64,000 bases of DNA, taken from NCBI GenBank assembly GCA_023213395.1, contig CM041465.1, positions 101,997,741 to 102,061,740 of the forward strand. Reading direction: 5' to 3'. The DNA comes from Cycas panzhihuaensis. Taxonomy: Eukaryota; Plantae; Cycadophyta. Of this stretch, positions 1 through 64,000 are shown in pieces; position 1 is the first letter of the stretch, and each line of letters begins with the position of its first letter. The notes under the pieces were generated by a model. That model made no database searches. It was not told the DNA's origin and worked only from the letters and a program-made list of their open reading frames with translations. The position numbers and the translations under genes were made by a program.

Positions 1-731
1 TATGCTTGGGAGGGTCCCAATGCTATTGGTGCACCCCTATCTAGTACCCCCAGAATCCTTCTAACATCGGCAAGGGTGATAGTAACATCCCCTACTTAAG
101 GGAGATAGAATACGTGCCTCCTACAGTCCTAGTGAAAAATTATATCTATTAAGAGGGCCTGGTCTTATGCATACTAAGGTGTATGAATGATCTTCTTCAA
201 CCTACACCGCCATAAGATTTCCCTCTCTTATCTCTCTAGTAGGTCAATAAACTTAACCATAGCCTTGCCAATGTTTTTGTGGTTATCGATTGTGATAACG
301 AGCTGCAAAAATAAGAAAGCACATCACCAATTAGCTAATCTCCTCTCTAACATCAAAAAATAAGAGAAATTAACATAAATTTTAAAGTACTTTAGTTTTC
401 ATTAAATTGTCTTAGCACTACAAATATATTAGCGGGTCTTACTAGCTCCTCCTTGGCTCATGAGGAAGTTCACAGTCCCACAGCTTCTCGTACCAAAAAT
501 TAATAAATAAATAAATAAAATATTTATTTTTTGTGAACTGTAACTAGTCCACTAGGACCAGGGCTCTCTAATGCCTTGGTCCAACCCCTTCTAAGCCCTC
601 AAATGCATCCTGGAAGGATCAATTTGCCCACAAGGGGACCTAAACTATAATTAAAAGCACTACTAACAAAAATTCAAAATTAAGGGTTAAGACCCAGATC
701 AGCATACTAGATTGGGTCTAAACGTGACCAT
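1..731 (-). pseudogene. 5' part of antisense PMD (Plant Mobile Domain) gene, A unit 0: exon 1 708-731, intron 303-707, exon 2 from 302
   Basis: ATG at 731, GTATGC donor at 707, TTTTTGCAG acceptor at 303. Exon 2 reads ...DIIFH*DCRRHVFYLP*VGDVTITLADVRRILGV, matching the PMD W-x-HxFHLP-GExTITLxDV motif. Confidence 0.8.
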
Positions 732-1408
732 CTCTTACTCTTAGACATAATGACTCTCCTTGTGTGATGATCTGACAGTCAAATCTCCTCCACTAAATGC
801 ATGATGGGATGGTAAATTAGGGTGTTAAAAGTCTAAAGAGTGTCAAAATGAATCATGTTTCTAACCCCCATCCTCCTTTTATTTGTGGAGCCATCTGAGG
901 CACTACATCCTTTCTCCACCATGAAAGAGCCACCAGGATCATTTGTTCGGGCCCATCTTTGATCCCTTTAGGAACCAAGTCTATTTTCACCCTTAGAAAT
1001 ACCTTTTCCCTTCAGTTAGTATATTTATAATGCCTTCTCTCAGCCTTTCTCGTAAGCCCTCTGCTTGATTTTTGCACTGTTTGAAACACTGTTGAAGTTT
1101 ATACTCTATTAGCCTGTTTTGACACCCTAGATCTATTTTTGCCATCTGTAGAAGTCCCTAAGGCTTCTAATAGGATCTCCTTCCTACCATAGGTCCTAGT
1201 TGGCCCTGTACCAACCCTAAGGACTCATTGAACAACTTGTTGCTATGATAACTCTCTCCCATCTATAGGGCAGGCCCTCTATGAGCCTGGTAGCCTACCC
1301 ATAGGGCTCTCCTTTCCTCCCATCATTAGTTTTCTGATTTATTGTGAGTTATAAAAGTCCCTTTTAACCACTTCCTTTCCTTCTTATAACCATCTGCTTC
1401 TTTTCACT

Positions 1409-1837
1409 ATGACTCTGCTTATTTATATAGATGGTGCTAATTGTGGTAACCTAAGAACTTTTATAGTTGCATGGATCATTTGTGATCCCTCTAAGCATGA
1501 TATCATGTATTCTAGAGTGTACTTACCTGAGGCCATGAATAATGAGGATGAGTATACGACCATTATCTAGGCCCTTACCAATGCACTTCACTTCCATCAT
1601 GGACCCATCATCCTTCATTGTGTTTCTCAGGTCATCGTGTTACAACTAACTCAAATCTATTAAGTCTGTTACCCCTGACTGAGATCCTTTGCCTCGACCG
1701 CTAGGTCTCTCTTATCCTTCTTTTCCTTGGTGGATATCTAGCATATCCCCCATGATCAGAATGTCGAAGTAGATAGCCTCATTCACTTTATCCTTGAACA
1801 TTGCCTCTAATCCTTAAATGATCCATTGTCAACTTAG
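1409..1837 (+). pseudogene. Stand-alone archaeal-type RNase HI (aRH) ORF, degenerate, A unit 0
   Basis: MTLLIYIDG..GN, EAMNNEDEY and HIPHDQNVEVD; homologous to the copies at 12529, 23957, 31547 and 52616. Confidence 0.85.
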
Positions 1838-2252
1838 TATGTTGGCCCACTTAAGGTGTTTGTTATAGCTCGTTGCATTAGGATGATAAGGCATCCCCCC
1901 ATCTCCTCCTTACTTATTTCCCATTTATTTTATAGGGATTCTAATCCCACTCTATCCTCCAATATTATATCACCATCTTAGGTGTCACCATGGGCAACCC
2001 CTAGGTCACGCTTTCTAGGCATCCCACATACGATTTTAGCTTAGGGCTCCTTACCCTGAGGATGGTTTGAGATATGCATCCCCTTCCTCACCCTAACATA
2101 TGTTTCCCACCCATGTGATCCATCATGACATTCACCACTTACCTTGGTCACCAATATATGGATTTAGATATGTTTCACTAATGATTTATGTTGATATCAC
2201 TCACCATCGTCTAGCACTTCTAAGCGACGAGGTTCTACTGCTAAGGAGGCAG

Positions 2253-5200
2253 TGTTTCCTAGCCACTGGGAATGGATAGGGATAGCACTGCACAGTTAAG
2301 ATTGGGTATACTCTTTTCCCCTTTCTCTTTTTGTTCCATTTCTTTAATTATTAGATTATATGATGATTGTATGGTTGCTTGGCTACTTAGATTGCCTGCC
2401 TGATCGCTTTGCCTATGTATGATCCTTGCTTATGACAACTAGGACTCCATTCAAATGGCAATATTGAGCTCCCATGGTGAATCCCCTCTTGGTGATTGGT
2501 TCCTCACATACTTCCGTAGCCTAGCTTAGTAACTCTTAGCTTGTTCATACTCTTTTGTGACATCTTTTTCCTTTGTTATGCCTCATTTATCACTTGGTTC
2601 ACCAAGGGATGTTTATTGAGGTTTTTTACTATGAAAAGGTGCCCCTCATTGCTCACTCCATGTGAGGTTTACTAATGATTTTTAGTAGTGACTAGTTGGG
2701 CCTTTTTGTACCTTATCATACATGGTTATCATTATTATGTTGAGTCCTGACTCATTTCGATGCATTCCTCGTATGTTTCTAGCATTTTTCTATATGTAGA
2801 ATGGCTTAGAATTGGCCTAATGGTCTTTTAGGTGTATGTTTTTGGCCCTTTAATAGCCCACGTTATCATGTTTTGCCCTTTTTAATTGATATTTATCAAC
2901 TTTTTGCCAATATTCTATGCACTTATTATTACCCTGCCCTTTTTTTGTCCACACCTCTCTGATTATTATGCCCTACTAATATATTAGTGGTGTCATGAAC
3001 CAATTTGTGGTGTGACTGTTATAAGTTTAAATGCAACCAAAAATAATTAAAAACACATATAATTCAAGATTGACATAGGATTTGGCCATGGGACTAGCCC
3101 AGATTAGGCCCTGAAGATCTTGAGATGTCACCCAAACTATAAAAACCTTAATTCAAACTCATTTGCTCTCTCTTCAATAAACGTTTTATACTCAACTCCA
3201 CATTTCACTAAAAAAACTCTCATCCTCTTAACATCTACTTGTAGTCCACATATAGAGCAATGTTTCAACAAGGGAAAGTAGGTAGGGTTAAGCTCTACAA
3301 TAGCATTAGATCATCCCCATGCTATTAAGTCATAACGAAGTGTTAGATTCCTTCCTAAAAAACATTAATTTCTTTTCCAAGACTCTCAATTTCTTAGTTG
3401 AAAACATTCTTTTACCTCAACCTCTCCTTCAACTAAGGTAAGCTACATTGCTACAATTTTTTATTGCTAAAATACTTAAGTTTCCATTCTTTCCCCCAAA
3501 TATTTGTCCCATATGGTATTAATTTCATAATGTAGGAAAGGTTTCATATGCACTATCTCATTTCCTTGAGGATATAGGAGGCAACACCTCCTTTTACCTA
3601 CAAAACTCATTATTTCACTTCCAAACCATCAGCAAATAGAGGATAGGGAGCCTAATCATCTAAGGGAAGTTATAGGAAGGTTCATTGGCTTGAGTTTTGA
3701 CTCTAATAGGCCCCTTTTGCTTGGGTAACCTCCATTCCCAAGATACATAGCATCCTACCATACCTCCACCTTGCCAATGTGATAATTGTGATTATAAAAC
3801 TTGTGCAACATTTTTCTTGTAACTTGATATACTTCTCTAAAACACCAATCTAACTGGCAACTTAGAGCGAGGCAACTGTAGCCACTGGGGGAATACCACC
3901 ATGTAGGGAAGCTTACCATCCCAAGGCAACCCCTCTCGTCTTCTTCTCTTCCTCTTTCCTCTTCTCAACATTGCATGGAAACATTCTATGGTAAAAAATA
4001 GAATTTAGTTTTTATTTTGTTGTTGCAAGTTAGAAACTAGCGCTTTAGCACTTCATTGCTTTATAGTGACTAACACATATATAAAGACATACATATACAT
4101 ACTTGTTATTACTTGTAGAAGAGTTGTTTCCTTTGTTATGTAGGTTAAAGGCCCCATCTTAACAAGCAAGGTAGCAAATTGTAAGGAGGTAATGCAATCC
4201 TTATTTTAAGCATATTATGTGTTTCATGTCCCTCTCTTTCTTTTATTTTGCAGTTGTTTGGCTTGATATCTTGGGGAAGGTAAGCAAGGCCCACCCAAAC
4301 TCTGTCGATGACATCTTCAACATCAAGAGCAATGAATTTGTCGGCAAGTAGGATACGTGAAGAAGAGTTGTGCCACTCCACCAATCGTTAGATATTTGGG
4401 TACATTCTGTTTAACTTTTTCTTTTCCTACCTCTCTCACCCCCTTGCCTAAAGAAAATAAAAGTGTAGTAAAAAGGAAAATTTTTATTTCTATTCTTGCA
4501 TGCTTGCATGTTACATAAGGAAGAAATGCATGGCATAGACTAGACATTCTTTCTTTCTCTCTCATATTCAAAACAAAAATCTATATGTTTTCCCTTTCCC
4601 CTTATCTTTGTATACTGCAGAGTGAAAAGGTTTAAAATAAAAAAGGGTACATTGGTTTCCTCCTCATATAAATAGGACATATCATTGCATTCCTTTCATT
4701 TACTACACTAGAAAAAAGGGGTAGTCATGAATGAGTAATCATTATATTCTTTTTCTTTCCTTTCACTCCCTTAAATAATCCCTTGAGAGAAAAAGTGAAA
4801 TGAGAGCGAGTGAGAGTAGCTAGGTTGTTTTCATTGCAAAGTGGTTACTTGTTTCTAAAACATCAAAACAACTACCATTATTACAATACAAACCTATTCC
4901 ATAAATAAGAGAAACAACTACCCTTCTTTTCCTCCTTCTCACATTCAATGAAAAGTGCAAATCCTAGTCACAACCATATGTTGTAACATCCTCTCACTCC
5001 CTACACCTTGACATTAAAAACCCTAGCTTCTTAAGGGCAATCCTTTAGGTGCCAAACTAACTACCTTGGACCCCCACTTGCAATAAACCGTAAGAAGCTA
5101 ATCCTCCTACCTACGCTCACTCCTCCTTGTCATCAAACTAATAAATAAATGAGTAAGTAGAAGCTAAGCAAATCAATGACCATTATCTCTCCTTCTCATC

Positions 5201-5528
5201 TCTAGGGTTCCTTTCCATAAGGAACCATTACCTTTTCATCTCCTCCTCAAGAGGAGATCTTCTTCACCCTCTTTCACCTTGAGGGTAGGAGAGCCCTACC
5301 TTGGCTACTCAGCAACTTAAGGATGCCTTTGTCACCCCCTTTTATTTCGTATCAAGAAGACACCTTAGAAGAGAGGTGTCTTACACATGGTTGTGGGTCC
5401 TTGAACCTATGTTTTGACGCACAGATGCCCTTTGAGGATATCTTAGCTACTTTCTTTCCTCCCATTCATTAGCTTATGTAACTAGTAAGGATAGTCAAGA
5501 CCTCATAACCCCTAGAGGTGTGCTTCCA
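2253..5528 (+). repeat. Family A LTR1 (~3276 bp)
   Basis: Starts TGTTTCC right after the purine tract AAGGAGGCAG, ends GCTTCCA before the PBS, and repeats at 13373-16612. Confidence 0.85.
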
Positions 5529-5540
5529 TTGGAAACCATA
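5529..5540 (+). other. Degenerate primer-binding site (consensus CTGGCGACCATA, probably tRNA-Arg)
   Basis: TTGGAAACCATA directly after the LTR terminal CA; intact TGGCGACCATA at the same position in element B. Confidence 0.7.
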
Positions 5541-5701
5541 TTGGGGACCCACTAGTAAGGGAAAACCATAACCCCCCCATTTTTTGTTAGTGTTAGCCTC
5601 CCTCTTTTCCTTCCATACCTCTTAGATTCATTGGCCAACTCCTAATGTCTTCATTACTCCTTTTATCTTGCCCCTTCTATGACTTTTAGGGTGAGATGTG
5701 G

Positions 5702-8700
5702 ATGTGACATTTCTCCCATCATTTATGTGGTCTTTTCTCCATCTCAGAAGAACCCTTATATTATTCTATCCCCTTATCTGATTATGAATCAGTAATAGAG
5801 GGATACCCATCAGAGTGGGCATACTATGCCTAGATTTTTGAAACCCAAGTTTAAACCTTAAGTTCCCTCCAAGATCCTGCTCAAGAGGGAAAAGATCTTA
5901 TTTTCTATTTGGGTGACCAAAAGCACCCAGATTTTTACTCGTTCCCTATGCATCATGTAGGCATATCCACCTCCATGGAATACTATCACCCTAGTGAGAA
6001 TTCCTGAGGACCAACCTGTGGGTCTTACCTTGCACAAGGAGCCTTTCACCTCGTATGAGTAGGCAAAAACTCCTCCTGTGAATATAGTAGAGGCATTGTG
6101 GTAGTGCTTTGGAGCTATAAGCACCATGTTGCCTCTAAAGTAACTAGATGGCCTCTTTCATAGCATGGCGCCATCTGCTTCTACACATGTGTCTTTCATT
6201 TTATCTCAACCACTATTCATGGCAACGATAGGACCTGCTCCTATTGTTTCCTCCTATTCGCATGCCCCTTATATCCAAGGAGCTCCACAGGGCATATCTA
6301 CATCACAAATTAGGTTGAGAATATCCCTTCCAAACTAGGTGCCCATGCTTTAACCTATCGTGGTTTATACCCCTTTCACGTGACCTAGGTGACCCTCACA
6401 TCCCCAATCCTTAGGCCATATGAGACTCATCCCTATGTGTCCTTATCTATATCCAATGGACTCTTCCCTTTACGTACCTCTAGGGTGCACATCCTAACCT
6501 TGTAGGCATGGAAGAGAAAACCCTCATCTGGTTTATGAGGTGGATTCATTGCACCCTTATAGAGTTACACCTCCTATATGTAGCCCATATAAGCAAAACC
6601 CTATACCTCATGCCCTTTCCTTATCTTCATGTTTGACTCCATATACAGTACCTTCCTGAGGAGGATTCCTTCCTCCTCGTGACCCTTAGTCTCGTATGCC
6701 CTCTTAACAAGGGGTGTATTCTTAAAGCATAATGGAATCATCTCACCTACCTCCCTCCTATTCTAACCTTCCCTTAAATGGGAACAACTCCTTCCCACCA
6801 AGCAGGTGGGAATCCTTATCCCTCATACACCCAAACCCCTCAAGGAAGAGTTAGGTATCCATATCCACCTCATCTCGTGCCTTCGGTTGACCCTTTAGCT
6901 CAACCAAGGGTTCATCTTTTTATGGGTCAAGCCCACTATCAATTGAGGTGCTCAGGACTAACATGTCGCCTCACCCTCTCGAGGTGCCCAAATTTGATGG
7001 TACCTCATCACAATACTTAACTGTACATGTTCAGAGTTTCTTCATGGCATTCATTGATTATTAGGCTTATGACCATATATTGATAAAATTATTTCCTCAT
7101 TCTTTGTATAGAGACACCCTTAAATGGTTTTATTGTCTCCCTACCCATTCAATTCACTCCTTCCAACATCTTATGGATGAGTTTGTCAACTAATTTAATG
7201 TAGCTTGCCCCTTTGAGAGTGAGATCAAAGCTCTACTCTCCCTCAAATAAGTCCATAATGAAATGAATCGTGACTTTGTTGGGCATTTCCATGACCTCCT
7301 CTATTCCAAAAAGGCTACATTATTTGAAGAATTAAAGAGGGATATTTTTATGAATGCCCTTAGACCTATAGTCTATGTCGAAGTCCTCAAAATGGGGATG
7401 ACGATATGTGAGTCTGCCATAGTGAAATGCTTGGAACTTAAGGCAATTGAGATCCAAGTAGGTCTTAAGAAGCCTCTTAGGTTATTGTAATGACGTGAGG
7501 CACCCCCTTTGTCGTGTGACCAATGACCCCAACAATCTCCAAGGCTACCTACCTATATGATGAAGAGGACATTGGATCCTTTAACCTCTACCATATACTC
7601 ACTCGAGTGTATGATGAAGGAGTTAAAGCTCTAACCCTTCTAATCACCTTCATATTCCCAAAGGCATGTTCATTAGGCATCCTAAGCTGCATTGCCTAAA
7701 GGCAAAAACACCCAAACCTCTCAGGCAAGGAAGATGTGACCCTCCCCTAAGAAAAAATGGTACTTTATCTATGGCAAGTGTCTTCATAAAGATTCATAAT
7801 ATTGGGTGCAACACCCCGAGCTTGCGCCACAGCATGATTCTTATCCTAAACAGGTATCTAGGTGTAACTTAAACTAACCCATTCATCATGATCCCTTTCC
7901 CAAGCATGGGGAATATGATTGATCCACTTAGGATAGAGAGACAAGGTAAAGGAGATGATCCCCCAACCTTGGTCCTCAGTAAATGAAGGGAAAGGGGAAA
8001 AGGAATTCATCTTCTACTCCTAGTCTTCATCACTAACCTTCCTCATCCCAATATAAATTCACTTGATGGTAATAGAATACTTTACTAAATGGGTTGAAGC
8101 TGTTATATTCACCTCCACTATCGGTAAGACAATTATCACCTTCATCGAACAACACATTATCTATCGATCTAGGGTCCCTGACATCTTAATCATAGATAAT
8201 GGTATGCCTTTTTGTAATAAGGAGATGGATAAACTCTGTGAGAGATTCAAGATATCTTATAAGACTTCATCTCCCTACTACCCCTAGGCCAACGACCAAA
8301 TTGATTTGTTTAATAAGATCCTTATCAACATTTTGAAGAAGACAGTTACCTAATCCCAAAGGGATTGGTGCTTTCAGCTTTATTCTGCCATATGGCCCTA
8401 CTACACCTCTATCTACATAGCAACAGGAATGACCCTATTCTCCCTAGTGTATGAGATGGAAGCGTTCTACCCCTGGAGGTTGAGATCCCCTCCTTAAGGG
8501 TTTCTCCTAAGGGTCTCATCGATGAGGAGTTATATAGCCAAGCACACTTCCTAGACCTCGAAACCCTTGATGAGAAGTGCTTAGCTGTGTACCAAGAAAA
8601 TATCACTTCCAAGGCTAGAGCACGTAAGATATATGACAAATGTCTATGTCCTTTCCCTTTAAACCCTAGAGACTAAATCCTCAAACTAAAGTATCTCCAT

Positions 8701-8850
8701 GATCAACTATCTAAATTTAGCCCCAAATAGGGAGGCCTCTTCATCATCCTCAAGAGCCTTGACAATAACGCATATAGTATAGCAATGTTAGAAGGGCTTA
8801 AATTTGACAAAGTCATAAATAATAAGTTCCTAAAGAAATTCTATATGTGA
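5702..8850 (+). pseudogene. gag: Degenerate gag joined to integrase core/C-terminus (PR, RT, RH deleted), A unit 1
   Basis: Gag motifs PKFDGT, LFP.SL and LKRDIFMNAL. At ~8045 it runs straight into QYKF..EYFTKWVEA, DNG..F, TSSPYYP, PLEVEIPS and FLKKFY. Confidence 0.85.
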
Positions 8851-9639
8851 TCCATTTTACTTTTGAGTAGAATGGACACCTTTCCTTCACTCTAAAATGA
8901 GCCTAAACTACCTCTGAAACACTTTGCCATGCCTTCATATTAGGGGCACGATGCATGTTTGGATCTTAGATCACTTCATGTGTTGATCAGGAAGCCACAC
9001 CCCTTTCTAAAGGAGTTATTTGCCCCCTTTAATAATAAAGCACCCCTCTTTTACTCATTATTAGTAATTGTTCAGTTGTATCAGTTTATTGGCACATTCG
9101 TAGTTATGGTTTCATCCAAGGATGTGACTTAACTTGTTTTTGAGCATGAGTGACTACTTAGAAAAGCCCTTAGGGATAGTCCATATCCTCTCTTTGACTA
9201 TTTCTTGGGGTACTTATACCCATTTAGTTGATTTCTTAGTAGGATCCCCATGTTCCATTTGAGGAACATGCATGATCCCCTTGTCCTAGTCTAGTGTAGA
9301 GTCACCTGCCACATAGGGTGATTGTGTGTGCCTTGTGCAAGTTCCATGCTACATAAAAGAAAGCATTCAAGCTAAAAGCATCTCTATATACATGATACAA
9401 CAGAATGTAAATCAATCCATACATCCATAATCAATAAAATAGGCAAAGTATATCAAAATGGGGTGCTAATATGACCCTTGTATATATATACAAAATGAGT
9501 AATGGTATAAAATATCAGTAGCATACTCCTGAGGAAGCTTGAATCCTTATAGAGGGTAGGTAAAAGCATGTATCTATATGTGATAAAGAATCCCCTGGAG
9601 GTCTAAAGCTTTCCTGTCACAAAAGATCTATAATATAAT

Positions 9640-11905
9640 AGTCATGTGAGGCTACCATATCCTTATGGCATGTCATCTCCTAACATATCTACTCCCTTGC
9701 CTAGAGACCACATCCCTCCCAAGCTCCTCCTCCTCCTCTATAAGGTCCCATCCTTATTCCCCTCATCTCTTTCCTTCTTTTAGGATGGTGTCACTATATG
9801 AGTCTTACTACGTGAGGACCGAGTAGCCATTTGGTTGACCAATTAGTCATATCTCTCTTGTAGTCTATCCCTCTTGATCAGTAGTTGACCCTGCTCTCTC
9901 TCCATCCCATAGATCCTCTCCTTGACCATGATGTCCCTCATGTCACCTCTAGCATCTCTAACTCCTCCTCCCTTGAGTCGCCAGCACCTACACCTAAGCT
10001 TATAGCTAGTCTCTCTTAGCCCATAGCTGGTCCCTCTTATCTTATAACTCTTGGGCCTCTACAACCCATATATCTCCAGCTCATGTAAGTAAAGCAAAAG
10101 TGAAAGTGTGCCTCTTTACCAACCCAGGCTCCTTACTCTCTATGATGGGAGGCTCTCCTTCCTTGTATACTTATAGGAAGAGCTCAGTGACCACCAGCCT
10201 TAACAGACCACCTGCCTTACTAGCTCCCTTATGTTATCTCCACCTATCATCCATAGACATTAGGGTTTTAGTAAGAGTGTATGTAATAATCCATCAAAAC
10301 CTAAAATATATAAAGCATATCAAATAAACTTCGTAAGCATCAAATGACCAAATTGAAAACTAAAGATAGAGTAGAGGGGAAGTTTCACCTCATGGGGTGC
10401 TTGACACCTCTTCAACACTACACCTGCAACTGTAGTCACTATCTCCTCCTCTCCTAGCTTTTCCTTCTCCCCTAGAAGACCTGGTGCATCACCTCCCTTA
10501 GCCTCCTCTTCTCTAAGGACCTCCTCTCCACCTATGGCCAAAGTTGCCTTTACCATTGTTGCTATCACTACCTCTACCTCTAGGTCATCGCTAGCAGCTC
10601 CCTCCTCCTCCTCCTTGTCACCTAACTCCTCTCTTGGAGCATCGACTGCCTTGCCTCCCTCTCATAGTCATCTAATATAAGGAGATTTAAGGATGTAGCT
10701 ACCATTGATCACCTAATGTATGCTAGCTCTCTTGCACTCCTGAATCAATCTACCACTTATGCACCATTAGAGCACAGGCTACTATTGGTTGGGTACCTAC
10801 TCCTAGAGCCACTCCATGAAAGTGATATAAAAACTAACACTAGAGGAGGGAGGAAAATAAAAATCCTCTTTGTCCCAAATCCTCCTTGCCCCACCCTACT
10901 GATCTAGTCTAGTTAGGCTATAAGATTAGCCACTATCAAAGTGGCCTAGTCAAAGAACTCCCCCTGCTCACACCTTCTCAATGTAGGAGATCTGAAATAG
11001 AATAGCAAACACCATCATCTTCCTCACATGAGGAATCTTTGATATGACAATGGATCTTAGTGGTATACCCCTCTAGTCCCAGTAACCCTAACTTGTGAAA
11101 AATCTTAGAGACTCCTAATGGGTTACATCTGTACTCAAGAGGGTCCCTAATGCTATTAATACACCCCTATCTGACACCCCTAGAATCCTCCTAACGTCAA
11201 TAGGGGTGATAGTAATGTCTCCTACCTGAGGGAGATGGGATATGTGCCTCCTATAGTCCTAATGAGAAATGATATCTACTAGGAGGGCTGGTCTGACGTG
11301 TACTAAGGCAAATAGATGATCTTCTTTAACTAATACTACTACAAGATCACCCTCTCCTATCTCTCCAGTAGGTTAGTAAACCCAACCATAGCCCTACCAA
11401 TGTTTTCATAATTATTGACTGTGATAACATACTGCAAAAACAAGAAAGCACATTACCAGATAGCTAATCTCCTCTCTCTCAATCAAAAGTCCTCTTTAAC
11501 AATCAAGAAACAAGAGAAATTAATATAAACTTCAAAATTTTTTATTTTCCATTAAACTATCCTAGCACACTAATATATTTGTAGCATTACAAATATATTA
11601 GCAAGTCCTGATGACTCCTCCTTGGCTAGCAAGGAAGTTCATGGTCCCATAACTTCCTATCAAAAATTTAAAAAAAAAATAGAAAATAAACAAAATTTTT
11701 ATTTTTTGTAAACTATAATAGTCCACTAGGACCAGGGTTTCCTGATGCCCTAGTCTATCCCCTTCAAAGTGCTCAAATGGGTCCTAGAATACCTAATTCA
11801 CCCACAAAGGGACCTAAACTGTAATTAAAATCACTACTGATAAAAAATTAAAATTAAGGGTCAAGGCCTAGATCAGCATACCAAATCGAATCTGATCACA
11901 GCCAT
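9640..11905 (-). pseudogene. Antisense spliced PMD gene, A unit 1: exon 1 11882-11905, intron 1 11432-11881, intron 2 ~10244-10388; 3' end approximate
   Basis: Homologous to the B and C copies, with GT..AG boundaries at equivalent positions, an acidic Glu/Gly-rich segment, and internal deletions and stops. Confidence 0.75.
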
Positions 11906-12528
11906 CTCTCACTCCTTGACCCAAAGACTCTCCCTGTGTGATAATTCAATAGTCAGATCTCCTCCACTAAAATCTCGTTTCCACCCCTTGCCCTCCTTTT
12001 ATTCATGGAGCCATCAGAGCCACTGCATCCTTTCTTCACCATGAAGGAGCTACTGGTATCATTTCTTTGGGCCCATCTTTGATCCCTTTAGGCCCAAGTC
12101 CATTGTTACCCTTAGAAACGACTTTTTTCCTTCTTGTAGCATATTTATGATGCCTTCTCTTAGCCTTTCTTGTGAGCCCTTCTGCTTGATTTTCATACCA
12201 TTTGAAACACTATTGGAGTTTATACTCTACTAGCCCATTTTGATTCCTTGGATCTATTTTTTCCATTTGTTTAAGCCCCTAAGGCTCCTAATGGGATCTC
12301 CTTCCTGCCTTAGGTCCTAGTTGGCCCTGTACTAACCTAGGGACTTGTTGAATAACTTGTTACTATGGTAACTCTCCTCCATCCATAGGGCGGGCTCTCT
12401 ATAAGCATAGTAGCCTACTTAGAGGGCTCGCCTATTCTCCTGTGGTTAGTTTTCTGAGTTATCATGAGTTATATAAGCCCCTTTTGACCACTTCCTTTCC
12501 TTCTTACAACCATATGCTTCTTTTTGCT

Positions 12529-12957
12529 ATGACTTTGTTTATCTATATAGATGGTGGTAGTCATAGTAACCTGGGACCTTCTATAGCTTCCTAGATCATC
12601 TATGATCCCTCTGGGCATGATGTCATACATTTTAGAGTGTACTTACCTAAGGCCATGAATAATAAGGTTGAGGATATAGTTGTTATCGAGGCCCTTACTA
12701 ACACACTTCGCTTCCATCATGGCCCTATCATCCTCCATTGTGATTTTCAGGTCATCATATTACAACTGACTCAAATCTATCAAGTCTATTACCCTCAACT
12801 AAGATCCCTTACCTCGACTGCCAGGTCTCTCTTATCCTTCTTTTCCTCAGTGGATATTTGGCATATCCCTCCTGATCAGAATGTTGAAGTAAATAACCTT
12901 GTTCACTTTATCCTTGAATGTTGCCTTCAACCCTTAAATTATCCCCCATCAACTTAG
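12529..12957 (+). pseudogene. Stand-alone aRH ORF, A unit 1 (~142 codons, one in-frame stop)
   Basis: MTLFIYIDGGSHSNLGPS...KAMNNKVED...LHCDFQV...WHIPPDQNVEVNNL; overlaps ORF 12637-12957. Confidence 0.85.
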
Positions 12958-13372
12958 TATGTTGACCTGCCTAAGGTATTTATTACAGTTCCTTTTATTA
13001 GGATGATGAGGCATCCCACCATCCCGTCCTTCCCTATTTTCCATTTATTTTATAGGGATTCCGATCCCATTTTATCCTATAGGACCATATCACCCTCTTA
13101 GGTGTTATCTTAGGCAACCTCTAAGTCACGCTTTTGGGGCATCCTATGTATGTTTTTAGCTTAAGGCTTCATGCCCTTAGGATGGGTTGAGATATGCCTC
13201 TTCTTCCTCACCCTAATGTACATTTCCCATCCACATGATCCATAACGACATTCACTACTCACCTTGGTCACCAACACATGGATTTAGACATGTTTCACTA
13301 ATGATTTATGTTGAAAACATTCACCATCATCCAATGGTCCTAAGCGATGAGGTTTTGCTACTAAGGAGGTAG

Positions 13373-16300
13373 TGTTTCCTAGCCACTGGGAATAGATAGA
13401 GATGGTACTGCATAGGTAAGATTAGGTATACTTTTTTCCCCTTTCTCTTTTTATTCCATTTTTTTAATTATTAGATTACATGATAATTGTATGGTTGCTT
13501 GGCTACTTGGATTGCATGTTTGATCCCGTTGCCTATGTATGATCCCTGCCTATGATGACCAAGACTTTGGTCCAATGATGATATTGAACTGCCATGGTGA
13601 ATCCCCTCTTGATGATTAGTTCCTCACATGCTTTTATAGCCTAACTTAGTGACTCTTAGCTTGTTCATACTTTTTTATGACATCTTTGGTCCACTAAGGG
13701 ATGTTTATTGAGGTTTTTGCCTATGAAAAGGTGTCCCTCATTGCTCACTTCATGTGAGGTTTGCTAATGATTTTCAATAGTAACTGGTTAGGCCTTTTTG
13801 TACCCTAGTATGCATGGTTATCATTGTTACATTTTATTCTAACTCATTTTAATGCATTCCTCATATGTTTTTTGGCATTTTTATATCCATAGAAAGACCT
13901 GAAATTGGCCTACTGGTCTTTAGGGGTATATCTTAGACCCTTCAACAGTCTACCTTATTATGTTTTGCCTCTTTTAATTAATATTTATTAAATTTTTACT
14001 AAAATTCTATGAACTTGCTATTTCCCTACCCCATTTTTTATCTACACCATCTTATTATTGCACCCCATTAATATATTATCAGTACCGCTAATATATTAGT
14101 GGTGTTACAAATCAATTTGTGGTGTGACTATTATAAGTTTAAACACGACTAAAAATAATAAAAAATGCATTTAATGTGAGCCTGATATAGAATACAGCCT
14201 CGGGACCAACCTAGATTAGGCCCTAATGGTCCTGAGACCTCACCCAAACCATAAAAACCTCAATTCAAAATTATTTTCTCTCTCTTCAATAAAATATTTC
14301 TACTCAACTCCACATTTCGCTTAAAAAAATCTCATCCTCTTAACATCTGTTTGCAATCCATGTATAGAACAATATTTTGGCAAGGGAAAGTAAGTAGGAT
14401 CAAGCTCTATAACAACATTAAATTAGACCCAAGCTATCAAGTCACAAAGAAGAGCTAATTTCCTTCCTAAAAAACATAAACTTCTTCTCTAAGACTTTTA
14501 ATTTCTTAGTTAAAAACATCCTTCTACCTCAACCTCTCCTTCAACCAAGAGTTAAGCTATGTTGCTATAATTTTTATTTCTAAAACACTTTAGTTACCAT
14601 TCTTTTCCTCAAATATTTATTATATATGGTGTTGATTTTAGAATGTAGGAAAGGTTTCATATGCACTATTCTTGTTTCCTTGAGGATATAGGAGGCAACA
14701 CCTCCTTTTACCTTCAAAACTCCTTGTTTCACTTCCAAACCATTGGCAAATAGAGGATAGGGAGCCTAATCAGCCAAGGGAAGTTATAGGAAGGTCCATT
14801 AGCCTAAGTTCTGACTCTAGCAAGCCCCTTCTACTTGGACAATCCCCCTTCCTAAGTTTCACGACATCCTACCATACCTCCACCTTGCCAATGTGGCATT
14901 TGCGATTGTGAAACTTGCAGAACAATTTTTTTGCAACTTGATATACTCCTCTAAAACATCAATCCAATTAGTAACCTAGAGTGAGGCACCCATAGCCACC
15001 TAGGGAATACCACTACATAAGGGAGCTTTCCATCCCAAGGCAACCTCTCTCATCTTCTTCTCTTCTCCTTTTTCTTCTTAATGTTGCATGGAAACATTCC
15101 CTAGTAAAAATTAGAATTTGGTTTTCATTTTGTTGTTGCAAGTTAGAAACTAGCATTTTAGCACTGCATTGTTTTATAGTGACTAACATACATATAAAGA
15201 TATACATATATATACTTGTTGTTGCTTGTGGAAGAGTTATTTCCTTTGTTGTGTAGGTTAAGGGCCCCATCCTAGCAAGTGAGGCAGTAAATTGTGAGGT
15301 AATACAATCTCTATTTTGAGCATATTTTATGTTTCATGCCCCTCTCTTTCTTTCATTCTGTACTAGTTTGGCATGATGTCTTAGGTGAGGTAAGGAAGCC
15401 CCACCTAAACTTCACCAACATCTACAACATCAAGAGCAGTAAAGTTGCCAGCAAAGAGGGTGCATGAAGAAGAGTTGCACCACTCCACCAACCATCACGT
15501 ATCCAGGTGCATTTTGCTTAACCATTTCTCTTCCTACCTCTCTCACACCCTTACCCTAAAGAAAATAAAAGTGTAGGAAAAAGGAACATTTTCATTTCTA
15601 TTCATGCATGTTTACATATTATATAAGGAAGAAATGCATAGCATAGACTAGACATTCTTTATTTTTCTCTCATATTTAGAACAAAAGTCTACATGTTTTC
15701 CCTTTCCCCTTATCTTTGCATACTGCATAGTGAAAAGATTTAAAAGGAAAAAGGGTACATTGCCTTCCTCCTTGCATAAATAGGAGATATCATTGCATTT
15801 CTTTCATTTACTACACTAGAAAAATGGGCTAGCCATAAATAAGCAATCATTATATTCTTTTTATTTCCTTTCGCTCCCTTAGATAATCCCTTGAGAGAAA
15901 AAGTGAAATGAGAGCGAGGGAAAGTAGCTAGGTCATTTTTATTGCAAAGTGTTTAATTATTTCTAAAACATCAAAATGATTTCCATTATTGCAACATAAA
16001 CCTATTCTATAAATAAGAAAAATAACTACCCTTCTTTTCCTCCTCATATTCAGCAAAAAGTACAAACCCTAGTCAGAACCAAATGGTTGTAACATCCTCT
16101 CACTCCCTAGCTTATTAAGGGCAATCCTTTAGGCACCAAACTAACTACCTTAGACCCCCACTTGTAATAAATTATAAGCAACTAATCCTTCTACCTACGC
16201 TCACTCATTCTTATTACCAAACTAATAAATAAATGAATAAGTAGAAGCTAAGCAAATCAACAATCATTTCCCCTCCTTCTCATCTCTAGGGTTCCTTTCC

Positions 16301-16612
16301 ATAAGGAACTATATCCCTTTCATCTCCTCCTCAAAAGGAGATCTTCTTCACCCTCTTTCACCTTAAGAGTAGGAGAGCCCTACCTTGGATACTCATCAAC
16401 TTGAGGATGCCTTTGTCAGCCCCTTTTATTTCACATCAAGAAGACCCCTTGGAAAAGAGATGCCTTATGCACAGTTATGGGTCCTTGAACCTGCGGTCTG
16501 ATGCATAGATGCCATTTAAGGGTATCTTGGCCACATTCTTTCCTCTCGTTTGTTAGATTCTATAGCTAGTAAGAATAGTTAAGACCTAGTAAGCCCTAGT
16601 GGTGCACTTCCA
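13373..16612 (+). repeat. Family A LTR2 (~3240 bp), shared by units 1 and 2; PBS CTAGTGACCATA at 16613-16624
   Basis: TGTTTCC...CTTCCA, with a PPT before and a PBS after. Confidence 0.85.
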
Positions 16613-16785
16613 CTAGTGACCATACTGGGAACTACTAGTAAGGGAAAACCATAATCCCCTATTTTTTGTGTTGGCGTTAGCCTCCCTCTTTTCCTTCCAT
16701 AACTCCTAGATTCATTGGCCAGCCCCCAACATCCTCATTACTCCTTTTATCTTACCCCTTCCATGACTTTTAATATGAGACATTG

Positions 16786-19700
16786 ATATGATGTTTCTCC
16801 CATTATTTACGTGGTCTTTCCCCCATCTTGGAAGAACCCTCATATTCTTCTATCCCCTCATCCGATTCTGAATCGGCAATGAAGGGACACACGTTAGAGG
16901 GGGCATACCACACCTACGTCTCTGAAACCTAAGTTTAAACCTTAAGTTCCATCTAAGATCCTGCTCAAGAAGGTGAATATCCTATTTTCTATTTAGGTGA
17001 ATAAGAGAGCCTTGATTTTCACCCGTTTCTTACACATGATATAGGCACATCCACCTCTATGGAATACTATCACACTGGTGAGAATTCCTATGAGGACTGA
17101 CCTGCAGGTCTTGCCTCATACGAGGAGCATTCCACCTTATATGAGCATGCATTCACCCATCTTGTGGATATAGTAGAGGCATTGCAATAGTGCTTTGGAG
17201 GTGCAAGCACCCAACCACCTCCAAAGTGGCTATATAGCCTCTTTTGTAGCATGGCACCATCTACTTCTATACCTGTGTCTTCTATTTCATCTAAACCACC
17301 ACCCATAGTAATGATAGGACTTACTCTTATCATTTTCTCTTCTTCATATACCCCTCATGTCCAAGGGGCTCCCTAGGGAACACCCATATTCCAAATTGGG
17401 TTGAGCATGCTCCTTCCAAACTAAGTGACCATACCTCAACCTACTATGGTCCATGCCCCTTTCACATGACCTAAGGGACTCTCACATCCCTAATCCTTAG
17501 GCCATATAGGACCTATCCCTATGTGTCCTCGTTTGCAACTAATGGACTCTTCCCTTTACGTGCCCCTAGGGTACACATCCAAAACTTGGAGGCATGGAAG
17601 GGAAAACCCTGTTCCAATTTATGGGGTAGATTCACTACATCCTTATGGAGTTGCACCTCCTATAGGTGGCCCATATGGTTAAAATCCTATACCTCATCCC
17701 CTTTCATACATAGTATCTTCTTGAGGAGTATATGTTCCTCCTCATGACCCTTACTCTTGTATGCCCTCTCAATAAGGGGCATACCCTCAAGGTGGAATGG
17801 GATCATCACTCACCTCCCTTCTATTTAGCCTTATCTTAAATGGAAATAGCTCCTTCCCACCAAGTAGGTGGGAATCCTTATCCCTCATATGCCCAAACCC
17901 CTCAAGGAGGAGCCAAGTATCTATATCTACCTCCTCTCATGCCTCCAGTTGATCCTTTGCCTCAATTGAGAGTTCATCCTTTTGTTAACTATAGGTCAAT
18001 CCCACTATCAATTGAGGCACTCAGGACTAATATATCGCCTCACCCTCCTGAGGTAACTAAATTTGATGGTACCTCATCATAAGACCCAACTAAACATGTC
18101 AGGAATTTCTCCATGGTATACATCGATTATTAGGCTTATAACCACATACTGATGAAATTATCTCCTCGTTCTTTGCATGGAGATGCCCTTAAATGGTTTT
18201 ACCGTCTCCCTGCTCATTCAATTCACTCCTTCCAATAGCTTGTGGATGAGTTTATCAACTACTTTGATATAGCTCACCCCTTCAAGAGTAGGATTAAAGC
18301 TCTACTCTCCCTCAAACAAGGCTATAATGAAATGAATCATGACTTTGTTAAGTATTTCCATGACCTCCTCCATTTCACAAAGGCTATATTGCCTAAAGAA
18401 TTGAAGAGGGATATTTTTGTCAATTCCCTTAGACTTAAAGTCTATATTGAAGTCCTAAAAATGGGGGTGATAACATGTGAGTCTACCATAGCAAAATGCT
18501 TGGCACTTGAGGCTATTAAGATCCAAATAAGTCTCAAGAAGCCTCTTAGGTCATTGCAACAATGTGAGGCACCCCCTCCATCACATGACCAATGACCCTA
18601 ACAACCTCCAAGGCCCCCTACTTATATGACAGAGAGAACCTTGGATCCATTAACCTATACTATATGCTCATTTAAGCATATGATGAAGAAGTTAAAGCTC
18701 CAACTCTCCCAATAACCTTTGGATTCTCGTAGGCATGTTCATTAGGCATCCCAAGCCATGTTGACTAAAGGCAGAAATACCTACCCTCCCTTTAGAAGAT
18801 ATGGTACTTCATCCATGGTAAGTATCTTCATGAAGATTTATAATGTTTGGTGTAACACCCTAAGCTTGCCCCATAGTGTGATTCTTCTTCTAAATAGGTA
18901 TCTAGGCCTAACTTAGACCAATATGTTCATTGTGATCCCTTCCCCAAACATAATGAATAGGATCGATCCAGTTAGGATAGAGGGACAAGGAATAGGGGAT
19001 GATCCTCTAACCCTACTCTTGAGCAAACGAAGGGAAAGGGGGCATGGGATTCATCTTCTACTCCTCATCCTCATCCTTATCCTTCCTTATCCCAACATAA
19101 ATTCATCTTGATAGCAATAGAAAACTTTACCAAATGGGTTGAAGCTATTCCATTGACCTCTACTATTGACAAGACAATTACCACTTTCATTTACCAATAT
19201 ATTATCTATTGATTCAGGGTCCCTGACATCTTAATCACAAATAATGGTATGCCCTTTTGTAATACGGAGATGGACAAACTCTGTGAGAGATTCAAGATAT
19301 CTCATAAGACTTCATCTCCCTACTACCCCTAGGCCAACATTTGAATTGAGTGGTTTAATAAGACCCTTATCAATATCTTGAAGAAGACGGTTGTCCAATC
19401 CTAAAAGGATTGGCACCTTCAACTTTATTTTGCATTGTGGGCCTACTACACCTTTATCCATATAGTAATGAGAATGACCTTATTCTCCCTACTATATGGA
19501 ATGAATGTGGTTTTACCCTTAGAGGTTGAGATCCCCTCCATGAGGGTTTCTCTCAAGGGTCTCATTGATAAGAAGTCATGCCGCCAGGCCTACCTCTTAA
19601 ACCTTGAAGCCCTGGATAAGAAGAGCTTAGCCATGTACCAAGCAAATATTGATTCTAAGGCTAAAGCATATAAGACATATGATAAGTTTCTATATCTTTT

Positions 19701-19896
19701 ATCACTAAACTCTAGAGACCAAGTCCTCAAACTAGAGTACCTCCACAATTGACTATCTAAATTTGGCCCCAAATAAATGGGCCCCTTCATTATCCTCAAG
19801 AGCCTTGACAATAACATGTATAGGATAGTGACGTTGGAAGGGCCTGAATTCAGCAAAGTCATAAATGGAAAGTTCCTAAAGAAATTCTATGTGCGA
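16786..19896 (+). pseudogene. gag: Degenerate gag-integrase fusion, A unit 2
   Basis: ORFs 17840-18082 and 18242-18595 (gag), 19435-19752 and 19777- (integrase, GPF motif); same deletion junction as unit 1, at ~19085. Confidence 0.85.
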
Positions 19897-20699
19897 CCCC
19901 TTCTACTTCTAAGTAGAATGGATGCCTTTCCTTCGCTCCAAAATGAGCCTAAGCTACCTCCCAAATGCTTTGCCACGGCTTCATGTTAAGAGCACAACAT
20001 GTATTTAGATCTTAGGTCACTTTGTGTATTGATGAAGAAGCCATACCCCTTTCTAAAGGAGCTATTTGTCCCTTTCAACCATAAAGCACCCCTTTTTTGC
20101 TCATACATTAGTAGTTGTTTAGATGTATCAGTTTGCCACCACACCTGTTGTTAGGGTTTCATCTAAGGATGTGACTTAGCCTACTTCCGAGAACGAGTCA
20201 CTACTTGGCAAAGCCCTTAGGGATAGTCCATATCCCTGCTTTAACTATTTCTTTGAGTACCCATACTCATTTAGTTACTTTCTTAGTAGGATCCCCATGT
20301 TCCATCTAAGGAACATGCATGGTCCGCTCACCCTAGTCTCGTGCGAGATCACCTACCATATAGGGTGATCATGTGTGCCTGGTGTGAGTGCTATGCTACA
20401 TAAAAGAAAGTATTCAAGCTAAAAGAATCTCTATATGCATGATACAGTAGAATGTAAATCAATCCATATTATGATATCTACATCTATACATCCATAATCA
20501 ACAAAATAGGCAAAGTATGTCAAAATAGGATACCAATGTAGCCCTTGTATATATATACAAAATGAGTAATGGTATAAAGTATTGGTAGCATATGCCGAAG
20601 GAAGCTAGAATCCTTGTAGGGGTAGGTACAATCATGTATTTATGCGTGATAAGGAATCCCCTAGATGTCTAAAGGTTTCCTATCATAAAAGAGTTATAG

Positions 20700-23258
20700 T
20701 ACAATAGTCATGTGACGCTGCCATATCCTCATAGCGTGTTACCTCTAGGCATGTTTGCTCCCTAGCCTGGAGACCACATCCTTCCTAAGCTCCTCCTCCT
20801 CCTTTGCAAGGTCCTAGCCTTACTCCCCTTATCTCTTTCCCTCCTCTAGGATGGCACCACTATGTGAGTACTGCTATATGAGGATCAAGTGGTTATCTGG
20901 TTGACTAATCGGTCATATCACTCTTGTAGCCTATCCCTCTTACTTAGTAGTAGACTTTACTCTCTCTCCATTGCATGGATCTTCTCCTTGAGCATGATGA
21001 TCCTCATGTTACCCCTAACATCTCTGGCTCCTCCCCCTTAAGCTTCTAGCACCTACACCCAAGCCTACAGTTGGTCTCTCTCAGCTCATAGTTGATCCCT
21101 CTCTTCTTATAACTCTTGGGCCTCTATAGCCTATATATCTCGCATTCGTGTGAGTAGAGCAAAAGCTGAAGTGTGCCTCCCTACTGACCTAGGATCCTTA
21201 CTATCTATGATGAGAAGCCACTTCTTCTCGTATACCCATGGGAAGAGCTCGATGACTACCTACCTTACCAACTCTCCTATGTCATCTCCACTTGTCATCC
21301 ATACACACCAGGGTGTCAGTAAGAGTGTATGCAATAATTCATCAAAACCAAAAATATGTAAAGCATATCAAATAAACTCTGTAAGCATCAAATAACTAAA
21401 TTGAAAGCTAAAGCTAGAGTAGAGGGGAAGTCTCACCTCCTAGGATGCCTAATGCCTCCTTAACTACCACACCTATAACTATAGTCACTATCTCATCCTC
21501 TCCTAGCTCTTCCTCCTCCCCCTGAGGATCTAGTGCATCACCTCCCTTAGCCTCCTCTACTCCAAGGACCTCCTCTCTACCTATGGATAAACCTGTCTCT
21601 ATCACTGTTGTTATCACTACCTCTACCTTTAGGTCATCACCAACAACTCCCTCATCCTCCTCTTTGTCCATTAACTCCTCTCCTAGAGCATCAGTGTCCT
21701 TACCTCCCTCCTCATCACTATGACTTACTGTTATACCAAAAGCCCATGGGTGATTTAGGAAGAGGACTCCTTAGTAAGTGAACTGGTTATGGTCCAACAC
21801 TCCCCCGCGATAAGGAGGCTACCATAGCACATATTACCTATATTATAATTCCACATGAATGGGGGTATATGGGGAACCCGATGGGGAAAGGAGCTTTATC
21901 TAATATTTGTGCAAGGTTTGAACCTTGAACTTGGGCTCTGATACTACTTGTGACTTGCCATTATACCAAAAGCTTATGGGTGATTTAGGAAGAGGACTCC
22001 TTGGCAAGTGAACTAGCCATAGTCCAAAAGTCACTCCCCTAGTGGATAGCGTGATATGAGTCTCTCATATAGTCATCTAATTAGAGGGGCGCAAAATGTC
22101 CAAAATACAATTCAAGAGTGTAGGAGGGCGCAAAATGAAAATCCTCCTTGTCCCACCCTCCTAATCTAGTCTATCTAGGCTATAAGATTGGCCACTATTA
22201 AAGTGGCCCAATTAAAATGCTCCTCCTGCTCACACCTCCTCACTGCCATCATCTATCCCCCTAGTATATCCATGTAATTATATTTCTAAGAGATCTATAA
22301 TAGAATAGTAAACACTATCAAAACATAATAGTAAACATTATCATCTTCCTCACATGAGTAATCCTTGACATAGCAATGGATCTCAGTGGTATATTCCTCC
22401 AATCCCAATGATTCCTACCTGTGAAAAATCTTATAACCTCTCAATGGGTTATATCTATGCTTGAGAGGGTACCTAATATTGCTAGTGTGCCTCTATCTAG
22501 CATCCCCAGAATCCTCCTAACATTGGTAGGAGTGATAGTAACATATCCTACCTAAGGGAGATGGAATGGAATACATGCCTCCTATGATCCTAGTGAGAAA
22601 TGATATCTACTAGGAGGGCCTAGTCTGACACATACTGAGGTGTACAAATGATCTTCTTTAGCCTACACCACCGTAGGATTGCCCTTTCCTATATCTCTAG
22701 TAGGTCAATAAACCCAACCATAGCTCTGCCAATGTTTTTGTGGTTATCAACTGTGATAACAGGCTATAAAAATAAGAAAGCACATTACCAGTTAGCCAAT
22801 CTTCTCTCTGTTAGTCAAAAGTCCTCTCTAACCATAAAAAAATAAGAGAAATTAATATAAATTTCATAGTTTTCTATTTTTATTAAATTGTCCTGGTACT
22901 ACTAATATATTTGCAGTACCGTAAATATATAAGCAAGCCCTACTAACTCTTCCTTAGCCTATAAGGAAGTTTGTGGCACCACGAATAAGTTTTTGGTCCT
23001 GCAGCTTCCCTTGCTAAAAATTTTTAAAAAATAAAAAATAAATAAAATTTTTATTTTTTGTAAATTACAACCAGTTCACTAGGACTAGGGCTTCCTAATA
23101 CCCAAGTCTAACCTCTTTTAGGCCCTTTAATGGGTCCCAGAAAGCCCAATTCACCCACAAAGGGAACTAAACTATAATTAAAAGTACTACTAACTAAAAT
23201 TCAAAATTAAAGGTCAAGACCTAGATTGGCATACCAGATCTAATCTAATCACAGCCAT
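20700..23258 (-). pseudogene. Antisense spliced PMD gene, A unit 2 (exon 1 23235-23258), interrupted by a TRIM; 3' end approximate
   Basis: Homology to the other copies; 24-nt first coding exon followed by a GTATGC donor. Confidence 0.75.
21719..22029 (-). mobile_element. TRIM (terminal-repeat retrotransposon in miniature), 311 bp with 81-bp LTRs (21719-21799, 21949-22029)
   Basis: Two 81-bp direct repeats. On the minus strand TAGTATCAGAGC (the tRNA-iMet PBS TGGTATCAGAGC) follows the 5' LTR and GCGGGGGAG (PPT) precedes the 3' LTR. TSD ATCAC/GTCAC; absent from unit 1. Confidence 0.9.
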
Positions 23259-23956
23259 CTCTCACTCTTGGATGCAACAACTCTCCTTGCATGATGATCT
23301 GATGGTCAGATCTCCTCCACTGAGCATGTGATGGGGTGGTAAATCAAGGTGCTAGAAGACCAAAGCTTTAAAATTGAATGAGGAAGCATGAAAATAAATC
23401 CCATTTCCACCCCTTGCCCTCCTTCTATTCACAACGCCATCTAAGGCACTACATCCTTTCTCTACCATGAAAGAGCCATTAGGATTATTTCTTTGAGCCT
23501 ATCTTTGATTCCTTTAAGGCCTAGGTCCATTTTTACCCATAGAAATACCTTTTTTCCTTCATTTACTGCATTTATGATGCCTTCTCTCAGCCTTTCTCGT
23601 GAACCCTTCTATTTAATTTTCATACCGTTCGAAATGCTATTGGAGTTTATATTCTGTTATCCCATTTTAATGCCCTGGATCCATTTTTTCCATCTGTTTA
23701 AGCCCCTAAGGATTCTAATGGGATCTCCTTCCTATATTAGGTCCCAGTTGGCCTTGTACCAACCCCAAGGACTTGTTGAACAACTTGTCACTATGATAAC
23801 CCTCCCTGATCCATAGGGAAGGCCCTCTACGAGCCTTATAGCCTATTTGTAGGGCTTTCCTATCCTACTGTGGTTAGTTTTCTGAGTTATCATGAGTTAT
23901 AGAAGCCCCTTTTAACCACTTCCTTTCCTTCTTATAACCATCTACTTCTTTTTACT

Positions 23957-24384
23957 ATGACTCTACTTATCTATACAAATGGTGGCGGTCATGGTAACCT
24001 GAGACTTTTGTAACTGCCTAGATCATTTGTGATCCCTCTGAGCGTGATGTCATGCATTCCAAAGTGTACTTACCTGAGGCCACGAATAATGAGCCTAAGT
24101 ATATAACCATTATCGAGGCCCTTATCGATACACTTCACTTCCATCCTGGCCCTATTATCCTCCATTATGATTCTTAGGTTATCGTATCGTAACTGACTCA
24201 AATATATCAAGTTTGTTGCCCTTGACTAAGATACCTTACCTCAACCACTAGATGTTTATTATCCTCCTTTTCCTTGGTAGATATCTAGCATATCCCTCAT
24301 GATCAAAATGTTGAAGTAGATAACCTTATTTACTTTATCCTTAAACATCTCCTCTAACCCTTAGATGATCCCTCGTCAACTTAA
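23957..24384 (+). pseudogene. Stand-alone aRH ORF, A unit 2, degenerate
   Basis: MTLLIYTNGGGHGN..., EATNNEPKY, DS*VIV, HIPHDQNVEVD. Confidence 0.8.
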
Positions 24385-24799
24385 TATGTTGACCCACCTG
24401 AGGTATTTATTACATCTCCTTGTATTAGGGTGATGAGGCATCCCCCTATCCCCTTCTTTCCTATTTCCCATTTATTTTATAGGGATTCTAATCCCATTCT
24501 ATCCTCCAGGACCATATTACCCTCTTAAGTGTCATCTTGGGCAACCCTTAGGTCACGCTTTTGAGGTGTCTCGCATATGTTTTTAGCTTAGGGCTCTATA
24601 CCCTAAGGATAGGTTGAGATATACCTCTCCTTCCACATCCTAACATATGTTTCCTATCCACGTGATCTATCATGGCATTCACTACTCACCTTGGTCATCA
24701 ACATGCATATTTAGATATGTTTTACTAATGATTTATGTTGACAGCATTCACCATCATCCAGTGCTTTTGAGTGATGAGGTTCTACTACTAAGGGGGTAA

Positions 24800-25585
24800 T
24801 GTTTCTTGGCAATCAGGAATGGATAGGGATAGTGCTACATAGGTAAGATCAGGTATACTCTTTCCCCCTTTCTCTTTTTATTATATTTCTTTGATTATTA
24901 TATTATCTAATGATTATATGATTACTTAACTACTTGGATTACCTACCTGATCCCTTTGCCTATGTATGATCCTTGCCTATGATGAACATGACTCTCGTCT
25001 AATGGTGATATTGAGCACCCATGATAAATCCCCTCCTGGTGATTAGTTCCTCACATCCTTCTGTAGCCTAACTTAGTGACTCTTAACTTGTTCATACTCT
25101 TTTATGACATCTTTTCCTCTATTATACCTTGTTTATCCCTTGGTCTACTAAGGGATGTTTATTAAGTTTTTTGCCTATGAAAAGATGCCCCTCATTACTC
25201 ACTCCATATGAGGTTTGCTAATGATTTTTAGTAGTGACTGGTTGGGCCTTTTTGTACCCTAGCATGCATGGTTATCATTGTTACATTGAGTCCTAACCCG
25301 TTTCAATGCATTCCTCATATGTTTCTAGCATTTTTCTATTTGTAGAATGGCCTAGAATTGGCCTACCAATCTTTAGGGATATATTTCAGGCCCTTCAACA
25401 ATCCATCCTATCGTGTTTTGCCCCTTTAATCAATATTTATCATCTATTTGCAAAAATTCTATGAACCTGTTGTCACCTTACCTCCTTTTTTGCCTGCACT
25501 GCTCTGATTATTGCACCCTACTAATATATTAGTGGTGCTACGAATCAATTTGTGGTTTGATTGTTATAAGTTTAAATATATGGTC
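24800..25585 (+). repeat. Family A LTR3, 5' ~790 bp only (truncated at a rearrangement)
   Basis: Matches 2253-3040; preceded by the PPT AAGGGGGTAA. Confidence 0.85.
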
Positions 25586-25660
25586 GTAAGTCCAACTAAT
25601 CACTACTAAAAATCATTAGCAGATCTCATACAGAGTGAGCAATGAGGGGCACCTTTTCAC

Positions 25661-25890
25661 TCCCTTTTATTTTACATCGAGAAGACCCCTTAGAAGATAG
25701 GTAGCTTATGCATGCTTATGAGTTCTCGAACCTGTGTTCTGATCTGTGAATGCTCTTTGAGCATATCTTGGCCACTTTCTTTTCTCCCATTCATTAGCTT
25801 CCATAAATAGTAAGGATAGTTAAGACCTAGTAACCCCCAACGGTATGCTTCCATTAGTGACCATACTGAAGACCCACTAGTAAGGGAAAA
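25661..25890 (+). repeat. Family A LTR 3' end plus PBS fragment, inside the foldback spacer
   Basis: Matches ~5335-5565, including ...CTTCCA-TTAGTGACCATA...CACTAGTAAGGGAAAA. Confidence 0.8.
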
Positions 25891-25893
25891 CAG

Positions 25894-27309
25894 GACCACA
25901 TATTTAAGCTTATAATAGTCACATTGTGAATTGATTCGTAGCACTACTAATATATTAGCATGGCACAATAATTAGAGCATTATAGATAAAAAAGCGGGTG
26001 GGGTGACAATAAGTTCATAAAATTTTGGCTAAAATCTAATAAATAGCAATTAAAAGGGGCAAAACATGATAAGGTAGTCTATTGAAGGGCCTGAAACATA
26101 CCCCTAAATACTGATAGGCTAATTTTGGGTAATTCTATGAATAGAGAAACACCAGAAACATATAAGGAACACATTGAAACAAGTCAAGACTCAATGTAAC
26201 AATGATAAACATGTATGCTAGGGTATGAAAAGGCATAACCAATCACTATTGAAAATCATTAGCAAACCTCACACAGAGTGAGCAATGAGGGGCATCTTTT
26301 CATAGGCAAAAACCTCAATAAATATCCCTTGGCAGACCAAGGGAAAAACAAGGCATAATAGAGGGAAAAGATGTTGCAAAAGAGTATGAACAAGTTAAGA
26401 GTCGCTAAGTTAGGCTATAAAAGTATGTGAGAAACTAATCACTAGGAGGGGATTCTCCATAGGAGCTTAATATCGCCATTGAACCAAAGTCCTAGTTGTC
26501 ATAGGTAGGGATCATACATAGGCAAAGTGATCAGGTAGGTAATCTAAGCAACCAAGCAATGATATAATCATCATGTAATCTAATAATCAAAGAAATGGAA
26601 CAAAAAGAGAAAGGGGAAAAGAGTATACCTAATCTTACCTATGTGGCACTATCCCTATCCATTCCCAGTGGTCGAGAAATACTACCTCCTCCTTGGAAGC
26701 AGAACCTCGTCGCTCAAAAGTGTTGGACAATAGTCATAAGCCCAATAATCAATGCATGCCATGGAGAAACTCTTGACATGTTCGGTTGGGTCTTGCAATG
26801 AGGTACCATTGAATTTGGGCAACTCAAGAGGGTGAGGTGGCAAGTTAGTCTTGAGTGCCTTAATTAATGGTGGGGTTGACCTATAGTCAATGAAAGGATG
26901 AACACTTAGTTAAGCTAAAGGGTCAACCAAAGGCATGGGAGGATGCAAATAGAGATACATGGGTCCTCCTTGAGGGGTTTGGCCATATGAGGGATCAGGA
27001 TTCCCACTTACTTGATGGGCAGGAGACATTCCTATTTGAGGGAAGGCTAGATAGGAGGGAGGTGGATGAGACGATCCCATTCTACCTTGAGGGTATACCC
27101 CTTATTGAGAGGGTATATGAGAGTGAGGGTCATGAGGAGGAACGAATCCTCCTCGGGAAGGTACCATATACAGAGTCGAACATGAAGATAAGGAAAAGAG
27201 ATGAGGTATGGGGTTTTTCCCATATGGGATACCTATAGGAGGTGCAACTCCATAAGGGTGTAATGAATCCACCCCATAAACTAGGAGAGGGTTTTCCCCT
27301 CTATGCCCT
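25894..27309 (-). mobile_element. Inverted, internally deleted family A copy (D), left part: LTR 5' part and PPT (25894-26734) plus gag fragment (26735-27309)
   Basis: Reverse complement of ~24750-25585 and of ~6495-7075; continues on the far side of element B at 45577. Confidence 0.85.
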
Positions 27310-27967
27310 TGGAATCGCACCTCGGGGGGGGTGTCACTAAACCTAGATGAGATCAAGCCAAAATGGCTAACAGTTTTAGTGGTTATGGACCTACAAGAAC
27401 CAAGGAAAGAGATCACCCACAAAGGGCATCTATACATTAGAATACAGGTTTGAGGACCCACAGATGGCACACAAACTCTTTTAGGATAACTCCTCCTCGA
27501 TTTGGAGTAATGGGTGGAAGAGGGATCTCCTCAGTTTCCTAGGTAACCTCAAAAGGGGGCCCTCCCATCCCAGATAGATGAAGGAGGGAGGAAGGGAGTG
27601 AGAGAATACCTCCTCACATGAAGAGGTAATGGAGTAAATGAACCTTAGTAAGAAAGAAAAGAAACTCATATGTAAACCTAAGGTGGCTTGCAATGCAAGT
27701 AGACAAGAGAGTAGCTGGTACCACAATCTAAGCATCAACCACAGGACAGAACCTAAGAGGACTAGCTTAAGGAAATAAAGGAAGAAGGAAAAACCAACCT
27801 TAAGAGGAGGTACTCTCAAGGCACTAGACCCACGGAGGTTCTAGGTATGAAGCATTGATAAAGGATGTTGTCCTATATTTATCTTTCTTTTATTATGTGA
27901 TAGAGAGATATGAGGTGAGAATACCATGCTTATGTATCCAAGAAATGACTTTAAAAGAAAAACAATG

Positions 27968-28050
<83 letters not shown>

Positions 28051-30630
28051 TGTAACCTCGCTCTCTTTATTCTTTCATATACAAGGAATGAGAGCAAGAA
28101 AATTGTTAAGTAGGTAAAAAGCTGAAGCAAGAGATGCAAAGCTATTTTGTGATATCCAATAAGGGCACAAGAGTGTATACGGATGAGTGCCTACCCACTT
28201 TGCCTAAGCCTTGGTAAGGGTGAAGGCCCTTACGAAAGGAGGAAATAAGTGGGTGTGTGCATATCAAAAGAGAAGGCAAGCACCTACCAGTGCAGGCTGA
28301 CTAATGCCCCAACTATATGAATTTAAATAGGCAAGCAGGAGACAACCAGTAAAGTGTAAAACAACATAATCCTTTCTTTTCCTTTTGTCTAGGGTTATAC
28401 AAGAAAAGGGGAGTAAAGGATAAGAGTAAGAAGACTAGGGAGAGAGACGTACCCAGAAATACGATAGTTAGGGTAGCACTACCCTCACCACTCTTGTAGT
28501 CCTTGCTCTTCTCCTTACCGTGAGTGGCACAACAAAAAGGATGTGAGCAAAAAGGAGGGGGCTTCCTTACCTTCCCCCAAAACCAAAGTAAAAGGAAAAT
28601 ATGAAGAAAGGAAATGGAAACACTAAAATGACTTTACTTTGAAATTTTTAAAGTGTTAGAAAAAACAACTGCTAAGTGAAAGAGGAGCATACCTAGGATG
28701 AAGATCCCTGCTTGCTCCAAATGCAAGGAAACCTATACAAACTAAGCTCATCATTTTCCAAGGGGCACACAACATATGTAGGGACAAGAATGTGCAAGGA
28801 AATATGTCAAAATGTATGTATCTCTTTTGAAAGAAAAAAAAAATCAATATTAATATTGCTTCTTATTATGCATATATTATTAAACATGTGATGTGGGAGA
28901 AGGGGTTGAGAAGGAGAGAAACAAGTAGCCTCAGAATGGCTAACCCTCCAAATCTAAAATGCTCCATACTATCCCCAAGCACCAAGACAAAGGGTAAAGA
29001 TAGTGAACCAACCCGATAACAAGTGCAAATAGGTTTTTGTAAAAGTAGACAAAAGCAGTAAAAGGGGTTGCAAAAGTTATAAATATTGCAAGAGTTATAA
29101 AGTGCAACTTTTGTCGGCTTTTTACAAGAGTTAACCTAAAACACAAAAAGGGTATAGAGTAGGGATAAAACCCTAGCCATGTAGGATCTTTGATGGCTAG
29201 TTGCAAACATTACAATGGGCTACCTACACAGCCACCAGCAGAGATCTGCTCCTCAATGGCTCTCCAAGAAATCAAAGAAGGTATGGAGAAGGAGTGGAAA
29301 GGACAAAAGGGGGTTATCCTTGAGGAGAAGGTGTGTTGGATGTAGGACCCTACCTATGGCTCCTTTCGCTCTCCATATAACCCTCTTCCCTACTGCCTCC
29401 TTGAAAAACCCAAACAGAACCAAGAGGGAGAAAGTGGACAGGCCAATAGGAGGAAGGGTTTTCCTCTCGATACAATATAGAAAAGAAGAAAGAAACGTAT
29501 TGCAAGGAGTACTAGTAGAAGAGTACCTATGTTGTTCAAAAAGAAAATCAAAGGATTGATCTGAGAGTACCTGGTAAAGGTAGATCTGAAGTAGATCTAC
29601 CTAGAAAACTAGGTGAAGAAGAGGGTCCTCTAAGGTTTGCTAGAGAAAACCCTTGTAGTGTACCGAATGGAGATCAAAACCTTGAGAAAAAGGAGACCTC
29701 GAGCTTGGTGAGGCATTTGGAGTGCGATCTCTCTTTAGCTAGCCTTATTACATACCTGCGACCTGTGTTTCCTAAGCTATAAGGGACTGGTGGTTAGGCT
29801 ATCAGTAAGGTGCAGTAGAGCTTGAGTCTATTATAGGGCATTTTTGAAGAGGAGAGTGGTGAAAAGTGAATGAGAAGAAGTGAAAATAGGGTGGATTTTA
29901 GGTTTTTAAACCCAACCCTATCTTAACGAGTGATTAAGATTCTCTATGGGTAGGAGTTAAGTCACTGCCATGTGGCAATTTCGTAATAAATACGAAATTA
30001 GCTACAGCTAGTTTAAAAAATAGTTATGAATAGTCACCCTACGGTTAACTTAACAGTACCATAGAGTTTGCAGTAGTACCACAAAGTTTACTACAGTGTA
30101 GGTAAAACCTAGATAAAAATAAGAGTGGGGGAGCCTGAAAGCTCCCAAAAAGAGGGGATCCTAGACCCTAAGGGGCAAGTTATAGTATCTAGGTAACAAG
30201 GAGGTTATGAGACCTAGCAGGACCACAACAAGCAGGAAGAAGATGGTCAACAGCTCCCAAAAAGTGATAAAAGGTGCACATGGTGTGACAATTGGGCCTA
30301 GGCGAGGTGCTAGGGGCTATGTCGCACTAATGAGTCATGTGATATGTGCTGTGAAAGCTAAAAGGTACTTGGGGACATTGTGGAGACGATGGCAGAGGTT
30401 TGTGGAGTACCATAGGATGTGTATCCTAAGATCATGATAGGCTAAAAAGATATTGGGATGCAATATGTTTAAGCAACAAATGCATAGTAATCTACAGTCA
30501 ATCAATTATAATGTAATGCAGGTAAAGTACTTCAATTTACCTTTCTAAAATTGACAAAAGTGAGGGTAGAAGTTTACTTGAACTTACCTAAGTCAGATTG
30601 CACATGTCCAGTCCCAGTAGTTAGGAAACA
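27310..30630 (-). repeat. Element B 3' LTR; PPT at 30631-30643 (GCGAAGGGGGCAA on the minus strand)
   Basis: Colinear with 42303-45576; plus-strand ends TGGAATCGCACC...GGAAACA. Confidence 0.9.
27970..28049. repeat. Compound (TC)n(TA)n microsatellite in the B 3' LTR
   Basis: Directly visible; the other LTR has only a short (TC)n at ~42970-42985. Confidence 0.95.
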
Positions 30631-31109
30631 TTGCCCCCTTCGCAGCAGAGCCTCGTTGCTTGGGAGTGTAATACGATGGTGAATGCTGGCAACAAAAAGT
30701 TAGTAATATACAGTAAATATAGTAGTGTTATCAACCAAGGGTGATGATAAGTGTCGTGGTGGGATGCTTGGATAGGGAGATAAGAGAGTGGTAGCATAGG
30801 GGTTGCCTATGCGTCGCTCTAAAGCCTAATGATAGAGAAGGCGGATGAGGGGGATGCCCTAATCACATGTATGTACTATGGATGGTGGTGATAGTTACAA
30901 ATATGATTGACCAAGCACTATGAATGAAAGTTATGTATATATGATACTCAAAATGATGGGGAGTTTGTACCAAGGGTGGTACAAAGGGTAAAGAAAAGAG
31001 AACAAACTTGGTGGTCACCATAGTTTAACCTCATCAGTGGCTAGCTTTTAGAGGTGTGAATGGATCGCAAGATGGAAGATGGAATGATCCAGAACCTAGG
31101 TGCTTGGGC

Positions 31110-31547
31110 GACCTAATAGGTTCCTCAAGGAGGATCATCAAGGAGAGGGAGACGACGCTTGAGGATAAGACAGATGAGGTTGTCTACCTCAACGTTGTGG
31201 TCCCAGGGGATATGTTGGATATCCATGAAAGAAAAATGGGACAAGAGGGACCTAGCAGTTGAGGAAAGGGCCCTCAAGCATGGGCAACACACTTAATAAA
31301 CCTGGGTGAGATGTGATACAATGACCTAAGAGTTGTAAAGAAGGATGATGGGTCTATGGTAGAAACAGAGCGCATCAGTAAGGGCTTCAATAACAATTAT
31401 GTACTTAGCTTCGTTATTGGTAGCTTCAGGAAGAAAGACCTTAGAATATATGTAATCATACCCAGAGGGGTCATGAAGGATCCACGTGGTAGCGGAAGGG
31501 CCTGGGTTGCCATAGATTCTACCATCGGTGAAGATGAACAATGCCAT
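31110..31547 (-). pseudogene. Stand-alone aRH ORF of element B; 3' end approximate
   Basis: MALFIFTDGRIYGNPGPS...EATNNEAKY...LYNS*; downstream VDIQHIPWDHNVEVD. Confidence 0.85.
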
Positions 31548-32304
31548 GGTAGGGAGATGAATGTCTTGGTCAGATAGTGGAGGAAGAAAAGTGACGATGG
31601 GGTCAATAAGCAAAGAAAGACATGAGAGGAAGTGATAGGCCTATGAAGAACTCGGAAGGTTATAGACGAGGATCACGAAGAACCAAAGAGCCCTGAAGGG
31701 AGGCCACTCAAGGACGAGGAGAACAACTTGACAGAAGGGAAGGAAATGGCAGCAAAAAGGCCCCTTTGTGGTCCCAAAGGTCGCTTAAAGGGATGAGCTA
31801 AGGTCTTGAATGGGGGAGGCACTTCCTTTGAGAGCCTTAAAGGCTCAGATAGGCAACAAAAATAAATTTAAGATGGCAAAACAAGCTAAAGGAGTATAAA
31901 CATGGGTATGTTTTGGAGTGGTGCAAAAATTGAGACAGAAGGGGTCTACCAGAGACTAAAGGGGTTTGCGAGAGACTGAAGGGGTCATCATAAATGCACC
32001 AAAGAGGCTGAAAAAGGAGGCCATAGAGGCAAAATAGTGGACAGACCCAAAAGGCAAAGGTAACAAGGGTGAAAAGATGGTCGCAGGGGCTATTGCAGTA
32101 GAAAGAAAGGAGACGATGCCTGTCGGGGCCTCCATGCATATAAAGGAAGAAGGGCAAAAACGAAGTTCATTTTCACAGGCTCATGATCAATCTAGAGCCC
32201 TTTCTCTTATGCAGCAGAGCACCGCCTGACTTTTGAGGCATGTAGTAGGATATTCAACTGTCAGATTGAGGAGCAAAGACAGCCAACTTGACGAGGATAA
32301 TGAG

Positions 32305-34750
32305 ATGGCGATGGTGAGGCTAAATCCAGTGAGTGGATTGCCCCCTACCCATTCCATTTCATCAATTTTATTTAATGGATTTTTACATTTTTTTCAGTTA
32401 GTTTTTTGCCCCTTAAGGGCAATTTAGAACCCTCTAGAGCCTTATTTGGGCCCAGAGAGGGGGAGGACTAGGTCATTAGCCCTGGTCCTAGTGATCCTAG
32501 TTGTTGCCTACTCAGACAAAAAATTTAGATTTTTTGGGCACTCCCCCCCTTTTTGTGAGAGGTAGCGAGGGCCCCGTGGCAAAGATCGTGGTGCCATAGA
32601 GTTTTCCACAGGGCCACCAAGAGAACACTAAAATCTTAGTAGGGCTCATGTCAAACTCCATGGTACCATAGAGTTTGACACAGGGCAGAGATACATAAGC
32701 AGAAAAAAGAAGAAAGGGGGCCCAAGAAGGTGCCAGACTCAGCCCAAAAGGCTAAGGGGCAACCAGGCATGACATAGGGTGCATTAGGACTAACTTCAGA
32801 ATGATTTTGTAGGCGATTACTATCGTGGACAACCATGAGAACATAAGAGTTTCCATGATGAGCTTCACAGAGATGTTGTTGCGAGGAGACAGGCAAACAC
32901 TAGGGTGATGTGGGTTGCTGAAGATCATCAAGACCCCACAGTACACATCAGATTAGTGTCTTCTAGTGGATATACTCTTATATTAGGATCGTAGGTGACA
33001 TGTCTTCTACCTTCCCCAGGTAGGAGACATCACCATCACACTAGGGGATGTCAAGAGGATCCTAGCAGTGCCAGCAGGAGGAGCACCAGCATCACTAGGG
33101 ACACTGCCTAATATAGATGCTACACACACAGAGGTAGCCACATACTCCACTGGCCAGGGTAGGTAGGACTGGTGAGGGATATCGGTCCAAACGATGGTGA
33201 AGTCACGAATTCCTCAACTGAGGAAACTTATTACATTGGGCATTATGTTCTGGATTTCCTGAAAATATAATTACAGGGACATACCCAGTGGATGGATGGA
33301 CACGGTGAGGAGATGTGAGGTCAGGGAGAGATTGGCTTGGGCTGCCTTGATAATAGTAAACATAGTTGCGCAATTGGATGCTGTCAGGGTGGTAGGGAGA
33401 GGAGGATTTTCCTATTATACTCTATTATAGTTCTAGTTTTTTGATCATTTTGGGGCAGTAGCACCATGAGGAGGGCTTCATCCTATCTCAGCACAAATTC
33501 CCATGGTGCATAGGTGGCATACTCAGTTTAGGGGGACTGAGGATCAGGCACACATCAGGCAGTCGGTCGAAGTGATGTCACTAGACCTCCTTACTCTAGC
33601 AGACTACATAGCATATCTGTATAGAGGAGTGCATTGGGACAGTGACGATGTAGAGGGAGAGGTAGGAGGTGGTCCTAGAAATGGTAGCGATGATGATGGA
33701 GATGATGGGGCAGGCCCATGAGGAGCTACAGGTCCATCAAGAGCTACATTAGGAGAGGTAGGTTTATTACAGGCTGTAGGAGGAGAGGCAGGTCCTTCAG
33801 GAACTGCATGAGGTGATAGGCCACCCCGCACACTAGCACAGAGATTAAGGGTGGTCGGCAGAGCTCTGGCGGCAGTAGCAGTAGAGGGAGGAGAAGACAC
33901 CCCGACAGTCTAGGAGGTAGGCGAGGTGGTACCAAAGGCTAAGGAAGAGGTACCAGCAATCGAAGGAGGTCTCATGGAGGAGGCGGTCATTTGCATCGAG
34001 GAGCTAGACATCCTAGGAGATAAGACACTACCCATTCTTGACGCCTTTCGACCACTAAGTACTTAGATAGTTTGCTTTGATTTGGTTTTAAGATTTTGAT
34101 ATATACATATAAAAACTAACACATGATGTATTTGACTTAGCAGGAGCAGCAGAGATGGGAAGATTGGTGGAGGTAATAGTTTGGGAGCTATTCCCCTAGG
34201 TGTATGCAGAGGAACAACCTCCTATCCTAGCTGGAGAGGAGCCTCAATTAGTAGGGACATAGATAGTGATATTCACCCTACTAATCAAGGCCAGGGATAT
34301 ATGGGTAGCAGAGTCCTAGGAGCACTAGGTAGTATAGCTACAGAGGGAACTAGATAGGATCTGCATGGAGAAGGACCAGGCGATCACAAAGAGGGATACT
34401 TTACAAGGCTGAGTTTAGGCATTAGAGGCTCAGGGTGGAGGAGTAGCAGGGGATGATGCAGAGAGCCATATCAAGATAATTGTGCTAGAGGAGAGGCTCT
34501 AAGGAGTGGAGGAGAAGACGAATTGTATCCAGATGTGATACGGTCAACTGGTAAAGTAGATGGTTACAAGGTCATCACGGAGCAGGACGTAGACCCACAT
34601 GGCAATGGTGACCCCGAGGAGGCCTCGAGATGAGGGGAGCGAAGTAGAGAGCTCACAGCAGTGGTGGAGAAGCCTAGGAGGTATGTGGTCTCCTGGGGTG
34701 AGGTCATGCTGACCAAGAGATGATACCCCCTAAGAGTAGGGATGCCATAG
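32305..34750 (+). pseudogene. Antisense spliced PMD gene of element B: exon 1 32305-32328, intron 1 32329-32812, exon 2 32813-34019, intron 2 34020-34143, exon 3 from 34144; 3' end approximate
   Basis: MAMVRLNP|GTGAGT ... CTAAC..TTTTGTAG|AITIVDNHEN...HVFYLPQVGDITITLGDVKRIL, spliced in frame. The second intron has a CTAAC branch point and TTAGCAG acceptor; its donor has decayed to ATAAGA. TATAAA lies at ~32139. Confidence 0.82.
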
Positions 34751-35529
34751 AGCAGGACATATGATTAGTTTTGATCAGAAAGTATTGAACCTCTAGGGAG
34801 TCACCATATGTTACTACATGATTGTACTCCTCCCTACAAGGATTCCATCTTCCCTAAGATGATGTACCATATTGTTTTATATGATATGATTCATTATATA
34901 TATAGACGAGACCCATTGGCATCCCATTTGATCCATGATGATAGTGTTATGATGGTTTGGTGATTTTACTTTTGTTGTTTATTTGTTTATATGTTTATGC
35001 GTATGTGGACATAGGTGTACAAGTGCATGAGGGGCTATACATCGTGATGATTTTAGTTGATTGTTCTATGATTTTTTATATTTAGATTATTTGGGTGGTG
35101 CCCATGTCTCCTTTCATATAGGACCAAACTCGTAGCAGGTATATATGACCACCATAAGTGTAGGTGGTAGATACGTATGAGGCTAAGAGATGGAGAACCA
35201 TGTATGTTCATTGAAGGAGCATAACAGATATATAAAGAAAGCGATGATGAAGAAAGAGTACAGGAACTCCAACATGCAGATCTAGTTGGGGTGTGTTTCC
35301 GAGCTTAGGAGCGATGGAAACCTATATGTCCAGCTAGGAAGAAAGGTTTTCCATGAGAGGGAAATGAAAGATGCCATAGGAAGGACTGGAAAGATAGGAA
35401 GGCCACCCTAAGCCTCCATTCCGCCTGTGATTAGCAGGAATTAAGGCACACTTAGGGTGGTAGTTTAGGCTCATTTCGGAGCAAAAAGAGAGGAGTGGTG
35501 TGCTAAGCCTACACAGGGGTAGGCATAGA

Positions 35530-38500
35530 TCATACGTAGAATTTCTTTAAGAACTTACCATTGACGGCTTTCTCAAATTCAAGACCCTCTAAGGTTATGA
35601 TCATGTAGGTGCCATTATCGAGGCTTTCGAGAATGACAAAAGGACCAACCCATTTAGGCCCAAACTTGGATAAGCGGACATGGAGATATTCCAACTTGAG
35701 GACATGGTCCCTAGGATGCAACAGGTGAGGGTGAAGGCATTTGTCATATGTCCTTTGCACCTTAACTTTAGAGGCAAGGTTCACTTGGTATGGAGTTAAG
35801 CATTTCTCATCTAGGGCTTCAAGATTTAAGAGGCAGGCCTAACGGTAGGACTCCTCGTCGATAAGACCCTAAAGGGAAACTCACAAAGATGGGATTTCAA
35901 CTTCCAACAGGAGGACCGCCTCAGTTCTATACATAAGGGAGAATGGGGTCATCCCTATAATAGTATGGATGGAAGTGTGATACACCCAAAGAATGGAGGG
36001 AAGTCAAAGATGCCAATCCTTTTAGGATTGGGCTATGGTTTTCTTCAAGATGTTTATGAGGGTTTTGTTAAAAGATTCTATTTGGCCATTGGCTTGGGGG
36101 TAACAGGGAGAGGAAATTTTGTGAGATATCTTAAATTTCTCATAAAGTTCATCCATCTCCTTATTACAAAAGGGGGTTCCGTTGTCTATGACTAAGACGT
36201 CGAGAATCCTAAATCAATAAATGATGTACTAGTAAACGAATGTAGCTATTATCTTACCAGGAGTATAGGATAAAATAACCACTTTGACCTATTTAGTAAA
36301 GTATTCCATCACAGTCAAGATGAACTTGTATTGCGATGAAGAAGATAAAGTTATAGCCCTAATGAGATCTAATCCCCATTGGGAGAAAGGCCATAGAGAT
36401 ATGATAGGGTGCAAGGCCTCGGAAGGTAAATGGATGGCATGCTCTTGACACCAACGACATCGCAGGTCATAGGCATGGGCATCCTTAAAGAGGGACGGCC
36501 AATAATATCCCATGTGAAGGATCCTTTGGGCCATGGATTGGCCCCCGCAAATGTCGTTATGGCATTCATGAAGTATTTGGCCCACCTCGTCAGGATTGAC
36601 ATAGTGGAGAAGGATCCCATCGAAAGACCTCTTGCACAATACCTCTTCCATAAGGAAGTACTACGGGGCAATAGCTTAAATGTCCAACCTAACCTTGTCG
36701 CTAGCATCAAGACGATACTACTGCTCTACAAGGTATCACACAATATCCCCATACCATTCACTATCGGTCAATGGATCGGAAGATGAGTTGTAAATAGCAA
36801 AAATGGGTTCATCAGGTAAGGAATCATCAATAGGAGCATCATAAGAGTTTGGGACGAGGGTGTTAGTTAGTTGTTCGACAACCACCATCCCCTTCTTTCA
36901 TTTATGGTTGACAATTTGGAGATCAAATTCCTGTAGGTAGTGCTTAAACTTCTTGGTAGTATATACCAAGGAGAGGCATTCTTTCTCAGTAGTGGAGTAA
37001 TTAAGCTCAGTAGCAACCAGGGTACAACTGGTAAAGTAAATGGCTCTCTCGATCCCTGAGCCATCCTCTTGGGCAAGTATGGTGCACAAGGATTCATCAA
37101 TGGTCAAGGTATAAAGGATGAAAGGCCTATTGAAGAGAGGGACATTAAAGTTAGGGCAGAAGCTAGAGCTCTCTTGAGCTCCTTGAAGGCTTCTTAGGCC
37201 TTCAGAGACCAAACAAATAGGGCCCCTTTCTTCAACAAGTTGGTGAGGGGTTTAGTATTTATAGCGAAGTCTGCTAGAAAATGCCTAAGAAAACCTAACC
37301 TACCTAAGAATGACTTGATTTGTCATTGGGTCTTGAGAGGTGGCATGTCAAGGATGGCCTTGACTTTGTGAGGGTCAATTTGGATTCCTTATTTCAAAAC
37401 AAGGAAACCAAGGAGTTTGCCAACTATCACAACAAACACATATTTAAGGGGGTTTACATGCATATGATATTTAGGACATCCGGTGAAGATGGCCCGCAAG
37501 TCACTAGGATGGTGGGCCTTTATGCACGAAAGGCCCATCATAGCATCCATGAAAATCTTAAGGGTTTTGTCAATAAGGTTGTGAAAGACAAATTGCATTG
37601 CCCTTTGATAGGTAGCACCTACATTCTTAAGCCTGAAGGGCATTGCTTTGTAAGTGAAGGTGCCCCAAGGGGTAGTGAAGTCTGTTTTATGATGGTCATC
37701 GAGGAAAATCTAGATTTGGTCGTATCCTAAGAATCCATCCATTAAGTACATGACTTTAAATCTGACCATTTGATCGATGAGCCAGTTAATAAAGGGCAGG
37801 GGAAAGTTATCCTTAGGACATGCATTGTTGATGTCATGAAAGTCAACGCATATCCTAATCATCCTGTTCTTTTTAGCAATAGGGATAATGTTAGATACTC
37901 ACTTGGGGTAGTTGATGGAAGTGATTAACCCCACATTTAGGAGTTTCTTAACTTCCATCTTTATAGCTGCTATAAGTTTTAGGTGAAGAGGGTGTTATTT
38001 TTTCCACACGGGGCAAGTACCCAGAATGGTAGTGAGGTTGTGGGTGACAATAGAAGGGTCTATTCCCTTTATGTCAGAATAATCCCACGTGAAAATGTCA
38101 TAGAATTCCTGGAAGAGAAGGGTGTATTCCTTCATTTCGCTAGGAGAATATTCTACTCCCACCATTATGATCTTACCAGGAGCCAAGATGATGTCCTTGG
38201 TTGCCCCTATGCACATAGCATTCCCTTCCTCAAAGTGAAGGTAGGCTAGGTCAATTAGAGAAGGCAAAGAAGAAGAAGATGGGTTTGGGTTGGTTAGGGG
38301 TAACCCAATGGCTAAGATCTTCTGGTGACTGAGTTTATGATGACTAGGAGGGAGATTAGGCACAGAACCCACTAAGTACTCTACTAAGGCTTCATCATCC
38401 TCGAAGCAATCTATCCCATGGATAGTCACACTTTGAGAAGATAAGGGGTGAGGAGTAGAAGGAGCAGTAGGATCATAGCGGTCTATCGACCACTCAATGT

Positions 38501-41500
38501 ACTCAAGAGACTCTTTAGAAGAGTTGGAGGATGACCTCTTATGATAGGTGATAAGAGGTTCCCCTATCTCATCACCTACGGAGGGTGGTGAAGTGGAAGA
38601 TGAGGTGATATGGCAGATTGCACGAGAGACATGAGCAATGACATACGAATTAGGAGGAGGGTTGGATTCCTCTATAGAAGAAGTTTCAGGCGAAGACTTG
38701 AAATGAGGGGAGTGCCCCCCTACTCATGTTTAGAAGGGATATGGGATGAGGAAGGTCCCCATCCTCACTGTTAAGCTCATTGTCACTAAGCATGGTGAGG
38801 TACCCATAACTCCCTACACTAATAAAGGTGAAACAAATAAGGTTCGAGGAAGAAGGGGAGGGGCCTTCTTCTAGGTAAGGCAAACTAGGAATGTCAATAG
38901 AACAAGTGGAGGCATGGGTAGAAGGGCCCTTATCATCCTTCGCCTGGTTGCGAACTTCTTGACAGAGTTGACGGGGTTGTTTGGTAGGAGGAGGCTCCCA
39001 AGGAATAACCCTTATTCATCCCTTATAGACGAATTTGAGTTGCACCTAATGGGATGAGCATGCAGCTCCCATTTGGTCGAGCCATGGGCATCTCAATAAG
39101 AGGTTGTAGCCTATGCCTACATTGAGGACTATAATATCAGTGAGGATAGTTTTGTCCTTGAGAGTAAGGGGAATAGATATCAATCCCAAAGGTGTCTTTT
39201 CATTACCATTATAGCCTTGACATTGCCATGGGACTAGTTCGAGGGCCAATATGCCAAGCTCTTGTATGATGCACAAGGGTATAGCATTGATGAAAGAATC
39301 ATTGTCTATAACAGTCCTTTGAAGGGTGCATTTGGGTTTGTCTATAGTTATGGTAAAGGGGTAGTGCCATTGACATTCCCTTTCACTAGATGGAGGGAGA
39401 TCTTTGGGATCAAATGAGATGATGGGCTCGCGACTTGGGGCAACATCGAAGGCATGAATAGATACATCAACTAAGCCTAAGGTTTCTAAAGGAAAAGCAC
39501 ATCGCTCAGGATAGCTTCTCAAGACGTCCATCATGGACATCCCCACAGCTATGGTGTGAAGCTCATCAACGAAGGAGAAGGGCTTCCCCTTCGTGATAGG
39601 TTGGGGAAACACCCTTCAGAAATCGTAATGACTAGGGCATATGGAAATAGTCTTGGGAAGCGTAAGAATTTCTAGAGGAGGGATTTCTAGAGGAGGATCA
39701 AGATGGGGAGTATAAGAAGAAGCACTTATTACTTCTTTGGCTACTTAGAACCAAGTTAAGGCATATAAAGGTGTGGTCTCAAGCACTTAGATGACTCTCT
39801 TTCCTTTGTTTTGAGATCAAGAGGGAGAAGGAGTTAGATGGTTGGGAGAGCCAGAAGAGGAGGAAAAGTTCCTAACCCCTTTCTTTTTAACTTGCATAGG
39901 GTGAGGGTTGGCAAACCTTCCTCTATTTCTGTTTGCCCTTTTGTTAGGTATTACGATCATGTTCCCCATGTTTGGAAAAAAGATCCTTGTAGATGGGTTA
40001 GTCTAGATTGGGTCTAAATGCCTGTTTAGGGGAAGAGTCACATTGTAGGGTGACTTTAGGGTGATGGTCTCTACATTGTAAGCCTTCATAAAAGCATTTC
40101 CCATGAATAGAACACCACTTCTTCTCTAAGGAAGAATCTATCTTCCTTGTTTGAGAAGGTTGGGTATTACCGCCCTTGGGAAATGTGGCTTGAGAGGCTT
40201 GATGGATAGGTTTGTGGAAAGTAGGCGATGAAGGGGCTTGGAGCTTCAACTCCTTCATTGTGCATTCGAAGGAACATATAGTAGAGGTTAAGGGGTCTAG
40301 GGTCTTCTCTGTCAGATGGGATAAAGACCTAGGAGGTTGTTGGACTTTAGTATCACGAGGTGGAGGAGGTGCCTCACATCGTTATGAGGACTTAAGAGGC
40401 TTCTTGAGACCCACTTGGATCTCAATAGCCTTAAGAGCCAAGCATTTGGCTATGGCAGAATCACATGTTGTCACCCACATTTTAAGGAATTCAACATGGA
40501 CTCCAAGGTGAAGGGCATTAACAAAGATATCTCTCTTTAATCCCTTAAGCAAATTTGCCTTTGTGGAGTGGAGAAGATCGTAGAAGCATCTCGTAAAGTC
40601 ATGATTCATCTCATCATGACCATTCTTGAGAGATAGGAAAGCCTTCATTCCGCTCTCGAAAGAATGAGTTATGTCAAAATAATTGACAAATTCATCAACG
40701 AGTTATTGGAATGAGTTGATAGAGTGCGCTGGAAGACGATAGAACCATTTAAGGACATCACCTTAGAGGGAGCGTAGAAAAAGTTTTATTAGGATATGGT
40801 TATACGCCCAATAATTGATGCATGCCATAGCAAAACTTCTAACCTGCTCCGTTGGGTTTTGTGAAGAGGTCCCATCGAATTTGGGCACCTTAAGAGAGTG
40901 AGGTAGTAAGTTAGTTCTATAATCCATAAAGGGGTGTTCCCTTGATTGGACCATAGGATCAACAAAAGATGGAAAAGGAGGTGGGCAAGGTTGCCTAAAT
41001 CCTCCTTGGGAGACTTGGTTTGGAAGGAGATACGTGCTTCCTCCCATTCGATGGGAGGGAATAAATCCCACATTCGAAGGGACTGGAAGAGGAGTAGGTG
41101 GGTATGAGGGATCCATCCCTCCTTAAGGATATGCTCCTTGATGAAAGGGTATATGAGAGGGGGCACCTTGGGAGGGGGCTTGCCCTCCTTGTAAAGGTGC
41201 CACATAAGAGGAAGAGTAAGACGATGGAATAGAAGGGTGCAGAATCAGATTTTGCCCATATGGGCCACCTATAGGTGGTGCGACGCCATATGTATACAAA
41301 GGATCCACTCCATAAATAGGAAGGGGATTTCCTTTACATTGCCCCCACAGTTGGGAAGTATATCCCAAGGGCACATAAAAGGAAGGATCCCTAAGTTGAG
41401 CTTGGGTATATGTGGGGATTGGCCCCACACAACTAGAGATAGGGGCATGCGTGGGTCCCCTAAATCTAATAGGAGGAGGATAAACTACTATCAGTTGGGG

Positions 41501-42142
41501 CATAGTTATTTGGATAGAGGGAGGCATACTCAACCTGAGTTAGGAAGAAGATATACCTTGGCTGGTCCCTAAGGAACATGGACCACAAGGAGAAGAAAAT
41601 GAAATGAGGGATGTCCTCGTTATAGGTAAGGGATTCGAATAAGATGGATGAGGTAGTGCAGATGTTGAAGGAAGCTCTATACTTTGTAAGATGTTATCCA
41701 ACCACTTAGGATGTGATTGGAGACTAGTGGCTTAGAAGCATTAGTTAAGGGCTTCCGCAACATCTGTGGGAGGGGTATCTGCCTGATCATATGAGGTGGA
41801 AGGGTCCTCATATGAAGAAGACTCCATAGGGTGATCCTCATTAGGATCACCACCAAGGTGATGATACTCCAAGGGAGATGATACCTCCACCTCATTACTT
41901 GAGAGGTGATGGACTTACGAGTGTTCTTGGTCACTCGGGTAAAAGACAGGGTCCTCACCCTCTTGGGTGGGCCCTTGGAAGGAAGTAGATGGTTGATGGG
42001 ACTTAGATACATAAGCATGATATGCCCAATCTGAAGGAAATCCTTCCATGGTCAATTTAGAATCTAATGATGGAAGAGGATAGTAAGGGAAGTCTTCCAA
42101 CGAAGGGGGAAGGCCTCGTAAACAATGAGAGAATCATCGCAT
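35530..42142 (-). pseudogene. gag-pol: gag-pol of element B (gag, CHHC knuckle, protease, RT, RNase H, integrase), with many stops and frameshifts
   Basis: PKFDGTSSQNP, WCSIHGKCFY, TVIDNDS, MPFRLKNVGATYQR, NYSTTEKECL, WPFSQWGLD, GPKWVGPF. Confidence 0.92.
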
Positions 42143-42290
42143 ACAAGTGCCTCCTAAAGATTAGAAGAAAAAGGAGATAGTAAGATGCAAGTATTAGGGG
42201 TTGCCCAATAAATCGAGGAGAGCTACCGAAAAGGAGGTAGCACCAACAGATTAGGGAGAAAGGATTAATCCCTTACTAGTGAGTCCTTAG

Positions 42291-42302
42291 TATGGTCGCC
42301 AG
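42291..42302 (-). other. PBS CTGGCGACCATA (probably tRNA-Arg)
   Basis: Begins 1 nt after the LTR terminal CA; TGG start complementary to tRNA CCA. Confidence 0.8.
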
Positions 42303-45300
42303 TGGAATCGCACCTCTTGGGGGAGGGGTCATTAAACTTGGATGAGATCGAGCCAAAATGGCTAACAGTTTTCATGGCTATGGACCTACGAGAACTAGTG
42401 AAAGAGATCACCCACAAAGGGCATTCGTGCATTAGAACACAGGTTCAAGGACCCACAAATGGCGCACAAACTCCTTTAGGGTAACTCCTCCTAGATTTGG
42501 AGTAACAGGTGGAAGAGGGATTTACTCGATTTCCTGAGTAACCTCAAAAGGGGGCCCTCCCATCTTGGATGGTTGAAGGAGGGAGGCAGGGAGTGAGAGA
42601 ATACCTCCTCATGTGAAGAGGTAACCGAGGAAATAAACCTTAGTAAGAAAGGAGAGAAACTCACATGTAAGCTTAAGGCAGCTTGTAACGTGAGTAGACA
42701 AGAGAGCGATTGGTTCCGCAAACTAAGCATTAACCAAAGGACGGAACCTAAGAGGTCTAACTTAGGGAAACAAAGGAAGAAGGAAAAAACAACCTTAAGA
42801 GGAGGTACTCTCAAGGCACTAGACCCAAGGAGGTTCTAGGTATAAAGGGTTAACAAAGGATGTTGTCCTATGTTTATCTTTCTTTTATTGTGTGATAGAG
42901 AGATATGAGGTGAGAATATCATGCTTGTGTATGCAAGAAATGATTTTAAAAGAAAATTAATGTATTCTTTCTCTCTCTCTCTCTAGATGTAACCTTGCTC
43001 TCTTTATTCTTTTATATGCAAGGAAAGAGAGCAAGTAAATTGCTAAGTAGGCAAAAAGCTGAAGCAAGAGATGCAAAGCTATTTTGTGATATGCAATAAG
43101 GGGACAAGAGTGTGTATAGATGAGTGCCTACCCACCTTACCTAAGCCTTGGTAAGGGTGAAGGCCCTTATAAAAGGAGTAAACAAGTGGGTGTGTGTGCG
43201 TCAAAAGAGAAGACAAGCACCTACCAGTGTGGGCTGACTAAATCCCCAACTATATGAATTTAAAGGGGCAAGCAAGAGATAACCAGTAAAGTGTAAAACA
43301 ATGTAATCCTTTCTTTTCCTTTTGTCTAGGGGTATATAACAAAAGGGGAGTAAAGGATAAGAGTAAGAAGACTAGGGAGAGAGACATACCCAGAAATACG
43401 ATGGTTAGGGTAGTGCTACCCTCACCACTCTCGCAATCCTTGGTCTTCTCGTTGTCACATGTGGTGCAACAGAAAGGATGCTCTTCTACTTTCCAGGAGG
43501 GGGCTTCCTTACCTTCCCCCAAAACTGGAACAAAAGGAAAATATGAAGAAAGAAAATGGAAACACTAAAATGACTTTACTTTACAATTTTTAAAGTGTTA
43601 GAAAAAGCAACTGCTAAGTGAAAGAGCAACATACCTGGGATGAAGATCCTTGCTTGCTCCAAATGCAAGGAAACTTGTACAAACTAAGCTCGTCATTTCC
43701 CAAGGGGCACCCAACATATGCGGGGACAAGTATGTGCAAGGAAATATGGCAAAATGTGTGTATCTCTTTTGAAAGAAAAAAAGCATTCAATGTTAATATT
43801 GCTTCTTATTATACATATATTGTTGAACATGTGATGTGAGAGAAGGGGGGTGAAAAGGAGAGAAATAGGTAGCCTCATAATGGCTAACCCTCCAAATCTA
43901 AAATGCTCCATGCTATCCCCAAGCACCAAGACAAAGGGTAAAGAGAGTGAACCAACCTGATAATAAGTGCAAACAGGTTTCTATGAAAGTAGACAAAAGC
44001 GGTAAAAGGGGTTACAAAAGTTGCAAATATTGCAAGAGTTACAAAGTGCAACTTTTGTAGATTTTTTATAAGAGTTAACCCAAAAAATGAAAGGGGTATG
44101 GAGTAGGGTTGAAACCTTAGCCATGTAGGATCTTTGATGGCTAGTTGCAAATGTAGCAATGGGCTACCTATGCTGCCACCAGTAGAGATCTTCTCCTCAA
44201 TGGCTCTCTACGAAATCAAGGGAGGTATGGAGAAGGAGAGAGGAGGAGAGAAGGGGGTTGCCCTTGAGGAGAAGGCATGTTGGGTGTAGGACCCCACCTA
44301 TAGCTCCTTTCCCACTTCATATAACCCTCTTCCCTGTTGCCTCCTTGAAGAACCCAAAGAGAACCAAGAAGGGGGAAGTGGATAGGCCAACAGGAGGGAG
44401 GGTTTACCTCCTGATACAATAGAGAAAAGAAGAAAGAAGCTCACTGCAAGGAGCACTAGTAGAAGAGTACCTATGTTATTCAAAAAGGAAATCAAAGGAT
44501 TGATCTAAGAGTACCTAGTAAAGGTAGATCTGAAGTAGATCTACCTAACAAACTAGGTGGAGAAGAGGGTGCTTTGGGATTTGTTGGAGGAAACCCTTGC
44601 AGTGTGGCGAATGGAGACCAAAACCTTGAGCAAAAGGAGACCTAAAGCTTGGTGAGCCGTTTAGAGCGTGATCTTTCTTCAGCCAACCTTGTTGCAGACC
44701 TGCGACCTATATTTCCTTAGCTGTAAGGGGCTAGTAGCTAGGTTTTCAGTTAGGTATAGTAGAGCTTAAGTATGTTATAGGGCATTTTTAGAGAAGAGAG
44801 TAGTGAAAATTGAATAAGAAGAAGTGGAAATGGGGTGGATTTTAGGTTTTTAAACCCAGCCCTAGTTTAACAAGCTATTAGGATTTGCTATGGGTGGGAT
44901 TTGAGTTACTACCATGTGGCAATTTCGTAATAAATATGAAATTAGCTACAAGTAGTTTAAAAAATAGTTATGAGCAGTCACCCCATAATTAACTTAGTAG
45001 TATCACGGAGTTTGTAGATCTACCATAAAGTTTACCACAGTGTAGGCAAAACCCAGATAAAAACAAGAGTGGGGGATCCTAGAAGCTCCCAAAAAGAGGG
45101 GATCCTAGACCCTAAGGTGCAAGCTAGAGTATCTAAGTAACAAGGAGGTTGCGAGACCTAATAGGACTACAACAAGTAGGAAAAGGATGGTCAACGACTC
45201 CTAAAAAGTGACAAAAGGTACACATGATGCGATGACTAGGCCTAGGCGAGGTGCTAGGGGCTATGTCATACTAATGAGTCATGCGGTATGGGTTGTAGAG

Positions 45301-45576
45301 GCCAAAAGGTACTTGGGGACATCATGGAGATGATGGCGGTGGGTTGTGGAGCACCATGGGATGTGTATCTCGAGATTGTCATAGGCTAAAAAGATGTTAG
45401 GATGCAAAATGGTCAAGCAACAAATGCATAGTGATTATGTAGTCAATCAATCAAAATACAATACAGGTAAAATGCTTCAATTCACCTTTTCTAAAACTGA
45501 CAAGGATGAGGGTAGAAGCATACCTAATCTTACCTGAGTTGGATTACTCGTGTCTATTCCTGGTAGCCAGGAAACA
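42303..45576 (-). repeat. Element B 5' LTR (~3274 bp)
   Basis: Colinear with 27310-30630. Confidence 0.9.
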
Positions 45577-46188
45577 ATCCCAAAGGTTAGGGCATGTACC
45601 ATGGGGCCACGTAAAGGGAAGAGTCCATTGGTTATGGATGAGGATGTATAGGGATGGGTCCCACGTGGCCTAAGGATTAGGGATGCGAGGGTTCCCTTGG
45701 TCATGTGAAAGGGGCATGGACCATGGTAGGTTGAGGCATACTTGCCTAGTTTGGAAGGGGCATGCTCAACCTAATTTGGGATATGGGTATATCCTAAGGA
45801 GCCCCTTGTACATGAGGGGCATGTTAAGAAGAGGAAACAATAGGAGCAAGTCCTATAATTTCCATGGACGGTGGTTGAGATGAAATAGAAGGACCTACAA
45901 TCATGTGTAAGTCATCTCTCTTCTAAGGGGTCTTCTTGATGCGAAATAAAAGGGGGTGACAAAGGTGTCCTTGAGTTGTCAAGTAGCCAGGGTAGGGCTC
46001 TCCTACCCTTAAGGTGAAAGAGGTTGAAGAAGATCTCCTTTTGAGGTGGAGACGAAAGGGTAAGGGTTCCTTATAAAAAAGAACCCTAGAGATAAAAATG
46101 AGGGGTAATGGTTGTTGATTTACTTAGCTTCTACTTATTCATTTATTTATTAGTTTAATGACAATAAGGAGTGAGCATAAGTAGGAGG
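45577..46188 (-). mobile_element. Right part of inverted family A copy D: gag 5' fragment, deletion, LTR 3' fragment
   Basis: Reverse complement of ~6190-6495, then of ~5100-5375. Confidence 0.8.
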
Positions 46189-49100
46189 TGGTATGTTCTT
46201 AGGAGGACCTAAACTAGATATCCCTCGATTTCTAAGGCATCATCTTTATCTCAATTAAAAGTAGGAGATATGGAGTTCAAGAAGTCTTAAGGAACCACCT
46301 TTGCCTAACTCCTGAGAAGGAGTCTTTACCTAATTATAAATGTAGAATGTGATGAAATACATAGATGTGAAAGGAAGGTAGTAGAATCCACTAGCCTACA
46401 AAACTAGGTAAAGGAGTTTAAGATTTAGAACTACACTAATAGTATTTTCAATATCCTTCCTAGGGACTCCTTTCATAAAATCTTTTCAACCTTTCAGGTT
46501 CTACTTAGATATAGGAAAGGGTAAGTAAATGGAAAATTCGTCCTTCTTATTTTACTCTTGTTTCATTTTCTTTTCCTCATTTGTGTTTGCTATGTTTGTT
46601 ATGCTCAACAAAGCAAAACAAAATGCATCAAAAGGCCTACTATACTTTCAATCAACAAATAAAGGAAAACTAAAACTAGATACATGCAAACTTTTTATGT
46701 CTTTTTCCTTTTTCTTTCAAAGATAAAAGATGCAAATGTAAATTTGAAATTATCCTTGTATATGCAATATATGCACCTTGTAAAGAATGGAAAGATACTT
46801 TTAAAGAGATATAATATACACAGTATGATTGTTTATGCAAGTTTTTCAAAGAGACCAATAACATGTAAAACTAGTTAATATACTTTGTGTTACACACATG
46901 GAACCATTTCTTTGAAAAAATGATGTATAATATAAAAATGAAAGAGATTTCGAAAAGATATTACTGCTATTTTTTAATGATTTTTTAGACCTATGGAATT
47001 ACATACAAATAATAAATCTAAACCATAACTCTCATACAAGGTACTAGTTTTGAAGGTTCTATCACATTTGGAGTAAGAGAGGCTCCAAGAGGATCATTAA
47101 ACCTTTAAAAAGCTAAAAAATTAGACATACATTTGCTATTCAACACTTTTAACTTTTCTTTTAAAGAAAGAAAAGGTAAACTTAAAAAGTGAAATCAAGT
47201 AAACCACAAAATTATGAGATTAAAACTTATTTCCTATTGCAAATAGATGTCTCTGAATGGCAATTTTTCTTTTAGTTGATCAATCTTTTCCAATGCTTTC
47301 CTTTAAAACAAATCAAGGAAGAGTACCAATAAATAAAAAAGGCTAAGCCACAGCCAAATAATACAAAAAAAGAGTGGCAAATTGCCTGAAATATAAATTG
47401 CTATTGAAGAATGGGAAGGGATAGCTAGATAAATAGTGGAGAGATGACCATGCTCCACCCTAGTCTAACCCTTATAAACCCCATAAAGGACTAGCCTCTC
47501 AATAAATATTTCAAAACCTAAAATAAATATAAGATTAATGCAATAATTAACCAAAGAAAAGAGTAAGTTTTGAGCAAAAACCACCTTCAAAATACTGTGA
47601 AATGAACTAAAAACTAAATAGGAAAGACCTTACCCATTTAGAAGAAGTTTGAAGCTTGAAACTTTAAGAAAAAATCTAAAGAATTGAAGCTTAGACGATC
47701 AACATTTGAATATCAGTAACACACGAAGTCACAACATAAAAAATCTTCCTTGATTCCATGCACAAGTATCTTCCAAATCTAAATTTTAATCACAACAATA
47801 AGAGTCTTTAAAATCTCTAAGAAAAACTCAAAACATCCACCACAAACTTGAACAAATCACATACTAATGCATCAACAACGAATCATAAAACCCTTGTAGT
47901 CATTCTTGGGCATCAAAGAGATAAGATTCTACTGAATTTAGGTGGTGGTATAAAAAATTTTGGCACACTAGCTGAGTTTTATATGCATGATAGTAAAAAA
48001 TGCAATCAGTTACAATTTTGGACCTATAAGAATGTGACTTTATTCTAAAAATGTGACAAATGTGGAGGTGAAAACTTACTTAAAAAAAGTCAAAATTTGA
48101 TATTAAAAATAAATTGAAGTATAAATGACTTGATAAATGAGTAAATAAACCCAAAATAAGGTGAAAATATTAAATACAAGCCCAAAAATAACAAAAATAA
48201 CAAAGTTGGATGAAATCAAGGATAAAACATAAAAATAACAAGTTTTAAAGGAGACATTAGGTTAAATTAATCATGAAGAAAAACATTTAGTTCTATAGTT
48301 TAAGTCATCAGTGGGTGATGATAAAAATATAGATCACATCATCGTTCATTATAAATCATCAAACAAGATTCTTACATTCCTTCATCAAAACATGGCCTAA
48401 TTCATGATCAAATAAGTCCATCATTTATTTTCTACGAAACCATATAATAAACATATCAAAACTTACAAATACCAACCAAATACAAATCAAAGGCCACATT
48501 TCGGTAAAACATTTTTCCCCTTGACACTTAAAGCTTCTATTCACAAAGAGAAATAAGATGGTAAGAGGTGGTAATAACAAAGTGATTGTTATTTTAGTTA
48601 AAGTAATGGGAATCAAATGAAATATATGAATGATGAGGTGACATATCTCTATGAACTAAACTAAAAAGAATTCCATAGAATAATAAAATATAAGAAAAAA
48701 CTCTCACTAGTAGGTCTACCCAAAAGGACTGGGTTTTTAATACCAAAAGGTCATTATTTACACCTTTTACTAAAAAAAGACTGGGCACTTAATGTCATCA
48801 AAAACCTGCCCAAAAGGACTAGGTATCTAATGTTAAAGAAAACTTATCTAGTGTCCACAAACTGGATGAAACTTCACTACCATATAACATGCTCATAAAC
48901 TAGATGGGACTTTACCATCAAATGATATGCCCATAAACTGGGTGGATCTTTACCATCAAATGCCCATAAACTAGATGGGACTCCACTATACAATTGGTCA
49001 TAATTTATCTCTCTTTAACCACGCATCAGAGGGAAGTCTTTTTGCCAAAGCAAAAATAATAGACGGTCATAGTTTACTGGCTCATTAATAGCTAAGTTTT

Positions 49101-49201
49101 TAGGGAAAACCATCATAGATTAACCTTATTAATGGGGTGAGGGCTTTTAGAGGTCAATTATTATAGTTTAACCTCATTAATAATCATATTCAAAGGGTTC
49201 C
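46189..49201 (-). mobile_element. Probable 3' end of an unrelated AT-rich LTR element (E): LTR ~46189-48511, PPT 48512-48525, 3' UTR with tandem repeats
   Basis: Family A homology stops abruptly at a TG (46189). CA at 48511 is followed by TTTTTCCCCTT (minus strand: AAGGGGAAAAA-TG). No second LTR is present in the window. Confidence 0.5.
48718..48995. repeat. Degenerate short tandem repeats (CCAAAAGGACTGGG-type x3; CATAAACTRGATGGGACTT-type x4, ~33-38 bp period)
   Basis: Directly visible. Confidence 0.75.
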
Positions 49202-50016
49202 TGAAACGCTCGCTACGGGGCGGTGATCCTATGTCTAGCAAAAGGATATAAGAGTACACTATGCTAACTAAGCTAGGCAATGAGGACCTCACCTCGCAGG
49301 GCATCCATGCGCCAGAGCGCGGATTCGGGACTGCAAGGTGCCTGGTTGCTTCCAGGTAGCCGTGCAAAACAAGGCCTTCCTACCCTTCGTATGGCCGGGA
49401 AGGAGAGAGAATGCCTTGCGCGTTGCATCTTCTCAAGGCAATGAGAAGGCAACGAATGGGAGGACAACTAACTAAGGTGTAGGTAAATGCAGGAAAAGGG
49501 ACGCAATGAGGGTAACTCGACTGCAACATGAGCGAACTATCTATGCTAAGCTATGCTAGATAAAATGAGAAACAATGTAAAAGATGAATACGCTTTCCCT
49601 TTTCCTTTATATTCCTTTACAATTTTCTAACTACTCAAGCAAATGCATGTAAGATAATAATGTAAAAGGGGATATACAGGAAGCGAGGGGAATACCTGGA
49701 TCCAGCTCCTAAATGGAGGTACGGCTCATCTCTCTAAGTCCTGATCCTTCCTTCTCTGTTCGTCGTGCATGCAATGCCGATCGGTGGTAATTACCGGAAG
49801 CGATGGACGAAGGGTCTACTTACCTCCCCTTAAGCATGCAAAATCAAATAAAGCAGAAAGAAACGAAAAAAGCTTGAAACTAAAGAAAGAAAGGCACTAC
49901 GTGGAACTAACCTGCAATGGGTTCGTCCCGTGTGTCGCTCCACCAATGCGTGATCCTGTAAACGGGTAAGAAGGACACCTTCCTCTCGAAAGAGAGGCCA
50001 CAACATATACCAAGAA

Positions 50017-50047
<31 letters not shown>

Positions 50048-51783
50048 AATCAAATGAAACTAAGATCTAAGCTAAGCATCGGAATATAACAAAATGAAAT
50101 AGCAACATATAAGAAATGCTCTCACCACCATGTACCACGAAAACACCTGAAAGGGAAAGGAGTATAGCCTCAGGATGGCTAACTCACCCACAGGAGACCT
50201 CCATGGAACTCGGGAAGGAAAACTAGTTGGCAATAAGGTAGTGAAGCAACAAATCTGTAACAAGGAAAAAAGAAGGACGCAACAAACTGGGGTTTACGTA
50301 GGGTCTAATACCAACAGGTGAGACTCCAATCAATGACGTAGTGACGAGCGCCTATGCTAATTGGAATACCCTAACTAAATCCCCTAAACTCCCTTAGCTC
50401 GTTCTCTAAGAAAGCGCAGATGGCAAAGGGAAAGAGGACAAGGGACGGGACCCTTAGGGAGAAGGACAGCAATAGGGGACGGAACCCTGCTTACCTCTCT
50501 CAAATCCTCGTATGTACTCCTTTACACTGGCTAACTAAGGAAAGAGTGAAAGGGATAGTTTAATGGAAAATGGAGGGGCTCCAAAGAAACAACGGGAAGA
50601 TACCCCTAATCTAGAGCAAGACCATGAGGAGAACTGTAGCTAACTAGGATCATATTCATTGAGAAATAAAAGAAATAGAAAAGAAAGTGATTGCAGGCAA
50701 AAAGCAAGAAGTACCTTGTATGGGGAAGATCAAGCATGCACTTTGCTACTGGGAACAGCAGTAATAAACAACATATAGGGACTGATCATAAGTGGTTCTT
50801 GCAAGAGTGTGGATGAAGAAAACTCCTTACAAGTTTGGAGCCTTGGAAGTTGGCTCTTGAAGCAGCTTTTGGGTGAAGAAGTCCCTTGAATCCTTGAGCA
50901 CCTGCAAAGAAGAATGGAGCTTGCTGTGGAGAGCTGTAGGGGACAGCAATGGCCCTGCAAGTCTAGCTGATGGTAGCCCACTTCACCCTTTGTCCAATTG
51001 CTATGTATGTGGTTTTTTTTTTTCTGTGTCTTTTTTTGTGTGAAAGCTAGAAGTTCTCCTTAGAAGTTTAAAAATTGGCAAAAAGATCTAAAAAATGGGG
51101 AGTAAAATCCCCTTTATCCCCCCTGTTCATGGCAGGTGAACGTTGGGGATGTCAGGGCGACTCGAATCAATCAATGCCACGTGGCAGTTTCGCGGAAAAA
51201 CGGAAACTGTCACATGGTTCTCTTTTTTATTAAATTTCAAACAGTCGTACCGCGGCAAACTCTGCGGTACCGCTAAGTTTATAGCGGTATCAGGTTGGAA
51301 ACAAAAAAAGAGAAAAATGAGCAGAAATATCAGGTTTTGGAGCAAAAATCAAGGCTAAACATAAGTTAGAGCGGTGAGGAATGCCTGTGCAATGGGCAAG
51401 TACCCAAAATAATGCAAAGAGTCCTAACTAAGGATTAAATCAGGCTTAAGAAGGACTACAACATAAGCAACACGTTGTAACGAGAGCAAATAGGACTGAC
51501 GAAAACATCCCGAGAGACCGTGGAGACAATGTGGGTGGCTGTGCGCCATACGGGGTGTAGCATTCGCTACGGAATGCCCCTGCTGTGAGTCGTCATAGGC
51601 TGATGGTGTGCCGTAAGCACATGCATTATGAGCAAGTAGAAAAGTAATGCGTGCAAGCAGCCATATGTCAAGCATCCTACTCTAAATAACCTCAATCAAG
51701 CATGGGCAAGAAAAGTTAAGAAAGTATACCTGAACAAACCTACATCGATGCGTCTCGAGTCCATTCCCAGTAGCTGGGAAACA
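49202..51783 (-). repeat. Element C 3' LTR (~2582 bp); PPT at 51784-51795
   Basis: Plus strand TGAAACGCTCG...GGGAAACA, followed by CTACCCCCTTGG. Confidence 0.88.
51175..51186. promoter_or_regulatory. Palindromic G-box TGCCACGTGGCA in LTR U3
   Basis: Perfect 12-bp palindrome; deaminated TGCCATGTGGCA at the equivalent place in the B LTR (29966-29977). Confidence 0.55.
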
Positions 51784-51865
51784 CTACCCCCTTGGCAGTA
51801 GAGCCTCACTGCTCGGAAGCGTAACGTGATGGCGAATACTGATAATCAAAGATATGAGTAGTACA

Positions 51866-51868
<3 letters not shown>

Positions 51869-51938
<70 letters not shown>
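51869..51938. repeat. (TA)n microsatellite
   Basis: Directly visible. Confidence 0.95.
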
Positions 51939-51941
<3 letters not shown>

Positions 51942-52199
51942 CAATAAAGAGTAGCACGTGGACCAAGGGCGTAGGCGAGTGTCGTGGCAGAACGCATGGA
52001 CAAGGGAGATGGAGACAAGGACAATGTAGGGGCTGCCTACGCGTCGTCTAACATCGACCTATAACTGAAATAAGCAAGTAAAAGGGGATGCCCCCGTTGC
52101 CGAAGTATAACACGAAGTAGGAGGGCATCTAGCAAATAGAGCAAGCAATCTAAGTAATAGCAACCAGAGACTTGGGCACGGGCTAGCCAGGTAAGCCTC

Positions 52200-52616
52200 A
52201 GGGGCGATTGTCAAGAAGAGGGAGGCGATGCTCAAGGATGAGGCGGACGAGGTCACACCGGCATTGAGGTGCCTAGGGATATGCTGAATATCCACTGACG
52301 AGAAACAAGCTAGAAGAGACCTGGTAACAGACGCGAGGGTTCTCAGGTGAGGGCATCGCACCTGGTAGACCTAGGTGAGATGGGACACCACAACCTGAGA
52401 ATAGCAAAACAACACGATAGACCCGCGATGGAAATGAAGACCATCAGTAAGGGCTTCAATAACGGCCGTGTACTTGGCTTCGTTATTGGTAGCCTCAGGA
52501 AGAAAGACTCTGGAATACAAGAAATCGTGTCCGGAGGGGCTGCGAAGAATCCACACAGCGGTGAAAGGTCGAGGGTTGCCGCGACTTCCACCATTGGTAA
52601 AAATGAGAAGGGACAT
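52200..52616 (-). pseudogene. Stand-alone aRH ORF of element C; 3' end approximate
   Basis: MSLLIFTNGGSRGNP...EATNNEAKYTAVIEAL...CYSQVVV..*VYQVRCPHL...VDIQHIPRHLNA (ORFs 52371-52616 and 52059-52361). Confidence 0.88.
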
Positions 52617-53139
52617 GTCTGAATACTAAGCTCTGGTAAACAAATAACGGTGAAAGTAAAAGAAAGATTCAAATGGCAAGCAAAAAGGTGGCCAAGAAGG
52701 GTAGGAGGACCTAGTAATAAGGTTACCCGAGAACGAAAGCAAGCAGTCTGGCCACTGGCTGAGAGTGGGCGGAGAAAAGATGCCCTAGAGTGCCAAAGGT
52801 TACTTTGCGAAGCAAAGCATGCTCCCGGACAGGAGAGCATTCCCTTTGGAGACCCCAGGAGCGAGAAAGGACTGCGGAAACGAGTCCAGGGCAGCGAAAT
52901 GAGCCAAATGAGTATAAACTCGGGCATGCACGGGAGTAGCGCACAAAGCGATGCAGAAGGGCCCTGGCAAAAGTGCAATAATGAGGCGCCATAAATGCCC
53001 TTGCAAGAGAAGGCAAAAAGGACGTCCATGGAGCACAATGGGTGAAAGGGCTAGAAGGGAAAGGCTATCAGGGGAATGAGATGGTCCCAACGACTGTCAC
53101 GGAGCCAAAAACAGAAGAAGTGCCCGTCGGGGCCCCCAG

Positions 53140-53149
53140 TTATATAAGG
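53140..53149 (+). promoter_or_regulatory. TATA box of the antisense PMD gene
   Basis: TATATAAGG ~165 nt upstream of the exon 1 ATG. B has TATAAAGG at the same spacing; A has AATAAAAGG on the minus strand at ~875-883. Confidence 0.55.
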
Positions 53150-53307
53150 AAAACAAATGAAAATCAGATTCATTTTCACCGACTCTCGTGCGAAACTAGA
53201 GCCTTTTCCTTACGATGCGGAGCACTACCCAACTTTGGAGGCATGTAGGAGACAATCCGACCGTTGGATCCGAGCATAGAGACAATCGTTATGATCACAG
53301 AGACGAG

Positions 53308-55730
53308 ATGCCGATGGTCAGGCCAGATCCGGTGAGTGGATCTCACGAAACCCTTGCCATTTCGAAGTTCAAAATTTACTACTTTTTAGTTAATTTTATG
53401 TATTTTTTATGCCCCTTATGGGCAATTAGATGCCTCTCAGAGTCTGAATCGGACCCGGAAAGAGGCGGACACAGGCATTAGGGAGCCTAGTCCTGGGTTC
53501 TACCTGGGTCCACCACAAAATTTTTAGATTTTCTAGGTCAAACCCCCTTTGGGGTTGCCATTCTGCATCAAGCCCAAGATCGCGCAGACCGTGATCTTGG
53601 CCGCGGGATCGCTACAGGAGAGTGATCGCCATAGGACCCACTCCAATTTAGCTGCACCGCCAAATTTGGAGCCAGACGAGGCGTAAAACCGTAAAAACCG
53701 TAAAAGGGCCAAACAAATTTCAAAATCAAAAAGGAAAATCAGACAGATACCACGCATTTACGATCGCTAGAGGTCGAATTTTAATCGTGATGATCAGAGG
53801 CGCTATCGCCGGATAACCGCGAAAACGTCGGTATGCCGATGCTGAGCTACTTAGAGATGGTGTCCCAAGAGGACAAGGCGACTCTAAAGAGGTGTGGCCT
53901 ATACAAGGCCCTCAAGACCCCCCAGTTCACGTTAGACTAGAGGCTTCCGGTTGACATCGTGTCACACTGGGACATGAGGAGGCATGTATTTCACTTGCCT
54001 CCGATAGGCGATATCACAATCACCCCAGGAGATATCAGTGCATCCCGGGGTACCAAATGATGTGGGAGACCAGTGAGGCTGGGAGCGCTACCTAGCACCA
54101 AGGCAAGACATGTGGAGGTAGCCTGGGCCTCACTGTGGATCGACAGTGGGAGCGAGGGAGCTCTCTGCATCGTACTCATGTCCAGGATTCCTCGGGCAAG
54201 GAATTTGATACTATTATGCATTCTGTTCCAGATTTCCCAGAAACAGAACTACAGGGAGATCCCCAGAGGATGGGTGGACGCAGCGCGTTGGTGTGAGGCT
54301 GGCGAGAGGATGGACTGGGCCACTCTAGTTGCGGTGAACCTCGTCGCCCAGCTAGATACCATTCAGAGATCTAGCAGAGGAGGGTTTTCTTACAGCATGC
54401 TATTACAGTGCTGGTTTTTTTATCACTTTGCGGCAGTGGCACCGGCAAGGGGGCCATTCCCCATAGCAGGGTGGGCCCCGATGGTCCACAGGTGGCAGAC
54501 GAGGCTCCGGGGGATAGAGGACCAGGCTCATGTTCATCGGTTGGTCGATGCGACATCACTCGACCTCCTCACTCTGACAGACTATATCGCAGAGCCCTAC
54601 AAAGCAGTGAGGTGGGAGAGTGACAATGGAGCGGGTGGAGCAGGAGTGCCCATCAACGACGATGACGATGACAACAGTGATGACGATGGGGGCAACGACG
54701 GTGATGATGGGGGAGATGGGGTTGTCCCATCATGACTTGCAGGGGAGGCAGGTCCATCACAGTCGACAGAGGGAGTAGCAGGACCATTTGGGACTGCCGA
54801 AGAAGGGGCAGGCCCATAAGGAGCTACCGAGGCGAGTAGGGTGCCCGAGACCAGGGGTCGCAGACTATAGATCGTGAGGAGATCCGGAGATATGAGGGTC
54901 GATCCAGTCCCTACTAGAAACGAGGTTGAGGCAAAGGACGTACCTGAGGATGAGGTACCTGCAGCTGGTGGAGGGCCAGGAGATGAGGATGTTGCCCGAG
55001 CAGAGGAGCCGGCGGCCACGGCAGGTAAGACCTAACCGTTTCCTTAGTCGTTTGACATCTAGATAGACACTTGATTTCATTTTATTATGGTATGCAGTAA
55101 GGATATACACTAACACATGGCATGTTGCATTGACAGGAGTAGCAGAGGTCTGGAGACTAGTGGAGGCCATGGTGAGGGAGATGATCCCTCAGGTCTACGT
55201 AGAGGGACAACCGCCCATCTAGGCAGAGGATGCACCCAGATCAGCAGGATCCCACATGCAGGCATTCGTCCCACTAGTGAGGGTGAGAGACATCTGGGCT
55301 GCAGAGACCCAGGAGCACATGGCATTCTAGGGACAGCTGCAGCGAGAGGTCGACACGGCCAGGGGCAAGCAGGATGAGCTGCGCAGACGAGTCCAGGCCT
55401 TAGAGGCTCAGAGCAGACTAGGAGGAGATGCAGGGAGCAGCATCTGCCTAGCAGTCCTAGAGGAGCACCTTAAGGTGACAGAGGAGAAGTTTAGGGCTAT
55501 GGAGGAGGGACTCCGAGGCAAGTGGGATCGCATCCAGATCTGATATGACCAGCTAGTAGCGCAGATGGTCTCGAGGTCAGGCAGGAGTCGGACCCATACA
55601 CATACAGCGACTACTACCCCGAGACGGCCTCAGGACGAGGGGAGCAAGGCGGGCAGAGGCCTGTGAGGAGCCTCGGAGGGATGTGGTCCCAGAGAGGGAT
55701 CACACGCACGGGATGGTACCCGTGATCGTG
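53308..55730 (+). pseudogene. Antisense spliced PMD (MAIN/MAIL-like) gene of element C: exon 1 53308-53331, intron 1 53332-~53797, exon 2 ~53798-55024, intron 2 55025-55136, exon 3 from 55137 (predicted coiled coil); 3' end approximate
   Basis: SHWDMRRHVFHLPPIGDITITPGDI, MDWATLVAVNLVAQL, GGFSYSMLLQCWFFYHF. CAG|GTAAGA...CACTAAC...TGACAG|G preserves frame into QLQREVDTARGKQDELRRRVQALEAQ. Confidence 0.88.
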
Positions 55731-55866
55731 ACAAGAACAATAGAGATGTATATATAGTTTTGACGGGAAAGTGCGGGCCTCCAGGGGGTCATATGCAGGC
55801 TCACATGATTGTACCCCCCCTGCAAGGATCCCGGCTTCCCACATGCATGATGTACCATGACATTTT

Positions 55867-55868
<2 letters not shown>

Positions 55869-55931
<63 letters not shown>
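55869..55931. repeat. (TA)n microsatellite between the convergent pol and PMD 3' ends
   Basis: Directly visible. Confidence 0.95.
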
Positions 55932-55932
<1 letters not shown>

Positions 55933-56476
55933 GGGGTAATTAGAACCCCATTTTGACATGAAATGGTGTGTAGCATGTATAATAGAGATAGCATGTATGA
56001 TTTACTTTGCATGATATAGATGCTTATATGTAAATACGTAAATATGTAAATTTTTGTTGTAAGAATTTTTTTGTAAATATTTGGTTGTACTATGCATGTG
56101 TTTCCTTCCATGTATGGCTATATGTCTAACAGGAGCACACACGTCCATCATAAGCAGAGGTGATCGAGAGGTGTGGGGTTAGAAATAGAGTGACATGCAT
56201 GTCCACGGAGGAGCATAGCGGAATATGCAAAGGAAACAACAGGCAGGAGAAGGGAGTGACGATACTCCACAGCGTCGTCCTAGTCGGAAGATGCCCAAAT
56301 AGGAGGACAAAGGTTCCCAAGAGCACACGGGAACGCGGGTTCTGTGGGAGGAACCAGAAAAAGAAGCGAAAATCCATCTTAAATTGCCATCCTACCCATG
56401 GTTGGGAGGAATGGGAACAATTTAAAATGGTAGTTTAGGCTCATTTCAGAGCATGGTGGAGAAAAGAGCAGAAAGA

Positions 56477-59400
56477 TCACGCGTAAAACTTCTTAAGGAA
56501 TTTTCCGTTGACTGCTTTCTCAAATTCCAAGCCATCCAAGGTGGTGATCCTGTATGCGCCGTTATCGAGCCTTTCAAGAATGATGAAGGGGCCTACCCAT
56601 TTGGGCCCGAATTTGGTCAAGCGATCGTAGAGGTACTCCAATTTGAGGACGTGGTCCCCGGGGCACAAAGGACGAGCACGAAGACATTTGTCATGTGTCC
56701 TTTGTAAGCGGGCTTTCGAAGCGAGGTTCACTTGATAAGCCGTTAAGCGCCTCTCATCCAGGGCTTCGAGGTCTAGGAGGCGAGCCTAGCGAATAGACTC
56801 CTCATCAATGAGGCCTCGAAGGGAAACTCGAAGAGAGGTCATTCTGGTAGCCATGCGGATGGAAGTGCAATAAGCCCATAGGGCGAAAGGGAGTTGGATG
56901 TGCCAGTCTCTTTGAGACTGGGCAATGGTTTTCTTCAAAATGCTGACGAGCGTTTTGTTGAAAGATTCAACTTGCCCATTTGCTTGGGGGTAATAAGGGG
57001 ATGACGTCTTATGCGAGATCTTGAATTTCTCGCACAATTTATCCATTTCCTTATTACAGAAGGGAGTTCCATTATCCGTAATTAGGACATCCGAACTCAA
57101 ACGATGATAATATCTTTGGTAGACGAAGGTGGCTATCATCTTGCCAGGGGTAGTGGACAGGGGGATTGCCTCTGCCCATTTAGTAAAGTATTTGGTAGCG
57201 GTTAAGATATATTTATGTTGTGCAGAAGATGGCGATGATATAGCCCCAATGAGGTCTAAACCCCATTGAGAAAAGGGCCACGGAGACATGATAGGGTGCA
57301 ATGCCTCGGAAGGTATGTGAGAGACATTGGTGTACTCCTGACATCGCCAACATCTAAGGGCACAAGCATGGGCATCCTTGAACAAGGACGGCCAGTAATA
57401 ACCCATGCGGAGGATCCTTTGGGCCATGGATTGGCCCCAGTGGCTCCCCACAAATGCCATGGTGGCATTCGCGAGTATTTAGTCCGCTTCGCCGAGCGAC
57501 GAGCGGGCAGGATCCCATCGAAAGATCTCTTGTACAACACTTCACCCACGAGGAAGTGTTGCCTAGCAGTGGCGCGGATACGCAACCTAACCTTGTTACT
57601 GGCTTCAAGGTGATATTCTCACGAGTCGATATCGCACAAACACCATACCACTACCCGCCGAGTGGATGAGGAGAAGCGTCTTGGATGGTTATAATAGACT
57701 CATCCGAGAAAGAGTCGTCAACAGGAACGCCACTCGCGTTGGGAATAGCAGCATCGGCTAATTGCTTGGCTACTATCATTCCCTTCTTCAACTTCCTGTT
57801 AATGACTTGCAAGTCGAACTCTTGAAGCAGGACAGCCCAACGACCCACCCTACCTGTCAAATCTAAACGAGTAAGTAAGTAACGTAAGGGATCAGATTAA
57901 ACGACCACCTTAGTTGTATTGCCGAGCAAGTAATGCCTAAACTTCTTGGTCGCATGGACCAAGGAGAGGCATTCCTTTTCGGCGGGGGGATAGTTTAATT
58001 CAGCAGCAATGAGAGTGTAGCTGATGAAATAAATAGCCCTCTCAGTTCCCGAATCGTCCTCCTGTACGAGCATTGTGCCTGTGGATTCGCTTGCCACGAG
58101 GTGTATAGGATGAAGGGCTTATCAAAGCGAGGAGGCGCCAATGTAGGGGTGGAAACGAGAGCTTCCTTGAGCCCTACAAAGGCCTTTTGGGTCTTGTTTG
58201 ACCAAACAAAAGGGGCTCCCTTCTTTAATAGGTTCGTAAGAGGCTTGGCATTTACGGCGAAGTCTACCAAAAAATGCCTCAGGAAACCAAGCCTGCCTAG
58301 AAACGACTTAATTTGTCGTTGGGTCCTAGGCGGCAGCATGTCAATGATTGCCTTGACTTTTTCTAGATCGATTTGTATTCCTTGCTGGGACACGAGGAAA
58401 CCTAAGAGTTTGCCTAAAGTGACGACAAACACGCATTTCAGTGGGTTTAGACTAACATGATACTTGCGGCATCTTGTGAAGATGGCGCGCAAGTCGGAGG
58501 GATGATGGGCCCTAGCACAAGAAAGGCCCATCATATCATCCATGAAGACCTCCAACGTATTGTTAATGAGGTCGTGAAAGATAAAATGCATGGCTCTCTA
58601 ATATGTAGCCCCTGTATTCTTAAGACCAAAGGGCATTGCCTTGTAGGCAAAGGTACCCCATGGCGTACTGAAGGCCGTCTTATGGTGGTCTTCAGGAGAA
58701 ATCTGAATCTGGTTATAATGGAGAAGTCAGTCCATCGAGGACATAACTTCAATCCAAATTGCATTTACTGATTATTTGATCGATGAAGGGAAGAGGAAAG
58801 TTGTCCTTAGGACAAGCGTTGTTTATATCGCAAAAATCGACACAAATACGAATGGTCCTGTTCTTCTTAGCAACGGGAATGATATTCGATACCCACTTAG
58901 GGTAATCGATGGAAGAAATGAGTCTCGCATCTAGAAGCTTCTCAACTTCTATCTTAACGGCAGCTGAAAGCTTCGGGTGAAGGGGACGCTACTTCTGACG
59001 CACCAGGCGAGCGTCAGGAAAACTCGTAAGGTTATGGGTGACGATGGAGGGGTCAATGCCCTTCATATCCGAGTAGTCCCATGCAAATACATCGCGGAAT
59101 TCCCGGAACAGGAGGGAGTATTCCCTCACTTTGTCAGGAGTACATTCTGCTCCTACCTTGATGACCTTATCCAGGGCAAGGACTATGTCCTGAGTTGCCC
59201 CCATGCACATGGCATTCCCCTCCTCGAAATGGAGGGGGGCAAGATCAACTGGAAGGGAGGAAACGGAAGAAGGGATTAGGTTGGCTAATGTGGACCCAAT
59301 CGCTAAGACCTTCTGGTGGCCAAGCTTGTGGTGACCAGGAGGCAAACTGGGCATGGAACCTGCTAAGTGCTCCAGTAATACCTCATCGTCTTCGAAGTAG

Positions 59401-62400
59401 TCCACCCCATGGATGACCTGACTTCGAATGGACGAGGCGCGGGATAGCGTGGGAGCGATAGGACCGGTATGGCTTGAAAGCTGCCCATCATCCCTAAGAG
59501 ACTCTGAAGGAGAGTCCAGAAGAGGTCCCTCATAAAAAGCAAGAGGGAAACTCTCAACATCATTACCTACGGGAGGTGATGGGACGGAAGAGCCAGGAAC
59601 GTAATGATCGACATGCGTAATGTCATGTGACATGTGAAAATGACCAAGCTCTACAACAAAAGGGGTCATAGGAGGAAACCTAAGACTAGGAGGATGCCCC
59701 CCACTAGTGCAGAGGAACGAAACTGGGTGAGGACGATCCTCATCCTCGCTATGGGACTCGTCATCGTCAAACATGGTGAGGTACCCATAGCTCCTAACAC
59801 CAATGGTGGCGAAACGCGTCAAACCTGGAGAAGAAGATATGGGATCTTCTTCGCGGTAAGAGGAATCGGGGATTCCAATGGAGCAAGCCGAGACATGGTC
59901 AGAAGGGCGTTTGTTTCCCTTCGTATGGCCATGGCTTGCCTGGGTGGAAGGCCTAGCTTGTTTGGCAAGTGATCGCTCGCGGGAGACAACTTTCATTTGC
60001 CCGTTATGGACAAATTTAAGTTGCCCCCAACGGGTGGAACATACGGCTCCCATTTGGTCAAGCCATGGTCGACCCAGAAGCAAGTTGTAATCAACGTCAA
60101 CATCAAGAACGACGATGTTAGTAATGACATTCTTATCCTCGAGGGTAAGGGGTATCGAGACAGATCCTAAAGGAGTCTTCTTGCTACCGTCATAACCTTG
60201 ACAATGCCATGGAACAGGTTCCAAGGCGGAAATGCCAAGCTCTTACATAACACGCAAGGGCATGGCATTGACGGAAGAACCGTTGTCCACGACAGTTCTT
60301 CGCAACGTGCAATCAGGAGTATCTATGGTAATGGTGAAAGGGAAGTTCCATTGGCGTTCCCTTCCACTAGATGCAGGAAGATCTCTGGGATCGAAGGAGA
60401 TAACGGGTTCGTAGCTTTGGGTTGTACCCAAGGCATGAACGGACGCGTCATTCGATCCTAGAGCTTCTAAGAGGAGCGTTCGCTGCTCGGGGCAACTTCT
60501 CAAGACGTCCATGATAGACATCCCGGCAGCCACAGTGAGAAGCTCTTCGACTATAGAGAAGGGCTTACCCCCCCCCCTGTGGGTTGGATAAGGGCTCTCC
60601 TAAAGTTGAATCTACCGGGGTGGACGAGAATGCTCTTAGGAAGTGCGGGAATCTCCGGAGGAACGGATTCCAGAGGGGGATCGAGTTGCGAGGTGGACGC
60701 GAAGGTGCCTGTTGCCTCTTTTGTGACTTGAGACTGGGTCAACGCGTAAAGGGGAGTGGTCTCAAGCATTTGGATCACCTTCTTTCCCTTGTTACGGGAC
60801 CGCGAAGGTGATGGAGCATGGTGATCAGGGGAGCGCGAAAGGGAAGATGGCCTTCGCACACCCTTCCCTCTGCCATGCGAAGGGCGAGAATTGGGGGATC
60901 TATCCCGATTCTGATTGTTCCTTTGCTGAACATCACGACCACGTTCCTCATGTTTGTGGAACGGGTCTCTATGAACGGGTTGATTGAGGTTAGGCCTCAA
61001 TGCCCGCCTAGGGGATGAATCGCGTGGCGGGGCGTCGCGTGGGTGCTGTGCCCGGCAACGTGAATCGTCATGGAAACACTCCCCATGGATGGAACACCAC
61101 CTCTTCTCAAGGGGAGGATCAATCCTCCTTGCTTGAGAAGGCTGGGTGTTACTCCCTTTGGGGGGCATCGCACGAGAAGCTTGCTGAACTAGTTTATGGG
61201 AGGTCAACGATGAAGGAGGTTGGAGTTTAAGCTCCTTCATCGTGTGCTCGAATGAGCGAATAGCGGAGATAAGAGGATCTAGGGTCCTCTCAGTCGGATG
61301 AGAGGTGGGCCTAGCGGGCTGCGAAGGTTTGGTTTCCTTCACTGAGGGAGGCGCCTCATGACGTTGTGAGGGCTTAGGAGGTTTCTTGAGTCCAGCTTGG
61401 ATCTCAATGGCCTCCAATGCCAAGCACCTCATGATCGCGGAGTCACATGTAGTTGCCCCCATCTTAAGGACTTCCACATGCACTTCAGGGCAAAGTGCGT
61501 TGACCAAGAGATCTCGCTTCAACTCTTCAGGCAACGTGGCCTTGGTAGAGTGAAGGAGATCATGAAAACGTCGCACAAAGTCACAATTCATCTCGTCGTG
61601 ACCTTGTTTAAGTGACAGAAGCGCTTTCATTCCGCTTTTGAATGGACAGGCCACGTCAAAATAGTTGACAAACTCATCCACCAATTGCTGGAACGAAGAA
61701 ATCGAATGAGCAAGAAGACGGTAAAACCACTTGAGGGCGTCGCCCTGCAAGGATCGCGGAAATAGCTTCATCAGAATATGGTCATAAGCCCAATAATCGA
61801 TGCACACCATAGCGAAACTACGTACATACTCGGTAGGGTCTTGCGACGAAGTTCCGTCGAATTTGGGAACTTCAGGAGGATGAGGCGGCAGGTTAGTCCT
61901 TAGTGCCTCAACAGACAATGGCGTCAACCTATAGTCCATGAAAGGACGTGTCCTCACTTGGGCTAATGGATTGATGACCGGTAAAGGAATGGATGGGGGT
62001 GGTAAACCCATCCCTCCTTGGGGAAACGCCCCTTGTTGGAAAGGGGTCATGTAAACGCCCGAAGGGAGATATGTTCCCTTGCGAAGACGCGACAACAGGA
62101 GTCGCACTAGATGGCGAAAACGAAGGATGAGGGACCAGGTTTTGCCTATATGGGCCACCCGTAGGTGGCGCAACCCCATATGGGTGCAACGGGTCCACCC
62201 CATAAGCAGGAAGATGGTTTCCCCTACCTTGCCCCCAAGGTTGAGATGTGTAACCTGGGGGCACGTAAAGGGAAGGACCACCAGCAGAGTTTTGAACGTA
62301 CATAGGAGTGGGTCCTACATAGTTGACGGCAGCAGCACTAGTAGGGCCTCGAGGCCTACTAGGGAACACATGTGCCACGTTCGAAGGCGGCGCATGCGTT

Positions 62401-63062
62401 TGACTTGGAAACGGCATGCTAAACCCAAGTTGGGAAAAGGACATGCCACGAACGGGTCCAGAAGAAGTAGGACCATGGCTAGAAGTAGGCAGCACAATGC
62501 TTGCCCTGGGAGTCAAGGTAGACATGGCATGGGATGAGTGTGCATGGGCAGAAACATCATTCGTTGTATGATGCGCAGGCATGGATGAGGAAGATGCTAC
62601 ATTACGCAATACTTCTTCAAACCATCTAGGGTACGGTTGGCGACGAGTTGTTCGGAAGTACTTGCTAAGCGCTTCGACTACGTCGGCAGGAGGGGTATCC
62701 TCATAGCCATACGAAGTCGATGGGATCTCGAAAGTAGGGGATCCCTCAGGACGCTCCTCGTAAGGCTCACCAGTGGGGTGGTCAGTCTCGTGAGGGGCCG
62801 AATCTTCCACTGTATGAGCGGAAGGATGAAAGTCATCAGGGTGAAATTGGTCATCTAGATAGTAGATGGAATCATCACCCCTAGGAGCAGATTCTGGAAT
62901 AGATGCAGGGAACTCTTGAGTTCCCAAAGTCATGGTATGGTAGGCCCAATCAGACGGGTAACCTTCCATTATCGAATCGGGGTTCGACGACGGAAGGGAA
63001 CGAGGCAATTGGTCTTCTAACAATGGCGGCAGACCTCGCAAGTGACGCGAGAAACGTCGCAT
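56477..63062 (-). pseudogene. gag-pol: gag-pol of element C: gag ~60551-63062, protease ~60050-60533, RT ~58100-59100, RNase H ~57700-58100, integrase 56477-57600; several frameshifts
   Basis: EVPKFDGT..LFPRSLQGDALKWF, CSIHGECFHDDSRC, VVDNGSSVN, LLLGRPWL, VFMDD, NYPPAEKECL, WGLD..TDNG..NGQVESFNK, GPKWVGPF. Confidence 0.95.
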
Positions 63063-63242
63063 GCAATGCCTTTGCGAGTGTTGTTAGAAGAAATAAAAAA
63101 GAAAAAAAGGAAAATCATGCAAGCACGTTGGGGGTTTTCCAAATGAAAACACAGAATAAGAAACTACCTAGAGGCAAGAACACCAACGAAAAGGGGAAGC
63201 GAATTTAGCTCCCTTATCTTGGCGCCTCAAAGATGGTCGCGT

Positions 63243-64000
63243 TGAAACGCTCGCTACAGGGCAGTGATCCTACGTCTAGCAAAAGGATATAAGAGTATGT
63301 TATGCTAACTAAGTTAGGCAACGAGGACCTCACCTTACAGGGCGTCTGTGCGCCAAAGCGCGGATTCAAGACTGCAAGGTGCCTGGTTGCTTCCAGGTAG
63401 CCGTGCAAAACAAGGCCTTCCTACCCTTCGGATGGCTGGGAAGGAGAGAGAATGACTTGCGCATTGCATCTTCTCAAGGCAATGAGAAGGCAACGAATGG
63501 GAGGACAACTAACTAAGGTACAGGCAAATGTGGGAAAAGGGGTGCAATGAGGATAACTCGACTGCGACACGAGCGAACTATCTATGCTAAGCTATGCTAG
63601 ATAAAACAAGAAACAATGTAAAAGATGAATACGCTTTCCCTTTTCCTTTATATTCCTTTACAATTTTCTAACTACTGAGGCAAATGCATGTAAGATAACA
63701 ATGTAAAAGGGGATATACAGGAAGCAAGGAGAATACCTAGATCCGGTGCCTGAATGGAGGTACGGCTTGTCTCTCTAAGTCCTGATCCTTCCTTCTCCGT
63801 TTGTCGTGTATGCAATGCCGATCGGTGGTAATTGCCATAAGCGATAGACGAAGGGTCTACTTACCTCCCCTTAAGCATGCAAAATCGAATAAAGCGGAAC
63901 GAAATGGAAAAAGCTTGAAACTAAAGGAAGAAAGGCACTACACGGGGAACTAACCCGCAATGGGTTCGTCCCGTGTATCACTCCACCAATGCGCGATCCT
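63243..64000 (-). repeat. Element C 5' LTR (partial)
   Basis: Colinear with 49202-49959. Confidence 0.92.

What the first reader, a model, noticed from the sequence alone, without database searches (positions are those of the whole stretch)
51247..53671. GCGGTACCGC-N10 dyad array in both the LTR and PMD intron 1: candidate target site of an element-encoded regulator
Seen: the C LTR at 51247-51291 reads GTACCGC-ggcaaactct-GCGGTACCGC-taagtttata-GCGGTATC, i.e. CCGC-N10-GCGG with a 20-bp period (about two helical turns). Deaminated versions lie in the B LTRs (30054-30098, 44997-45042) and A LTRs (2973-3017, 14065-14124, ~25518-25556), 500-750 bp into U3. The same array recurs in PMD intron 1 of each family. 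In A and B the intron spacer resembles that family's own LTR spacer (A TAATATATTA, B GGAGTTTG). Established analogy: VANDAL transposons encode VANC proteins that bind family-specific motifs to counter silencing. Inference: a dimer-binding, CpG-containing site that could let the PMD protein (or a host factor) co-regulate the LTR and its own gene.
Basis: partly seen in the sequence, partly recalled or inferred. Interest (0 to 1): 0.85.

Follow-up and report, generated by a model that had tools for sequence, protein, structure and literature searches.

The report
Palindrome repeats shared by LTR and PMD intron
Three related plant retrotransposon families keep the same short palindromic repeat both just upstream of their LTR promoter and inside the first intron of an extra antisense gene (PMD) they carry. 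This looks like a shared protein-binding control site, but which protein binds it is unproven.

Summary
The C LTR holds an exact CCGC-N10-GCGG x2 array (0.02 expected by chance). Decayed versions sit at the homologous U3 place in families A and B.

The array is a tandem 20-bp repeat: a 10-bp palindromic core, GCGGTACCGC, plus a 10-bp spacer. Unit number varies among genomic copies. The last unit closes into a 24-30-bp palindrome.

The array lies 85-190 bp upstream of a conserved TATA-like box, next to a G-box in B and C. That makes it part of the LTR promoter region.

PMD intron 1 carries a paralogous 65-105-bp segment (palindromes plus a purine-rich flank). The match is clear in A and B and weak in C, where that stretch is also not shared by most family copies.

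Palindrome arms differ between families but stay self-complementary, and in A and B they match between LTR and intron.

Best reading: a duplicated protein-binding cis-regulatory module (0.55). The element's own PMD protein (VANC-like) and a host factor are about equally likely binders. Published PMD-C/motif and VANC work makes the PMD idea credible, but nothing here shows binding, and the Arabidopsis M1M/DOWN motif is absent.

First-stage readers noted the same palindrome in at least eight other windows of this genome.

The parts
49202..51784 (-). 3' LTR of element C (Tat-type Ty3/Gypsy, gag-pol on the - strand). It runs TG...CA, and the PPT complement CTACCCCCTTGG follows at 51785.
   Evidence: Self-BLAST; boundary sequences; Pfam order gag, RT, IN on the - strand.
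51244..51293 (.). C LTR array: GTCGTACCGC, spacer GGCAAACTCT, core GCGGTACCGC (51264-51273), spacer TAAGTTTATA, then GCGGTATCAG. It is a 20-bp tandem unit. The central 24 bases form the palindrome AAACT-N2-core-N2-AGTTT.
   Evidence: Extra 20-bp units occur in other genomic copies (loose ends at 51247 and 51273/4).
51176..51185 (.). Perfect G-box GCCACGTGGC, about 60 bp promoter-side of the array. B has GCCATGTGGC at the aligned place.
51111..51118 (-). TATA-like box GATAAAGG of the C LTR. It aligns with TTTAAAAACC in B and TATAAAAACC in A. The transcription start is inferred, not mapped.
53140..53149 (+). The PMD gene's own TATA box, TTATATAAGG. B has CATATAAAGG at 32137-32146. It lies about 165 bp before the PMD ATG.
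53308..53331 (+). PMD exon 1: 8 codons followed by GTGAGT. The same 8-codon-plus-GT layout is seen in B (32305-32328) and in A.
53332..53799 (+). PMD intron 1 of C. The proximal half is conserved across families. The distal half (about 53522-53812) is not shared by most family copies.
   Evidence: depth drop.
53582..53680 (.). C intron quasi-array. Core-like 10-mers sit at 53582, 53603, 53624, 53651 and 53671. The best unit is CTCCAATTTA-GCTGCACCGC-CAAATTTGGA (53641-53670).
   Evidence: This is the weak instance.
30033..30102 (.). B 3' LTR array, with cores ACAGTACCAT (30053) and GTAGTACCAC (30073).
44985..45047 (.). B 5' LTR array, with core GTAGTATCAC at 44997.
32589..32689 (.). B intron 1 array. 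It includes the palindrome TCAAACTCC-ATGGTACCAT-AGAGTTTGA (32649-32680) and an upstream unit GTGGTGCCAT-AGAGTTT.
2973..3017 (.). A LTR1 array (ACACCAC-N10-ATGACACCAC-TAATATATTA-GTAGGGC, read on the - strand).
14065..14124 (.). A LTR2 array with an extra unit, TAATATATTA-GCGGTACTGA-TAATATATTA.
25518..25556 (.). A LTR3 array. The inverted A' copy lies at 25905-25975.
22893..22982 (-). A3 intron 1 array: five units in an exact 20-bp register, including TTATATATTT-ACGGTACTGC-AAATATATTA-GTAGTACCAG.
11566..11605 (-). A2 intron 1 palindrome, TAATATATTT-GTAATGCTAC-AAATATATTA. The A1 remnant at 411-433 has lost half of it.
54073..54735 (+). Main PMD ORF of C, antisense to gag-pol. Upstream exon 2 carries a stop, so this copy of the gene is broken.
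   Evidence: Pfam PF10536, E 3.5e-07, 30.2 bits against a cut-off of 34.9; ORF list.

Best explanation
The feature is a tandem repeat of a 20-bp unit: a 10-bp palindromic core, ancestrally GCGGTACCGC, plus a 10-bp spacer. Its last unit is closed by an inverted spacer, which gives a 24-30-bp palindrome. In B and C that palindrome is AAACT-N2-core-N2-AGTTT. In A it is TAATATATT-core-AATATATTA.

It most likely acts at the DNA level as a binding site for a dimeric, sequence-specific protein.

In the LTR it lies in U3, 85-190 bp upstream of a conserved TATA-like box, with a G-box between them in B and C. It would therefore be an upstream element of the LTR promoter.

A paralogous 65-105-bp copy (palindromes plus a purine-rich flank, same orientation) sits in the distal half of intron 1 of the antisense PMD gene, about 0.5 kb downstream of that gene's own TATA box. 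The same factor could thus act on the LTR promoter and on the accessory-gene cassette.

Shown here: sequence, position, periodicity, palindromic symmetry, paralogy and unit-number variation.

Inferred: protein binding, the transcription start sites and the regulatory effect.

The binder is unresolved. I put the element's own PMD protein at about 0.25 and a host factor at about 0.30 of total probability.
For: - Exact array in C: 2 matches against 0.02 expected.
- The 24-bp palindrome model hits only the B LTRs, the B intron (twice) and the C LTR: 5 matches against 0.07 expected.
- Deamination-tolerant cores and 20-bp-spaced pairs concentrate on the array sites (6 of 10; 9 of 12).
- LTRs of the three families do not align by BLAST except at their ends. 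Under transition-tolerant alignment the best collinear block holds the array, the TATA-like box and, in B and C, the G-box. The C-B3 score is 108 against a shuffle mean of 45 and sd 5; B3-A is 76-82 against 47 and sd 6.
- Contigs from four coded organisms keep the CpG-intact core and show copies with an extra 20-bp unit.
- The palindrome lies at the homologous intron position in A, B and C.
- Palindromic symmetry with arm covariation: 80.8% of cells paired against 65% in shuffles (0 of 500 reach the observed value) and 30-42% in slid registers; 11 of 15 pairs change on both sides.
- G:T and A:C mismatches are equal (10 against 11), so neither strand is favoured as an RNA.
- Four of the seven most palindromic non-microsatellite 40-mers in the window (15 or more of 20 pairs) are array units.
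Against: - No binding, expression or methylation data exist. No RNA run holds the stretch, so the transcription starts are inferred from TATA-like boxes only.
- The units used for the symmetry count were chosen because they look palindromic. The A core-1 units and the second B LTR unit have direct, not inverted, spacers.
- The distal half of intron 1 is the least conserved part of the cassette. In C it is not shared at 85% or more by most copies.
- No known plant transcription-factor motif fits cleanly. The GTAC core recalls SBP proteins, but by my recollection of the SBP consensus (CGTAC, not tested here) the flanks here (GGTACC) differ.
- The E2F-like TTTCGCGG at 51188-51195 is private to this copy: nearly all contigs read A at 51195.
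Confidence: 0.55

Rival explanations
1. VANC-like module. This is a sub-case of the best explanation and is the first reader's idea. The element-encoded PMD protein itself binds the palindromes in the LTR and in its own intron. It would counter silencing or auto-regulate, and it would co-evolve with family-specific arms.
For: - The arrays lie in non-coding parts of the same element that encodes the PMD gene, including that gene's own intron.
- Units are gained and lost in 20-bp steps.
- Arms are alike in LTR and intron within A and within B.
- These are the published hallmarks of VANC targets (PMC5735166).
- PMD-C proteins MAIL1, MAIN and MAIL2 sit on specific promoter motifs, one of them palindromic. 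The PMD fold is reported to resemble VANC's DUF1985, and the authors raise TE-encoded PMDs as possible anti-silencers (bioRxiv 10.1101/2024.09.27.615353).
- First-stage notes report the same palindrome beside PMD genes in at least eight other windows. These notes are unchecked.
Against: - There is no binding evidence of any kind.
- The core is the same in all three families, which fits a conserved host factor as well.
- The within-family likeness extends into non-palindromic flank. That points to duplication or sequence exchange rather than co-selection.
- The B arm type is shared with the C LTR.
- The C intron does not match the C LTR arms.
- The Arabidopsis DOWN/M1M motif is absent: 2 matches against about 10 expected, none at the arrays.
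- The preprint says direct DNA binding by PMD remains undemonstrated, and it places retrotransposon PMDs in clade A, not C.
- The PMD copies in this window are broken.
Confidence: 0.25
2. Host-factor enhancer. This is also a sub-case of the best explanation. The array is an ordinary U3 enhancer repeat bound by a host transcription factor. The intron copy is a duplicated piece of that enhancer. It would serve either as an intronic enhancer of PMD or as the upstream element of an internal sense-strand promoter for the free-standing RNase H ORF about 0.5-0.6 kb downstream.
For: - The array sits upstream of the TATA-like box in all three families, and upstream of the G-box in B and C.
- Unit number varies, as in known U3 enhancer repeats.
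- The core is conserved across families.
- The LTR and intron copies have the same orientation relative to the element's sense strand. Each is followed on that strand by an A/T-rich block: 51111-51118 in the LTR, and about 53515-53545 and 53404-53418 in the intron.
Against: - No known host-factor motif was matched.
- The LTR/intron likeness does not extend to the G-box or TATA part.
- Self-complementary arms that differ between families are not needed for a factor that reads only the core.
Confidence: 0.3
3. Nucleic-acid structure. The palindromes work as hairpins or cruciforms. Candidates are the genomic RNA (U3 and the 3' region), the PMD pre-mRNA intron, or DNA during reverse transcription. 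Possible roles include splicing control, RNA dimerisation or packaging, or a source of hairpin small RNAs.
For: - All units fold into hairpins more stable than shuffles, with z from -1.5 to -5.3. The B intron reaches -20.6 and -22.4 kcal/mol on its two strands.
- Arms covary while keeping complementarity.
- A second covarying hairpin encloses the PMD intron 1 splice donor.
Against: - Any palindrome folds well, so the z-scores do not discriminate.
- G:T and A:C mismatches are equal (10 against 11), so no strand shows RNA-type wobble tolerance.
- Internal units of the LTR array have direct, not inverted, spacers.
- A U3 position just upstream of a TATA-like box is typical of a DNA element.
Confidence: 0.15
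4. Neutral repeat. The feature is a quasi-palindromic minisatellite kept alive by slippage and template-switch 'palindrome correction'. It was copied once from U3 into the intron (or the reverse) and homogenised within families by recombination or by reverse-transcriptase template switching. It would have no function.
For: - The paralogy covers 65-105 bp, including flank.
- Unit number is unstable.
- The intron array region is the fastest-changing part of the cassette.
- Two rearrangement breakpoints in A lie at the array.
Against: - The same 10-bp core and the same two positions persist in three families whose LTRs are otherwise not alignable by BLAST.
- Contigs laid from four organisms keep the CpG-intact core.
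- Within this window the motif is essentially confined to these sites.
Confidence: 0.2

Closest known systems
VANC / VANDAL21 sequence-specific anti-silencing system (Hosaka et al. 2017, PMC5735166)
   Same: - A transposon-encoded protein gene sits together with dense arrays of a short motif in that element's non-coding parts, including the regulator gene's own intron and the terminal regions.
- The arrays grow and shrink as tandem repeats.
- Units diverge together and differ between families (one search compared).
   Different: - The element here is an LTR retrotransposon, not a MULE DNA transposon.
- The candidate protein has a PMD domain, not DUF1985.
- The motif is a palindrome in a strict 20-bp register, not a 9-mer arrayed in one orientation.
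- The core is shared by all three families.
- Neither binding nor loss of methylation has been shown.
PMD-C protein / M1M-M2M motif modules of Arabidopsis (MAIL1, MAIN, MAIL2; bioRxiv 10.1101/2024.09.27.615353; DOWN motif in PMC7156037)
   Same: - A PMD-domain protein is associated with a specific motif near promoters.
- M2M is described as palindromic.
- Sequence flavour is partly shared: AAACT ... GTTT arms around a GT(G/A)CC centre.
   Different: - The DOWN/M1M pattern AACT-N-CRTGYCGTTT is absent from the window.
- The spacing between arms is 14 nt here against 8 nt there.
- Those are host genes of clade PMD-C, whereas retrotransposon PMDs are placed in clade A.
- The M2M sequence itself is not given in the text that I could read.
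Tandem enhancer repeats in U3 of plant LTR retrotransposons
   Same: - Short tandem units lie in U3 upstream of the TATA box.
- Copy number varies among copies.
   Different: - The unit here is palindromic.
- A paralogous copy sits in the intron of an element-borne accessory gene.
- No host factor is known for it.
[quoted passage not shown]
   Same: - Both belong to the non-chromovirus Tat/Retand group.
- Both have an antisense accessory gene with its own promoter between pol and the 3' LTR.
- Both have tandem repeats in that region, and a regulatory role has been proposed for the antisense gene.
   Different: - Those ORFs carry the TRP28 domain, not PMD.
- That survey found such elements only in eudicots and monocots.
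- No motif shared between the LTR and the accessory gene was reported in the parts of those papers that I read (the PMC11963269 abstract and outline, and PMC7264820 text matches).

Membership tests
VANC-type TE-encoded anti-silencing module | The element itself encodes the candidate DNA-binding regulator. | tested here: met
   An antisense PMD gene is present in A, B and C. The Pfam PF10536 hit on the C ORF has E 3.5e-07 but scores 30.2 bits against a cut-off of 34.9, and the copy is broken. The PMD-DUF1985 kinship comes from the literature only.
VANC-type TE-encoded anti-silencing module | Dense arrays of one short motif lie in non-coding parts of the same element, including the regulator's own intron. 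| tested here: met
   LTR U3 arrays are present in all 7 LTR copies. Intron 1 arrays are present in A and B and are weak in C.
VANC-type TE-encoded anti-silencing module | Arrays change by tandem unit gain and loss, and units diverge together and differ between families. | tested here: met
   Extra 20-bp units occur in other copies. A2 carries an extra unit. A-type arms differ from B/C-type arms. Own-family LTR/intron z-scores are 5.3-8.5 against 1.1-4.5 across families. However, the core is the same in all families and B shares its arm type with C.
VANC-type TE-encoded anti-silencing module | The protein binds the motif in vitro and in vivo. | not testable with these tools
   This needs EMSA, DAP-seq or ChIP.
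VANC-type TE-encoded anti-silencing module | Binding causes local loss of DNA methylation and derepression. | not testable with these tools
   No methylome or RNA data are available, and no RNA run holds the stretch.
PMD-C / M1M-M2M module | The motif sequence is AACT-N-CRTGYCGTTT (DOWN/M1M). | tested here: not met
   There are 2 matches at up to 3 mismatches against 9.9 expected, and none lies at the arrays. The motif was taken from S7 Table of PMC7156037.
PMD-C / M1M-M2M module | The motif lies in the proximal promoter, near the transcription start. | tested here: inconclusive
   The LTR array is 85-190 bp upstream of a TATA-like box, and the intron copy is about 0.5 kb downstream of the PMD TATA box. 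Transcription starts have not been mapped.
U3 enhancer repeat bound by a host factor | A tandem repeat lies in U3 upstream of the TATA box, and its copy number varies. | tested here: met
   The TATA box is assigned by sequence only.
U3 enhancer repeat bound by a host factor | The sequence matches the site of a known host transcription factor. | tested here: inconclusive
   The sequence shows a GTAC centre flanked as GGTACC. By my recollection the SBP preference is CGTAC; no motif library was available to test this. The adjacent G-box is a known site type. The E2F-like TTTCGCGG is private to this copy.
Functional RNA hairpin | One strand shows wobble tolerance (G:U allowed, A:C not). | tested here: not met
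   There are 10 G:T and 11 A:C mismatches among 120 cells.

The most novel reading that the evidence does not exclude
A retrotransposon-borne counterpart of the VANC system. The antisense, spliced PMD gene of these Tat elements would encode a dimeric DNA-binding protein. It would recognise the 24-30-bp palindromes in the element's own LTR promoter and in its own first intron, protecting the family from silencing (DNA methylation or Polycomb) or switching it on, with the arms co-evolving by family. That would give the widespread but unexplained PMD genes of plant retrotransposons a function and a defined target site.
Probability: 0.25. Interest if true: 0.85.

Novelty: new variant of a known kind. 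Interest (0 to 1): 0.6.

Why it matters
The role of PMD genes carried by plant retrotransposons is open. Recent work puts host PMD-C proteins on specific DNA motifs where they oppose Polycomb silencing, and its authors ask whether transposon PMDs do the same.

This locus offers a concrete, short candidate target: a 24-30-bp palindrome with a GCGGTACCGC core. It is present at the LTR promoter and inside the PMD gene in three diverged families, and it occurs at very high copy number in at least four of the sampled organisms. That makes the question directly testable with binding and reporter assays.

Even if a host factor is the binder, it would be a conserved promoter element in a retrotransposon group that fills much of a large plant genome.

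Tried and rejected
- **Metagenome scan** for GCGGTACCGC-N10-GCGGTACCGC. It returned 31 contigs with no BLAST likeness to the window, 30 of them GC-rich and apparently bacterial. They are irrelevant.
- **Viral-contig scans** with the 24-bp palindrome and with the PMD ORF found nothing.
- **RNA evidence.** No RNA run holds the stretch. Transcription starts, splicing of PMD and small RNAs could not be checked.
- **Arabidopsis DOWN/M1M motif.** It is not present at the arrays, so membership in that motif family is rejected.
- **E2F reading of TTTCGCGG beside the G-box.** Rejected, because the G at 51195 is private to this copy.
- **Plain BLAST between LTRs of different families** sees only the terminal 25 bp and (TA)n runs. 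Homology of the array block needed a transition-tolerant alignment, and C against A2 was not significant there.
- **RNA folding z-scores** do not separate an RNA role from a DNA palindrome.
- **Spliced PMD model.** None was built.

Full report
**Layout of the window**

Self-comparison, Pfam scans and the boundary sequences show nested Tat-type Ty3/Gypsy elements of three families.

- **C** lies on the - strand. Its 3' LTR is 49202-51784 (TG...CA, with the PPT complement at 51785). Its 5' LTR starts at 63243 and runs off the window. Gag, RT and IN lie at 62281 down to 56786.
- **B** lies on the - strand, with LTRs at 27310-30630 and 42303-45576.
- **A** lies on the + strand as LTR-internal-LTR-internal-LTR. 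Its LTRs are about 2253-5566, 13380-16649 and a deleted one at 24790-25891. An inverted fragment, A', follows.

Between integrase and the 3' LTR each family carries two things. One is a sense-strand ORF with a weak RVT_3 (archaeal-type RNase H) signal. The other is an antisense PMD gene (PF10536, E 3.5e-07, below the curated cut-off).

The PMD gene has its own TATA box: TTATATAAGG at 53140-53149 in C and CATATAAAGG at 32137-32146 in B. It also has an 8-codon first exon followed by a GT donor in all families. The PMD copies here are broken. I searched ORFs separately by reference and built no joined, consensus or mended model.

Yes for the LTR.
- The C LTR reads exactly as described.
- CCGC-N10-GCGG occurs twice in 64 kb, both times there, against 0.02 expected.
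- The named A and B sites are at the aligned U3 position.
- 20 of 24 core differences from GCGGTACCGC are G>A or C>T, as expected for deamination decay.

Scans that do not presuppose the sites agree.
- The deamination-tolerant core RYRRTAYYRY occurs 10 times in the window, and 6 of those are on array sites.
- Of 12 purine/pyrimidine-coded core pairs spaced exactly 20 bp, 9 are on array sites.
- A 24-bp model, AAACT-N2-RYRGTACYRY-N2-AGTTT, has 5 hits against 0.07 expected. They are the two B LTRs, the B intron (twice) and the C LTR.

**What the array is**

Contigs of four coded organisms laid on the stretch show that the family is very abundant. Many copies carry one more unit of exactly 20 bp:
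- before 51247, ...AACAGTC-GTACCGC-GGTAAACTTC-GCG;
- behind 51273/4, GGTAAACTCC-GCGGTACCGC-TTAGTTTACC.

The feature is therefore a tandem repeat of a core-plus-spacer unit whose number varies. The 20-bp period is the unit length and need not reflect selection for helical phase. The last spacer is inverted, so the final unit is a 24-30-bp palindrome. The whole C array folds as one long imperfect hairpin.

**Where it sits**

LTRs of different families do not align by BLAST beyond their terminal 25 bp. With a transition-tolerant score, the best collinear block in U3 contains three features in order: the array, a G-box (GCCACGTGGC at 51176-51185 in C and GCCATGTGGC in B; no counterpart seen in A) and a TATA-like box (GATAAAGG in C, TTTAAAAACC in B, TATAAAAACC in A).

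The scores are well above shuffles for C-B3, B3-A1 and B3-A2, marginal for C-B5 and not significant for C-A2. The array is 85-190 bp upstream of that box on the element's sense strand. This is the usual place for an upstream promoter element. The transcription start itself is inferred, because no RNA run was available.

**The intron copy**

An alignment of intron 1 places one palindrome at the same position in all families:
- C: CTCCAATTTA-GCTGCACCGC-CAAATTTGGA
- B: TCAAACTCC-ATGGTACCAT-AGAGTTTGA
- A3: TTATATATTT-ACGGTACTGC-AAATATATTA

A3 has five units in an exact 20-bp register (22893-22982). B has five to six units with one 31-bp step (32589-32689). C is irregular, with steps of 21, 21, 27 and 20 bp, and its best core matches only 8 of 10.

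The distal half of intron 1 is also the least conserved part of the whole cassette between B and C. In C, 53522-53812 has a contig depth 100-1000 times lower than its flanks. That stretch of this copy is therefore not shared by most family members at 85% or more. The intron array is conserved in presence and place, not in sequence.

**LTR against intron**

The likeness is more than a shared motif. In each family, 65-105 bp align in the same orientation. The segment comprises the palindrome plus a purine-rich flank, for example about 100 bp in B ending in CTAAGGGGCAA. Own-family z-scores are 5.3 to 8.5, against 1.1 to 4.5 across families.

B shares the 15-mer GTACCATAGAGTTTG between LTR and intron, and A shares TAATATATTA. 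But the B arm type is also that of the C LTR, and the arms of the C intron do not match those of the C LTR.

I read this as a segment duplicated between U3 and the intron before the families split, and kept alike within families by sequence exchange or repeated copying. Co-selection of binding sites is possible but is not required.

**Symmetry**

On eight units in register, 80.8% of the 120 cells pair across the centre. Shuffles give 65% (0 of 500 reach the observed value) and slid registers give 30-42%. Eleven of 15 pairs change on both sides.

Two caveats apply. I chose units that look palindromic. Changes at symmetric CpGs can arise by parallel deamination. The arm changes (AAACT/AGTTT against ATATA/TATAT) are transversions, however, so they are not explained that way.

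G:T and A:C mismatches are equal at 10 and 11. Neither strand behaves like a selected RNA. This weakly favours a DNA-level palindrome.

**Mechanism**

The most likely reading (0.55) is a protein-binding dyad module that belongs to the LTR promoter and has a paralogue in the PMD gene.

Who binds it is open.
- VANC targets are tandem arrays in non-coding parts of the same transposon, including VANC's own intron. They show unit gain and loss and concerted divergence (PMC5735166).
- PMD-C proteins occupy specific promoter motifs, one of them palindromic. Their fold is reported to resemble VANC's DUF1985, and the authors raise transposon PMDs as possible anti-silencers.

Against this:
- direct DNA binding by PMD is still undemonstrated, by the authors' own statement;
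- the Arabidopsis DOWN/M1M motif is not found here;
- the core is common to all three families;
- a host factor acting on an ordinary U3 enhancer fits as well.

One variant is worth testing. The intron copy may be the upstream element of an internal sense-strand promoter for the RNase H ORF, since both copies have the same orientation on the sense strand and each is followed by A/T-rich blocks.

The other rivals are a structural (hairpin) role at 0.15 and a neutral quasi-palindromic minisatellite at 0.20.

**Earlier notes of the scan**

First-stage readers recorded the same palindrome beside PMD genes and in LTRs in at least eight other windows of this genome. None of those notes shows a follow-up. 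I treat them as leads that the pattern is genome-wide, not as evidence.

**Limits**

- The single calls allowed for the look-up of sequencing runs and read laying were used.
- Public metagenome and viral collections held nothing related.

**Verdict**

This is a real, non-random and conserved cis-element pair. The interpretation as a target of the element's own PMD protein is plausible and now testable, but unproven.

Noticed in passing
window 53325-53343; 32322-32341; about 685-724 (- strand): The 5' splice site of PMD intron 1 sits in the loop of a short hairpin. The arms differ between families but stay complementary: AGATCC-GGTGAGT-GGATCT in C, AATCCA-GTGAG-TGGATT in B, and AGACCCAATC-TAGTATGCT-GATCTGGGTCT in A.
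   Followed up: partly
window 51185-51209: An inverted repeat, CAGTTTC-N11-GAAACTG, lies between the G-box and the array. Its E2F-like TTTCGCGG is private to this copy, because nearly all contigs read A at 51195.
   Followed up: partly
window 25577-25585 and 25894-25902: Two rearrangement breakpoints in family A fall within about 10 bp of the array end. One is the 2.3-kb internal deletion of LTR3. The other is the truncation of the inverted A' copy. Together they give an inverted repeat, 24764-25585 against 25894-26720. The palindromic array may be a breakage or template-switch hot spot, or this may be coincidence.
   Followed up: no
window 53332-53560: The proximal half of PMD intron 1 holds blocks conserved across all three families, such as CCCCTTnnGGGCAA and CCTGGTCCTAG. 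They are better conserved than much of the coding sequence. The reason is unknown.
   Followed up: no
window 52059-53038 (- strand): The free-standing 'archaeal RNase H' is supported here only by a weak RVT_3 hit (E 0.033, below the cut-off) on ORF 52059-52361. The 231-aa ORF at 52343-53038 has no Pfam match, so in this copy the gene is split by a frameshift.
   Followed up: partly
window 63220-63242 and 42290-42302: The primer-binding site next to the 5' LTR reads TGGCGACCATAC on the sense strand in B. In C the same place reads ACGCGACCATC, so it is mutated at its first bases.
   Followed up: no
L008, L019, L023, L024 (metagenome contigs): Unrelated contigs of 59-60% GC, presumably bacterial, carry tandem 20-bp repeats with the same core, GCGGTACCGC-CTAACGACTC. 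This looks like a coincidence of sequence, and its origin is unknown.
   Followed up: no
window 51862-51940, 49995-50040, 55870-55930: Long (TA)n microsatellites lie inside element C. One is between the PPT and the RNase H ORF, one is in the LTR and one is near the end of PMD.
   Followed up: no

Follow-up and report, generated by a model that had tools for sequence, protein, structure and literature searches.

An antisense PMD gene and a separate RNase H reading frame in probable TatIII-type retrotransposons of Cycas panzhihuaensis

Three families of LTR retrotransposon in a 64,000-nt stretch of Cycas panzhihuaensis DNA (hereafter the window, always at its full length) are probably Ty3/gypsy elements of the TatIII type (Tat lineage III or Tat H, "structure #3") bearing the two accessory genes of that gymnosperm clade, an assignment made by domains and layout. 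In all three families, A, B and C, a shared module lies downstream of the pol stop and ahead of the polypurine tract (PPT): a PMD gene on the antisense strand and an oppositely facing RNase H reading frame, aRH. The element class is already described, and the layout, although real, is no new system. What the window adds is the order pol, antisense PMD, aRH in three families. Domain identities, gene order, the conserved aRH start codon, the signals of exons and introns and a history of purifying selection were all established from the window itself.

The elements and their shared module

Family A, present as three tandem copies, was compared within the window with elements B and C. All are old and decayed, and every copy is a dead relic. 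Family A forms an LTR-internal-LTR tandem array on the plus strand, with a period of ~11.1 kb and LTRs starting at 2254, 13374 and 24801. Elements B and C lie on the minus strand. The LTRs of B (27310–30630 and 42303–45576) are 85% identical; those of C are 91.5% identical, the 3' LTR occupying 49202–51784 and the 5' LTR running off the window from 63243. Element size is about 16.6–18.3 kb (C and B), with long LTRs. With blastn, the LTR bodies of the three families did not cross-match, and their LTR regions have only the PPT and LTR terminus (AAGGGGGnAnTGTTTCC) in common. In element C the polypurine tract and first 3' LTR bases (AAGGGGGTAG followed by TGTTTCC) are at 51777–51793 on the minus strand, a motif that recurs in A and B. 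A PBS-like TGGCGACCAT lies 1 nt past the 5' LTR of B, with decayed versions in A and C. Element B sits inside an A-like fragment, and its two flanks map to an identical set of 5 positions in intact A; the flanking pentamers, a candidate 5-bp TSD, now differ at 3 sites, all transitions.

Pfam matches on the minus strand of element C run in the order gag, RVT_1, RT_RNaseH_2, Integrase_H2C2 and rve, and element B has the same collinear arrangement. In both elements the native RH region is broken over several frames. Integrase matches in C fall at 56786–57460, and pol stops at 56477–56479 (minus strand) after ...NGKFLKKFYA. This conserved terminus, KFLKKFY followed by V, A or M and then a stop, was found at 8848 and 19894 in A, 35530 in B and 56477 in C. 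The only named relative among the protein matches was a Ginkgo biloba protein, with 42% identity.

Downstream of the pol stop by 3.68–4.06 kb (A, B, C) lies the aRH ATG. The PMD and aRH genes are arranged head-to-head at similar spacing in all five cassettes, the distance between their start codons being 692 bp in C, 758 bp in B, and 624 and 699 bp in A. The sequence-only reading had proposed one post-integrase, pre-PPT module for three families with different LTRs, and the element map and domain matches bear this out; it had also placed an antisense PMD gene ~700 bp from a ~140-codon RNase HI ORF that faces away and has its own ATG, which agrees with the measured 620–760 bp and with an ATG kept in five of five copies.

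Pfam and homology searches used separate natural pieces with exons unjoined, rather than a consensus or stop-free version. The predicted Pfam identities were recovered, with a PF10536 match for PMD and RVT_3 and RNase_H matches for pieces of aRH. Pfam returned nothing for the sense-strand ORFs that overlap the cassette (52343–53038 and 54597–55019), and nothing in 53042–53481 or 55117–55377. We regard these ORFs as artefacts of a stop-poor, pyrimidine-rich strand.

The antisense PMD gene and the aRH frame

In element C the PMD gene is on the plus strand. Exon 1 (53308–53331) comprises the ATG and 7 further codons and is followed by GT; the same 8-codon exon and GT occur in B (32305) and in A (11905 and 23258, minus strand). 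Intron 1 (53332–53799) runs from GTGAGT to CAGAG, after which exon 2 begins with GCG. Its donor is conserved in A, B and C, and its acceptor and the following GCG codon coincide in the alignment of B with C, with phase 0 on both sides. Exon 2 (53800–55024) holds the PMD domain and an acidic/Gly-rich linker and is interrupted by in-frame stops at 53938, 54058, 54733, 54817 and 54868. The gene model is least certain at 54733–55024, where it needs read-through of three stops (54733–54870) and conservation with B is weak. Intron 2 (55025–55136) has a GTAAGA donor, a CTAAC branch site near 55108 and an ACAG acceptor; B retains the branch site and the acceptor but has a changed donor dinucleotide.

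Exon 3 (55137–55666, terminal TGA at 55664) specifies a helical, coiled-coil-like C-terminus. Stops at 55220, 55328 and 55541 interrupt it, bringing the element C copy to 8 stops and 0 frameshifts. It is conserved with B and A at the protein level; its predicted structure consists of two long helices (pLDDT 86), and its Pfam matches were weak and only to coiled-coil families. The gene in element B, from 32305 to about 34650 on the plus strand, is heavily decayed (exon 1 at 32305, exon 2 from 32813, exon 3 at about 34140–34650). In family A it lies on the minus strand at 9747–11905, with exon 1 at 11905–11882; a second copy is at 20816–23258 and a cut copy at 63–296, both also on the minus strand. 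Judged by these signals and those of the spacer described below, the retrotransposon PMD "eORF" reads as a proper spliced gene with promoter signals. Its three exons would encode about 590 residues: PMD domain, acidic linker and helical C-terminus. Such a gene can keep introns because the retrotransposed RNA is of the opposite strand.

The domain assignment rests on several searches. A 224-residue stop-free piece of element C (54061–54732) matched PF10536 at E=3.5e-7 over profile positions 121–247; its score, 30.2 bits, is lower than the cut-off of 34.9 set for whole proteins, as scoring was confined to a piece. A piece of B and a relative, P0002, widened the profile coverage to positions 34–247. 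With phmmer, PMD was linked to P0008 and P0009, both past the Pfam threshold, and all 30 of 30 protein-atlas matches were PMD. Homologue searches returned only short fragments (closest, P0001–P0004) and distant PMD proteins, and a metagenome scan with PMD gave no match.

The aRH frame is a free-standing, archaeal-type RNase HI of 140 codons, probably translated from its own conserved ATG. In element C it spans 52197–52616 on the minus strand (140 aligned codons from the ATG, in-frame stop at 52371–52373) and in B 31128–31547, also minus, with 2 in-frame stops. The second cassette of family A carries it at 12529–12948 on the plus strand with 1 in-frame stop, and the other A copies lie at 1409–1828 and, with a frameshift, 23957–24423, both plus. 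Copies A1, A2, B and C align without a gap over 140 codons amid indel-rich flanks, and A3 aligns in two pieces on account of its frameshift. Protein conservation begins exactly at the ATG, and none is seen upstream. The A2 piece scored 29.5 bits against RVT_3 (cut-off 21.6) and the C piece matched RNase_H at E=4e-4. Among solved structures, the closest relatives are 140-residue prokaryotic RNases HI that stand alone, 3u3g and 4h8k (E=8.5e-8), aligned from residue 3–4, and Halobacterium RNase HI is also among them. A word-index homologue search with an aRH piece gave no match in the 52–166 residue range, and a metagenome scan with aRH likewise gave none.

Each aRH copy has 1–5 in-frame stops. 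The DEDD tetrad is incomplete in all five, with each position kept in at least two copies; element C has substitutions at three of the four catalytic positions. Such losses, scattered among the copies, fit decay after insertion.

Comparison of the sequences indicates past purifying selection on both aRH and PMD. Between families, coding-frame dN/dS was 0.09–0.23 for aRH and 0.16–0.30 for the PMD exons (exon 2, C against B, 0.16–0.21), values to be read as upper-bound estimates and not as precise because inter-family dS is saturated. The other (shifted) sense frames gave 0.65–1.5. Third codon positions were in excess among inter-family differences (p=2e-3 to 9e-5; PMD exon 2, p=9e-5), and differences within family A were spread evenly over the codon positions (29/23/26, p=0.7). 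This combination points to both genes having been selected in active lineages; the anticipated dN/dS below 1 for both ORFs was thus found between the A, B and C families of the window.

The same data make it barely credible that the ORFs are non-functional passengers, whether a transduced host gene fragment or hitch-hiking chance ORFs: every copy in the window does carry stops and substituted catalytic residues, but the module keeps one order across three families with LTRs that can no longer be aligned, third-position excess and low dN/dS are restricted to the coding frames, aRH stays gap-free over 140 codons amid indel-rich flanks, and the same domain pair is reported across the whole gymnosperm lineage (PMC4408406).

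Expression of the two genes

The spacer between aRH and PMD (52617–53307, 691 bp, in element C, delimited in the A/B/C alignment) is one of only two 3'-region stretches outside the aRH coding sequence still alignable as DNA between B and C. Its differences are even over codon positions, which marks it as non-coding. One frame of 53148–53363 gave a low pseudo-dN/dS; the codon-position test was uniform there, and we rejected the segment as coding. In C the spacer holds the invariant motifs GAGTATAAAC (52910–52919) and CATAAATG (52990–52997), both PMD-oriented. The GAGTATAAAC 10-mer, about 300 bp from the aRH ATG, recurs at the homologous site in each of the five cassettes, either exactly or with 1 mismatch. 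A TATA box (TATATAAGG) and an initiator-like TTCATTTTCA follow at 53142–53178 on the plus strand, about 130 nt before the PMD ATG. The counterpart in B is TATA CATATAAAGG with TTCATTTTCA at 32166, the initiator-like motif lying 25–30 nt downstream of TATA in both B and C; the family A version is weaker.

All three conserved TATA-like motifs are directed towards PMD. The A/B/C spacer alignment contains no conserved aRH-oriented promoter element, and in the 300 bp preceding the aRH ATG no promoter-like sequence is conserved. A candidate TATA on the aRH side, TATATAAG about 100 nt upstream of that ATG, is restricted to family A and was rejected as a conserved element. Of the proposal that both genes have internal promoters apart from the LTR, the PMD half is supported by the TATA and initiator-like motifs (B, C) and by exon 1 with its GT (A, B, C), and the aRH half is left without a conserved element. 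The PMD gene probably had a TATA promoter of its own, within the element, from which it was transcribed.

A single bidirectional promoter in the spacer, driving PMD and aRH without the LTR as a self-contained two-gene unit, seems to us unlikely. Consistent with it are the head-to-head arrangement at like distance in five cassettes, a spacer still alignable as DNA between B and C, the presence of GAGTATAAAC in every copy, and the own promoter of the antisense accessory gene in the maize Tat element Grande, as cited in PMC11963269. Against it, every conserved TATA-like motif reads towards PMD and the 300 bp upstream of the aRH ATG contain no conserved promoter-like element. Moreover, since aRH is encoded on the sense strand, it is already part of any genomic or subgenomic RNA driven by the LTR. 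For the aRH mRNA we tentatively lean towards an LTR-driven RNA, either spliced or subgenomic; a promoter inside the spacer is a weaker candidate, and some other source is rated the same.

More ambitious, and doubtful, is an LTR-independent unit under a bidirectional internal promoter in which the PMD/coiled-coil protein would bind motifs in the element's own LTR or intron to counter host silencing while a stand-alone RNase H acted in trans. Were it true, it would answer the 2023 question of how aRH works outside pol, and host PMD silencing factors would originate in a retrotransposon counter-defence gene.

Could aRH instead be the C-terminus of Pol? A complete antisense gene stands between the two, so aRH is not a contiguous Pol C-terminus; a ~3.9 kb sense-strand intron holding antisense PMD would have to join integrase to aRH. 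Sense RNA is spliced in Ogre, a Tat relative. The sequence leading up to the aRH ATG is rich in pyrimidines and in C contains CAG sites, but this richness extends over the whole sense strand, so the tract is not special. Candidate acceptors are unaligned between families and differ in phase, and in C an in-frame stop lies 4 codons upstream of the ATG. A conserved stop directly follows the canonical integrase C-terminal motif in four of four copies, and the aRH ATG is present in five of five, with protein conservation starting exactly there. The published accounts divide: Ustyantsev et al. 2015 make aRNH the extreme C-terminal part of the putative Pol (PMC4408406), whereas the 2023 re-analysis has aRH as a separate ORF (PMC10508981). 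Given the lack of an aligned acceptor, the differing phases and the conserved ATG and pol stop, we rejected an integrase–aRH splice fusion as improbable.

We favour a TatIII-type element with an antisense PMD gene, probably under its own promoter, and a free-standing aRH. The PMD product, judged from its analogy to PMD-C proteins and VANC, is most likely a regulator that binds DNA or chromatin in the nucleus, and it might serve as the element's anti-silencing factor. The aRH product would probably supply RNase H activity for reverse transcription in trans.

Comparison with known elements

The combined layout had been thought possibly new. That suggestion fails: Ustyantsev et al. 2015 already describe gymnosperm Tat lineage III with an aRNH located after integrase and, at the 3' end, an eORF that encodes PMD in antisense (PMC4408406). 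Neumann et al. 2019 define TatIII in REXdb as elements of 12.7–17.3 kb with a 5-bp TSD and 3' reverse eORFs (PMC6317226); the TatIII PBS is complementary to tRNA-Arg (64% of TatIII) or tRNA-His. Biryukov and Ustyantsev 2023 assign aRH an ORF of its own in Pinaceae, Cycas and Ginkgo, "structure #3" (PMC10508981), and Prokopeva et al. 2026 refer to "controversial reports" over whether post-integrase aRH belongs to pol or forms a distinct ORF.

Elements A, B and C resemble this group (Tat lineage III, TatIII or Tat H/I, "structure #3, post-integrase", the last also in Prokopeva et al. 2026) as Ty3/gypsy elements with aRH downstream of integrase. They share with lineage III an antisense PMD extra ORF in the 3' region, large size and long LTRs, and with "structure #3" an aRH outside pol as a separate ORF. 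They depart from the available lineage III texts in several respects. Those texts give neither the order pol, antisense PMD, aRH nor the head-to-head arrangement; the 2015 account puts aRNH at the Pol C-terminus, whereas here it lies beyond antisense PMD; the eORF is described as PMD only, whereas our copies add a helical C-terminal exon; and introns in the PMD gene go without mention, whereas our model has two. The window bears on a question that specialists themselves describe as unsettled, whether post-integrase aRH is a pol part or a separate ORF: in three families a complete antisense gene parts pol from aRH, and the free-standing aRH ORF was selected, with its ATG conserved.

Angiosperm Tat elements (Grande, RIRE2 and the TRP28 ORFs of Retand) likewise have a lineage-conserved antisense gene between pol and the 3' LTR (PMC11963269). 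Its products are predicted to be DNA-binding or nuclear, and the Grande gene has its own promoter. In contrast to PMD here, their antisense domain is Transposase_28, and aRH lies inside pol between RH and INT, with no partner aRH gene (PMC11963269). HTLV-1 HBZ, too, is a regulatory gene that lies antisense within a retroelement and has a separate promoter (PMC11963269); it has no homology to the PMD gene, and its promoter is in the 3' LTR, whereas the putative PMD promoter is internal.

For aRH, the closest comparisons are LC11-RNase H1 (3u3g/4h8k) and Halobacterium RNase HI (4e19), which have the same 140 residues and the same start point. These stand-alone enzymes establish that such a domain can be autonomous; they are cellular or metagenomic, whereas the aRH copies in the window have lost catalytic residues and carry stops.

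For PMD, Gypsy-encoded PMD-A and the host proteins MAIN, MAIL1 and MAIL2 (PMD-C) have the same PF10536 domain as A, B and C, a likeness drawn at the level of the Pfam domain; the published PMD-A clades are angiosperm-defined (PMC5418596; bioRxiv 10.1101/2024.09.27.615353). The domain common to host MAIN/MAIL-type proteins and the element PMD lends plausibility to a role for the TE-encoded protein. As a putative spliced gene with promoter signals, the element PMD becomes a concrete candidate both for an anti-silencing factor and for an ancestor of MAIN/MAIL-type host genes.

Retrotransposon families of the window

Self-comparison and motif searches resolved three related LTR-retrotransposon families, A, B and C. 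The polypurine tract (PPT) and LTR terminus AAGGGGGnAnTGTTTCC are common to all three, and no cross-match was found among their LTR bodies. Family A forms a forward-strand LTR-internal-LTR-internal-LTR tandem array (1-25900; LTR starts 2254, 13374 and 24801) with shared LTRs and a period of ~11.1 kb, in which repeats are ~80% identical and the last LTR (24801-25854) carries an internal deletion. Element B lies on the reverse strand (LTRs 27310-30630 and 42303-45576, 85% identical), nested in an inverted A-like fragment (flanks 25900-27309 and 45577-46188). The two flanks correspond to an identical set of five positions in intact A (~6503-6507), and the pentamers flanking B differ from each other by three transitions. 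Element C is also on the reverse strand (3' LTR 49202-51784; 5' LTR from 63243, running off the window; LTRs 91.5% identical), and a low-GC stretch (31-37%, 46200-49200) lies between it and B. C carries two long (TA)n microsatellites, at 51865-51945 between aRH and PPT and at 55870-55932 between the PMD gene 3' end and the pol stop.

Pfam searches of C recovered gag, RT, RT-RNase H, integrase zinc domain and integrase core in Ty3/gypsy order. The pol C-terminus reads KFLKKFY[VAM] followed by a stop in all four readable copies (8848, 19894, 35530 and 56477). Family A, ~3.7 kb shorter than B and C, lacks the integrase N-terminus as well as protease, RT and RH (6891-8434, 17549-19584), so that gag directly precedes the integrase core. 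This makes it a non-autonomous derivative, albeit one that retains the PMD gene, aRH, gag and a 5' ORF. The latter, of ~330-380 codons, lies between PBS and gag in all three families with 31-44% identity (61929-63062 and 41174-42142, reverse; 5702-6674 and 16795-17700, forward). It gave no Pfam match and may be an N-terminal gag extension or a 5' extra ORF. The sense strand is pyrimidine-rich in all three families (GC skew ~-0.1 to -0.3, gag-pol coding strand), a bias that gives rise to long but spurious stop-free ORFs there.

An antisense PMD gene and a free-standing aRH ORF

Each family carries, between the pol stop and the PPT, an antisense PMD gene and a sense-strand archaeal-type RNase H (aRH) ORF. 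Profile matches, alignment and position thus bear out the cassette noticed in the sequence-only reading. So does its opposite orientation: the aRH and PMD start codons face opposite ways in all families, 692 bp apart in C, 758 bp in B, and 624 and 699 bp in A.

The aRH copies lie at 1409, 12529 and 23957 (A1-A3 of family A), 31547 (B) and 52616 (C). Those of A1, A2, B and C align over 140 codons with zero gaps; A3 is frameshifted and aligns in two pieces. The ATG occupies the same position in 5/5 copies. Upstream of it the families show no protein-level conservation, and their DNA alignment is rich in indels. A piece of the A2 copy exceeded the RVT_3 gathering score (29.5 vs 21.6 bits). The best solved relatives are Halobacterium RNase HI and two 140-residue free-standing type-1 RNases H, 3u3g and 4h8k (E=8.5e-8), these two aligned from residue 3-4. 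In size and shape the ORF therefore matches an archaeal-type enzyme that works on its own, and our best guess is that it would serve reverse transcription as an RNase H acting in trans. Present copies contain 1-5 in-frame stops, and none keeps the full set of four catalytic residues.

The longest stop-free PMD piece matched PF10536 (E=3.5e-7). A phmmer search of 1.8 billion proteins hit two that themselves pass the PMD threshold, and all 30 protein-atlas neighbours are PMD. Comparison of A, B and C yielded a three-exon model, whose exons were searched separately rather than joined. On the forward strand in C, a TATA box (53142-53150) is followed 25-30 nt downstream by an initiator-like TTCATTTTCA; both are kept in B, and A has weaker versions of each. 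Exon 1 (53308-53331), of equal length in the three families, comprises the ATG and seven codons before a GT donor. The acceptor of intron 1 (53332-53799) falls at the same aligned site in B and C; in both, a GCG codon comes next and the phase agrees. Exon 2 (53800-55024) encodes the PMD domain and then an acidic, Gly-rich linker. Its end (54733-55024) is the weakest stretch of the model, with three stops to read through and poor conservation with B. Intron 2 (55025-55136) runs from a GTAAGA donor through a CTAAC branch site to an ACAG acceptor, the latter two conserved in B. A 70-residue core of exon 3 (55137-55666) is predicted as two long helices (pLDDT 86), and its weak Pfam matches are solely to coiled-coil families. 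The predicted product would be ~590 residues. The C copy has eight stops and no frameshift. Introns in such a gene could, we infer, survive retrotransposition, since the RNA being copied represents the opposite strand.

Selection, decay and the source of aRH transcripts

Between families, aRH showed a coding-frame dN/dS of 0.09-0.23; the PMD domain gave 0.16-0.21 and exon 3 ~0.3. The remaining two sense frames of these alignments gave 0.65-1.5. Since dS is saturated, differences were also counted per codon position, a measure independent of any substitution model. Third positions were in excess between families, for instance for aRH (B vs A1, 42/32/71, p=2e-4) and PMD block 2 (56/51/97, p=9e-5). 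Counts were flat within family A (29/23/26, p=0.7), in the spacer between the two start codons and in the sequence preceding aRH. The two genes were thus under constraint during the divergence of the families, and the copies decayed neutrally once inserted. All those in the window are now broken.

The spacer still aligns at the DNA level between B and C. It contains an invariant 10-mer, GAGTATAAAC, ~300 bp from every aRH ATG in 5/5 cassettes, one of them with a single mismatch (52910-52919, 31892-31901, 12218-12227, 1097-1106 and 23645-23654). The 10-mer is a candidate second promoter or cis element. A conserved CATAAATG also lies within the spacer, and GAGTATAAAC, CATAAATG and the TATA box are all oriented towards PMD. 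The A/B/C comparison yielded no conserved promoter-like element facing aRH. The proposal of a divergent unit independent of the LTR thus holds in part: the PMD gene looks autonomous, while an aRH promoter of its own is hypothetical. Because aRH is a sense-strand ORF, LTR-driven RNAs carry it anyway, and its source is at least as likely to be a spliced or subgenomic RNA as an internal promoter. Splicing of integrase to aRH is unlikely, given that the pol stop and aRH ATG are both conserved, that candidate acceptors are unaligned between families and differ in phase, and that an in-frame stop sits four codons before the ATG in C.

Relation to published Tat elements

The sequence-only reading raised the combined layout as possibly new. 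It is of a kind already published for gymnosperm Tat lineage III, described by Ustyantsev et al. 2015 (PMC4408406), and on that reading's own terms its novelty is refuted. Neumann et al. 2019 (PMC6317226) defined TatIII by gymnosperm hosts and aRH after INT, with lengths of 12.7-17.3 kb, a 5-bp TSD, a PBS mostly for tRNA-Arg and 3' reverse eORFs. According to Prokopeva et al. 2026 (PMC13468544), there are "controversial reports" as to post-integrase aRH belonging to pol or forming its own 3' UTR ORF, and Biryukov & Ustyantsev 2023 (PMC10508981) raise how aRH could work from outside pol. What the window makes explicit is the order pol, antisense PMD, aRH, PPT, which is incompatible with aRH as a contiguous Pol C-terminus. 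It further adds the conserved aRH ATG and selection on the free-standing ORF, together with the introns and helical tail of the PMD gene. Published figures may show some of these features already.

Gypsy-encoded PMD-A is the sister group of the host PMD-C proteins MAIN, MAIL1 and MAIL2 (PMC5418596), which provide the nearest functional data. From these we infer, as a best guess, that the element-encoded PMD may be a regulator or anti-silencing factor. In angiosperms, Grande, Retand and other Tat elements likewise carry antisense accessory genes driven by promoters of their own (PMC11963269).
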